From Lytechinus pictus (taxonomy: Eukaryota): DNA of 64,000 nucleotides. Every line of letters starts with the position of its first letter. Within the stretch, counting starts at the first letter, position 1. Both the position numbers and the translations under genes were made by a program. The notes beneath the pieces are model-generated. The model did not search any database and was not told the DNA's origin. It worked only from the letters and a program-made list of their open reading frames with translations. The stretch is taken from the NCBI RefSeq assembly GCF_037042905.1, contig NC_087251.1:6884001-6948000 (forward strand). Direction: 5' to 3'. This document shows positions 1 to 64,000 of this stretch, piece after piece.

Positions 1-1014
1 CAGTCATACAGGTAAGTGTTGCCACTCGTAATTTAATATGCTTCCTTGGTTACCAGTTTTTGCAAGGACCATATTCACAAACATGACTTAATAACTTACT
101 TTTTATGAACATTAATTTATTTCTAGACAAAATACAGAGTGAAACAAAACATTCAATGCAATTTTCTCAATTGAACCTGAAACTGAGAATTAAATTTGAG
201 CATTTAAGTATTGTACTGTCGTGGATCTATACTCAAGTCAATTCAAATTGAAAAATACTTGAATAAAAATATTAACACAAAGAGATACTATAGGCCTACA
301 CTCCACTTGAAATTTTGAAAATGACAACACAGATCAGATATACACAGATAATTGAATATTGCAAGTTTCAAAGTTATAGAACTCTGAGAACTGCCAGAAC
401 CACTCCACAAAGATGAACTCATAGTAGACTAGCTTTTCCATATCATGGGGAACTACTGACTACATGTACAAGTATGATCCTCTGAGCTGACTTATATACT
501 AGCATAAAGACATTTGATTGAAAGTTAGAGATGCTGACCTGGGGGGGGGGGGGAAGGGGGGAGCCAGTTGTCAAATGTATTGCTGTACACATGACCAAAA
601 TATTTCCAAACACCTAAACGAGTTTTTCTCTGTGTGCAGAATAACCCCTTAACAAGTTTTGCCTCAGGCCCAAACACTTCTCAGAAACTAGGAAAAATCC
701 CCGGAGAAAAAGCTTGGGGAAAAAACATACCCTAAACACGTTTGGCTAGTCTTTAAAAAAAATGGCTTAAAAAAAAAAAAAAAATGTTTGGCCCCGTGAT
801 TGACCATTGACCAGTCAGTTTAAAAAAGTCTTTTATTTTTGGTCACACATGTGTAACGTTACAGCAATATTTGACTGCCCCCCCCCCCCCCGGTGCTGAC
901 CATTTTCATAGAAGATATAAAATTGAAATGGATTCTCCAATTTCCATTCTACATTTCCACTCCAGCATGGAATATTGGCTGCAAATGCCATCTCAAGTAC
1001 TGATGATGAATTAC

Positions 1015-1324
1015 CTGAATAGTTATCAAATGCTGTAGGAACATACTGTACTGGATACCCATTTGTTGTGTAGCTCACAACAAGACTTGTCTTTCCAACT
1101 GCCCCATCCCCAACAAGAACACATTTGAGTTTGGTATCACACTGAATAAGATCTTCATCCGAATCGGCCCGCATTACTAAACTACTCGGTGCGCTCGGTG
1201 GGTGTGTAGCCGAAGCTCTGGGTTGAACATTCGGTGGCATTGCGGCAACTTCCTCGTTCTGTCCTACTTGGTCGTGTAAAGAGCCAACGTCCCGGTATTC
1301 CTTTGAAAAACCAGCTAGCACCAT
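1015..1324 (-). CDS. RHOU: First coding exon of RhoU/RhoV (Wrch1/Chp)-like atypical Rho GTPase; remaining exons lie outside the window
   Basis: Translation has a Pro-rich N-terminal extension then [37 protein letters not shown] (P-loop and switch I; YTTNGYP is typical of RhoU/V). GT donor (TCAG|GTAATT) at 1014/1013; the ORF-track continuation beyond it is intronic. Confidence 0.9.
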
Positions 1325-1724
1325 CGAGACTTCGACATGTGGAATGAGAAGTGTCTTCTTTGTAATCCAAACATTAATGAAAACAATTTTTGTAAATCAA
1401 TGTTAGGCGTCGTCGATCTCTGACATAAACTTTTTGGAGTTGGACTTTTCCACGATAGTCGATAGAAAATTAGAATAGAAGAGTAATGCACACTGTCTCT
1501 GTCGAAAGTTAAATTTGGAATCAGTCCCAGAATTGATGGCCGTAGTTTTTGAGTTGTCAGCTAGCTCGAACTGGTACCTCGGCCTTACGTGTCTCGGATC
1601 TGTTTAATTTAACTATTGAAATATTCCATGAAATATCCAAGTCACTCAATTCCTAGTTAAAGCGATGTACTGCTCTGTCGCTGGTGCTTCTCCAAATGAT
1701 CACTGCACTCTAACAGCTGATCGA

Positions 1725-1835
1725 TATCGGGTCGTACCGTACGTCACGTCGTACCGTACGCGTATATATGTACGCTCGCTAAAGTAGTAAGGTAGTGACG
1801 TAGCGTGGATCGCCCGCTGCGATTGGTCGTCTTTC
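1725..1835 (-). promoter_or_regulatory. Putative promoter of the RhoU-like gene
   Basis: Local CpG-rich patch in AT-rich DNA ~400 bp upstream of the ATG, with TGACGT CRE-like sites, a TATATA stretch (~1763-1769) and CCAAT on the minus strand (~1822-1826). Confidence 0.45.
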
Positions 1836-3303
1836 CACTTGTTCCCATAACCAAGGAGCTGAAGCTCCTTGCCATAATAGAAGGGTTGGGTGCACGGGTG
1901 TCACCTCAAGTCGGCTAAAATCAAAGGCCAACTATTAAAGTGCAAATGACTGCGATGTTGTCCGAGGTCCAAGCTTCATCATGAGGGCGATGGGGACGAT
2001 TTCAGCCCCCCCCCCCACACACACAAACCTACTTTTCAGTAAGTAAAGTGTACATCGACGTAAAAAAAAAAATACTATCTTATTGAATGTTTTCCTTTCT
2101 TGAAGTCCGATGAGGTTGCTATGAGTGTATATAGGCCTACCTGTTTCAAAACACAGTGATATTTCAAGTAGTGAAATAGAACTATGAGAAAATGATCAAA
2201 AAGAGGAAAGAAGAATTTAAAAAAGAACAAACGAAAGTTATCCATTTGGAGAAAATTTTGCCATCATTAATCATTACGCCCCCCCCCCCCCTGTCAAAAT
2301 ACCATGGCACCGTCCTTGATAGTTTGGGATGTTAACTACTTCAGTAGCCGCTCGGTCCTGCACGATTATAACCCCCCCCCCCCCCCAACAAAAAAAAATA
2401 TCAATAAATAACTGAATGATTTAAATGAATGAATAAATATATATATTAAATCGTTCATATCACTAGGGGATTCACAATAGCTTTGGAGGGAACTTCGAAT
2501 CTTTGAAAAACTTGGGAACTTCCTATCTCACCGCATGGGGGCGTTATAACCGGTTAGAGAAAGGGACATTGGATGCCGAGACAAAATAATTGTGCTAACA
2601 AAATTATATGAATCAAATCAATGAAATACATGATACAAACAAAATTACATAATATTGATGAAATCATACTAAATGAATAAAAACAAATTAAAACCTATAG
2701 ATTAAAACTGTAAAAGAGTTGCTGAGTGTCTGTGCATGTTTCGCTCAATGAGAGCAGATAGCATGTAAAGTTGCAAAACCGATTTTGTTGCACACTAGCT
2801 ATACCTGTCGATATTCATTTATTATTGATATGCAAACAACCCTAAGACATGTTAAACTCTTTTACTCTTTCTTCTCCTTTACAATACAGAATCTAAGTAT
2901 TATTACCCTTCGTCTTCTTTTAATTGTGGCCCTCCATCCCAGCAGTGTTTTATACATCCATCGTCTAAAAAAGTTAGATTATCTTCAAATTGTTATAGGA
3001 ACAAAGTTTTGAATGTTTGGTGACCCCCCCCCCCCCCCCTCACGAACAAAAATTTCACATTTCAAAATGATTTCATTTCAAACGGATGCACATTATAAGT
3101 TTGAAATTATATAAGAAATTTAAGAGACAATTAATTCAGAGATAACCATTTTGTGTTTCTATTTATTATGATGACAAAGGTAAAGAGATAAAGTAATTTC
3201 ACTTTATTCAGAATAACAGGGCTATGGCAACGTTGATGAAAAGACAGGCTGATTTGATTATGAATTTGAGGGAGCATGTTTACCTTATATCAAATCTGAC
3301 TAT

Positions 3304-3761
3304 CAGCTGCGTACTGAGCCAACAATTTTGAGAGGGCCAGGTGTGGATTATTGGGCAAAATTTGTAAAAAGTTGCAAGAAAGCGAAGGAGGGAGCAAAAA
3401 TGTCATCATTTTTATCACAAACATCCAATTTCGTAATACACTCTTAAAATGTTGGGCAACATACTGTCCACACAACAATTGGTTAAAAAATTATCCACTT
3501 CTGGGTAGTTTTCAACCAATACTTTTTTAGTTTTCACCCAAAGCACACATCATTAGTTTAAAACTACCCTGAAATGGATAAAGTTTTAACTAATTGTTGT
3601 GTGGACAGTATGTTGCCTAACATTTTGAAGAGCGTATAGATATTGATATGATATTCAGAAAATAATATAATTTTCACTCCCTCTCTTTTTTCGTTCGTTG
3701 TGATGTTTTTTTCTGAGGGGGGGGGGGGGGCAAGAGCCCCCCCCCTATATGTACGCCACTG
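3304..3761. mobile_element. hAT-type MITE containing a nested MITE
   Basis: Ends CAGCTGCGTAC...GTACGCCACTG; exact 8-bp TSD CTGACTAT at 3296-3303 and 3762-3769. Confidence 0.8.
3439..3634. mobile_element. Palindromic MITE with TA flanks, nested in the hAT MITE
   Basis: Long TIRs CACTCTTAAAATGTTGGGCAACATACTGTCCACACAACAATT / AATTGTTGTGTGGACAGTATGTTGCCTAACATTTTGAAGAGCG; TA on both sides. Confidence 0.8.
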
Positions 3762-5104
3762 CTGACTATCATAAAATAATATGTTCAAGATCTCTTAAGA
3801 ATTGAAAAGAAAAAACAATTTCTACCACCCCTTCCACCCTCTCTGCTCTCCCTCCCTCACACACACACACCTACAAGTATCACAGGCCTAATTCATTTCC
3901 CATAGGCTCGTGTGTTAAAGTGGCACTTTAAAAAATTCATAAAAAATAAGGAGGAAATTCGAGGGTTGAATGTTTACTACCAGTGGACAGGATATATGTC
4001 TGAGATTCCATATCTGACCAGAAAAGGGTACCTCGACCGGCTCATCTTAAAAATAAATCGGCATTTATGAAGACTACACCTGACAGGATCAAATTCATCA
4101 CTTGAGAGAGTAAAATGGCCCTAATTCTTCCGCCAGTAAAAAAAATAGTTCCAAAGTAGTGATATATCTTTCCAATTTGGAAAAAGGAAGTTCAGTAGGT
4201 ACCCTCCCTAGAATCAGTGTTAGATTGTCAATCATATTCATTCATTTTTGTCAATCAGCAATATCAAATTTCAAAATTTAGCAATGGGTTGGCTCGAGTG
4301 AATATCTTTGGCCTGCCAATTGTAGTTAGGCCCGTGTGACCTACATCCCCACTCTCTCTCCCCTCCCTTCTCTCCCTCTCTCTCTATCTCTCATTCTCTC
4401 CCTCTCCCCAAGAAGGCATGACCACGTGTTTTCAAAAAGTTTAAAGGACATCGATATACCTTTTCTTTCTTTTTTCTGACAGAAACGATACATACCCCCT
4501 AGATGGCATCAAAACATTCATTGAAAACAAGCCCTGAGGGCAAGGCGGGTCTGACGCGTTCTTCATCGAGATAAGACGAACCCACGCGAATCCGAGGTTA
4601 GGATCAATTATCGCAGATAAGAACACGAAGGGTATCGATTTTATCATCTGGGATGGCAGAAGGGATGGCCAGACCTGTGACACAAAAAACACAATTGGAA
4701 AAGGATACAGAAATATAAACTAGAATTGCTCTCAACATGGATCTACCATGCAGGTACACGCTCTCAAGGAAAATTCACTTATTATACATGACATAAGCCA
4801 ATAGTCAGCCCCATTCGACATGTTCGAATTAAAATTGGTGCATTATTTATCACTGCTGCAGTGTTCTTTATAAAAAGATGTTGATTAATGGGGACAGGTA
4901 ATGGTGCAAATAAAATACAATTTGACTGCAAAGAATTAAGTCCATGTACATGTAGTTGCATAGTGAGTATTGAATGTTGTTTCACATGATTGGGCCTACT
5001 CCATGTTTCATACTGAAAGCAAACTATCAGCCATGCGTAGGTATATTCTCAATATCAGTTTCATTGTCTGAAATACCACAAATTTTGTTTGGGATATTCT
5101 CATG

Positions 5105-5895
5105 CAGGGGCGGCGGAACGTACCTTCGTTTTTTTTTTTTTTTTTTGGGGGGGGGGCAAAGCAAAAAAAGGCGCACTTATGTCAAAATGGGCATTTTGGT
5201 GCAAAATGATATTTTCACCATTAGATTATCATCTGTGTGTTTTGTATCAAATAAGTTGAGCAAAGGTTTTTTTAAAGTGATTTCTGATTGATAAAGATAT
5301 AAATTTCGGTTTCATATTTCTGCGAGCGAGCAGTTTTGAAAATAAATCAAATGTGAAGTTGTAAAACTCACTTTTGGTCAATGCGCTGCATGAGTACTGT
5401 TAAAGGGCATCCCTGTGAGATGTTGCGAGCGCGAATTACGAGTTCAAACTTTTGGACATTTCATGTAATCAGACACGAAAAGTAAAAATTCCGATCAGCT
5501 TTTGTACTTACCAGAAAAAGAACCTGTGAAAAACTGCATTTAGTGACTCATGAATAGGAGAAATATCTCACCAAGCGAATAATGCGAGTGCGAAGCGCTA
5601 GCTGAAAATTTGTGATATTCTATCCTGAAAACTGGACATTCTAAGCATATTTTGTAACCAGGAACAGAATAAGTACATTAATAAACGATGATTGATGCGA
5701 GCGCGAAGCGCAAGCCGAAAAAATTGTGATTTTTTTTTTTTACCTAAAATGTATTATGTTTTACTTCAAAAAGGGTATTTCATTTTGAAATAAAAAAGAG
5801 TAATTTTCCATTTTGAAAAAGGGAATTTTTTCCTATATACGGGGATTTTTTTGGGGGGGAAGTGCCCCCCATGACCCCCAGTTCCGCTGCCCCGA
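5105..5895. mobile_element. hAT-type non-autonomous DNA transposon
   Basis: TIR CAGGGGCGGCGGAAC / GTTCCGCTGCCCC; 8-bp TSD TTCTCATG on both sides; internal repeated TGCGAGCGCGAAGCG motifs. Confidence 0.8.
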
Positions 5896-7148
5896 TTCTC
5901 ATGCATTATATATATCTTGTTTCAATCGAAGCTGATATCTTGTTTTCTTTGATCTTGCACAGGTCGATGGCAAATTAATAGCTTACTCCAAATACCGATA
6001 CAAATAAAGTCGGGCTAATTAGATTCACCCAAAACACCTTTGAATGTGAATTGTAAGTCCACTCCAATACAAACATGACAGATGGCTGCAGTGATCGACG
6101 ATCGATGATAATTACTTTGTTGAAGTATAAAATAGGGATATAGGTTAGTGTCCGTATGTAAAAAAGCACCTCAAAAGTGTCACGTTTTTATCTTCTGTAT
6201 TGGTCCTATAGTATTAGATCAGTCCAATAAAATAGGCAATACATCGACACCATTTCCCCATTATATTATAGAAATAAATGTTGTTTGTTGCATTTTCACT
6301 GGACCATCTTTAATAGGTAATGATTATGAGATTGAACATTGACGTTATAAGAAGATATATCTGTCTGTCGCCTGTAACGTCATCAATCGGGTAATTTTGA
6401 AGGATTTTTGTCATTTCGTCGAATCTAATGACTGTTTTAAGCCCCTGATCTTATAAAGCGATTATAAGCTCACTGATGATGAAGATTGTAAGGTATAAGC
6501 AAGGCAATATTCAGAGTCGTGACGTAATCGCAAATCACTGTAACCATTATTCTTTGAATCGTGAAAACTAATTATTTGATTGAATGTTTTGTTTACATTT
6601 CTGTTGTTATTATAACGGTACTGTTTACGTTGCTATGGTTAACTCTTTGGTAAATCTACCGCAATCATTTCCCTTTTCTTCTTCCTGTCTCCACCCCAAG
6701 TTTTGCTCATAAGCTATATAATAATTGTATTACAGTCATGTATGTGTCTTTTCACTCTTAAATGATTCCAAAAAGAATTAAATGAATAAATCCAAATGTA
6801 AATCAAGCGATCTTTGCGCATTTCTTTTCGTGCTTAATGGTCTAGAAATGTCATTTCGTTATATGAATACCATTCAAAACATCATCATTCATGAACAAAC
6901 ACAATTTCCAAACTTGCCTGATTTGAATGTCTCAAAGGGTACTGAACTCTTTAAATTATAATTCACATGTAGACCCTGTTGTAATATATAGTTTTGTACA
7001 TTGTATCAATCTCTATCTGCGTCATTCCGGGTGAAATTGCTAAATTATGCCACTTTTTTAAAATCCTAATTTAAAAATAAAGGCAGATAAAATTTCAGTA
7101 ATATACTTTTGTTTATATTTTATATGCCTTTCATTTTTCATTGTTATC

Positions 7149-7372
7149 GTCGCACGGCTGGCAGAAGCCGGACGCAAATTTCTCACCAAGCATAAGGGCG
7201 CACACACTATAAATTCCATCTAACCTATAAAATATCAACTTATTTCAGAACAAATTTACTAAGCATGTTCCATTTCATCCCTTTATTCATTTAAGTTTGG
7301 CCTGAAATAAGTTGATATTTTAAAGGTTATAGATGGGATTTATTGTGTGCGCCCTTCTGCCAGCCGTGTGAC
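7149..7372. mobile_element. Small foldback/MITE
   Basis: Inverted arms GTCGCACGGCTGGCAGAAG / CTTCTGCCAGCCGTGTGAC and AAAATATCAACTTATTTCAG / CTGAAATAAGTTGATATTTT. Confidence 0.65.
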
Positions 7373-9067
7373 TTTTTATGTAATCATATTTTTGTACTTT
7401 ATTTTGAATCATTCCAATTTTGTAATTATGAAATCATGCTAGTTTATTTCGATAAAACATACAAACAACATGAAATGCTAAATCAACGTTTGAAAGGGTC
7501 GTGAGCTGTGACTAAAATAAGAATTTTCATTTTTTTTTTATTTGAACATTTTCACTTTGATTCAGGGTTGAATAAACATTTACGTTGATTATAATTTCAC
7601 AAGAAAAGTATTAATCTCATATGTTGACTATATTGTGTTTAGAACAAATCATATATATTACCGTAGGCCTATATAGCCTATGAGAAAATATATGCAGCAT
7701 CCCTATTTACTACAGACGGTCCTTGACAGTCGTCAGAATATTGATTGTTCATTCAGCCTAAATAACTTTCTTAAGAGCTTAAGGAAGTTTCATGCTGTCA
7801 TTATGCTTACAAACCGTGAACACTCTTTATGGGACCATAGATGGGATATATTTAACGCGCTAAAAAAAAGAGCCCCAAGTCGGAACCTTGGTCCAAGTCG
7901 CCAGGCGCCTTTTATTTTCTCTACAAATGCACTGCCTAAATATTATGTGAGATCATGGAGCTACTTAAAGGGGATCACCTATATACGTGGTTTCATTGGG
8001 AGTTAAATGTAGTTAGACCATCCACGGAACTTTACTACAACTCAAATCTACGTATCAAAATCAAGGAACGTATGATACAAAATTATCATCAAATATATAA
8101 ATCTCTATAATATGGAAATCAATCAAAGGCCATTACACGTATTCCGAAAATGTATAGGAACTGTGGTATAAAGCTAACATTATTATCAGAATTTGATAGA
8201 GTTGCATAAAGTAGAGATGGGCATAATATGGCATGTCGTACTCTGTGTAATGTTGCTCTATATGGAGTACTGTACAACTCAACGACGCTCAGTTTCACTA
8301 AAAGAAAAAGATCGATGCAGTACTCCCTTTTCAGTTGTCTTTATCTATATTTTTGCCCTGTCTTTGAAAAAAACAAATCTTCTTTTGAGTTATGAGGTCT
8401 CCCCTGTCGTATCGCCCCTGTAATGTATATAGCTATATAGGCCTATAGGCATAGGTGTTGATAGATGATACTGTCATTTGTGTTGAGTCGGGATCTGAGC
8501 CTTTTAACATATAAAAGAAATTGTGCAATTGATCGTAACTGTATTAATATGCAAAACGATATGAATACATTGAAATTTGGATTCATTTATATTGCTGCCA
8601 TGCCTTTGGCCCTACTCTGGCACAAATTATATTTACATCACAGTGAAGAATACTTCCCGATTATCCAAACCTGAACATAAATTATACCGCATAATGGTAT
8701 GAAATTGATTAAAGGGAATATATTCCTCTAATGATATACTAATAATACTTTCTTTACGATTTAAACAAAAAAAAACTTTTTGAGGTATTCGTATAAAGTC
8801 AGACGGATTGGACCGAATCAACAACAGCAATCTGCTTTCTCACACCGAGCATTGACCCTATTTGAGCTAGTCGATACAATTGATTGAGAAGGCGGAGTAT
8901 TTTACCCATAGTCACATTACACTTTGATTGGAAATGTGAGAGGACATCTATAAAGCGGAACTGATAAAAACTCATGCATACACCGGTAATAATACAGAAG
9001 CCTATATAACAAAGGGGACAGATTTAAAGAAAGGCGGGAACCATCAGGAGGAGGAGTGGGGTGTAGG

Positions 9068-9856
9068 CAGTGGCGTACCGTGGGTCAAGGCATTGGGGGG
9101 GGCACCAGCAAAATTTTTGAGTCACTTAGTGAGCGCGCGAAGCGCTCTCAGTTGCCAGGTATACTGACCTAATAGAGACACTGATTTTAAGGACAATGCC
9201 ATTGAACGGATATATGTATCTCACTGGCCAAATAATGCGAGCGCGAAGCGCGATCTGAAAATTTAGATAATTCAGACCAGAAGTGGGAGCATTCTAAGGC
9301 TTGCTTGTAGGAATTCAGACCATACGTATTTCACTAACCAATTGATGCGAGCGCGAAGCGCGAGCCGAAAATTTTTGATATTCAGATGAGAAAAAGGGAC
9401 ATTTTAAGGACTGATTTTAGGAATTCATGGAGGGCAGACATATCTCACCAATCCACTAATGCGAACGTAATCACGGACAGGAAATTTTTTTTTAAAGACC
9501 TTAACATGGGGCAATCACTTTAAGGAGTCATGAAAAAGAAGCATATGTCACTACATTAAACAATAACTCGAAGTGCGAGGAAATATATTTGGTGTATATT
9601 AATGCGAGCACCAGGAACAATGAAGACATAGGCCCTGAGCAAATTATGTTTCATAAAGTTATTATAAAAATGTCTGTTATGTAATGTAACATAACATAAT
9701 TATAATATAACATTATAATGAATAATAATGTCTTCTTTCCTACTACGTTTCTCTATTTTTCTCCCTCTTTTTCTCCTTCCCCCCTTTTTTTTGATCAGCC
9801 GATTGGGGGGGGGGCACGTGCCTTCCCATGCCCCCCCCCCCGTAGTTACGCCACTG
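9068..9856. mobile_element. hAT-type non-autonomous DNA transposon
   Basis: TIR CAGTGGCGTA / TACGCCACTG; exact 8-bp TSD GGTGTAGG (9060-9067, 9857-9864); internal GCGAGCGCGAAGCGCG repeats shared with 5105-5895. Confidence 0.88.
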
Positions 9857-12559
9857 GGTGTAGGTGTTGTTTTTAATGAATGTTATGGCTATTTGAAACT
9901 TTTATTTAAAACTTCATAAAACTCTCGTTTATCTCACTGGTTGTTTTCTTATTAAACAACTTATTCGTCACGGCCAACATTTGATCTAACATTGAACACA
10001 CACAAAAAAAGAGATAAAAAATACGTATATTTCCTGATGAATAATGTTATTGGTGACGAAAAGAAGAAGGATAAATGTCACAATCGTCATTTTTATCGGA
10101 TAATTCATTTAGTATACATGCATGATTTGCTTGATTTTGACGTTCCATTCAATGTCAAAGTTATATAAATGGAGGTGATGTAACATAGTGTCATAAATTC
10201 TCCGTCTGAATGATACCCCTCCCCCCAAAAAAAAATAATTGTGTTTAAAAAAGTCTCCATGGAAATTTAAAAAACGACATGGGGATATTATGCCCCCCTC
10301 GCAACCTTCAAAGGAAAGACGCTGCAGAATGATAATGATGAAATCTGTTGTTGCAATTAATATCCAAGTAATGATTATCTGAAAATCTGATGTATGAAGG
10401 TTGACCTGTATAAGTGTATCTGGAAGCCTATACATGACGTTAACCTTATAATTTGAAGTGCCTAATATATATATGGACCTTGTGTTGCGAATCAACTAAA
10501 ATGCACGTTTACACACCGTACATCCAAAAGAGTTTGACGACAAAAATCTCTTCCAAAGAATGGAAAGTTCAAAGGATGTAATCCTATTTTCTTAGTGCGG
10601 TTTTTACACATTGAATACGAGTTAATTGGAGGGATATACAAATTAACCTGGATTATCAAAGGGTAAACTTCAAGTTCTAAACTTTAAATCCCTTTTGTGA
10701 ATTTTGAAAAGAAAGGGCCATTGAGTTTATGTTGATAGGAAAGGTAGGGTATAATCTCCTTTCTTATAAAGTTAATCCTAAACTAAAGAGTTCAGTAACT
10801 GTTATGATCAAGGATAACGTATAGTTGCTGGTTATTATGATGTTGTTACTTCTTATAAAGATTTTTTGAGAAAAATCGAAGAAAAAAAAACACAAAATGT
10901 TGAAAACCATGTGTGAGAGCTCATTGAACTTCAAAAGTGAAAACCTGAAAGTTTTGTATCAATATTTCCAATGGAAGGTCTTAAAGTCAATTGCCATCTC
11001 TCTTTCTCCTCTTTCTTCCTACTCCTAAGAAGCGATCAATCAGGACTTGTTATCCTTATGCAATGACGTTTGTGTGCTATTGTGTTTGAGTTCATTAACC
11101 CGGTCTATTGATGTTATATACACAAAAGATGGGAGTGCATCGTTTGAATAGATGAACAATGGTGGTGATTGCGGGTGTATTCATTTGAAGTCGTAATATA
11201 ACAAGAAGCGTGAAAATTACAATGCTACTATCAATGTAGAGGACTATATGTAGAATATGTATGGTGAGAACTTGAGTTGGAAAGGCAAATCATATATCAT
11301 CAAATATACACAATACAATAATTTTATCGTTAGGGGAGTTTCGTTTCCACGTAACAGCAATTGCAGTGAAATTCATAACAATAGGCCTATATAATTATAT
11401 GGAATCTTTCTTAGATGTTAAAGTATCGGATATGCCTCAATATGCACACAACTTATATTGGTAGACTATGCATGCAACATGTTATGGCAATAGTAGACGA
11501 TATTTGTTTTGAGGCTTGGCACATTCGTTTGACTTGGGTGACAGCAGTATATTGGATGAAAACATGCACACAAAAAAGTTTGTATTTTATATATATATAT
11601 ATACCATTGTTCTCTTCATTCATTTCTTTCACAATTTAAATATATATATAGTTTAGTTTAATAACGCGTCTCCATGAACTTGCTTAAGTTCTTCAACCAA
11701 ATGCCGAAGGTATAAGGTTGTGTTCTTTTGAAGAAAATCGATATTCCATTATTCAAATGAGGCCCAATATTACGGTAAGTTGTAACAGAGCATAATCATT
11801 TTCAATAACCCACTTCCTTACAGCTCTTGAAAATACCCACATGTATCGATCCAGCTATTCGGAAGCCAGTGAAATATACATTTAGAAAGGAAGATATGAG
11901 AACAACTCACGTTATTTTCTCCTGTATTCTTAAAAGTTATGAAATTGTTTTATTCTGGGACCAATCTATTCTGATGGAGTCAGAACTGAGGCAGATTTCT
12001 TTTTTCAAATTCAATTCATTTATTTTCTCACCAATATAAAAAAAAAATACAATATGTACAAGAATGAAAATCATGTAAAGAGAAAAACGGAAAACTACTG
12101 AAAAGTTCATAAGAAATTTTTAGTTGTAGCTCCCAGCTTTCAAAGATTTAGCGGTCTACATTCTAAACATGTTTCCCATTTTTGTTAAAGCTACAGTAAA
12201 TCATAATTTCTTGGTGAACATTAATATAGTTGGTTATCACATTATAGCATGGTGTATGATGAACAGTGATATAACAGAGGAAAGGGTTGTGCGTTTATCT
12301 TCAGTTTCTTAAATTAGCCCTTTCACTGGAAAAGGAAACATAATAAGGTATAACTTTTAGAAATGTATGATTTTGCAAGGATTCATTTTGTATAAACCAA
12401 ATAAATTTGATATAATACAACGAATCTTATCATATATCTTTATTATCATATGCCTACATTGAAAAAAAAATAGCTCAAGCTTCTCGCTCATTTTGTGAAA
12501 TAGGCATAAAAAATTGTGTTGCCCTCCAAATGTTCTTTTGCCTCCCCTTAGGTTAAAAA

Positions 12560-12907
12560 TGATGGCCCTGGACCCAATCCGCATAGCACTGGCCCCCAAA
12601 AGTTCTACAACTAAGAACAAAAAAGAAAAGATGAAAGGAAAGGAAGATGTAAGATATATTATTTTCTGAATACCTTGTCAAAATCAATCTTAAAGTTAGA
12701 TTCCCATGAAAAGGTGATTTTATTTTCTCGCTTGCTTCGCTCGCAACTTTTTGCCGCGCGCGCCATGCTGTCCCCCCTCTTTTTTTTGGTACTTATCACG
12801 CATTGAGCTGCTTCGCCCTAATGCTCGGGCACAATCATAAAAATCCCGGGAAATTTTTCGCTCTTGCCCCCCCCCCCCCCTGGCCACCGACCCCTGGTTC
12901 GCCACTG
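12560..12907. mobile_element. Degenerate hAT-MITE fragment(s)
   Basis: Ends in TTCGCCACTG after a poly-C tract; shares the ATTTTCTGAATA...GCTCGCTTCGCTCGC body with the 3304 and 29937 elements; left boundary unclear. Confidence 0.5.
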
Positions 12908-13409
12908 GATATTAATTAGAGGGGGGGGGGGGGGGTATAGGAGCCCGAGCAGACATCATCTTGTGCCTTGTGATTTCACGAAATTTATGCATTAAATAGC
13001 CCAATTACTAAGCGCAAAATATTGCATATGTTCATTTCTACGAATACGAATGTCAATTTATGAAATATCGATTAAAGATCTTGAAATTGCCTTCTTGTCC
13101 AGATAAAGCAACTAATTACAATCACTTTACAATTCAAGTGAAGATCTTTCCTTGTCAATAATGTTGCTGCTGTCTTGTATAAAGTCTTGATAATGTAGGA
13201 TTGAGAACCAATTTATAATATAGTTAGTTTTTTAAACGAAGGCGGGTCACGATATGGGTTATCTTGTTGACGAAAATCAAATGAGTTATTCTCCTTCTTT
13301 ATTGCTTGGACATCGACACGTTACAACCGTGTGCTGAATGGGGGCGCTATGCCAATAAATGATTATAGTGCATGTACCTCCATTTCTCATGTTGACTTAC
13401 TGAGATTAT

Positions 13410-13873
13410 TGGGGAAGTTTAACCCGATGATAACTTTTTTTTAACCTGATAAGTTGGTTTTAATAAAAGCAGAAAATAGATGAAAATACTGCTGAATTTG
13501 TGATGAAAATCCGTCGAAGAAAAATGGTGTCATGAAAAGTTTTTAGTTTATGTCACAAACGAGCAGCTCCTCCATATGTTGTGTGATATAAATTCCCCAA
13601 AATGGCACTTTCTTACAAAATTCAAACTTATTTTTTTGGGGCAGTGGACATCAAATACAATATTTCATGTCCCCTTATATAAGAATTTTTTTTTTATCAT
13701 ACTCCTATTAAGATATTTGAATTTATATAACAAGATACACGGAGAAGCTGCTTGCATATGAAATTTAAAAATTCATAACTCTCTTCTTCTTTGATCACAC
13801 CTTCATCAATATTTTTCTCTTACTTTTCTGCTTTTATTACAACAAACGTATCAGAAGAGTGAACTTTCCCTTA
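13410..13873. mobile_element. Degenerate Kolobok-like non-autonomous element
   Basis: Ends GGGGAAGTTTAAC... / GTGAACTTTCCCTTAA with a TTAA-type terminus; imperfect long inverted arms. Confidence 0.45.
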
Positions 13874-13900
13874 AGTGTATAAATAATAAACTGCATACTA

Positions 13901-14112
13901 TTACCCCGGCTTTAGCACGGCTACCCTGATCGGGCGCATCGAGCATTCAAGGAATTCCTTCCTACCAGGTACCCATTTACTACACCTGGGTGAAGAGTGG
14001 CAAATGTAGATAAACGCCTTGCCAAAGGACGCGAGTGCTGCGGTGGGATTTGAACCCCAGACCTTGTGGTTCAAAGTCCGGAGACTTATCCACTGAGCCA
14101 TAACACCTCTAC
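13901..14112 (-). mobile_element. tRNA-derived SINE
   Basis: Minus strand reads TGGCTCAGTGG (A box)...GGTTCAAATCC (B box), then a CORE-like body TCCTTTGGCAAGGC...CACCCAGGTGT...AAATGGGTACC. Degenerate relatives at ~33360-33445 and ~49285-49385. Confidence 0.8.
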
Positions 14113-14718
14113 ATTTTACTGCTCAGTCAACAAACATAACTCAACGGCAGATAAATAATAAATGAGATCTTTCAGACTAATACTCTGTATCACACTATTT
14201 ATTGACATTTGAATCATAATAAACTATGCATACACAATAATGTGTATCAAGGCTACTCTACAAAGGTTAAAGTTTTTAGAATACTTACATAAATAGATAT
14301 TGCAACTTTGACTCATTCAAACTACATGTATTGTCAATTGCAGTAAATATATATCTTTTTCAATGATAGTATCATAATTATCATAAACAAATTCATGATT
14401 TCAGAACCATTTTTCTTTGCGACAATCAATAAATATATTCTTTCTTTGCTCTTAAACAATATTATTACAAAATACTGTTATACAGTATACTTTCCAGCTC
14501 GAAACGAGTGCCAAGTAGGTGTTTCATCAAGCGATTTGCAAGTGATTTTCATTATGAACTACTGTAATTCTTAACTCTGATTGGCTGAATAAAATTGGAA
14601 AAACCAATAACATGTTGCTTTGTGAAAAAATCTACCTAAAAAAAAACAAAACTGAATCATATACTAGTACAGGATGACAAATGTGTCTACTTCCACTATT
14701 AGAACTATTACTACTACT

Positions 14719-14985
14719 CAGTGGCATAATGAGCCAAAAGTTTTGAGGGGGCTAGATATCGCTTATCACGTAAAATCTATGAAAGTTGTGAGTGAAGTAA
14801 GTGAGTAAAAATTTCAACAGTGTTATTACAAAAATCTAATAATATGATAGATTTTGACATTATATTCAGAAAATAATACCAGATTTTACCTTTCTCTTTC
14901 CTTTTTTTTCTTCTTGTATCGTGAATTTTTATTTTTTTGATGGGGGGGGGGGCAATCGCCCCCCCCATCTGTATCCTACTGCTGC
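14719..14985. mobile_element. hAT-MITE (same family as 3304) inserted in a (CTA)n tract
   Basis: Starts CAGTGGCATAATGAGCCAAAA; absent at the paralogous CTA tract 35981-36028. Confidence 0.6.
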
Positions 14986-15077
14986 TGTTACCACTACTTA
15001 TTACAATACTACTACACCTACTACTACTGCTGCTACTACTACTACTACTACTACTACTACTAGTGCTATACTACTTT

Positions 15078-15109
<32 letters not shown>

Positions 15110-15125
15110 ATGTTACTACTACTGT

Positions 15126-15164
<39 letters not shown>

Positions 15165-15200
15165 AACAACTACTACTACTACTACTACCTCTACTATTAC
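14977..15200. repeat. (CTA)n microsatellite
   Basis: Direct reading; explains the poly-L/T/S ORFs. Confidence 0.95.
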
Positions 15201-16375
15201 AAATCATTATAACAGGGTGCTATTATTATATATCATTATGCAGCACTACTCTTCTTTCCCTTTACTTATCAAGTTCACTCATGCATGATCAGTGTGAAAA
15301 ATAACACACACCTTAATGTCCACCTAGGACACGGCAGATGAATTTTTTTTTTTTCTTCATATTTTGATCAAAAGTGACATATTAATAGAAACAGCTTACT
15401 AAAAAGATGCACGGCCAAAACACATCTATCCTTTTATCCCTTTTATATTTGCTCAAATATCAAAGATACTCCTCCTAAAATGATGAACTTTTCACATAAT
15501 CTCTTGGGAATACAGATATTCCATTCTCATCACTGAAGATGAAAAAAAAAGTATGTTTGAAAGAACTATATTATGATTGAAAAAAATGCATCGCCATTTA
15601 CTTATCTACTTAATAAAAAAAAGTCGGAATCTGTTTGAAACTGGACATTGTGCATCATGCATAAATAAGTTATTTTAGTAAAGCAGTGAGGTTGTGTAGT
15701 CTACACATATCATACTTGATAGTTAGAACTAACAGTATGAATGAAACATTCTACCAAATGTGCAATAGAAACCTTGCCCTTTTGAATTTGTCAGAAATGT
15801 TCAATATATTATCTATTATTTCATCTACATTTTATCTATATCATATACACTTGATATGATTTTCTTCCTTTTTAATACAGAAATAAATAATTTGTGGATT
15901 CAGATACCGCTTACGAACTAGTAACACATACACTCCATTAGCACCACAATTAGTAAAAATTTGCACATCACAAACTATAAAAACAAAAAAGGAAAATTCC
16001 AAAGTAAAAATAGAATTCTTATATAAGCCTAAGGAGATGTATTCAAAATCATTAAAACATCACTATCACTAAAAGCATTATGTGCATTCCAATGCAATAC
16101 TGTAGATGCCTGCAATATCTTCTATTTTACTGTGATATCTAAGGAACCAATATTGTCAGCTTATCTAATTACTCTGTTATCGTTCAAATGTCTATTATTT
16201 TATTAATATGCCCTGACTTGGATAAGCCATTGATTCATTTACATTACTTCAACAGATTCAAATCACTGTTGTCTGCCACTAAAGGGATAGATATTATCTA
16301 ATTTTATAGCTTCTACCTCCATCAAATCATGAAATATCTTTTCAAATGTTCAGATGAAATGTAAGTAAACATAGC

Positions 16376-19300
16376 TAGTAGACTTGTTAACTGCAAAAAA
16401 AGGGGTGAACGCTGCATTTTTTAGTACAAATGTCCCACTTGGCACAAATGTTCATTGAGTCAAAAGAAAAGGATTCATCCAAAGAGACACGCTGCATCTA
16501 TGCAAATAAGCAAGTAATTTGCATAAATTTGCATAATAGGTCGATATAGTGAAAACAAGTATTTGAGAATATATATTTAACCAGAACTGCCCTAAAATTG
16601 GAAATAAAGACTTAGGGTAAGAAAGAGAAGAAAATTGACATAAAATGATTGGGATATCCTTGTTAATTATTACCTAATTTACATGAATTATGCAAATTAT
16701 AATTTATAACACAGTAATTTTTTCATGAATCCTGAACTGTTTTATAAATAACAGCAATTAATACACAATGTCAACATTCTACATGAAAGAGAATATATTA
16801 GCGAAAACATCGATATGCTTCATGACAATATTAGTGTCTTAATTTGCTTATAAAGAGGGCAAATATGTCAAAATGTATGACGTGATATTGCGCTAAAACG
16901 AGACCAAAACAAGCTCTATGTCACAGTCACACTCACGAATCGAACAATAAAGCGATCAATGGTACGTCATTCGAAATAACACAATCCCAACACAATAGCT
17001 TCCATCGGCTTCTCGTATCGCTTTTGTTGATGTGTCCGCCACACCGTAATCTATGGTATATATGGGCAAAATGCATTTCGGTATCGGTAAAACACTATTA
17101 ATTTAGTTTTATTTGTTTCTCTTGGAAAATTTACAGGAGACATTGCTTTGCAGGTTACTGCTTTAATGAAGCTCTGGCACATGAATCATGACGAATGTAC
17201 CCCCACCTCAATCCATATTTTAACTTTGTTAAAATATATATCTTTTGGAGACCCCGAAGTGGCAAAACTGCATTCCCCGCGGCATTCCCGCTACTTTACA
17301 AAACCAGTTTGACTTGTATTATCGACATGGAAAAGACAGATGTATGAGACATCAGTTAACATGTTTCCTGAAGATAGTTTTTTTTTGTTTATTTAAGCCT
17401 ATGTCCACGGGAGCCCTCCCAATTTACCCCATCCCCTCTTTGTATTTCGACACTAAATAAAAAATATCGTGTTTTAAAGCCACCGGCAAGGCAAATTGCG
17501 TTTTTGGTATAATAAAGCAACTTTTATATCTTCATTTCATATTTATCTATATTAATATTATTATTATTATTAATATTATTATTATTATTGTTGTTGTTCT
17601 GCAGTTTGTAATAATGCTCTAGCACAGTAAAGGCTATAACCCAACAGGAGCATGCCTAGGATACACTTTCCCTTTTGGTTCTATGTATTCAAAAATAGTT
17701 TATTGTCTTTAGAACTCTTAAAAGATTACTTTTGTTTGTATTGATATCTTGAAATAGATTGAGGAGAAAATAATCTACAATTGACATGTAGAAGAGATGT
17801 GGTACATTGAAGAAAAGCCACACGTAAGCTCTAAAATACTCAAACCCCTTTTTTGATTCCACTCTATGTTAAATTTAAATATTTTTAGAGCCCATTCGGA
17901 AGAAAGATACATTTCTACTACACACAGTGAAGCCTCTTTACTTTCTCCTCTTGAAAAAAAAAACATAGAAGGCATTGTTTTATATCGCATAAAATAAGTT
18001 CTTGTACATGACGGTGGCCTGTCGAAGTTGCCCAACCCTTTATTTTGTTTTGACAAGATATATTTAGAATATCGTCTAAATGAAGCCCTCATCTGGAAAA
18101 GGGCACTTATTAAAGGCAGCATCTACATTATATAGAGGAGGCCCTGGTACTTGGAAGCGGGGCTGAAGCACCCGCAAGATTTTCCGGAAGGGGGGGGGGT
18201 GTGCTGCGTGTGTTATTCTCCATAGACAGCATCCCCTGGAATTCCGGCAGATGTGACAAAACGAAAAAAAAGAAACGTTACCAAAAAAACATAATTTTTT
18301 AGTGCAATCCATTTTGTTTATTTGCTTGTTAAATTTCTTGATGTAAATTTGAAAAGCAAAAAAGGTTCAATGTACAATTTTGGTCCCAAGAAATTTAACA
18401 AGCTTCAGCCCCTTCTTCCCAGTGCCAGGGCCTCCTCTATATAATGTAGATGCTGCCTTTAATAAGTGCCCTTTCCAGATGAGGGCTTCATTTAGACGAT
18501 ATTCTAAATATATATTGTCAAAACAAAATAAAGGGTTGGGCAACTTCGACGGGCCACCGTCATGTACACGAACCTATTTTATGAGATATAAAACGATGCC
18601 TTCTATGTTTTTTTTTTTCAAGAGGAGAACTGTCTGTCTTTTCCAAGTCGATTAAACAAGTCAAACTGGTTTTATAAAGTGGCGGGAATGCCAGGGGGAT
18701 GCAGTTTTGCCACTTCGGGGTCTCCAAAAGATATATATTTTAATAAAGTTAAAATATGGATTGAGGTAGGATACATTCGTCATGATTCATGTGCCAGAGT
18801 TTCATTAAAGCAGTAACCTGCTAAGCAATGTCTCCTGTAAATTTTCCAAGAGAAACAAATTAGAAACAAATAAAACAAAATTAATAGTGTTTTACCGATA
18901 CCGAAATGCATTTTGTCCATATGTATCATAGATTACGGTGTGGCAGACACACCAACAAAAGCGATGCGAGAAGCCGATGGAAGCTATTGTGTTGGGATTG
19001 TGTTATTTCGAATGACGTACCATTGATCGCTTTATTGTTCGATTCGTGAGTGTGACTGTGACATAGAGCTTGTTTTGGTCTCGTTTTAGCGCAATATCAC
19101 GTCATACATTTTGACATATTTGCCCTCTTTCTAAGCAAATTAAGACACTAATACTGTCATGAAGCATATAGATGTTTTCGCTAATATATTCTCTTTCATG
19201 TAGAATGTTGACATTGTGTATTAATTGCTGTTATTTATAAAACAATTCAGGATTCATGGAAAAATACTCTGTTTTAAATTATAATTTGCATAATTAATGT

Positions 19301-19595
19301 AAATTAGGTAATAATAAACAAGGATATCCCAATTATTTTATGACAATTTTCTTCCCTTTCTTACCCTAACTCTTTATTTCCAATTTTAGGGCAGTTCTGG
19401 TTAAATATATATTCTGAAATACTTGTTTTTACTATATCGACATAATATGCAAATTTATGCAAATTACTTGCTTATTTGCATAGATACAGCGTGTCTCTTT
19501 GGATAAATCTTTTTATTTTGACTCAAAGAACATTTGTGCCAAGTGGGACATTTGTACTAAAAAATGCAGCGTACAACCTCTTAACAAGTCTACTA
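16376..19595. mobile_element. 3.2-kb foldback non-autonomous DNA transposon, possibly Academ-like
   Basis: Termini TAGTAGACTTGTTAA / TTAACAAGTCTACTA; arms ~16376-17340 vs ~18630-19595 and ~17945-18170 vs ~18400-18630 are reverse complements; 3-bp TSD AGC deduced from the empty paralogous site AAACATAGCATATC near 37651-37664. Confidence 0.88.
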
Positions 19596-19982
19596 AGCAT
19601 ATCTACTTTTATCTGGGTCCTCATAACATAAAGCTTAGTGAATTGTTATGGGAGAGATTTTATTATTGATCATTCATACACAATAATCAATGAAATCAAT
19701 ATTGAAATCAACCCCACAGCAATCTTTATGTTATGGAGCTGAATACCAAGAGTGTTTGGTTGTCTACATCAGACCGATGTTAATGAATGAAATCAACCCT
19801 GTTTACATGAGGTGACATGGCAACAAGAGGTACTTAGATATCTTATCTACACCGTAGGAGGTAATAGTCAGAAACTAAAATCACATATTTAAAAGTTGAA
19901 GCACCACAAAGAATATTAAAAAAACAGCTGCACACACATATGGCTTGGAAGCTACTGGGTTTCATTGACAACCTCTGGTTCC

Positions 19983-22900
19983 TCATTTGATGAAATCACT
20001 GATGAGAGCATAAGAGAAAGAAAGACAGAGAGTGAGACAAAGAAGAAAATAAAGACAGAGAGAGAGAACTATATTATTATAATGGAATAAAATCAAAGTC
20101 AAGATGAGATTTGAATATGGATAACTTAAAATTTACTAAATCCTAAAGTAAGCATTAAAAATGAAATATATTCAAAAGTTTACAGTAAAATATTTTGCAA
20201 GTGTGACTTAAAATCAAAGTTGCATGTAGTATAATATAATGCATCACATCATTCATTGGTCAGGGAGCATGAATGAGATCATAAACTTGATACAATAAGC
20301 AATTTGGTGCAAAATCATTACTTAATTGGCTTAGTCGTGACTTATTGAAGGTCAAACTTAATTCCTTGTGAAACAGTCCCAGGAAAGAAAATTCTAAATC
20401 AATATGTTTACACAATTTCTAAATAACAAAATCAACTTGTTTACAGCTAACAAGGAAATAGAAATGGTCATAAACAGGAAGCAAAATAGAATTGTTACAG
20501 TATTCTAATATTTCAAATGCATTTGAACAGATTTTGTACTATTCAAAACCTACTTCCCATTAAATATTACAATAAGAGACTTTGGATATTCTAAAAATAC
20601 AACTTATACATATATGTTCACACAACTTTCAGGTATTGGATGGATCTTGACCATCGACGGCACATTCACAACAAAAATGGTTAAAATCTAAAAATGTATT
20701 TTTATTCAGAATTAACAGGAAAGAATGGAAACTGCAGTCTATGTACACAGAGATCAGATGGACTGAAATATGGAAATAAACTTAAATATCTGTATGCAAT
20801 AAATTCTATTTTTTCTATTACCATTTTGTCATTTATCCTCTAACTTTTAAAGAAATGTAGACATATGTTCACTTTTGCATAAATGATGTATTATCAAATT
20901 CAATAAAATAATACATACATGTACATTTTTATTCAATTTCCAACAAAATTACTTTGGCTTTGCTTTCTCAAAATAAAGTGAAGTGTTAAAGTTATTTTGT
21001 AACTCTACCTTAGTCTAAGGCTAGGCTAAAATGATGTGATGCTATAGGAGAGTTTGAAGAATCAAATTACTTATTTACACAGTATGCTTGTGAGTTAACT
21101 GGGATCATACTCATGTTTTAAAGGCAAAGAAAACTATCATATTCATCATTTCAAGATAGATTGTAATGTTTTGAATGCCAAATAAGGTGATAAATTGATA
21201 ACATACATGTAGTTATGGAAATTCATGTATTGTTTGGCAACCCATAGTTAAAAAAAATCAATAAACCATTGTTTAAGTTAAACCAGGGAATATGGACTAT
21301 TGGTTGGTCCATTCTAATCTTAAAATCAACTAGACTAATCAGGCATTTAGTCCACACTTCTATGGAAAGATTTCATCCTGCTTGATAATATTTATTAGAA
21401 ATTTAATATACCTGGGAACTCAGTTTAATTCATTTATATTCATACAATCTTTTTTCTTCTCATTACATACCAGAACTACTTTTCAAGAAACTTTACTTTA
21501 GAGGAAATCTGTAGTTGGTAAATGAGCTGATGACTTGCACTCGATTAAAGTATGGTCTCAGTTGAGTAATCCTTGGCCTCAGTTTAGTTAACCTTTGGTT
21601 AACTTCATCAATGCTATGAGAATATCACAGATTGTGTTCTTTGTTAATTGAACACATTATATTTCTATATGAATTACCTCAAAATAGATGGTAGCTTCGA
21701 TGAATAAGCAATGTTTTTATGTCCACAGCCCTCTTCACTATGAAATGAAACCATTTGGATTGGATCGGCTGAGGCTGGTCTTCTTTCAACAGCTATGTCA
21801 TAAAGCTAGGCAGAAAAAAAACATGTTGGTAGTTAATCAAATATGACTGATTTCTATGTCTAAATAACAATACAAATAAAGGGTATTTCTATACAATGTT
21901 ACATACTGATAGGCTATGCATGAATACGTGTTGCAAACCCCCTAATTCCTTTCCTGCATTTACATAAATATAATTTATTTATTAATTTTACAATGACAGA
22001 GGCATAATATAGATCTTTCACAAGAAGACTAATTTTGTATCTCAGCACCTCCCAATATTGTATGATAAATATGATAAAGTTTACCTTCCTTCCTAGGTCA
22101 TGTGGTACAATCCAGTCATCTTCAGCATGGAGAATAAGAATAGGACATGTCACATGCTCTATGCTGAATACAAAATATAATCAAATTTTCTATGATTTAT
22201 TTAAGAAAAATACAAAAGAATATTGTTATGGTATTATTTTCACCAGCAATAGCATCCTAACTTGCTGGCTTCTAAATCAGTCATCACTCATCTTTGAAAT
22301 TAGAAGAATTTTACATTTTAAACATAAACTTAATAAAATTGTTCCAGAAAACTTGACTGAAGCTTTAATGAGATTACAGCAATATATAAAGAAAGACTGG
22401 ATTCCAGGACTTGTATTTCATTTCCTCAGATAACAGAGATTTGATGGATTACACTATCTCTTTTTGAGCATCTTTCTTTCACATCATCTCATGGGTGCAT
22501 AAGGTGAACAAGTGGAACACCTCTGGAAGTCTCGCCTGCATTACGCGATTCGATATAGCAACAGTGCTGACTTTGAAAATAGCTATTGAATAATTATTCA
22601 CAAAAGAAAACATTCATATTATAATGATAATTATATGATATGATAATACTATGTCCATTGACCCAAAATGACCTTTGACCATGATCATGTGATCTAAGAT
22701 GTGTGTAAAACAATCATTTATACTTGATTACCCTTATGTCTATAGATTTATGAACTAGATCCATAGGGGAAGGCGGGTTAAGTTGAGCATAGGGGCAAGT
22801 TGAGCCACCAGCCCCAGGCCAATAATGAATGAGTCAGACATTGTGGTGGTGTCATGTATTGATGACCCATTGCATAACCCCTAAACCCACCACATTGTTT

Positions 22901-25900
22901 TCAACTTTGAAACAAAAGTACTTTTTTAGAGGGAAAAATACAAATTTCAGCCAAAAAAGTAAAAAAGGGAATGAAATAGATAAGTGCTTTCTACACACAC
23001 ACGTCTTTAGATATAATAAAGACATAAGAACAACATTGTTAGTCCAGGTATGATCTTAATTCTTGTCATAGTCTTTTACATGATGGATGCATAAGAAAGG
23101 TGTGGATTCAAAATTGTCGTATTAAGTTCGGACTGAAGTTGAGCCAGCCAACATGGGGCAAGTTGAGCCATGGTAATTCTTATGGTAATGCATATAAAAA
23201 ACAAACAAACCTTAAAAAGCCATTGATATGCAGGCAGAAAGGAGCAAATTTACATGTCTGTTCTATTCCTTTTAGAGGATGTTACTATTTATAGAGAATA
23301 AGCAAGTGAAAAGACTTTAAATAAAAAATTGACATGCTGGTTCTTCCTCCATACATTTTGTACAAATTTTGTGTGGCTCAACTTACCCCAGAATGTGGCT
23401 CAACTTACCCAACAGATGGGGCAAGTTGAGCCATTTGACATCACTTTTTTCAAAGGTGAAAATTACTTTCAGTGTGGGGGTAGAAAGTTATATATAGGTG
23501 AAAAATATTTCAGAAGAATTAAATTTTAAGGCAAGGTACTTATTTCTACAAGATTATTAATCATATCAATTCTAACATGCAAAAAGCAAAAGGTGTCACA
23601 ACTTAACCCGCCTTCCCCTAACATTTCAAAGTTACGATGGTAATTCAACAAATACCCCTAACATGGCCAAAGTTCATTGACCCTAAATGACCTTTGACCT
23701 TGGTCATGTGGCCTGAAACTAAGGCAGGATGTTCAGTAATACTTGATTACCATTATGTCCAAGTTTCATGAACTGGGTCCATATAGTTTCTAAGTTATGA
23801 TGTCATTTCAAAAACTTAATCTTAGGTTAAGATTTGATGTTGACGCTGCCGTCTGAAAAGTGGCGCCTATATAATAGTCTTGCTCTGCTATGCAGGCGAG
23901 ACAAAAATGATAATCTTTCCCTATGAAGGAATTGTATTATACATGTACTTCATACTGGTATGTGGTCAAATTTATACCGATGTGAGCGGATGAATATGTA
24001 GTTGTATATTTGAGGTTGTACTCCATTGTCATGATTATTTCTGTATCATAGGATATAGAAGGAGGGTAGTGGGAACTTACTTAACGTCACTCTGAAAGTA
24101 TGGAGCTGTAGAATTAAAAGCTTGATCAAAGTAACCTCTGCTGTATGGAAGAATGTTCCATGGCTATAAAAGAAGACAAATATACAGCTACATGTTATCA
24201 CACAATTCTCTTTTATATATCCATCTATGTGAAAGTCTGTAATACGCTACACTGAAAATATGGAGCCATAGAATTAAAAGCTAGATCAAAGTAACCTAAG
24301 TTGTATGGAGGAATGTTCCAGATATATAAATTAAGACAAATATTGTTTACATGATATATCATATATTCTATTTTCATCTCCTGTCTTTCTCCCTCCCCGG
24401 CATTCTCTTCATCACTCTCTCCTCTCCTTTCATCTCACCCTCCACCTCTCTATGATATCATCTTACTAATAATCTCACAATTCATGAATATGTCCCATAG
24501 CTGGATCAATTAGATAGAGTTATTTACCATTCCAAATGGATGTCTCATGACCTCATCTAGAAGGTTGTTGAATGGTGCTTCTAAGACTAGACCTGTAGGA
24601 CATCCCTCTATCAAATAAGAAATATAATGTATTACTCATTTACACACAGGATGACTATATGTTTCAGTCGAGTGTAGAGTATAGTGATTTTATGCATTAA
24701 ACTTTATGCAAAATAAAATGATTTTATATTTAAATGGTTTGTCAAAATCTGACAATAAAATAGATTGCAAAATTAAGTATATCATTCATGTTACAGGGTT
24801 CAACAAAGTAGATTTTCTATAGTACTGTTCACACTCACCTTCTCTGCATATTTTTGAAGTGAATACTGTGGATATTCTGAAAGAAAGAGAACAAATAAAA
24901 GTGGAATTAAATGCTGAAAATCAAAACTCATCATACAATCAACATACAAAATCTACAAATATATGTGTACATGTATAGGCATTTACAGTGACATTTGTCT
25001 CAAGAATATTCTATTCTTGGGCAAACTATTATTCTTATCTTGAGCACACATAACGTATGTATAAACATAAAAGAACAGAGAAATGTTTTGAACACAGCTG
25101 AATATTTACATCAATAAAAGTAAGTTATTTCAGTTGAGAATTTACTAAATCGTTGACCTGCAACTGCAATAGAATGGAATTAATTCATTCATTTGAGTTA
25201 GCTGTGAACAACAGGTTGAATATTGAGTTCAAAGAACCTTACCCGGCTCCAATGGAATGTCCCCAGATGTAGAAAGGGGAATCCCCTGTCCTTTCTCTCA
25301 GCCATCTATACACTGTTCTTACATCATCATGAATACCATCCGGAGTTGTATAACTTGATGAATCTCCATATCCTTAAAAAAAAAATATGGTCATTGGCTC
25401 ATTTCTTGCTTTGTTTCACAACAAGCAGAGCTTATTGATATTGCACAAATTTTGAAAATATGTATAAGAAAATCTTCTGGAAAACAGAAATTTAAGTCAT
25501 AAACTTGATAAGAGAAATTAAAAAAGTGTTGCGGCTCTGGCAGTCTCGCCTGCATTACGTGATTCAATATGGCAGCAGTGCTGACTTTGAAAACGACTAT
25601 ACAATAATTATTAAAAAAAAAAAAAAATCATAAAATAATAAAAATACTACGTTAATTGACCTAAATGACAACTGAACTTGATCATGTGACCTGTGCAAGA
25701 TGATCAGTGTTACTTGATTACCTCTATGTCCACATTTCATAAAAAAGATCCATAACCTTTGAAAGTTATTATGTTAATTCAACAAATACCCCCAATATGG
25801 CCTAAGTTCAATGACCCTACATGACATTTGACCTTAGACATGTGACCTGAAACTCAAGCAGGATGTTCAGTAATACTTCATTACTGTTATGTCAAAGTTT

Positions 25901-28900
25901 CATGAACTAGGTCCATAGGCTTTCTAAGTTATGATGGCATTTGAAAAACTTAACCTTGGGTTAAGATTTCAATGTTGACTCACCCAACATGGTCTAAGTT
26001 CATTGACTGTAAATGACCTTTGAACTTGGACATGCAACCTGAAATTCAGGCAGGATGTTCAGTAATACTTGATTTTCCTAAGGTCCATATACTTTCTAAA
26101 TATGATGTCATTTCAAAAACTTAACCTTAGGCTAAGATTTCAGTGTTGACGCTGCCGCCGTCGGAAAAGTGGCACCTATACTTTGTTGTAGTCTCACTCT
26201 GCTATGCAGGCAAACAAAAATGCCTTATTTGGATATAATCATGTGTAGAAAAACATCTTTTACACAGACAGCCAAATTCCTGTCATGCCAGACATTTTAA
26301 AAAGATGGTTTTTTTCAGATTCTCAAATGAATGATTAAAAAAAACTAGCACATCAATGATGTGGAGCTCGTCCGGCATCTCGCAACGAAATTTAACACAA
26401 TTTTTATTTCAGCCCAGTTGACACTGTAGTGAATTATATTGGTGACATAAATTGATAATATAGAATTGAAATTGATGAAGAAATGACATAGAAGCATTTT
26501 TTGTGATCTATGAATAATTTTCATATAAATTAAGCATAAATAACTTTCTAGTCAAAATTTCTTAACTCTGTGTAGAACCTTGGTGAACCTCATGCAGCTC
26601 TCAGATGGAACAAAAATAAACAAAATCAATCAACAAATAAATAAGTAATTTTTGTGAGTTTTGAAAATACATGAATAAATTAGCATATTTAATGAATTTC
26701 AAAATTCTGTGTTGAAATTTTGTATCACCACCTCGAGCTATTATATAAAGCAAACAAAATTGAAATTGATCAACAAATGAAGATTTTTTTTTTTTTTGTG
26801 ATTTATGAATAAATTTTGCATAAATTAGCATAAATAATTTTCCAGACAAAATTTCAAAATTTTGTGTACAAGTTTGGTGAACCTCATGCAGCTCTACCAG
26901 ATGGAAGAAAAAAAATCAAAATCTGTCAACAAATGAAGAGGCATTTTCTGTGATTTCTGAATAAATTTTGCATAAGTTAGCATAAATAATTTTCCAGACA
27001 AAATTTCAAAATTCTGTGTAGAAGTTTGGTGAACCTCATGAAGTTCTACCAGATGGAAGAAAAAAAAAAATCAAAATCGGTCAACAATTAAAGAAGAAAA
27101 AGCATTTTATGTGAATTTGTAAAAATATGCATAAATTAATTTCGCATAAATTAGTATAAAAATTGTTCTGGTCAAAATTTCAAAATTCTGTGTAGAAGTT
27201 TGGTGAACCTCATGAAACTCTACCAGATGGAAGCAAAAAATTCAAAATCGGTCAACAAATAAAGAAGCATTTTTTGTGAATTTTGAAAAATGTGCATAAA
27301 TTAGCATATTTAATGAATTTCAAAATTCTGTGTAGAAGTTTTGAATCCCCCACCTAGTGCTATCATATAAAGCAAACAGAATTGAAATTGGACTTAAAAT
27401 GGCGAAGAAGTAGCACTTAGAAATTGTGGACGGACGACAGACGCCAGACAACGGACGCCACGCCACGGCATAAGCTCATTTGGCATTTCAGGCAGGATGA
27501 GCTAAAAATGAAAGAAAAATAATCTAATTGTACAGACCTCGGTAGTCTACAGCAACAACATGGAATCCAAGTCTTATCAATAATTTATACAATTCTACTT
27601 GGTGTGGATTTGCTCTGTAAAATAACAAAACAAGAAAAGCATTTGTTTTACTATTCATTTTTTCCTCTTTGAATAATGATTTTAATTTGATCCAGTAACA
27701 AGTAAACTGAACAAATGAAAATGATATTGAAAACCAGAGATAGAAAGAGAAAAGGAAAAAAAACAAGTGGAGTGCCTCTGGCAGTCTCGCCGGCATTACA
27801 CGATGCAATATAGCAGCAGTGCCGACTTTGAAAATGACTATAAAATAATTATTTACAAAAAACACCACTTATAAGTAATAAAAATGATACGACCATCCAC
27901 CCAATATGTCATTTGACCTTGATCATGTGACCCAAGACTTGTGCAAGATGATTACTACCTCTATGTCCACATTTCATGAACTATATCCATAGAGTTATGA
28001 TGGCAATTCAACAATTATCTCCCAACATGGCCAAAGTTCAGTGATATTTGAACTTGGTCATGTGACCTGAAACTTGCACAGGATGTTCAGTGATGCTTGA
28101 TTACTCTTATGTCCAAGTTTTATGAACTACATGTACATCCATAAAACGTTCAAAGTTATGATGGTAATTCAACAAATACCCCTAACATGGCCAAAGTTCA
28201 TTGACCCTAATGACCTTTGACCTTGGTCATGTGACCCCAAACTTAGGCAGGATTTCAGTAATACTTCATTACCCCTATGTCCAAGTTTCATGAACTAGGT
28301 TCAAATACTTTCTAAGTTATGATGACATTTCAAAACCTTAACCTTAGGTTAAGATTTCGATGTTGATTCCCCCAACATAGTCCAAGTTCATTGACCCTTA
28401 ATGACCTTTGATCTCAGTCATGTGACCTGAAACTCAGGCAGGATATTTAGTAATGATAAGATTTCAATGTTGACACCACCATATCTGAAAAGTGGCGCCT
28501 ATAGTCTCGCTCTGCTATGCAGGCAAGACAAAGAGAGGTGAGAGAAAGAGGTATAGATTAAGGAGAGAGGTATAGGAGGGAGAGAGAAAAAAAAAACCAA
28601 TACTTTATTTGTATCATTTGATCAATCTTGAGAAAATAATTCCCAATAATCAATGTATATTTTTAACTTTGAATTTTACTTTTGGTTATTAGTACCTTGA
28701 ACCTGAAATGCCATGGCAGTACATAATCACTGGTCTATGGTCTCTTAATGCTTTATCAAAGAACTCTGCTGATATTTCATCATCTTCTCTGGCAGGTCTT
28801 ACAGAAGTTGGAAGAATTTGCCTAAAAACAAAACATATACAGTTTGATTTTAAGAGATTTTATTCCCATTGTACAAGTATCAAATATTATAGAGAAAATG

Positions 28901-31900
28901 TTTATGATTCAAATTTATGGTTTGCTGGATTAATCTAAATGATGATAAAAATTGTCAAATGAAATAATTTTCAAAGGTGATATAAACACCCTGCATGATT
29001 CCTTTGTACTCATTCAAAAAGTTTTTTCTTCTGATTCATTTGAAATGTCACTATCCTTATTTTTGTAAGGGGAGAGCTTATTTCTAATTTTTGTATAAAA
29101 AAACAATTGCTACTATCACTTTTATAATATGATTTAACTTAAATCAATTTTAATCCATTCAAACAATTGCACAACTGCTTACCAATAATATCATAAATGC
29201 AAAGTTCACCTTCTTATCTAAGATAAAAACCTTTGGAACAAGTAGGCTTATGTCGAAACAGAAAAATCAAAGAATAAGAACAAAGAAAGTTTGAGAAAAA
29301 TCAGACAAATAATGAGAAAGTTATGAGCATTTGAATATTGCAATCACTAATGCTATGGAGATCCTCCCATTGGCAATGTGACAAGGATGTGTGATGTCAC
29401 ATGTGAACAACTTTCCCTTTTATGGACTATAAAATACACCCAAAATGTATCTTTTTGCTTTTTCTTATGGTGATACAAACTCTTTATCCATGATGTATTC
29501 TTTAAATATCTGTATTACATGCCCTCCTATAGAAAGAACACATGATCTACTGATAGATGTGATAAAAGAGGCAGTTTAACTGAAATATATACTAAAGTAA
29601 TGGGGAGAGTTGTTCACAAGTGACATCACACATCTTTATCGCATTGCCAATATGAGGATCTCCATAGCATTAGTGATCGCAATATTAAAATGCTCATAAC
29701 TTTCTCATTATTTGTCCGATTTTTCTCAAACTTTTGTTGACCTGTTTCTTTGATTTTTCTGTTTTCACACAAGCTACCTTGTTCCAAAGGTTTCATTCTC
29801 CTTTAACAGAAATGTGTTCTATGCTATTGCTAACTCTTCTTGTTATTTCTACTTCACATCAACATTGGACAATTTATATGTGATATGTTGTTCCAGATAA
29901 ATATAGATATTGACTTGCTCAGTAACTTCTTATTAGCAGTGGTGTCCACATGGGAAGGGGGAGGGGCTTCCCGACTTTTTTTACAACTAAGAAAAAAAAG
30001 AAGGAAAGAGTGAAGGGTGAAATATGACATTTTCTGAATATTATATAAAAATCTATCACAAAATTAGATTTTTGTAGTGAAAATGTCAAAATTTTTACTC
30101 GCTCGCTTCGCTTGCTCGTATTTTAAAATAAATTTTTACAAGGTATGCCATATCAAGTCTCCTCAAAATTTTTGGCTCATCACGCCACTACTATATTACC
30201 AAAGTATGAGACTTTTAAATTATTGTTTTGAACTGCAACTCATATATACAATGTTTATTAATCAATGTATCAAAATAAAAAACATTCACATCCAGAAAAC
30301 TCAACTAATCACTTTAATATTCACACATTATTAACCTAAATGACATTTGCGCTTGCATTTCTGAAATATCCCGATTAAAATCTCTGTGCAAAAGTTGAAT
30401 AGTGATGGAAACATTACACATCCCTGATTGTAAACCTCTCTTGAATTTTATGTATACTTCATTATTTATTAAGCGATGGAACATTAAATGTCTGCTCCCA
30501 ATAATTCTTAATTGTATAACAGACCTGCCAACCTCTGGGAATGAAAAACTGTATGCTGTGATAAAAAAAAACTGTATTTTTCCCCAAAAACGTGTATTTC
30601 ATAATGAAATGCGTGGCGCACTTGCTCATCGCAGCGCTCAAGCTGCATGCAAGCTAAAATGCGCACTGCTCTTGCAGATGAAAAAAAACAAACATTGAAA
30701 CGTGTATATCTCACCCTGGTTTTAACAAAATGATTGAAAAAAAAAACAAGTTACCTGAAATTACATTGATCTAATAACCATATTTGTGTAAGTTTTATGA
30801 AATAGAGACATATAGAGATGATTTTTCTCAATAAATTACGACTTTGTTAAAAAAAAATATATATATATATATTTTTTAAAACAAAAACGTATTTTTTAAA
30901 GAACAAACGTACTGCCGTATTTTGGTTGCAAAAACGTACTAAATACGCCAAGAACGTACTGGTTGGCAGGTCTGGTATAACCACAAAATGGTGAGTGATT
31001 TCGCATGAAAAAATCAGAATGCATCTCATTTCATATTCAAATAATTCTAATCAAACCGATAGCCAAGAATACCCTAAACATTTGATTCATCAAAGTGTTT
31101 ACTCGAGAGTCATACTGTGACATAAGTATAATGAGCATTTAATATCATAAACATAAGACACTTTTGTTCTGTGAAAATGGCTAATTTTCAAGTACATGTG
31201 ACTATTGTTAGATACCACATATTATGAATGTATGTAAAAGATTGTTGGGACAAAAGAGTAGACAAAATATTGACTATATAACAAATGGTAATATTCATGA
31301 ATAACATTGCTTATTAGGAATTGCCCTGGAACAAGACTATACTTGAATGAAAGTCTGGCGCAAATATTCACTAATGAATGATACACGCCGTATAAGCTAA
31401 AACAACAACAACAACATCTTACCACACTCCAAGCTGAACTCCATTGGTAGAAGGTAGATAGATATACATTGACCACATAATAAATGGTAATATTCATGAA
31501 TAACATTGCTTTATAATTAGGAATTGCCCTGGAACAAGACTATACTTGAATGAAAGTCTTACCACACTCCAAGCTGAACTCCATTGGTAGAAGGTAAATA
31601 TACATTCCTTGCTCCTTTCAATCCATATACCTCAGGAGCATGGTAGTCTCTGAATACAGGACACTTGACTGTTTGAAAAAAAATATGTGCAAAACCTTTT
31701 GAAAACTTCAAAATGTACAAAGTATGGATGTGATGATCATTTCCTCACATTCTTGTTGTAGAATAGCATGAATTTAAAACAACTAATTATTATTGGTTTC
31801 TATAACACTCTCAAGACATACAAAAATACTGTTAGGGGCTTAATGGCCATTCATCCCCAAAGTATAAAAAATAGCCCTTAGAGGATACAAAAGAAGCCCA

Positions 31901-34653
31901 ATACATTTATAAAAAAATAATTATCTTTAATTTTGCATTTTTTAAAATTATACTGTGAAAACAATTAAATTTACATCTAACACTAAAATCTTGATACACG
32001 TATGTCCTTGACGCAATTAACCATAACTAGATTAACATTTTTTTTAAATCCAGTACTTTTAATCAAACAATTTATTTGTTCAATCTGGACCCAATATTAT
32101 CATCAGATAAGAGTCTAAATACAAATATTAAATTCTGTCCCTAGAATAAGAAGCTACTCACACAAAACCGGAACCAGTAATTTTTATTTTTTTCTAATTG
32201 CAAACCTTATCTGAAAGCAAATAACGTTTGTACCGGAATAAAAAGCAAATAAAGGTAATACACATCTGCAATATCTTTCCCAGTCATATGGAAGAGAAAA
32301 GAAAAGAACAAAAAGAACAAGAAAGTTCAAATCTAAACCCTCAGCATTAAAGACGGAGAACACTGCTCAAGACTTGATATTTATTGTATACCAGTACTAC
32401 ACACATCAACTGGTTAGATAATCATACTCAATGTTGTACAGTTTGCATTTAGAAATGGTTAAAAACACAATTGCTTATAAAATCTACATCATCTATAACT
32501 CTGATCATGCTTATGATAATTTGTATCTTAATACAGAAGAGATGTTTTAACTTTAATTAAGAATGACTCAAGTTAAAACTATTAAACTGATATTCTGTAG
32601 TCATGTAAATAAAGACTACATGAAAGTGATTTTACTCACGATAATTGAGGAAAATAAGTTGGAAAGCAAAGTCAGGGATGAAATAAACAAGAATTGGGAA
32701 GATTGTGTAGAACAAAATGATATTCAGCAAACATAGCTTCCATGTCCAACTCCATATAATAGCCCTCTTTCTAAAAGTAAAATAATCAGTAAAAAAAGGA
32801 AGAAAGTCTGAAAGTTATTAAGGGCCTTTTCACACGTGAATCTTGAATCATAATTGTAATGATTGCAATTCGTCTTTAGAATCATCAGACCTTTCACATG
32901 GAAAATTCGTACTGTAATTTGAGTGAAACTTAGCTGCAATTCACCACCGGAGTAGAATTTGTGATTGTGATTAGCGTTCGTGATTCTAGTTTGGTTTCAC
33001 ATGTGCTAAAAAATTTTCATTAGCCTTATTTTTCACTGGAATCATCATTCAAATTACAATTTTGTTTACCGTGTGAAAGGGCTGATAGAATGCTCGCTGT
33101 GCTCACTAGTATACTTAGATTCAGGTCTCAGGATATATTAAAAGCAAATTAAGCAAGAGAGGTAAAAAAAATAATATCAATATCCATATATTTTTGGATG
33201 ATGAAGAAATTACCCTAATACCACATAGTACACTTCTTTGTATAGTGCTTACTTCTAAGTGATCTACAAATAATACAGCATAATGCGTTTTAGTGTACTT
33301 CACAGAATAAATTTATGCAAGGTACCTCACCTGCACAATGCAGCATAATGCAATGTGAATCGATTTCTTGCTGATGGACGTCGTTATTTGAATCCACAAC
33401 CCTCTGTTTCAAAGTCTGAAGACTAATCCACTGGGCTACAATGCTCAAGAAATAAGACACTTCAACCAAGCATTTAAAAGAGAGTGCTTATTTTTCTTCT
33501 CTCATTCATTCATTGACAAATTTGTAAAGCCAAATGAATGTAGCAAGAAAGGTGAAACAAATGGAATAAGGAAATAAACATCCCTGTGCTTGTAAATACT
33601 GTTTATGGAAGAAGGGAAGTTTTCACTTTTCTTGCTTAGCCAGATTCTATAATTGTAACTAAACAAAATACAAGAAAGTTTATTTATTGTCTTGTTATGG
33701 CAGATTTAATGGTGGCTGAGGAAGTATGATGAATTTCAAGAAAATATTGTTTGATATGATTTATTGTATGAAAAGTATTAGTCATAGAATGGGATTCTGA
33801 TGTCTGGACAATTATGCAGATAAAACATCTTTTGCTCTTGATTTTCTAATTTTGCTTTGTAATATTGTCCGATCTTAATTTTGGTTGATTAATGAAATAT
33901 TGATTGCAAAGTTCCTGAAACTGCTGTTTTGTCCGGACATACAACTATGGATGCCCCAACCCTGCACAGTGCCCCTTGTTTTCACATATATGCGTATCTA
34001 CCAATTCTAATAAAAGAAGACCTACAACTATAAACTTTACATCTTCAACACATAGAGAGATATTCATTAAGAAATTTCAATTCAAAATGCTGGAATAATG
34101 GAAATTTCAGGCATTTCATGTAACATCCTCAAAATCCACCCTTTCAATCAAAATCTCCAAATTATGTGGACAGACATAGGACACCACTTTTTTTTTGTTC
34201 AATCTGAAAAAGAATGGCCAAGGCTTTTTCCAAGAAAATCATTGACATTATCACAAATTTTATGAGATTTTTGGCATACTTGCTCATTAGAATATAAGGA
34301 ACATTATCATATGGAAATTTGGTGGAATTTAGAAGAAATTCAATTAAAATTTTATGTTAGGTGCTCAGACATAAGGCTCCCTTCATAGGGTCTGCTTCAG
34401 GTCATGCTGTAGATCAACCAAGATGAGCTCAGCGGCAGCAGCTCCTTGGCCACATTCATCTGTAAACGAACCTCACATTAGTGTGACATGGCCATGGGTT
34501 AGCAGATCTAATTGCTACTCACCCCCATCTCTCCTTTTTCTTGCAAGCCGACGCTTCCCCGGCTAATTTTGTCTCGTCCACGCCTCGCTTACAGGTCACA
34601 TCTCCACTTGTGTGGATTTTGCTTGTAGAAGTTGTGTCACCTCGGAAACGCAT
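19983..34653 (-). CDS. ABHD12: ABHD12-like lysophosphatidylserine lipase / alpha-beta hydrolase, copy 1 (12 coding exons, 374 aa)
   Basis: Exons in transcript order: 34653-34523, 32770-32640, 31668-31563, 28821-28696, 27614-27538, 25372-25243, 24876-24839, 24607-24528, 24163-24081, 22163-22085, 21805-21678, 19998-19983. All introns GT-AG and phase-compatible, 1125 nt total. Motifs: MRFR start, TM segment then [39 protein letters not shown] (Ser), [18 protein letters not shown] (Asp), GHKNI (His), SDFIK*. Confidence 0.9.
22508..23907 (-). mobile_element. Helentron-associated (HINE/DINE-1-like) element, family A
   Basis: Subterminal inverted repeats GTCTCGCCTGCA / TGCAGGCGAGAC, short terminal hairpins, internal tandem TGACCTTTGACC repeats, A/T-run flanks; counterpart at 40571-41107. 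Confidence 0.7.
22766..23618. mobile_element. Tc1/mariner(pogo)-type MITE nested in a family A element
   Basis: Perfect TIR GGGGAAGGCGGGTTAAGTTG / CAACTTAACCCGCCTTCCCC, TA TSD; empty site GATCCATAACATT at ~40821-40833. Confidence 0.88.
24245..24325 (-). pseudogene. Degenerate duplicate (pseudo-exon) of ABHD12 exon 9
   Basis: Closely similar to 24081-24163, but the acceptor AG has become AT and the donor is lost; also present in copy 2 (~41437-41520). Confidence 0.65.
25524..26220 (-). mobile_element. HINE-like family A element
   Basis: Same ends and internal repeats as 22508; absent from the corresponding intron of copy 2. Confidence 0.7.
26345..27508 (-). mobile_element. HINE/Helitron-like family B element
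   Basis: One end CTAG plus hairpin CACATCA-A-TGATGTG; subTIR GAGCTCGTCC / GGATGAGCT; GACG-type microsatellite near the other end; internal ~125-bp tandem repeats; absent in copy 2. Confidence 0.7.
27763..28532 (-). mobile_element. HINE-like family A element
   Basis: ACAAGTGGAGTGCCTCTGGCAGTCTCGCC...GCAGGCAAGACAAA; absent in copy 2. Confidence 0.7.
29222..29806. mobile_element. Kolobok-like MITE with ~190-bp inverted arms
   Basis: AAACCTTTGGAACAAG...GATGTGTGATGTCAC mirrored by GTGACATCACACATC...CTTGTTCCAAAGGTTTCATTCTCCTTTAA; TTAA terminus on the right, left end eroded. Confidence 0.7.
29937..30190. mobile_element. hAT-MITE (family of 3304, opposite orientation)
   Basis: CAGTGGTGT...GGCTCATCACGCCACT ends; shared body. 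Confidence 0.6.
30520..30974. mobile_element. MITE with 6-bp TSD
   Basis: Perfect TIR CAGACCTGCCAAC / GTTGGCAGGTCTG, GTATAA duplicated on both sides; no insert at the paralogous site ~45940-45965. Confidence 0.8.
32821..33083. mobile_element. PIF/Harbinger-like MITE
   Basis: TIR GCCTTTTCACACG / CGTGTGAAAGGGC; absent from copy 2 (~48965-48975). Confidence 0.7.
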
Positions 34654-35348
34654 TGTCTTATACAATGTTGTATATAAGTACTGTTATTTGATCGATAGAT
34701 TTTTGTAGCTTCCAAATCAACATGAAACTCTACTCAGAAAAAGATGTAATTCAAATAAAAAGTAAACATACCTTTGCTCTCAATCTCAGTCAGACAGAAA
34801 TTCAAGGAGGAACAACCACGTTTAGACATTTTCTCTATGAAGTCAACAAACTTTTAAAGAGTTTAGTTTACATTTACAGACTCAGTACCAATAGTTATCC
34901 ATTAAAATTAATCTATTTATCAAAGTCCCATATGACTGCACATTGGCAAAATGAACCGATGTACTATATAAATTAAATTACGGTTATTGTTTTTTTGCCA
35001 GGAATATGAAATTTTGTATCATGAGAACATTGAGTTTAATGAAAGAAAAAACAAAAGAAACTTCTGAAAGTGAGTGATGACTGTTCAATATTTGTAACGA
35101 GTTAATAATTAAGAAAAGTCATGATATTTTACTTATTTTGTTATTCATTTTTAGAAAACAATAATAATAATGCTTCACAAACAACACCCCTGGATATTTT
35201 ACTAAAACTACCGCCTACTCTGTAGAAGTGCTCGCCTATGTTGCATGAAAATGGTAAGCAGAATTCTACATCTATCACTGTCTCAGTCTTACCTCTTAAA
35301 CTACCATTACTCGTGTACGTGGTAAGGCGCCCACGTCAGGGCGCCGCT

Positions 35349-35665
35349 GAGGGCCCAATAACACAAAGCTTAGCGATGAATAGCAAATATGAGAGAACAC
35401 TTCTGATTGGTTCCTGGTCGGTAATTTGCGCCAAATACGCATGTAAAATTGATCTTGACAGGTCAGTTCATTTAGCGACTGATCTTTGTGTTACAGAGCC
35501 GCCCTGGGCTCCGTAACACAAAGGTTTGCAATGAATTGCAAGTATGAAAGAACCGCACTGATAGGCTCCCAGTCAGTATTTTAAAAAGAGTGTGCATGCA
35601 ACAAAGATCTTGATTGGTCATTGGTATTTCGCGATTGATTGCAGACCTTTGTGTTACGGAACCCT
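35349..35665. mobile_element. Two adjacent short palindromic MITEs
   Basis: Each has TAACACAAAG.../...CTTTGTGTTA inverted ends (~35350-35500 and ~35503-35665); an older relative lies at ~19614-19741. Confidence 0.6.
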
Positions 35666-38085
35666 GGTCTAACAAATTAAGGCCATGACCAGCCATGGAA
35701 TAGTGTCATAACAAAATCAGGACTTACGACAAAATTTTTGTGCTACATCAAAATTATTATTTCTTTGTTATTGATGAATATCAGCTCGAAATGAGTGCCA
35801 AGTAAGTGAGTTTCATCAAGCAATTTGCCAGTGATTTTCACTAAACTGTTATGTGCTACTGAAATTCTTAATTCTGATTGGCTGAATAAAGTTGGGAAAA
35901 CCACTGACAAATTGCTTTGTGAAAAAAATCACCCTTTTTCTTTTTAACAAAAATCATACACAAGATGACAAATGTGTAAACTACTACTACTACTACTACT
36001 ACCACTACCACTACCACTATTACTATTATGAATCAATATAGCAGGGTACTATATCAATATGCACTATTCTTGTTTACCTTTCCTTATCAAGATCACCCAT
36101 GCATGATCAGTACTAAAAATATCAACAGCACAAAAAAAAAAAATCATATTTGAGGTAAAAGTTACACATTACTCGAAACAACTTACACAAAATATGCACT
36201 GCACAAACAGTATCTATCCCTTTAGATTCATTCTTTTTTTGCCCAAATATTATGATAAAATCATCACAAACTCTGTTGGGATACAGATATCTCTTTCTCA
36301 TAAAAAAAGATGGAAAAACGGGTAAATCTTTAAAAGAACTATTCTACGATTTAAAAAATGCATCGCCATTTACTTATTTAATTAATTAAAAAAAATAAAG
36401 GTCGGTAACTGTTTGAAACTGGACATTGTGCATAATTCATAATTAACAGTTATTTCAGTAAGCAGTGAGGTTGTGTAGTCTACACATATACAGTAATACT
36501 TGGTACTTAGAAGAACTAACAGTATGAATGAGATATTCCGCCAACTGTGCAATAGAATTAGAAACCTGGCCCTTTTCAATTTGTCAGAAAATTTTGGCAA
36601 ATGAATAATAAATGAGACCTTTCAGACTAATACTCTGTATCACACTATTTATTGACAGATTTGAATCATAATAAACTATGCATACACAATTATGTGTATC
36701 AAGGCTATTCTACAACGGATAAAGTTTTTAGAATACTCGAATAAATACATGAGATATTGCAACTTTGACTCATTAAAACTATTGCCAATTGCAGTAAATA
36801 TAGATTTTTTCATTAATAGTATACTAAACAAAATCATGATTTCAGAACAATGTTTTTTTTTGCTTCAATCAATAAATATGTTCTTTCTTTGCTCTAAGAC
36901 AATGTGATTACAAAATGTTATTATACAGTATAATTCTTTCCAGCTCGAAATGAGTGCCAAGTAGCTGAAAATTTCATGAATCAATTTGCTAGGGATTTTC
37001 ATTTAACTATTATGAGCTACTGTAATTCTTAACTATGATTAGCTGCATAATTTGATTTCCTTCATTATTAATACAGAAATATATGATTTGTCTAATCATA
37101 TACCTCATATGAACAAGCATCAAATACACTCCATTGGCACCATAATCAGGAATACATGGCACATCACAAACTACAAAACAAGAAGAAAAAAATTCAAATA
37201 AGAGTACTTATATAATAAGGAGATGTATTCAAAATCATTAAAACATCACTATCAATATTGAAGCATTATTATGTGTATTCCAAAGCAATAGAGTAGATGC
37301 CTGCAGTATCATTATTTTAACTTGATATCAAAGGAACTAATAACGTCAGCTTATATAATTTCTCTGTAGTTATTCAAATGTCTATTATTTTATTAATTAG
37401 CCCTGGCTTGGATAAGCCATTGCGCTGATCAATTTAAATTACTTTTGTGTATTCAAATCACTGTTGTTGTTCAAATGTCTATTCTTTTAGTAACCACTGG
37501 CTTGGATAAGCCATTGATTCATTTAAATTACTTCAACAGACTCAAGTCAATGTTGTCTGCCACTAAAGGGATAGAAATTATCTAATTTTATAGCTTCTGC
37601 CTCCATCAAATCATGAAATATCTTTTCAAATGTTCAGAAGAAATGTAAGTAAACATAGCATATCTGCTTTTATCTCATAACATAAAGCTTAGTGAATTGT
37701 TATGGGAGAGATTTTATTATTGATCATTCATACACAATAATCAATGCAATCAATATTGAAATCAACCCCACAGCAATCTTTATGTTATGGAGCTGAATAC
37801 CAAGAGTGTTTGATTGTCTTCATCAGAACGATGTTAATGAATGAAATCAACCCTGTTTACATGAGGTGACATGGCAACAAGAGGTACTCAGAAATCTTAT
37901 CTACACCGTAGGAGGTAATAGCAGGAGGTAATACTCAGAAATCTTATCTACACCGTAGGAGGTAATAGTCAGAAACTAAAATCACATAATTAAAAGTTGA
38001 AGCACCACAAAGAATATTAAAAAAAAACAGCTGCACACACATATGGCTTGGAAGCTACTGGGTTTCATTGACAACCTTTGGTTCC

Positions 38086-41000
38086 TCATTTGATGAAATC
38101 ACTGATGAGAGCATAAGAGAATGAAAGAGAGAGGGAGACAAAGAAAAAAAGAAAGAACGAGAGAGAGAACTATATTATTATAATGGAATAAAATCAAAGT
38201 CAAGATGAGATTTGAATATGGATAACTTAAAATTTATTAAAACTATCCTAAAGTAAGCATTAAAAATGAAATACATTTAAAAGTTTACAGTAAAATATTT
38301 TGCAAGTGTGACTTAAAATCAAAGTTACATGTAGTATAATATAATGCATCACATCATTAATTGGTCAGGGAGCATGAATGAGATTATAAACTTGATACAG
38401 TAACAATGAGCAATTTGGTGCAAAATGACTTAATTGGCTTAGTCGTGACTTATTGAAGGTCAAACTTAATTCCTTGTGAAACAGTCCCAGGAAAGAAAAT
38501 TCTAAATCAATATGTTTACACAATTTCTAAATGACAAAATTATCTTGTTTACAGCTAACAAGGAAATAGAAATGGTCATAAACAGGAAGCAAAATAGAAT
38601 TGTTACAGTATTTTAATATTTCACTATTCAAAAACTTCTTCCCATTAAATATTACAATAAGAGACTTCAGATGGATATTCTAAAAATACAACTTATACAT
38701 ATATGTTCACACAACTTTCAGGTATTGGAAGGATTTTGTCAATTGACTGCACATTCACGACAAAAATGGTTAAAATCAAATTTTTTTTTTTTATTCAGAA
38801 TTAACAGGAAAGAATGGAATGTCAGTTTATGTACACAGAGATGGACTTAACTATGGAAATAAACTTAAATACCTGTATGCGATAAATTCTATTTTTTCTA
38901 TTACTATTTTGTCATTTATCCTTTAACTTTTAAAGAAATGTAGACATATCTTCACTTTTGCATGAATCAAGTATCATCAAATTCAACAAAATAATACATA
39001 CACGTACATTTTTATTCAATTTCCAACAAAAATCACTATGGCTTTGCTTTCTCAACATACACTGAAGAGTTAAAGTTATTTTTTTACTCTACCCAAGTCT
39101 AAGGCTAGGCTAAATGATGTGACGCTATAGGAGAGTTTGAAGAATCAAATTACTGATTTACACAGTATGCTTCTTGTGAGTTAACTGGGATCATACTCAT
39201 GTTTTAAAGGCAAAGAAAACTATCATATTCATCATTTCAAGATAGATTGTAATGTTTTGAATGCCAAATAAGGTGATAAATTGATAACATACATGTAGTT
39301 ATGGAAATTCATGTATTGTTTGGCAACCCATAGTTTAAAAAAATCAATAAACCATTGTTAAGTTAAACCAGGGAATATGGACTATTGGTTGGTCCATGCA
39401 TTCTAATCATAAAATCAACTAGACTAATCAGGCATTTAGTCCACACTTCTATGGAAAGATTTCATCCTGCTTTATAATATTTATTAGAAATTTAATACGC
39501 CTGAGAATTCGGCTTAATTCATTTATATTCATACAATCTTTTTTCTTCTCATTACATACCAAAATTACTTTTCAAGAAACTTTACTTTAGAGGAAATCTG
39601 TAGTTGGTAAATGAGCTGATGACTTGCACTCGATTAAAGTATGGTCTCAGTTGAGTAAACCTTGGCCTCAGTTTAGTTAACCTTTGGTTAACTTCATCAA
39701 TGCTATGAGAATATCACAGATTGTGTTCTTTGTTAATTGAACACATTATATTTCTATATGAATTACCTCAAAATAGATGGTAGCTTCGATGAATAAGCAA
39801 TATTTTTATGTCCACAGCCCTCTTCACTATGAAATGAAACCATTTGGATTGGATCTGCTGATGCTGGTCTTTTCTCAACAGCTATGTCATAAAGCTAGGC
39901 AGAAAAAAAACCAACATGTTGGTAGTTAATCAAATATGACTGATTTCTATGTCTAAATAACAATACAAATAAAGGGTATTTCTATACAATGTTACATACT
40001 GATAGGCTATGCATGAATACGTGTTGCAAACCCCCTAATCCCTTTCCTGCATTTACATAAATATAATTTATTTATTAATTTTACAATGACAGATGCATTA
40101 TATAGATCTTTCACAAGAAGACTAATTTTGTATCCCAGCACCTCCCAATATTGTATGATAAATATGATAAAGTTTACCTTCCTTCCTAGGTCATGTGGTA
40201 CAATCCAGTCATCTTCAGCATGGAGAATAAGAATAGGACATGTCACATGCTCTATGCTGAATACAAAATATAATCAAATTTTCTATGATTTATTTAGAAA
40301 AATACAAAAGAATATTGTTATGGTATTGTTTTCACCAGCAATAGCATCCTAACTTGCTGGCTTCTAAATCAGTCATCACTCATCTTTGAAATTAGAAGAA
40401 TTTTGTTCCAGAAAACTTGACTGCAGCTTTAATGAGATTACAGCGATATAGAAAAGAAAGACTGGATTCCAGGACTTGTATTTCATTTCATCAGATAACA
40501 GAGATTAATTGATTACACTATCTCTTTATGAGCATCTTTCTTTCACATCATCTCAGGGGTGCATTAAGTGAACAAGTGGAACGCCTCTGGCAGTCTCGCC
40601 TGCATTATGCGATTCGATATAGCAACAGTGCTGACTTTGAAAACAGCTATTGAATAATTATTCACAAAGAAAACATTCATATGATAATGATAAATATATG
40701 ATATGATAATACTATGTCCATTGACCCAAAATGACCTTTGACCATGATCATGTGATCTAAGATGTGTGCAAAACAATCATTTATACTTGATTACCCTTAT
40801 GTCTATAGATTTATGAACTAGATCCATAACATTTAAAAGTTACGATGATAATTCAACAAATACCCCTAACATGGCCAAAGTTCATTGACCCTAAATGACC
40901 TTTGACCTTGGACATGTAGCCTGAAACCAGGGCAGGACGTTCAGTAATACTTGATTATCCTTATGTCCAAGTTTGATGAACTGGGTCCATATAGTTTCTA

Positions 41001-44000
41001 AGTTATGATGTCATTTCAAAAACTTAATCTTAGGTTAAGATTTGATGTTGACGCCGTCATTGGAAAAGAGGCGCCTAGTCTTGCTCTGCTATGCAGGCGA
41101 GAAAAAATTGATAATTTTTCCCTATGAAGGAACTGTATTATACATGTACTTGTGGTCAAATTTATACCGATGTGAGCAGATGAATATGAAGTTGTATATT
41201 TGAGGTTGTTCTCTTAGTACCATTATCATGATTATTTCTGTATCATAGGATATAGGAGGGTAGTGGGAACTTACTTAACGTCACTCTGAAAGTATGGAGC
41301 TGTAGAATTAAAAGCTTGATCAAAGTAACCTCTGCTGTATGGAAGAATGTTCCATGGCTATAAAAGAAGACAAATATACAGCTACATGTTATCTCACATT
41401 TCTCTTTTATATATCCATCTATGTGAAAGTCTGTAATACGCTACTCTGAAAATATGGAGCCATAGAATTAAAAGCTAGATCAAAGTAACCTAAGTTGTAT
41501 GGAGGAATGTTCCAGATATATAAATTAAGACAAATATTGTTTACATGATATATCATATATTCTATTTTCATCTCCTGTCTTTCTCCCTCCCCGGCATTCT
41601 CTTCATCACTCTCTCCTCTCCTTTCATCTCACCCTCCACCTCTCTATGATATCATCTTACTAATAATCTCACAATTCATGAATATGTCCCATAGCTGGAT
41701 CAATTAGATAGAGTTCTTTACCATTCCAAATGGATGTCTCATGACCTCATCTAGAAGGTTGTTGAATGGTGCTTCTAAGACTAGACCTGTAGGACATCCC
41801 TCTATCAAATAAGAAATATAATGTATTACTCATTACACACAGGATGACTATAATATGTTTCAGTCGAGTGTAGAGTATAGTGATTTTATGCATTAAACTT
41901 TATGCAAAATCAAATGATTCTACATTTAAATGATTTGTCAAAATCTGACAATAAAATAGATTGCAAAATTAAGTATATCATTCATGTTACAGGGTTCAAC
42001 AAAGAAGATTTTCTATAGTACTGTTCACACTCACCTTCTCTGCATATTTTTGAAGTGAATACTGTGGATATTCTGAAAGAAAGAGAACAAATAAAAGTGG
42101 AATTAAATGCTGACTATCAAAACTCATCATACAATCAACATACAAAATCTACAAATATATGTGTACATGTATAGGCATTTACAGTGACATTTGTCTCAAG
42201 AATATTCTATTCTTGGGCAAACTATTATTCTTATCTTGAGCACACATAACGTATGTATAAACATAAAAGAACAGAAAAATGTTTTGAACACAGCTGAATA
42301 TTTACATCAATAAAAGCAAGTTTATTTCAGTTGAGAATTTACTAAATCGTTGACCTGCAACTGCAATAGATTGAAATTATTCATCTATTTGACTTTAAAT
42401 GTGAACTAGAATTTTAATTCGTCATGAGGACGAATTAGGTGATCTGTCTCTGATTTTCATGATCACGAATACAATCACCATGTTTATTGAGATCAATACG
42501 ATGATCATATTGAAAACTAAACTTTTATTACGAAAAGAACAAGTTGAATACTCTTGAAAAATGGGAAATGAGAAGTTTTGTGAAATAGGTGTAGGTGATA
42601 CACATGGTACATGTTATATTAAAAGGGTTTTAAACTATTTTATTGTGCAATATTTAAAATTATATACCTTGTAATGGTCATAAAGGACCATTTGTGAAAT
42701 GTTGAAAAGAAACAAAAAGAAACAAAAATTCTCATGTTCACCCCTGGGCTCGAACCGTGGACCCTGGAGACGCAAGTCTGATACCTAATACCAATTGAGC
42801 TACATTATTTCCCATAGACTTTACACATAAGCAAATTAAGAGGATCTCAAATCCAATTTTGCAAGAGAAATACGGGCATGATCTCGGCATCTGATCGGAA
42901 AATGGAGACCACACTTGCGATAGCTTAGAATCTCAGCTACAACATACTCCAAGCTCAGAGAAAACCGAAAAAAAAAGAAATGGAGATATGGCTCGCGAAA
43001 TAGAGGAATGTAAAATCAAGTTTTTAAGAAAAAGTCATTTCCCATAGAGATTGCACACAAAATGAGCAAAAATGACATGCCTCTATAACTTGCCATTTTT
43101 CAGGATGATATGTTCCTTTAAATGTAAATATAGCCATCACATTAGAAAAAGTATGTCCTCAGCTACAACATATAAAAAACTGAGCGAAAATTTACCAATA
43201 TTTACGGAGTTAGAGTCAAATTTGCGTAACTATGATGACGTCATAAATAGCAAAGTGAACATTTTTAGTTCCAACGCTATTTTGATGACATTGATAAAAT
43301 TTAGGGTCAAATGTGGCATGAAATCATATCTCCCATCCATACTCTATTCGAATATGAAAAAAAAATTGGGGGTCAACGGACTTCCTGAAGAGCTGTAATG
43401 AATTTTGTATAGGCATGTTTTTGCACATATATTGTCTATGGTTAGAACGCGCGCGCGTGCTGTAAACTTTGATGGAGGCTAATTCCGTTATTTCTTGTCC
43501 TAGAAGGTTGATCAAGGTATCAAATTACTCAGAATTATATTATCAATCCATTGATATGAAAAAAATGGCGATCCTTTGTTGTATAGTGCCGTTACGCACG
43601 AGAACACACGCGTAACCGTGCACGCGTGCACATTTTTGAAATGCTTAAAATGACCTGAACCATACTCCACTTTGGTCAAAAAGTAATTTTGAGCATTTAA
43701 AAATTTTGACACGCGCGTCGTGACCTTTACATGACCTTTGATGACATGGACAGTTGATTCTTGACCTGAAGTTAATGTGATGTAAATATTGTTGATTTTT
43801 GATAATTGATAATGAAGATATGATTGATAATGTGATTTTACAAAATGGCGTCTAGATGACGTCACGATAACCTTTTGACCTTAAACTTGTTTCATACACA
43901 TGACATGATAAGTCCTCATAACTGATGATATTTTGATGAAAATTGAAGATGTAGATTTTGAGATTTTACGCTAACAAGAAAAGGGCGGAAAAATAAAAAA

Positions 44001-47000
44001 AATGAAAGAAAATGCGTACGAAATTAATAGTTGATCTGGCGATCGACAGATCACCTAACAAGATGTTGAATATTAAGCCCAAAGAACATTACCCTGTTCC
44101 AAGGGAATGTCCCCAGATGTAGAAAGGGGAATCCCCTGTCCTTTCTCTCAGCCATCTATACACTGTTCTTACATCATCATGAATACCATCCGGAGTGGTA
44201 TGACTTGATGAATCTCCATATCCTAAAAAAAAATAATAATATGGTCATTGGTTAATTTCTTGCTTGATTTCACAAACAAAGATTTTTGAAAATGCAATAT
44301 TTTTTGGAATACCGGTATGTAGAGGAAAATCTTCTAGAAAATACAAATTAATGATACCACTTCATAAGAGAAAATAACAAAAATTACATAATAATTTCTT
44401 TCACACAAAATGCCATATTTAGATATAATCATGTGCAGAAAATAACCTTACACAGACATTAATAAATTCATGCCATACATTTTTAAAAGATGTCTAATTT
44501 TGATTCCCAACATTAATAATAATGTAAGAAAATTTTACAAACCTCGGTAGTCTACAGCTACGACATGGAATCCCAGTCTAATCAATAATTTATACAATTC
44601 TACTCGGTGTGGATTTGCTCTGTATAATAAAAAGAAAGAAACAATAATATGTATTTTTTTGTCTTTGAATAGTGATTTTGATTTGATCCAGTTATACAAA
44701 CTGAGCAAACGAAAATGATACTGAAAACCAGACATAGGAAAAAAGAATGAGAAAGAAAAGCAACAAGAGAGAGATCAAGAAAGGGTGAGAAAATGAAAGA
44801 GAAAGAGAAGAAAGAGTGACAAAATAACTCGATATATTATTTGGATAATGTGTTTAATCCTTTGAGAATTATTATCAATGGTTATTTTCTGATATCAAAT
44901 CTTACTTCAGGTTATGTTTTGGAGTTGAAATTATTACCTTGAACCTGAATTTCCATGGCAGTACATAATTACTGGTCTATGGTCTCTTAATGCTTTATCA
45001 AAGAACTCTGCTGATATTTCATCATCTTCTCTGGCAGGTCTTACAGAAGTAGGAAGCATTTGCCTAAAGAGAAAACATAAAGTTTGATTGACTAAGAAAT
45101 TTTATTCCCATTGGTACAAATACTCAAAACTTAAAAAGAAGATTATACATAATTCAAATTCATGGTTTGCAATCTGAATATTGAGGAAAGAGCTTGTGAG
45201 AGTATGAACAATAACAATTAAATCATTTTTGTCAAATGAAATAATTTTCAAAGGTAATATACGATCTGCAAAATTCCTTGTAAAAATTTGATTACTTATT
45301 ACATCTATGTAATCTTATTCAATTTTTAACGAAAATATCATTGTTTTTGTTTGGGAAAGCTTTTCTTTTTCTTAACCTGCAACAAATGTCTTCAAAGAAA
45401 AAATTGCTACGATTGCCTTTATGATTTAACTAAAGTCAATTCTTAAGGCCATCTACTTTTCCTAAATATCTTCTGATTTAGAGCATGATTTTAAATTTTT
45501 CCATTTGACTCTTAAAACAAAATCTTTTACCATTCTGGTCTTTTGCTTTCATTCCACTTCAATTCTTGATATTTTCTTTCCACTTAATTTTGCATCTCCC
45601 TCTTGGTATTGTTCCCTCTATTCTTTATTCTAACATGAGGTTTAACTGACTTTGAACAAGTACAAATTCTTTGACTTTCCTTTCCCTGATTATGCATACA
45701 AGTGTAGTTTGTTTGCTCCCTGCAATGTGCAATATTATTTGCTTATCCATTATGAAGACATTTCAATAATTCTATTTACATCCAAACGCAATCTGACCTT
45801 TCATTTCTGAGATTTCCATGAATACAAGCATTGTGTAAAGTTGAATATTACACATCTCTGATATAACCCTTCCTTGAATTTTATTACGCCAGTATAATTT
45901 CATTTTTAATTGTGACGGTACATTTAGATGTCTGCTCCCAATAATTGCTATTAGCAATATCGCAAGATGGTGAGCAATGCCACATGACAACAACGGGCAC
46001 CTCAGGCTCACTTCATATTCAAATAATTTTAATCAAACTCATAGTCCAGAATACCCAAACATTGGACTAAACAAAGTATGGGACTATCATTAAGTAAAAT
46101 GAACTATTAAATATCACAAGATATTTTTGTTTTATGAAAATGGTTTGATTTTCTGGTAATTCTGTTACCATGGTTAAAAGCCATAGAAATGAGGAAAGCA
46201 TTCAAGTGAAAATAATAATAATATTATAACAAATTGTAATATTCATGAATAACATTGATTATCAGGAATTGCCCTGGAACAAGACTATACTTGAATGAAA
46301 GTCTTACCACACTGCACACTCCAAGCTGAACTCCATTGGTAGAAGGTAGATATACATTGACCACATAATAAATGGTAATATTCATGAATAACATTGCTTA
46401 TTAGGAATTGCCGTGGAACAAGACTATACTTGAATGAAAGTCTTACCACACTCCAAGCTGAACTCCATTGGTAGCAGTCAGACGGCAGGTCCCAAGAAAG
46501 TGGCTTCTTTCATCCAAGTGATATTCATGACTTGAGATGTTTTGCATATTTAATGAGCCTGATGCGGACCAAAACACCTCTTTTCATTCGGTCATTGCTG
46601 CTCTAATTGTGCATCAAATTTCATGAATTTGGTGTCATTGTAGAGAAGAAGAATCATTCTTTCAGGTCATGTGTTTGAATTTATTCAAAGATTTTGTAAT
46701 ATAGGTTAAAATTTTGATCTAAAATATGCTACAAAATAATTATTTTCACCTGACAAAAGCTGCTATTTTCACACTTTATTTTTGTTTGAGCCCAAATGAT
46801 TTTTAGATCATGATAAAGCTGAATATGTATGCTTTAAAATGATATAGGTTTCAAAATAAGAATTGGTTTAATCGGGTCAAGATCACACTTTTCATTTGCC
46901 AAGTACATAAAGCAGCTTGAAAACCAGAATACTGCACTCTGATTGGTCAAAGAGACCACACAGTGGCAAATTCCAACGGTTCCAGTGCCTGTGTTCATGG

Positions 47001-48923
47001 GAAGGTCATACTTCCCATGTGGTAATCTCCTCAAATACCCCGCGCCTGTTGTTCTGTGAACCTTATCCAGCCAATCAGAACTCTGGATTTCATGCAAGCA
47101 CAAAATTTCAGAAATCTCGTCTTGTACCTTGGTGGGAAAAGTGTGATCTTGACCCGATTAAAAGGTGCCGCATATCAAGAGTGGCATTGTGAGAAAGTAC
47201 AGAAGTTCAGCTTTATGGTGATATTGATATCATTGAGGCTCAAAATAAAAAGTTTTGCACAATTTGCAAAAGAAAACAGAGGAAGAAAATTCAGTTTTGA
47301 GGCACATTTTCAGGCCAGAAGTTTACTTTTTTAACGAAATATTGTATACAAAATAAATGACCAATATGAAAGAGTAACATTTACTCTATCTGATGGTGCA
47401 ATAATATTTCATTTAACTTGAGGTTAAAACAGGTAAATTCTTAGAGAAAGAAAATCTCACGAATCACGAGATTTTGCAAGGAGGAGGATTCAGCCACGAG
47501 ATGATTTGGATGAATCTGGCCTTTTTGCTCATTAGCATAGGGACCTGCGGTCTGACTGGTAGAAGGTAGATATACATTGACCACATAATAAATGGTAATA
47601 TTCATGAATAACATATTGCTTATTAGGAATTGCCCTGGAACAAGACTATACTTGAATGAAAGTCTTACCACACTCCAAGCTGAACTCCATTGGTAGAAGG
47701 TAGATATACATTCCTTGCTCCTTTCAATCCATATACCTCAGGAGCATGGTAGTCTCTGAATACAGGACACTTGACTGTTTAAAAAAATATGTGCAAAACC
47801 TTTTGAAAACTTCAAAATGTACAAAGTATGGATGTGATGCTCAATTACTCACATTCTTGTTGTAGAAGAGCATAAATTTAAAACAAATAAATTATTCTTT
47901 GTTTCTAACACTCATCACTATATTGATATATACAAGGATACTGTTAGGGGCTTAATGGCCATTCTCTCCAAAGTATTTAAAAAAACAGACTTGGATGGTA
48001 GAAAAGAGCCCCAATACATTTATAAACAATTTAATTTTCTTTAATTGTGCATTTTGTTTTATACTGTGAAAATACAATCAAACTTACATCCTAACACTGA
48101 AGTCTTCATACAAATAATACTTGTATATGTCCTTAATGACAAAACCATAACTTGATTAACACAGAATATCCAATCATTTTAATTAACCCATATATTTGTT
48201 CAAGCTGGATCCAATATTATCATCACAGATAAGACTCTAAAGACAAATATTTGATTCTGTCCATAGAATAAGAAACACTTTAACAAAACATGAACCAGTT
48301 ATTATTTTCTAACTGCAAACCTTATCTGAGACTCTGAAAGTAAATAGCATTTGTACCGAGATAAAGAGAAAATAAGTTAATACACGTCTGCAATACCTTG
48401 CCCATACGGAAAAGGAAAAAAAAAGAACAAGAAGGTTCAGACCCAAACCCTCAGCATTAAAGACAGAGAACACTACTCAAAACTTGATATTTATTGTATA
48501 ACAGTACTACATGTACACACATCAACTGGTTAGATAATCATACTCAATGTTGTACAGTTTGCATTTAGAAATTGTTAAAAACACAATTGCTTATAAAATT
48601 CACATCATTCTTACTCAATAGTTTCATTAATTTTTGAAAGTTTCATTAATAAATAATCATGCTTATGATAATTATTATTATCTTGATACAGAGGAGATGT
48701 TTGAACTTCCATTAAGAATGACTAAATTAAAACTATTAAAATGATATCCGGTGTCATCTACATAACGACTATATTAAAATGATTTTACTCACGGTAATTG
48801 AGGAAAATAAGTTGGGAAGCAAAGTCAGGGATGAAATAAACAAGAACTGGGAAGATTGTGTAGAACAAAATGGAATTCAGCAAACATAGCTTCCATGTCC
48901 AACTCCATATAATAGCTCTCTTT
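38086..48923 (-). CDS. ABHD12: ABHD12-like hydrolase, copy 2 (exons 2-12 identified; exon 1 uncertain)
   Basis: Exons: 48923-48793, 47774-47669, 45063-44938, 44619-44543, 44222-44093, 42072-42035, 41801-41722, 41357-41275, 40256-40178, 39894-39767, 38101-38086. Same lengths and phases as copy 1, no stops or frameshifts. Canonical [27 protein letters not shown] and GHK motifs. Confidence 0.88.
40571..41107 (-). mobile_element. HINE-like family A element (shared with copy 1)
   Basis: Same position and sequence as 22508-23907, minus the nested MITE. Confidence 0.7.
42406..44058 (-). mobile_element. Solo Helitron/Helentron-like non-autonomous element, family C
   Basis: CTAG end with hairpin AATTCGTC-ATGAG-GACGAATT; subTIR TTAGGTGATCTGTC / GACAGATCACCTAA; inserted at an AA/TT with no clear TSD (empty site GTGAACAA at ~25204-25211); body homologous to the tandem array unit. 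Confidence 0.8.
46475..47558. mobile_element. Non-autonomous DNA transposon with 4-bp TSD
   Basis: 19-bp TIR CAGTCAGACGGCAGGTCCC / GGGACCTGCGGTCTGACTG; GTAG duplicated; internal inverted repeat ATCGGGTCAAGATCACACTTTTC (46871) / GAAAAGTGTGATCTTGACCCGAT (~47136). Confidence 0.85.
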
Positions 48924-50169
48924 CTAAAAGTAAGTAAAATCAGTGAAAAGGAAGAAAATCCGAAAGTTATAGATTGCTCGCTTTGCTCACTAGTATACTT
49001 AGACTCAGGTCTCAGGATATGGAAGCAAACAAATTCAGCAAGAGAGGTATAAAATACAGTATATATCAATATATCTACAGTATATTTTTGGAATTTGGAT
49101 GATGAAAAATTTACACTAAGTGGTCACAAATTATTCTTGTTTAGTGCTTAACACTTACTAAGCAATTTAAAACAATGCAGCATAATAATGTGTTTCAGTG
49201 TTCTTCACAGAATAAATTTCTGCCAGGTACCACCATAGGCTACCACACCTGGATTAAATTCAGCACAATGCAATGCAAATCAATTTCTTGCTGAAGGAAA
49301 CCATGCCGTGACTGGGATTTGAACACACAATGACACAACCCTTTATTTCAAATTCTGGAGAATAATCTACTGGGCCACAATGCTCTACTAAGAGATACCT
49401 TAACTTACCATTTAAAAGAGGTTTTTTTTTTTCTCCTCTACCACTTATTTATTCATTGAAATTTTTTTAGCAAGGAAGGTGAAAATGGAATAAGGAAATG
49501 AACATCCCTGCGCTTGTAAATATTGTTTATGGAAGAAGGGAAGTTTTCACTTTGAATTATTATTTTTCCTTGCAGTGAGCTTGCTCAGCCAGATTCTATA
49601 ATTGTAACTAAAAAAATACAAGAAAGTTTAATTTCTTGGTATGGTGGATTAAATGGTAGCTAGAGGCTAGAACTGGAAGTATTGATGAATTTTAAGAAAT
49701 TATTGTTTGATATGATATATTGTATGAAAAGTATTATTTATAGGATGCGGTGTCTGATGTCCGGACACTTCAGCAGATAAAACATCTTTTGATCTGGATT
49801 CTCTAATTATTTTTGCTTTACAATATTGACTGATATTACTTTGAAACAGTCGATTAATGAAATATTGATTACAAAGTTCCTGAAACTGCTGACTTGTCTG
49901 GAGATACAACTCTGGGTGTCCAAGTACGTCTGCATAGCTAGTGCCCCTTGTCTACACACATGCACATCTTTGCAATTCTAATCCCAGTGGGACGTGTTCA
50001 CCGATTTCTTTGCAGTGAAAAACCCTCAACGACTACAAATCATACACCTTCAATACTTAGACAGATATTCATTTAAAAAGTCCAACTAAGAATTCTGGAA
50101 TAATATTAAATTACATTTTCATGTAACGTCCCCAAATCATGTGTAAAAGTCAATGGGTGAGCAGACATT

Positions 50170-50600
50170 ATTTTTGTTAGTATTATTTATTTTTACTTAT
50201 TATTGTTATCATGATTTTTTAAAACATAATTTATCTTTTATTTATTACTTTTATAATAATAATTATTATTGTTATTATACTCTATTATTACCCTTAATAT
50301 TATTATTAACCTTTATTATTATTTTTATAATTATAATTAACTATCAATATCATTGTTACTATTCTTTATTATCATCATTATTACCCAATCATTATCATTA
50401 TTGTTGTTATCATTACTTTACTTTTCATTTCTGTCACATATTTGTATTGATTACTTTAATGTTTTGGGGGTTGACTCTTTCAAAAATAACAACATCAATA
50501 ATAAAGAATAATAATGATATATGACGATGATAGTAATAATAATACTGATAATAATGATAATGATAATAATAATAATAACAAAATAAAATTGACAATAATG
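50170..50600. repeat. Degenerate (TAT)n/(ATA)n low-complexity tract
   Basis: Direct reading. Confidence 0.8.
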
Positions 50601-50603
50601 ATA

Positions 50604-51386
50604 ACAAGTGGAATGCCTATGGCGGTCTCACCTGCATCACGCGATTCAATATAGCAGCAGTGCTGACTTTGAAAACTACTATAACTCGCACAAGATGTTC
50701 AGTGATACTTGGTTACTCTTATGTCAACGTTTTATGAACTAGACCAATACACTTACAGAGATATGATGGTAATTCAACAAATACCCCCAACATGGCAAAA
50801 GTTCATTGACCTTACATGACCTTTGACCTTGAACATGTGACCTAAAACTTGCACAGGATGTTCAGTGATACTTGATTACTCTTATGTCCAAGTTATATGA
50901 ACTAGACCAATATACTTTCAAAGTTATGATGGTAATTCAACGAATACCCCCAATTCGGCCAAAGTTCATTGACCCTAAATGACCTTTGACCTTGGTCATG
51001 TGACGTGAAACTCATGCAGGATGTTCAGTGATACTTGATTAACCTTATGTGCAAGTTTCATGAAATAGGTCCATATATTTTCTAAGTTATAATGAAATTT
51101 CAAAAACTTAACCTTAGGTTAAGATTTTGATGTTGATTCCCCCAACATTGTCTAAGTTCATTGACCCTAAATGACCTTTGACCTTGGTCATGTGACGTGA
51201 AACTCATGCAGGATGTTCAGTAATACTTGATTAACCTTATGGCCAAGTTTCATGAACTAGGTCCATATACTTTTTAAGTTATGCTGTCATTTAAAAAACT
51301 TAACCTTCGGTTAAGATTTGGTGTTGACGCTGCCGCCGTCGGAAAAGCGGCGCCTATAGTCTCACTCTGCTATGCAGGTGAGACAA
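50604..51386 (-). mobile_element. HINE-like family A element in an (ATA)n tract
   Basis: ACAAGTGGAATGCC...GCAGGTGAGACAA with internal tandem repeats. Confidence 0.72.
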
Positions 51387-51612
51387 TAAAAACAGTAATG
51401 ATAATAATAATAAAGGATAATAATAATAACAACTTCAATAATAAAGAATAATAATGATAGTAATAATAATAATGATAATAATATTAATGATAATAATAAT
51501 ATTGATAATAATAATATTGACAATAATAATAACAATAATAATGATGACTATGGTATGATAATAATGATAATATAATGATGACAATAATAATAATAATGAT
51601 AATGGTAATAAT
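51387..51612. repeat. (ATA)n microsatellite
   Basis: Direct reading. Confidence 0.9.
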
Positions 51613-51639
51613 ACCCGAAGGTTTGAATGAGTCTTCCTT

Positions 51640-52000
51640 GGCACTGGGAAACTGTCCCCATCCCCTTGTCGAACGAGCACGATTTTATGTTGTGAGGGGA
51701 CGGTATCACGAGTATAATAAACTGTTGGAGCATGGAGCTATTAAAAGCTCCATGGTTGGAGCTATCCCCACTGCGTGCCAAACGAAATGTGTATCCCATA
51801 GCGTGGGGATTGTATCACGAGTATTATAATAGCTATACTGTTGGAACTGTCCCCACTGCGTGCAAAGTGAACTGTGTATCCAATAGCGAGGGGACTGCAT
51901 CACTAGTATATCTATATTGTTGAAACTGTCCCCACCGCCGTGAAAATCAAACTTGATTTCCCGTAGAGTGGGGACTGTATCAAGAGTATATTAATAATAA
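51640..52000. repeat. Degenerate ~80-110-bp minisatellite with internal inverted motifs
   Basis: GGGGACTGTATCACGAGTAT-like motif recurs at ~51696, 51805, 51890, 51970 (and 52154), each preceded by a TCCCCA motif. Confidence 0.6.
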
Positions 52001-54191
52001 TAGGGAGAGAACCCAAGTATGTATACAGTGTGTTTCATATTTCGCAAGCAAAATAGCTACACGAGAGTTGTAGACTGTGTTCTGGAGAAAGGATGTGATT
52101 TTCATGTGTTCTGGTAGGTGTGATTCTAATAATCCCCATTTTTGGATTTGCTTGGGGACTATATCACGATTATGCCCACTCACACGTATTGCAAGGTAGT
52201 GTACTAACTGGATTATGCCCATGGTTTTATATTTTCAATTTTAGTGGGGGTGCACCTTATTTTGCACGGTACCGTTACATATTGGCGGTATACCAAATTA
52301 CCATTTTGCACACAGAGAAAAACTCGTTTAGGGGGTGTTTGGAAATAATTTGGCCACGCGTGTGTACAGCAATACATTTGACTGCCCCCCCCCCCCCGGG
52401 TCCGCCGCAAAGCTTCGGCCTTCAGCGGCTGCTGGGGCCTGTTGCATGAAAGGGTCTTTCGTAGAACCGTTCTACGTAAAAACGAGATATCGCTCAACTG
52501 TTTCACAAAGCCGATTTGGGCGATACGAAGAATAGTCCTTGGAAAGACACCTCCAGACATGTCCTACGTAGGCAAGATCTTCTTTGCACACCGCCCGCCA
52601 CCGTCAGCATTGAGAGAATGTGCGTTTATGGCAAGCCACACTGACATATCACCTTTAAACATTTTTGGGGGGTCATTCGAGTGCACTCTGATGCATTTTA
52701 TATGGGATGGCGCCAAGTTATTTTTTTATATGGGGTATTTCAGGTCATCTTGCATGGCAAGACGACCCAAAACGGATGTCATTTTAACTTCTCCGGGGTA
52801 ATCTAGACCCAAATAATTTGTTTTACTATGTTTTCTTTTATTCTCCCTCCTGTCTTTTCCCCACCCCTTTTCCAGTTTTTTTCAATTAAACTTGAAATAT
52901 TGAAATGGGTGGCAATCTCATTAGATAAACAACATGAAAACAATTAAAAAAAAGAAGAAATTATGAATGGTAAAAAACATGTTTATTACGTTCAGCCAAA
53001 AAAAAAAAAACACGATGCAAAACTAAGATGTTACTAAACATGCTAAATCATTTATTTATTTTTATTTCATTTTCATAATGACAATTACTATGTTTTTGCT
53101 GAAATTAATATTAATCACTGAAAATTATTTGATGAATTTGTGCTAACTTGAGATGATGAATGAAACAAAAAAAATCTGCAGTAACAAAATAGCTTATTGA
53201 ATTTAAGATATAGTTTAGGCCTAATAGCTTACAAATCCATCACAATCATTACAAATGAAGATAAGTTAATTGTACCAATAAATCGTAGGGTAGGCCCTAT
53301 CGGCCCCTATGTCATGTTAAAGCAATAATGTAGTCTCGACTCCTTAACCCCAAAATGTTGAACATATATATTTTTCATATTCTTAAAGCTTATGACTTAT
53401 GTTCTTATATATTATGATGATCGTTGTAATTTTTAGCATTGTTGTATTTTTTTTCCCATTGCGGATTGATTTCACACATTTTTCTGTGTTTTATTATTGC
53501 AAAGCACTACTTTACCCACTTGGACATGTTTGCAGAAATTTTCATATGTTGCTTGTCTTCGATTAGTCATCATGAAAATTTATTTATACTCTAAACACTC
53601 ACATTTGTATTTCTTGCGTGATATCTGACAAATAAAATCAATAAATTAGATTTTTCACACGCAGCCTCTCATATTTTCCTCTTTAGTCTCAAACAGCAAT
53701 CAGACACATTGATTTTGTTTACTCCATTCAAACCCTATTTTTACCTCAAGAAATAACATTTAACACATAATTTGCGAAATTATATCATTATAAATAAGTA
53801 TTCTATAAAAAAAATCAGAATATTGAACTAATACAATGTCAAAATTGCTTAGTTAATTCAATTTTTAAGTCGGACAAGGGTCTCTTTCGTTAAAATATCA
53901 ATGAAAGGTGTCTCTAAAAGGATGTGTTCTAAATAAGGGAAATAATGAAAATGTCGATTTTATCCACTCCTAGTACCAATGAGGTCCAAACATTAGCATG
54001 TATGGACCTCATAGGCGACAATGCGTTAAAAACAGGTTAGAACTTCTAACCGTACTGTTTCCTGCACCCAAGTATGATATTACTCCCAAAATATGAGTTT
54101 TGTCCTCGTTTGTTTATCATTTATTAAAAGATTGCCCATTAAATATATTCCTATTCCTAATTTGAATTTAATAAAATAAAGGGAAACTTAC

Positions 54192-54202
54192 ATTTGAGTC
54201 AT
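54192..54202 (-). CDS. Candidate alternative first coding exon for ABHD12 copy 2 (ATG ACT CAA AT|gtaagt)
   Basis: AAAATG start, perfect GTAAGT donor, phase 2 matches copy-2 exon 2; CpG-rich upstream patch with TCACGTGA at 54277-54284. Confidence 0.4.
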
Positions 54203-54495
54203 TTTTCGATCTTTTTTTGGCAGTCAGTCCGGTCACCGTCGAGTGCGATCAAAGCGGTATGAAGCTGATTTTCAGATCACGTGATACGTGTGGTCATCAC
54301 CTGATCAATCGACTATCCTTTTTTAAAGACCGCAACAATTATAAATTTTATTATAAAATATATATAGAATAAATTATTGCATAATATTATGTATATTTCT
54401 ACAATTAAAAAATATTTTGTGATATAAATTTAATATTTGACGTAAAAATCGCTATTGAACAAAATATTTATTAAAAAATAAAAAATCAAACAAAA

Positions 54496-55242
54496 CTAGA
54501 TTTTAATTCGTCATGCGGACGAATTAGGTGGTCTGTCGTATAGATAGATAAACAGGAAAAAAATATTTAAACAGATATTAGATTGAAAAATAGATAGACA
54601 AACAGATTTACATAATCAAACAGATACATACAAGAAAGATAATTATATTAGATGGATGGAGTGATGGATGGAGAGATAATTATAGGTGGTTATATTAATA
54701 AAACATAGACATATATAGATAGATATGGAGAGACAGACATATAGATAGAGAGACAGACATATAGATAGATAGAGAGACAGACTTATAGATAGAGAGATAG
54801 ATTGATAGATATATAGATATATAGATAGATAGAGAGATGATTGGTGGTTATATTAATAAAACATATATAAAGATATAGATAGAAAGAGAGACAGACAGAT
54901 AGATAGATAGACAGATAGATAGACAGACATATATATAGATAGAGAGACAGACATATCATGAAGCTATTACGAGCTATCTCGTAATAGCTTCATGCTGCGT
55001 GGTCCTATCGCGTTATGTAAGCGGGCTCTAACTTTCGCCTGGCGGCTCGCCAATTGATGTTAGATATCGTTCCTTCGCCCGAAGGAAGCGATAACAAAGG
55101 ATTAAGAGAGAAATTGGAAGATGGTTCTCCTTCTCGTGATAGCTTCATGGATAGATAGACAGACATATAGATAGACAAACATATAGATAGACAGAGAATC
55201 AGAAATATAGATAGATAGAGAGACAGACATATAGATAGATAT

Positions 55243-55287
<45 letters not shown>

Positions 55288-57862
55288 CATATAGATAGAT
55301 ACAGAGACAGACATATAGATTGATAGAGATCGAGACAGAGATAGATAGAGAGACAGACATATAGATGAATAGAGAGACAGACATATAGATAGATAGATAG
55401 ATAGACAGATAGATAGATAGATAGAGAGACAGACAGACAGATAGATAGATAGATATATAGATAGATAGATAGATAGAGACAGGCAGATGGATGGATAGAT
55501 AGATAGACATATCTAAACAGATAGATACATATATATTAGACAGAGAGAGAGAGAGAGAGATAAACAGACAGATAGATATACAATGTAGGTAGATAGACAG
55601 ACAGACATATGGATAGATAGAGAGAGAGGGACGTATTCAAACAGAAAGATATATATTAGACAGAGAGATAGATATGTCATGTAGGTAGATAGACAGACAG
55701 ATAAATAGATATGATATAAAAAAGTAATTATAATCTGTTTTATTTTGCAATATTTTAGCTATTATTTGTTAGAATTCTTATAATTGATCGTGGGCAAGAT
55801 AGCTAAAAAAAAAAAAAAAAAAAAAAAAATCATGTTCACCCGCGGACTCGAACCCCTGCCTGCATGATGGAATGAGAAGTAAGTCTGACGCCTAACCGAT
55901 TGAGCTAGAATATTTCCCATAGACTTAACACGTAAGCAAAACACCAGAATCTCAAATCCAATCTTGCAAGTGAATTACGGGCATGATCCCGACATCTGAT
56001 CGGAAAATGAAGGAAACGCAACCGAAAGCTTAGAATCTCAGCTACAACATACTAAAAGCTCAGGGATAACTAGCAACAAAAATTGGAGATATGGCTTACG
56101 AAATAGAAGAATGTAGAATCTAGTTTTGAGAAAAAGTCATGTCCCATAGAGATTACACGCAAAATGAGTAAAAATGACATGCCATTATTATTTGCAATTT
56201 TTGAGGATGATTTGTCTATCAAAATGAAAAATAAAGGCAATAACTCAGAAAGAGTAAGAACTAAGCTACAACATATCAAAAATTGGGTGAAAATTGACCA
56301 ATATTCACGGAGTTAGAGCAAGATTTGCATAATTATAATGACGTCATAATAGGCAAAATGGATTTTTTGAATTCCGACGCCATTTTGATGACGTCATAAT
56401 ATAATTGAGGGTCAAATGAGACATGAAATTATATCTCTAGTTCATACTCTATCAAAATATGAAAAAAAAATTGGGGGTCCCCATGCGTTCTGAAGAGCTA
56501 CAGCGGATTTTCTATAGGCATGTTTTTGCCCATATATGGCCTATAGTGAGAGCTCGCGCGCACACGTGCTGCAAACTTTAACGGGTGTTAATTTCCTTAT
56601 TAATGGTCGTAGAAGGTTGATCAAGGTATCAAATTGCTCAAAATTATATGATCAATGCAATGAAATAAAAAAAACGGTGTTTCTGAGTTGCATTCAAGGC
56701 GTTACGCGCGGAAACGCGCGCGCAATTTTTTGAAATGCTTAAAATGACCTAAAACGTACTCTGTTTTGGTCAAAAAGTGATTTTTAGCATTTTAAAATTT
56801 TGACGCGCGCGTACGCGCGCGTCGTGACCTTCAGGTGACCTTTGATGACATGACCTGATGACCCTTGATCTGAAGTTTATGTCATGTGAATTTGATTTAT
56901 TTTTGATAATTGATAATGGAGATATGATTGATAATGTGATTTTACAAAATGGCGTCTAGATGACGTCATGATGACGTCATGACATTAAGATTCTTGCAGA
57001 ATTGAGGTCTTATTGATGTTGATATGTGGTGATATTTTGATGATTATTGAATATGAACTTTCTGAGATTTGCTGTCCACAAGAAATGGAGGAAATAAAAA
57101 TAAGAAATAATAAACTAGATTTTAATTCGTCATGCGGACGAATTAGGTGGTCTGTCGTATAGATAGATAAACAGGAAAAAAATATTTAAACAGATATTAG
57201 ATTGAAAAATAGATAGACAAACAGATTTACATAATCAAACAGATACATACAAGAAAGATAATTATATTAGATGGATGGAGTGATGGATGGAGAGATAAAT
57301 TATAGGTGGTTATATTAATAAAACATAGACATATATAGATAGATATGGAGAGACAGACATATAGATAGAGAGACAGACATATAGATAGATAGAGAGACAG
57401 ACTTATAGATAGAGAGATAGATTGATAGATATATAGATATATAGATAGATAGAGAGATGATTGGTGGTTATATTAATAAAACATATATAAACATATAGAT
57501 AGAAAGAGAGACAGACAGATAGATAGATAGACAGATAGATAGACAGACATATATATAGATAGAGAGACAGACATATCATGAAGCTATTACGAGCTATCTC
57601 GTAATAGCTTCATGCTGCGTGGTCCTATCGCGTTATGTAAGCGGGCTCTAACTTTCGCCTGGCGGCTCGCCAATTGATGTTAGATATCGTTCCTTCGCCC
57701 GAAGGAAGCGATAACAAAGGATTAAGAGAGAAATTGGAAGATGGTTCTCCTTCTCGTGATAGCTTCATGGATAGATAGACAGACATATAGATAGACAAAC
57801 ATATAGATAGACAGAGAGACAGAAATATAGATAGATAGAGAGACAGACATATAGATAGATAT

Positions 57863-57899
<37 letters not shown>

Positions 57900-60486
57900 C
57901 ATATAGATAGATACAGAGACAGACATATAGATTGATAGAGATCGAGACAGAGATAGATAGAGAGACAGACATATAGATGAATAGAGAGACAGACATATAG
58001 ATAGATAGATAGATAGATAGACAGATAGATAGATAGATAGAGAGACAGACAGACAGATAGATAGATAGATATATAGATAGATAGATAGATAGAGACAGGC
58101 AGATGGATGGATAGATAGATAGACATATCTAAACAGATAGATACATATATATTAGACAGAGAGAGAGAGAGAGAGATAAACAGACAGATAGATATACAAT
58201 GTAGGTAGATAGACAGACAGACATATGGATAGATAGAGAGAGAGGGACGTATTCAAACAGAAAGATATATATTAGACAGAGAGATAGATATGTCATGTAG
58301 GTAGATAGACAGACAGATAAATAGATATGATATAAAAAAGTAATTATAATCTGTTTTATTTTGCAATATTTTAGCTATTATTTGTTAGAATTCTTATAAT
58401 TGATCGTGGGCAAGATAGCTAAAAAAAAAAAAAAAAAAAAAAAATCATGTTCACCCGCGGACTCAAACCCCTGCCTGCATGATGGAATGAGAAATAAGTC
58501 TGACGCCTAACCGATTGAGCTAGAATATTTCCCATAGACTTAACACGTAAGCAAAACACCAGAATCTCAAATCCAATCTTGCAAGTGAATTACGGGCATG
58601 ATCCCGACATCTGATCGGAAAATGAAGGAAACGCAACCGAAAGCTTAGAATCTCAGCTACAACATACTAAAAGCTCAGGGATAACTAGCGACAAAAATTG
58701 GAGATATGGCTTACGAAATAGAAGAATGTAGAATCTAGTTTTGAGAAAAAGTCATGTCCCATAGAGATTACACGCAAAATGAGTAAAAATGACATGCCAT
58801 TATTATTTGCAATTTTTGAGGATGATTTGTCTATCAAAATGAAAAATAAAGGCAATAACTCAGAAAGAGTAAGAACTAAGCTACAACATATCAAAAATTG
58901 GGTGAAAATTGACCAATATTCACGGAGTTAGAGCAAGATTTGCATAATTATAATGACGTCATAATAGGCAAAATGGATTTTTTGAATTCCGACGCCATTT
59001 TGATGACGTCATAATATAATTGAGGGTCAAATGAGACATGAAATTATATCTCTAGTTCATACTCTATCAAAATATGAAAAAAAAATTGGGGGTCCCCATG
59101 CGTTCTGAAGAGCTACAGCGGATTTTCTATAGGCATGTTTTTGCCCATATATGGCCTATAGTGAGAGCTCGCGCGCACACGTGCTGCAAACTTTAACGGG
59201 TGTTAATTTCCTTATTAATGGTCGTAGAAGGTTGATCAAGGTATCAAATTGCTCAAAATTATATGATCAATGCAATGAAATAAAAAAAACGGTGTTTCTG
59301 AGTTGCATTCAAGGCGTTACGCGCGGAAACGCGCGCGCATACGTTTGCGCGCGCAATTTTTTGAAATGCTTAAAATGACCTAAAACGTACTCTGTTTTGG
59401 TCAAAAAGTGATTTTTAGCATTTTAAAATTTTGACGCGCGCGTCGTGACCTTCAGGTGACCTTTGATGACATGACCTGATGACCCTTGATCTGAAGTTTA
59501 TGTCATGTGAATTTGATTTATTTTTGATAATTGATAATGGAGATATGATTGATAATGTGATTTTACAAAATGGCGTCTAGATGACGTCATGATGACGTCA
59601 TGACATTAAGATTCTTGCAGAATTGAGGTCTTATTGATGTTGATATGTGGTGATATTTTGATGATTATTGAATATGAACTTTCTGAGATTTGCTGTCCAC
59701 AAGAAATGGAGGAAATAAAAATAAGAAATAAGAATAAACTAGATTTTAATTCGTCATGCGGACGAATTAGGTGGTCTGTCGTATAGATAGATAAACAGGA
59801 AAAAAATATTTAAACAGATATTAGATTGAAAAATAGATAGACAAACAGATTTACATAATCAAACAGATACATACAAGAAAGATAATTATATTAGATGGAT
59901 GGAGTGATGGATGGAGAGATAAATTATAGGTGGTTATATTAATAAAACATAGACATATATAGATAGATATAGAGAGACAGACATATAGATAGAGAGACAG
60001 ACATATAGATAGATAGAGAGACAGACTTATAGATAGAGAGATAGATTGATAGATATATAGATATATAGATAGATAGAGAGATGATTGGTGGTTATATTAA
60101 TAAAACATATATAAACATATAGATAGAAAGAGAGACAGACAGATAGATAGATAGACAGATAGATAGACAGACATATATATAGATAGAGAGACAGACATAT
60201 CATGAAGCTATTACGAGCTATCTCGTAATAGCTTCATGCTGCGTGGTCCTATCGCGTTATGTAAGCGGGCTCTAACTTTCGCCTGGCGGCTCGCCAATTG
60301 ATGTTAGATATCGTTCCTTCGCCCGAAGGAAGCGATAACAAAGGATTAAGAGAGAAATTGGAAGATGGTTCTCCTTCTCGTGATAGCTTCATGGATAGAT
60401 AGACAGACATATAGATAGACAAACATATAGATAGACAGAGAATCAGAAATATAGATAGATAGAGAGACAGACATATAGATAGATAT

Positions 60487-60539
<53 letters not shown>

Positions 60540-63136
60540 CATATAGATAGATACAGAGACAGACATATAGATTGATAGAGATCGAGACAGAGATAGATAG
60601 AGAGACAGACATATAGATGAATAGAGAGACAGACATATAGATAGATAGATAGATAGATAGACAGATAGATAGATAGATAGAGAGACAGACAGACAGATAG
60701 ATAGATAGATATATAGATAGATAGATAGATAGAGACAGGCAGATGGATGGATAGATAGATAGACATATCTAAACAGATAGATACATATATATTAGACAGA
60801 GAGAGAGAGAGAGAGATAAACAGACAGATAGATATACAATGTAGGTAGATAGACAGACAGACATATGGATAGATAGAGAGAGAGGGACGTATTCAAACAG
60901 AAAGATATATATTAGACAGAGAGATAGATATGTCATGTAGGTAGATAGACAGACAGATAAATAGATATGATATAAAAAAGTAATTATAATCTGTTTTATT
61001 TTGCAATATTTTAGCTATTATTTGTTAGAATTCTTATAATTGATCGTGGGCAAGATAGCTAAAAAAAAAAAAAAAAAAAAAAAATCATGTTCACCCGCGG
61101 ACTCGAACCCCTGCCTGCATGATGGAATGAGAAATAAGTCTGACGCCTAACCGATTGAGCTAGAATATTTCCCATAGACTTAACACGTAAGCAAAACACC
61201 AGAATCTCAAATCCAATCTTGCAAGTGAATTACGGGCATGATCCCGACATCTGATCGGAAAATGAAGGAAACGCAACCGAAAGCTTAGAATCTCAGCTAC
61301 AACATACTAAAAGCTCAGGGATAACTAGCAACAAAAATTGGAGATATGGCTTACGAAATAGAAGAATGTAGAATCTAGTTTTGAGAAAAAGTCATGTCCC
61401 ATAGAGATTACACGCAAAATGAGTAAAAATGACATGCCATTATTATTTGCAATTTTTGAGGATGATTTGTCTATCAAAATGAAAAATAAAGGCAATAACT
61501 CAGAAAGAGTAAGAACTAAGCTACAACATATCAAAAATTGGGTGAAAATTGACCAATATTCACGGAGTTAGAGCAAGATTTGCATAATTATAATGACGTC
61601 ATAATAGGCAAAATGGATTTTTTGAATTCCGACGCCATTTTGATGACGTCATAATATAATTGAGGGTCAAATGAGACATGAAATTATATCTCTAGTTCAT
61701 ACTCTATCAAAATATGAAAAAAAAATTGGGGGTCCCCATGCGTTCTGAAGAGCTACAGCGGATTTTCTATAGGCATGTTTTTGCCCATATATGGCCTATA
61801 GTGAGAGCTCGCGCGCACACGTGCTGCAAACTTTAACGGGTGTTAATTTCCTTATTAATGGTCGTAGAAGGTTGATCAAGGTATCAAATTGCTCAAAATT
61901 ATATGATCAATGCAATGAAATAAAAAAAACGGTGTTTCTGAGTTGCATTCAAGGCGTTACGCGCGGAAACGCGCGCGCATACGTTTGCGCGCGCAATTTT
62001 TTGAAATGCTTAAAATGACCTAAAACGTACTCTGTTTTGGTCAAAAAGTGATTTTTAGCATTTTAAAATTTTGACGCGCGCGTACGCGCGCGTCGTGACC
62101 TTCAGGTGACCTTTGATGACATGACCTGATGACCCTTGATCTGAAGTTTATGTCATGTGAATTTGATTTATTTTTGATAATTGATAATGGAGATATGATT
62201 GATAATGTGATTTTACAAAATGGCGTCTAGATGACGTCATGATGACGTCATGACATTAAGATTCTTGCAGAATTGAGGTCTTATTGATGTTGATATGTGG
62301 TGATATTTTGATGATTATTGAATATGAACTTTCTGAGATTTGCTGTCCACAAGAAATGGAGGAAATAAAAATAAGAAATAAGAATAAACTAGATTTTAAT
62401 TCGTCATGCGGACGAATTAGGTGGTCTGTCGTATAGATAGATAAACAGGAAAAAAATATTTAAACAGATATTAGATTGAAAAATAGATAGACAAACAGAT
62501 TTACATAATCAAACAGATACATACAAGAAAGATAATTATATTAGATGGATGGAGTGATGGATGGAGAGATAAATTATAGGTGGTTATATTAATAAAACAT
62601 AGACATATATAGATAGATATAGAGAGACAGACATATAGATAGAGAGACAGACATATAGATAGATAGAGAGACAGACTTATAGATAGAGAGATAGATTGAT
62701 AGATATATAGATATATAGATAGATAGAGAGATGATTGGTGGTTATATTAATAAAACATATATAAACATATAGATAGAAAGAGAGACAGACAGATAGATAG
62801 ATAGACAGATAGATAGACAGACATATATATAGATAGAGAGACAGACATATCATGAAGCTATTACGAGCTATCTCGTAATAGCTTCATGCTGCGTGGTCCT
62901 ATCGCGTTATGTAAGCGGGCTCTAACTTTCGCCTGGCGGCTCGCCAATTGATGTTAGATATCGTTCCTTCGCCCGAAGGAAGCGATAACAAAGGATTAAG
63001 AGAGAAATTGGAAGATGGTTCTCCTTCTCGTGATAGCTTCATGGATAGATAGACAGACATATAGATAGACAAACATATAGATAGACAGAGAGACAGAAAT
63101 ATAGATAGATAGAGAGACAGACATATAGATGGATAT

Positions 63137-63173
<37 letters not shown>

Positions 63174-64000
63174 CATATAGATAGATACAGAGACAGACAT
63201 ATAGATTGATAGAGATCGAGACAGAGATAGATAGAGAGACAGACATATAGATGAATAGAGAGACAGACATATAGATAGATAGATAGATAGATAGACAGAT
63301 AGATAGATAGATAGAGAGACAGACAGACAGATAGATAGATAGATATATAGATAGATAGATAGATAGAGACAGGCAGATGGATGGATAGATAGATAGACAT
63401 ATCTAAACAGATAGATACATATATATTAGACAGAGAGAGAGAGAGAGAGATAAACAGACAGATAGATATACAATGTAGGTAGATAGACAGACAGACATAT
63501 GGATAGATAGAGAGAGAGGGACGTATTCAAACAGAAAGATATATATTAGACAGAGAGATAGATATGTCATGTAGGTAGATAGACAGACAGATAAATAGAT
63601 ATGATATAAAAAAGTAATTATAATCTGTTTTATTTTGCAATATTTTAGCTATTATTTGTTAGAATTCTTATAATTGATCGTGGGCAAGATAGCTAAAAAA
63701 AAAAAAAAAAAAAAAAAAATCATGTTCACCCGCGGACTCGAACCCCTGCCTGCATGATGGAATGAGAAGTAAGTCTGACGCCTAACCGATTGAGCTAGAA
63801 TATTTCCCATAGACTTAACACGTAAGCAAAACACAAGAATCTCAAATCCAATCTTGCCAGTGAATTACGGGCATGATCCCGACATCTGATCGGAAAATGA
63901 AGGGAACGCAACCGAAAGCTTAGAATCTCAGCTACAACATACTAAAAGCTCAGGGATAACTAGCAACAAAAATTGGAGATATGGCTTACGAAATAGAAGA
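54496..64000 (-). repeat. Head-to-tail tandem array of ~2.6-kb Helitron/Helentron-like units (3 full + 1 partial; continues beyond the window)
   Basis: Unit starts CTAGATTTTAATTCGTCATGCGGACGAATT at 54496, 57115, 59739, 62389 (lengths 2619, 2624, 2650); near-identical units; ~1.2 kb of GATA/GACA microsatellite per unit. Confidence 0.95.
55831..55908 (-). other. tRNA-like Pol III promoter cassette in the array unit (also ~58446-58523, ~61086-61163, ~63721-63798; related copy ~42733-42803)
   Basis: TAGCTCAATCGG (A box), GGTTCGAGTCC (B box), then a ~25-nt T run; no canonical acceptor stem, so not a true tRNA gene. Confidence 0.55.

Follow-up and report, generated by a model that had tools for sequence, protein, structure and literature searches.

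Two copies of ABHD12 lie in tandem on the minus strand of the 64-kb stretch of Lytechinus pictus DNA analysed here (the window), and one of them, copy 1, is an intact duplicate in which residues of the active-site motifs have been replaced. We tentatively read its product as a membrane-anchored serine hydrolase that is likely to have switched to a neutral lipid ester.

Tandem ABHD12 copies in Lytechinus

Copy 1, the diverged paralog (19983..34653, minus strand), comprises 12 coding exons (34653-34523, 32770-32640, 31668-31563, 28821-28696, 27614-27538, 25372-25243, 24876-24839, 24607-24528, 24163-24081, 22163-22085, 21805-21678 and 19998-19983) that encode 374 aa, and the rebuilt model has 0 differences from RefSeq XP_054759030.1. 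For the canonical copy 2, exons 2-12 (38086..48923, minus strand; 48923-48793, 47774-47669, 45063-44938, 44619-44543, 44222-44093, 42072-42035, 41801-41722, 41357-41275, 40256-40178, 39894-39767 and 38101-38086) agree with RefSeq XP_054759028.1, and searches of the 64-kb window with copy-1 exon 1 as the query (blastn and tblastn) returned no counterpart for copy-2 exon 1. Every junction in both models is GT-AG, both frames are open and the exon lengths of copy 1 equal those of copy 2. The span 25243-28821 given in the earlier note corresponds to copy-1 exons 4-6. There are 0 frameshifts, 0 premature stops and 0 lost splice sites in L. pictus copy 1, and a plain pseudogene reading was rejected because the frame is intact.

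In the tree, copy 1 nests among the canonical proteins of Lytechinus, Strongylocentrotus and Diadema, i.e., it descends from ABHD12; we found no published description of this duplicate in the literature. Homology to the duplicated 3′ flank of copy 2 reaches 35782, leaving at most ~1.13 kb between this flank and the copy-1 start codon (34654..35781, minus strand). The upstream sequence inherited by copy 1 was probably limited to this segment, with likely consequences for its regulation.

Active-site replacements in copy 1

Exactly 10 residues differ between the copies across exons 2-12, in line with the earlier manual estimate of about 10, together with 15 more codon differences that are synonymous, and the pair is ~95% identical. 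In copy-1 numbering and in the direction from copy 2 to copy 1, the replacements are S61I, V70I, S80F, M125I, N161I, R170Q, H198Y, L231I, T233A and K335R. As first noticed by eye and now borne out by the rebuilt models, four of them fall in motifs at which copy 2 is canonical, yielding HGI, HQ and GHSIGAG. N161I (HGN to HGI, with GGA AAT becoming GGC ATT) is located in the oxyanion loop at 28707..28709 (minus strand; copy-2 Asn at 44951-44949) and corresponds to N177 of mouse and human ABHD12. R170Q (HR to HQ) is located at 27599..27601 (minus strand; copy-2 Arg at 44606-44604), results from a CpG transition (CGA to CAA) and corresponds to R186, the site of the PHARC mutation R186P. The nucleophile elbow (25245..25256, minus strand) has an intact S230 (25256-25254), followed by L231I (25253-25251) and T233A (25247-25245), which are equivalent to L247 and T249. 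The offsets of positions 161 and 170 to the catalytic Ser, -69 and -60, are equal in 4/4 mammalian homologs checked.

The catalytic triad and the open frame had been described as intact, and this held: S230, D317 (22115..22117, minus strand; human D333) and H356 (21719..21721, minus strand; human H372) are present at offsets of 0, +87 and +126 as in the mammalian homologs, and they correspond to Ser246-Asp333-His372 of the ABHD12 family criteria (bioRxiv 10.1101/2025.02.19.639194). Membership was judged by the sequence criteria of that study, which include an N-terminal transmembrane helix and a length of 250-550 aa. The nucleophile motif of copy 1 has 3 mismatches and is thus at the limit (≤3), and its LGYHVVTFDYRG motif has 3, as in copy 2 (≤3, with H and D fixed). 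Of the other residues examined by mutation or docking in that study, copy 1 keeps, by alignment, H169, N261, H269 and K357 (H185, N277, H285 and K373) and the equivalent of E281, as well as, by the same offset, Y189, W227, H229 and D316 (Y205, W243, H245 and D332) and the equivalent of F287.

In the AlphaFold model of copy 1, for which the underlying alignment consists mostly of canonical proteins, the alpha/beta-hydrolase fold is predicted with confidence (pLDDT 88.5); the model has no bearing on activity. Residue 161 follows strand 154-158, residue 170 opens helix 168-179, and S230 marks the elbow that joins strand 224-229 to helix 231-246. Helix 30-74, which is long and includes a hydrophobic stretch, is a putative N-terminal membrane anchor. 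A PDB sequence search (15 hits) and a fold search returned generic alpha/beta hydrolases only, with no solved ABHD12 structure among the hits.

In the mouse enzyme, N177A keeps FP-rhodamine labelling and loses nearly all lyso-PS lipase activity, R186A loses both active-site labelling and lyso-PS hydrolysis, the inactive R186P causes PHARC, and docked lyso-PS is contacted by both N177 and R186 (bioRxiv 10.1101/2025.02.19.639194). Both required residues are absent from copy 1 (Ile161 and Gln170), and because each mouse mutant loses lyso-PS hydrolysis, copy 1 is probably not a lyso-PS lipase. By analogy with the mouse mutagenesis, replacement of this Asn and Arg would abolish recognition of the lyso-PS head group.

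The oxyanion hole of this hydrolase type is made by backbone amides and, from fold and family, should survive in copy 1, while Ile161, Ile231 and Ala233 would repack a more hydrophobic contact between the oxyanion loop and the elbow. The same combination appears to have arisen in a horseshoe-crab paralog. The putative new substrate would be a less charged, neutral lipid ester, and copy 1 would probably be used in a restricted tissue or stage. Since backbone amides form oxyanion holes of this type (cf. PMC1647292), the side-chain changes L231I and N161I alone should leave the hole unchanged, and we rejected the idea that it is destroyed in copy 1.

The loss of labelling in mouse R186A makes a dead copy-1 enzyme possible, and the leading alternative, which we nevertheless consider rather unlikely, is a pseudoenzyme or strong hypomorph in which R170Q and N161I silence catalysis and leave a non-catalytic role, for example in binding lipid, in scaffolding at the membrane or in damping copy 2. 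The behaviour of R186A and the disease allele R186P agree with it, as do the concentration of changes in the active site of a frame that was kept in two species and the fact that gene conversion alone could preserve the Asp and the His. However, both species retain S230, H159, G160, G228, H229, G232, R165, H169 and the DYRG motif unchanged, all of them beyond the reach of the long converted tract, replacements like three of the four are known from other family members, and Gln is presumably a milder substitution than Ala or Pro.

Gene conversion and the history of the duplicates

The copies have been homogenised from intron 6 to ~400 nt past the stop codon (19600..25173), as judged from intron divergence, which amounts to 1-4% in introns 6-11 against 12-17% in introns 1-5 and 13% in the distal 3′ flank; a smaller converted patch covers exon 3 and flanking intron (31465..31735). 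Both D317 and H356 are located within the long tract, so their integrity cannot count as separate evidence that copy 1 is under selection. Identical runs of 80 nt in exon 4 (28808-28729) and 93 nt in exon 6 (25346-25254) stop close to a changed motif and at the L231I codon, respectively. Intron 6 of copy 2 contains a ~1.65-kb Helentron-type (HINE/DINE-1-like) insertion (42406..44057, minus strand), assigned by comparison of its anatomy with PMC4067079, that begins ~36 nt past the exon-6 donor, inside a short unconverted island with GHSIGA. Insertions of transposable elements are known to halt gene conversion (PMC3924837). All four motif sites are 2-14 nt from an exon junction, and 14/22 differences in exons 2-6 are within 25 nt of one (p=0.05).

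These observations favour a further alternative, unlikely in our view and placed after the pseudoenzyme, that copy 1 arose recently, is weakly expressed and is slowly decaying under relaxed selection, with conversion resetting the exon interiors and the 3′ half and the intron-6 transposon mechanically shielding GHSIGA. Because conversion resets the interiors, such a frame would seem healthy while differences pile up at the exon edges that hold the ABHD12 motifs. It is also consistent with the short inherited upstream segment, with the CpG origin of R170Q, with the private changes in Lytechinus variegatus (6 in copy 1 vs 3 in the canonical copy) and with the RNA reads at the R170Q site, which were canonical in 29/29 cases (5/5 in X21 and 24/24 in X23, two samples of one study). 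At the same site, the X10 contig was canonical only. In the sequencing run X1, which may or may not be RNA, exon 5 did show the letters of copy 1, at contig depths of 19.4/69.4 and 40.9/90.9. The read comparison, in which intronic repeats were dominant, covered 40 differences out of a list with 1819 more; N161I, L231I, T233A and all exon-exon joints lie outside the 40. A search of sequencing runs listed no match registered as RNA, which speaks neither for nor against expression.

Against slow decay stands the second species. In L. variegatus both paralogs are annotated, and its full-length copy-1 protein (XP_041469590.1) shares V70I, S80F, M125I, N161I, R170Q, L231I and T233A, the ancestral state of which is found in S. 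purpuratus and in the canonical copies. Seven changes thus fall on the copy-1 stem and 0 on the canonical stem (binomial p=0.016), and the shared changes indicate that the duplication is genuine and predates the species split, for which we found no date in the literature. Changes at sites ≥95% conserved make up 4/7 before the split and 0/7 of the copy-1 changes after it (Fisher p=0.07). Moreover, exons 2-6 have 0 frameshifts vs ~4.8 indels expected from intron rates in 250 edge nt (P ~0.009), no splice site is lost at the L. pictus exon edges, and the synonymous differences alone are not enriched there (6-7/11, p=0.15-0.34). The earlier proposal that copy 1 is not a decaying pseudogene is therefore largely upheld: the gene is intact in two species, its seven shared changes predate their split, highly conserved sites were spared later and ~5 predicted edge frameshifts did not appear.

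The clustering of changes at the motifs is beyond chance under purifying selection for normal ABHD12 function, as 4/7 copy-1 stem changes hit sites ≥95% conserved, compared with 0/39 S. purpuratus differences (Fisher p=2e-4) and 0/80 Diadema differences. Against neutral placement it is borderline, with p=0.007 for a homolog set that came from a word search with the canonical protein and is partly circular, p=0.06-0.24 for an unbiased set, and p=0.04-0.06, a value that still speaks against slow decay, when only exon-edge codons are used as a correction for gene conversion. Along the copy-1 lineage, dN/dS is ~0.5 (10 nonsynonymous steps/430 sites vs 12 synonymous/137, the latter split evenly), i.e., there is no excess over neutral. 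Because all four sites are located at exon edges, which conversion spares while it erases the interiors, the clustering is weak evidence of positive selection. The altered specificity that the earlier note had proposed gains from the mouse mutants, both of which abolish lyso-PS hydrolysis, and loses from the backbone-amide nature of the oxyanion hole, the unlabelled R186A, this ambiguity of the clustering and the RNA reads at the R170Q site, all 29 of which were canonical.

HG-Ile paralogs in the wider family

It had been argued beforehand that finding the same variants commonly among orthologs would count against a new function, and this applies in part: HG-Ile is found in 7/137 wider-family proteins, six of which were placed in the tree on 5 separate branches, and Ala at Ser+3 in 9/149. 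It does not apply to Gln at the R170 position (0/135, with Arg in 129/135) or to Ile at Ser+1 (0/148). The equivalent of Ala233 is present in 2/7 HG-Ile proteins vs 5/130 others (p=0.04, phylogeny ignored). When 89 columns were scanned for co-variation with loss of the HGN Asn across 137 proteins, none of positions 170, 231 and 233 emerged as a clear partner. Of 40 candidates searched with residues 150-240 of copy 1, 7 were hits, and no other copy-1-type cluster turned up within a thin echinoid sampling.

An extended form of our preferred reading, to which we give less credence than to either alternative above, would hold that copy 1 is selected and active, that the four changes make a neutral-lipid hydrolase out of a lyso-PS lipase and restore catalysis in the absence of the PHARC Arg, and that the transposon shields the elbow codons from conversion. 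At 95% identity to its parent, copy 1 would then be the youngest example of a recurrent route in animals (HGN to HG-Ile plus elbow repacking) to an unrecognised functional subclass of ABHD12. It is improbable that copy 1 has remained a lyso-PS lipase, with four mutually compensating changes that affect only its kinetics or acyl-chain preference; most residues in contact with lyso-PS are retained and the changes at 231 and 233 are conservative, but the mouse enzyme needs both N177 and R186, and the Arg is present in 129/135 wider-family proteins. That the copies are alleles falsely assembled in tandem, as the 1-4% divergence of the 3′ half, near sea-urchin heterozygosity (2.85% in L. variegatus, PMC13672419), might suggest, was rejected, since the second species annotates both paralogs with the same diagnostic residues and the 5′ introns differ by 12-17%.

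Comparison with known systems

Active-site divergence after duplication is a familiar event, and the Lytechinus pair does not add a new kind of system. It is valuable as a natural experiment, with 10 residue differences in exons 2-12, two of them at positions needed for lyso-PS hydrolysis and one of these at a human disease site, which bears on how ABHD12 reads lipid head groups and on catalysis without Arg186.

The arrangement resembles that of the red/green opsins, duplicates that undergo conversion and yet diverge most where selection acts (PMC3924837), in its long converted tract and narrow islands at functional codons. In contrast to the opsins, the Lytechinus exon-6 island holds the 1.65-kb transposon and divergence is broad across the 5′ introns, so that a mechanical block accounts for the pattern without selection, and the divergence islands were rejected as proof of selection.

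With the ABHD12 lyso-PS lipases (human Q8N2K0, mouse, fly CG15111), copy 1 shares a putative N-terminal membrane helix, the predicted alpha/beta-hydrolase fold, the triad offsets, the equivalents of H185, N277, E281, H285 and K373 and a place in the echinoid ABHD12 clade; it differs by N177 to Ile, R186 to Gln, L247 to Ile and T249 to Ala.

Further parallels are the HG-Ile/Val ABHD12-like paralogs, for which, to our knowledge, no activity has been measured. In Limulus (XP_013785222.2, HGI and GHSMGA), Tachypleus (XP_076305628.1, HGV and GHSIGA), Pollicipes (XP_037073128.1) and Rhabditophanes (A0AC35UFR2), the HGN Asn was independently replaced by a hydrophobic residue, and the horseshoe-crab pair shares GHS[I/M]GA with copy 1 as well. 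Seen in horseshoe crabs, a barnacle and a nematode, this recurrence suggests that database labels of lyso-PS lipase cover proteins that probably do something else. Unlike copy 1, 7/7 other HG-Ile proteins keep the R186-equivalent Arg, a point against our preferred reading, and whereas these paralogs are deeply diverged (33-45% identical), the two Lytechinus copies are still 95% identical.

The tandem ABHD12 pair

Copy 1, a diverged ABHD12 paralog (19983..34653), and copy 2, the canonical paralog (exons 2-12 at 38086..48923), are located on the minus strand as a tandem duplication that spans ~14-35 kb and from ~35.8 kb upward, respectively, in a self-comparison of the window. Both genes were rebuilt with canonical splice sites. 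Copy 1 has 12 exons, encodes 374 aa and is identical to L. pictus XP_054759030.1; exons 2-12 of copy 2, which is identical to XP_054759028.1, have the same lengths, and its exon 1 was not found within the 64-kb window. More than 15 kb of sequence ahead of exon 2 (48924-64000) lacks it, intron 1 of copy 1 being 1.75 kb long, and copy-2 intron 1 may house the tandem array of ~4 near-identical 2.6-kb units with GATA/GACA microsatellites that reaches the window end (54474-64000). The array units are 74-77% identical to a Helentron-type non-autonomous element in copy-2 intron 6 (42406-44057) with 12-bp subterminal inverted repeats, a 5′ inner repeat, a 3′ hairpin and a T-rich site.

Just upstream of the real exon 9, both copies carry a degenerate duplicate of it (24249-24374 and 41443-41568, ~80% identical), which, with neither acceptor nor donor preserved, looks like a pseudo-exon. 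Both copies also have partial repeats that cover the end of exon 3 on its 3′ side and include the donor (31269-31471 and 46226-47600), one in copy 2 being interrupted by a 1.08-kb insertion. Two further RefSeq models of copy 2 are without the membrane anchor, XP_063957863.1 (278 aa), which starts in such a repeat, and XP_063957864.1 (250 aa). In the 3′ flank of copy 1 sits a foldback insertion of ~3.2 kb (16363-19608) whose long inverted arms are 88-97% complementary; copy 2 lacks it. At 836-1396, on the minus strand, lies an exon of a Rho-family small GTPase that is RhoU/RhoV-like by its motif.

The copies differ by a dN of 0.015 and a dS of 0.072 overall, exons 7-10 are identical in DNA, and exons 2-12 hold 10 residue differences, which include all the motif changes listed in the earlier note: HGN to HGI, HR to HQ and GHSLGTG to GHSIGAG.

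A second species and the wider family

The duplication is real and predates the split of the two Lytechinus species. L. variegatus has a canonical protein, XP_041469589.1, and a variant, XP_041469590.1, that shares V70I, S80F, M125I, N161I, R170Q, L231I and T233A with copy 1, and S. purpuratus is canonical at all seven sites. The stem thus counts 7 changes on copy 1 versus 0 on copy 2 (binomial p=0.016). Private changes of copy 1 after the split number 7, summed over both species and leaving out P201, which is altered in both L. variegatus copies; none of them falls at a site conserved to at least 95%. Querying with the active-site region of copy 1 gave 7 hits from 40 candidates and no further copy-1-type cluster, so that this type is so far known only from Lytechinus. 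No description of the variant, judged by titles and the opening of abstracts, or of the four L. pictus and L. variegatus accessions was found in print, in a search lying mostly outside subscription journals.

In a partly circular set of 120 homologs, for which the canonical protein served as query of a word-index search, N161 was conserved in 117, R170 in 119, and L231 and T233 in all 120. The family is looser in an unbiased set of 150 representatives: among aligned motifs position 161 was Asn in 104/137 and Ile in 7/137, position 170 Arg in 129/135 and never Gln (0/135), position 231 Leu in 136/148, Met in 10/148 and Ile in 0/148, and position 233 Thr in 104/149, Ser in 33/149 and Ala in 9/149. 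Of the seven HG-Ile proteins, six had sufficient length to enter the tree, where they spread over five separate branches (Limulus, Pollicipes and Rhabditophanes are named), and a Tachypleus member of the Limulus cluster combines HGV with GHSIGA. Judged by these counts and the recurrence on separate branches, three of the four copy-1 changes are of tolerated, recurrent types; R170Q is unique to this copy in our comparison. The Asn of HGN was independently replaced by a hydrophobic residue in the ABHD12-like proteins P0184, P0278, P0201, P0269, P0177, P0195, P0248 and P0251 of the wider family set, from sources including horseshoe crabs, a barnacle and a nematode, possibly an unrecognised functional subclass.

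Loss of residues required in mouse for lyso-PS hydrolysis

The oxyanion residue of GX-class hydrolases acts via its backbone amide. PMC1647292 gives it as the residue after HG and states the amide as acting group for the GGGX class, implying it for GX. The oxyanion-hole argument of the earlier note is thus right about the position after HG and weaker for the action through the backbone. In an AlphaFold model (pLDDT 88.5), residue 161 follows strand 154-158, residue 170 lies where helix 168-179 begins, and S230 occupies the elbow. Neither the 15 hits of a PDB sequence search nor the best-ranked fold hits included an ABHD12 structure.

Residues 161 and 170 correspond by position to human/mouse N177 and R186, matching an Asn and an Arg 69 and 60 residues ahead of the catalytic Ser in 4/4 mammalian homologs checked. 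According to a preprint (bioRxiv 10.1101/2025.02.19.639194), both contact lyso-PS in docking; N177A retains near wild-type probe labelling with hardly any lyso-PS lipase activity left, R186A lacks the two alike, and R186P, an allele of PHARC, is inactive. The other residues required in that work are kept in copy 1, the N123 glycosylation site lying outside the comparison. As mouse N177 and R186 are each needed for lyso-PS hydrolysis, copy 1 would lack two residues needed for the canonical reaction, if mouse is carried over to urchin and Ala to Ile and Gln. Copy 1 is an ABHD12 family member by sequence, and its database label is probably wrong because it fails two lyso-PS lipase residue tests, at the N177 and R186 positions.

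We tentatively favor, at somewhat less than even probability, a course in which tandem duplication came first, the downstream copy then dropped the polar and basic residues holding the serine-phosphate head group, hydrophobic residues repacked the oxyanion loop and elbow, and copy 1 was retained, hydrolysing a less charged lipid ester. The main rival, that copy 1 is instead a pseudoenzyme, is less likely.

Expression of copy 1

Four sequencing runs were compared with copy 1, and the figures come from 40 of 1859 recorded differences. In raw RNA reads of organism B, position 27600 (R170Q) was canonical in 5/5 (X21) and 24/24 (X23) among the differences listed; by the rule of three, copy 1 makes up less than ~10% of ABHD12 transcripts in these two samples, which come from the same study and of which one quarter was read. 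At 27600, contigs of run X10 likewise had none but the canonical letter (44.2/44.2 among those listed). Run X1, whose kind is not on record, gave copy-1 letters at 27600 (40.9/90.9) and 27554-27575 (19.4/69.4, again among those listed); these do not establish a spliced copy-1 transcript, as X1 also contains unspliced intron contigs at depths of 2-13. The copy-1 start codon lies at most 1.13 kb from the copy-2 3′ flank, a short upstream stretch that would fit weak or narrowed expression.

Constraint and gene conversion

Four of the seven stem changes fall at sites conserved to at least 95% (44/330 sites; p=0.007), versus 0/39 differences to S. purpuratus (p=2e-4); with the unbiased homolog set the neutral p rises to 0.06-0.24. 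The clustering test is confounded by gene conversion. Divergence between the copies is 12-17% in introns 1-5 and 13% in the distal 3′ flank, and only 1-4% in introns 6-11; exon 3 plus flanks forms a converted patch, and exons 4 and 6 are filled by identical stretches of 80 and 93 nt, which stop ~20 nt short of N161I and exactly at L231I, respectively. The four key sites lie 2-14 nt from a junction, and clustering limited to exon-edge codons gives p 0.04-0.06. Shared states suggest conversion in L. variegatus too: I139M is found in both copies, and three of four copies have Y198 and R335. The sole exon-11 contig of X10 matches copy 2 at 21713 and copy 1 at 21767, consistent with a polymorphism common to the copies through ongoing conversion.

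Conversion of this kind could mask a slow decay of copy 1, an explanation slightly less likely than the pseudoenzyme. No frameshifts were found versus ~4.8 predicted at the edges alone from intron rates (P ~0.009). The lineage dN/dS of exons 2-6 is ~0.5 with synonymous changes split evenly. Sequence comparison demonstrates a release of the active site from canonical constraint, and the protein of copy 1 is likely still constrained; positive selection was not established by the conservation-clustering tests of stem changes or by lineage dN/dS in exons 2-6. Unchanged activity of copy 1 is very improbable beside the changes at N177 and R186, and an assembly artefact can be set aside with the pair present in L. 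variegatus.

The GHSIGA island of copy 1, ~80 nt flanked by converted stretches, resembles the divergence peak of opsins, and insertions of the kind found here halt conversion (PMC3924837, a review). Unlike a plain opsin-type peak, the island contains the 1.65-kb Helentron-type insertion of copy 2.
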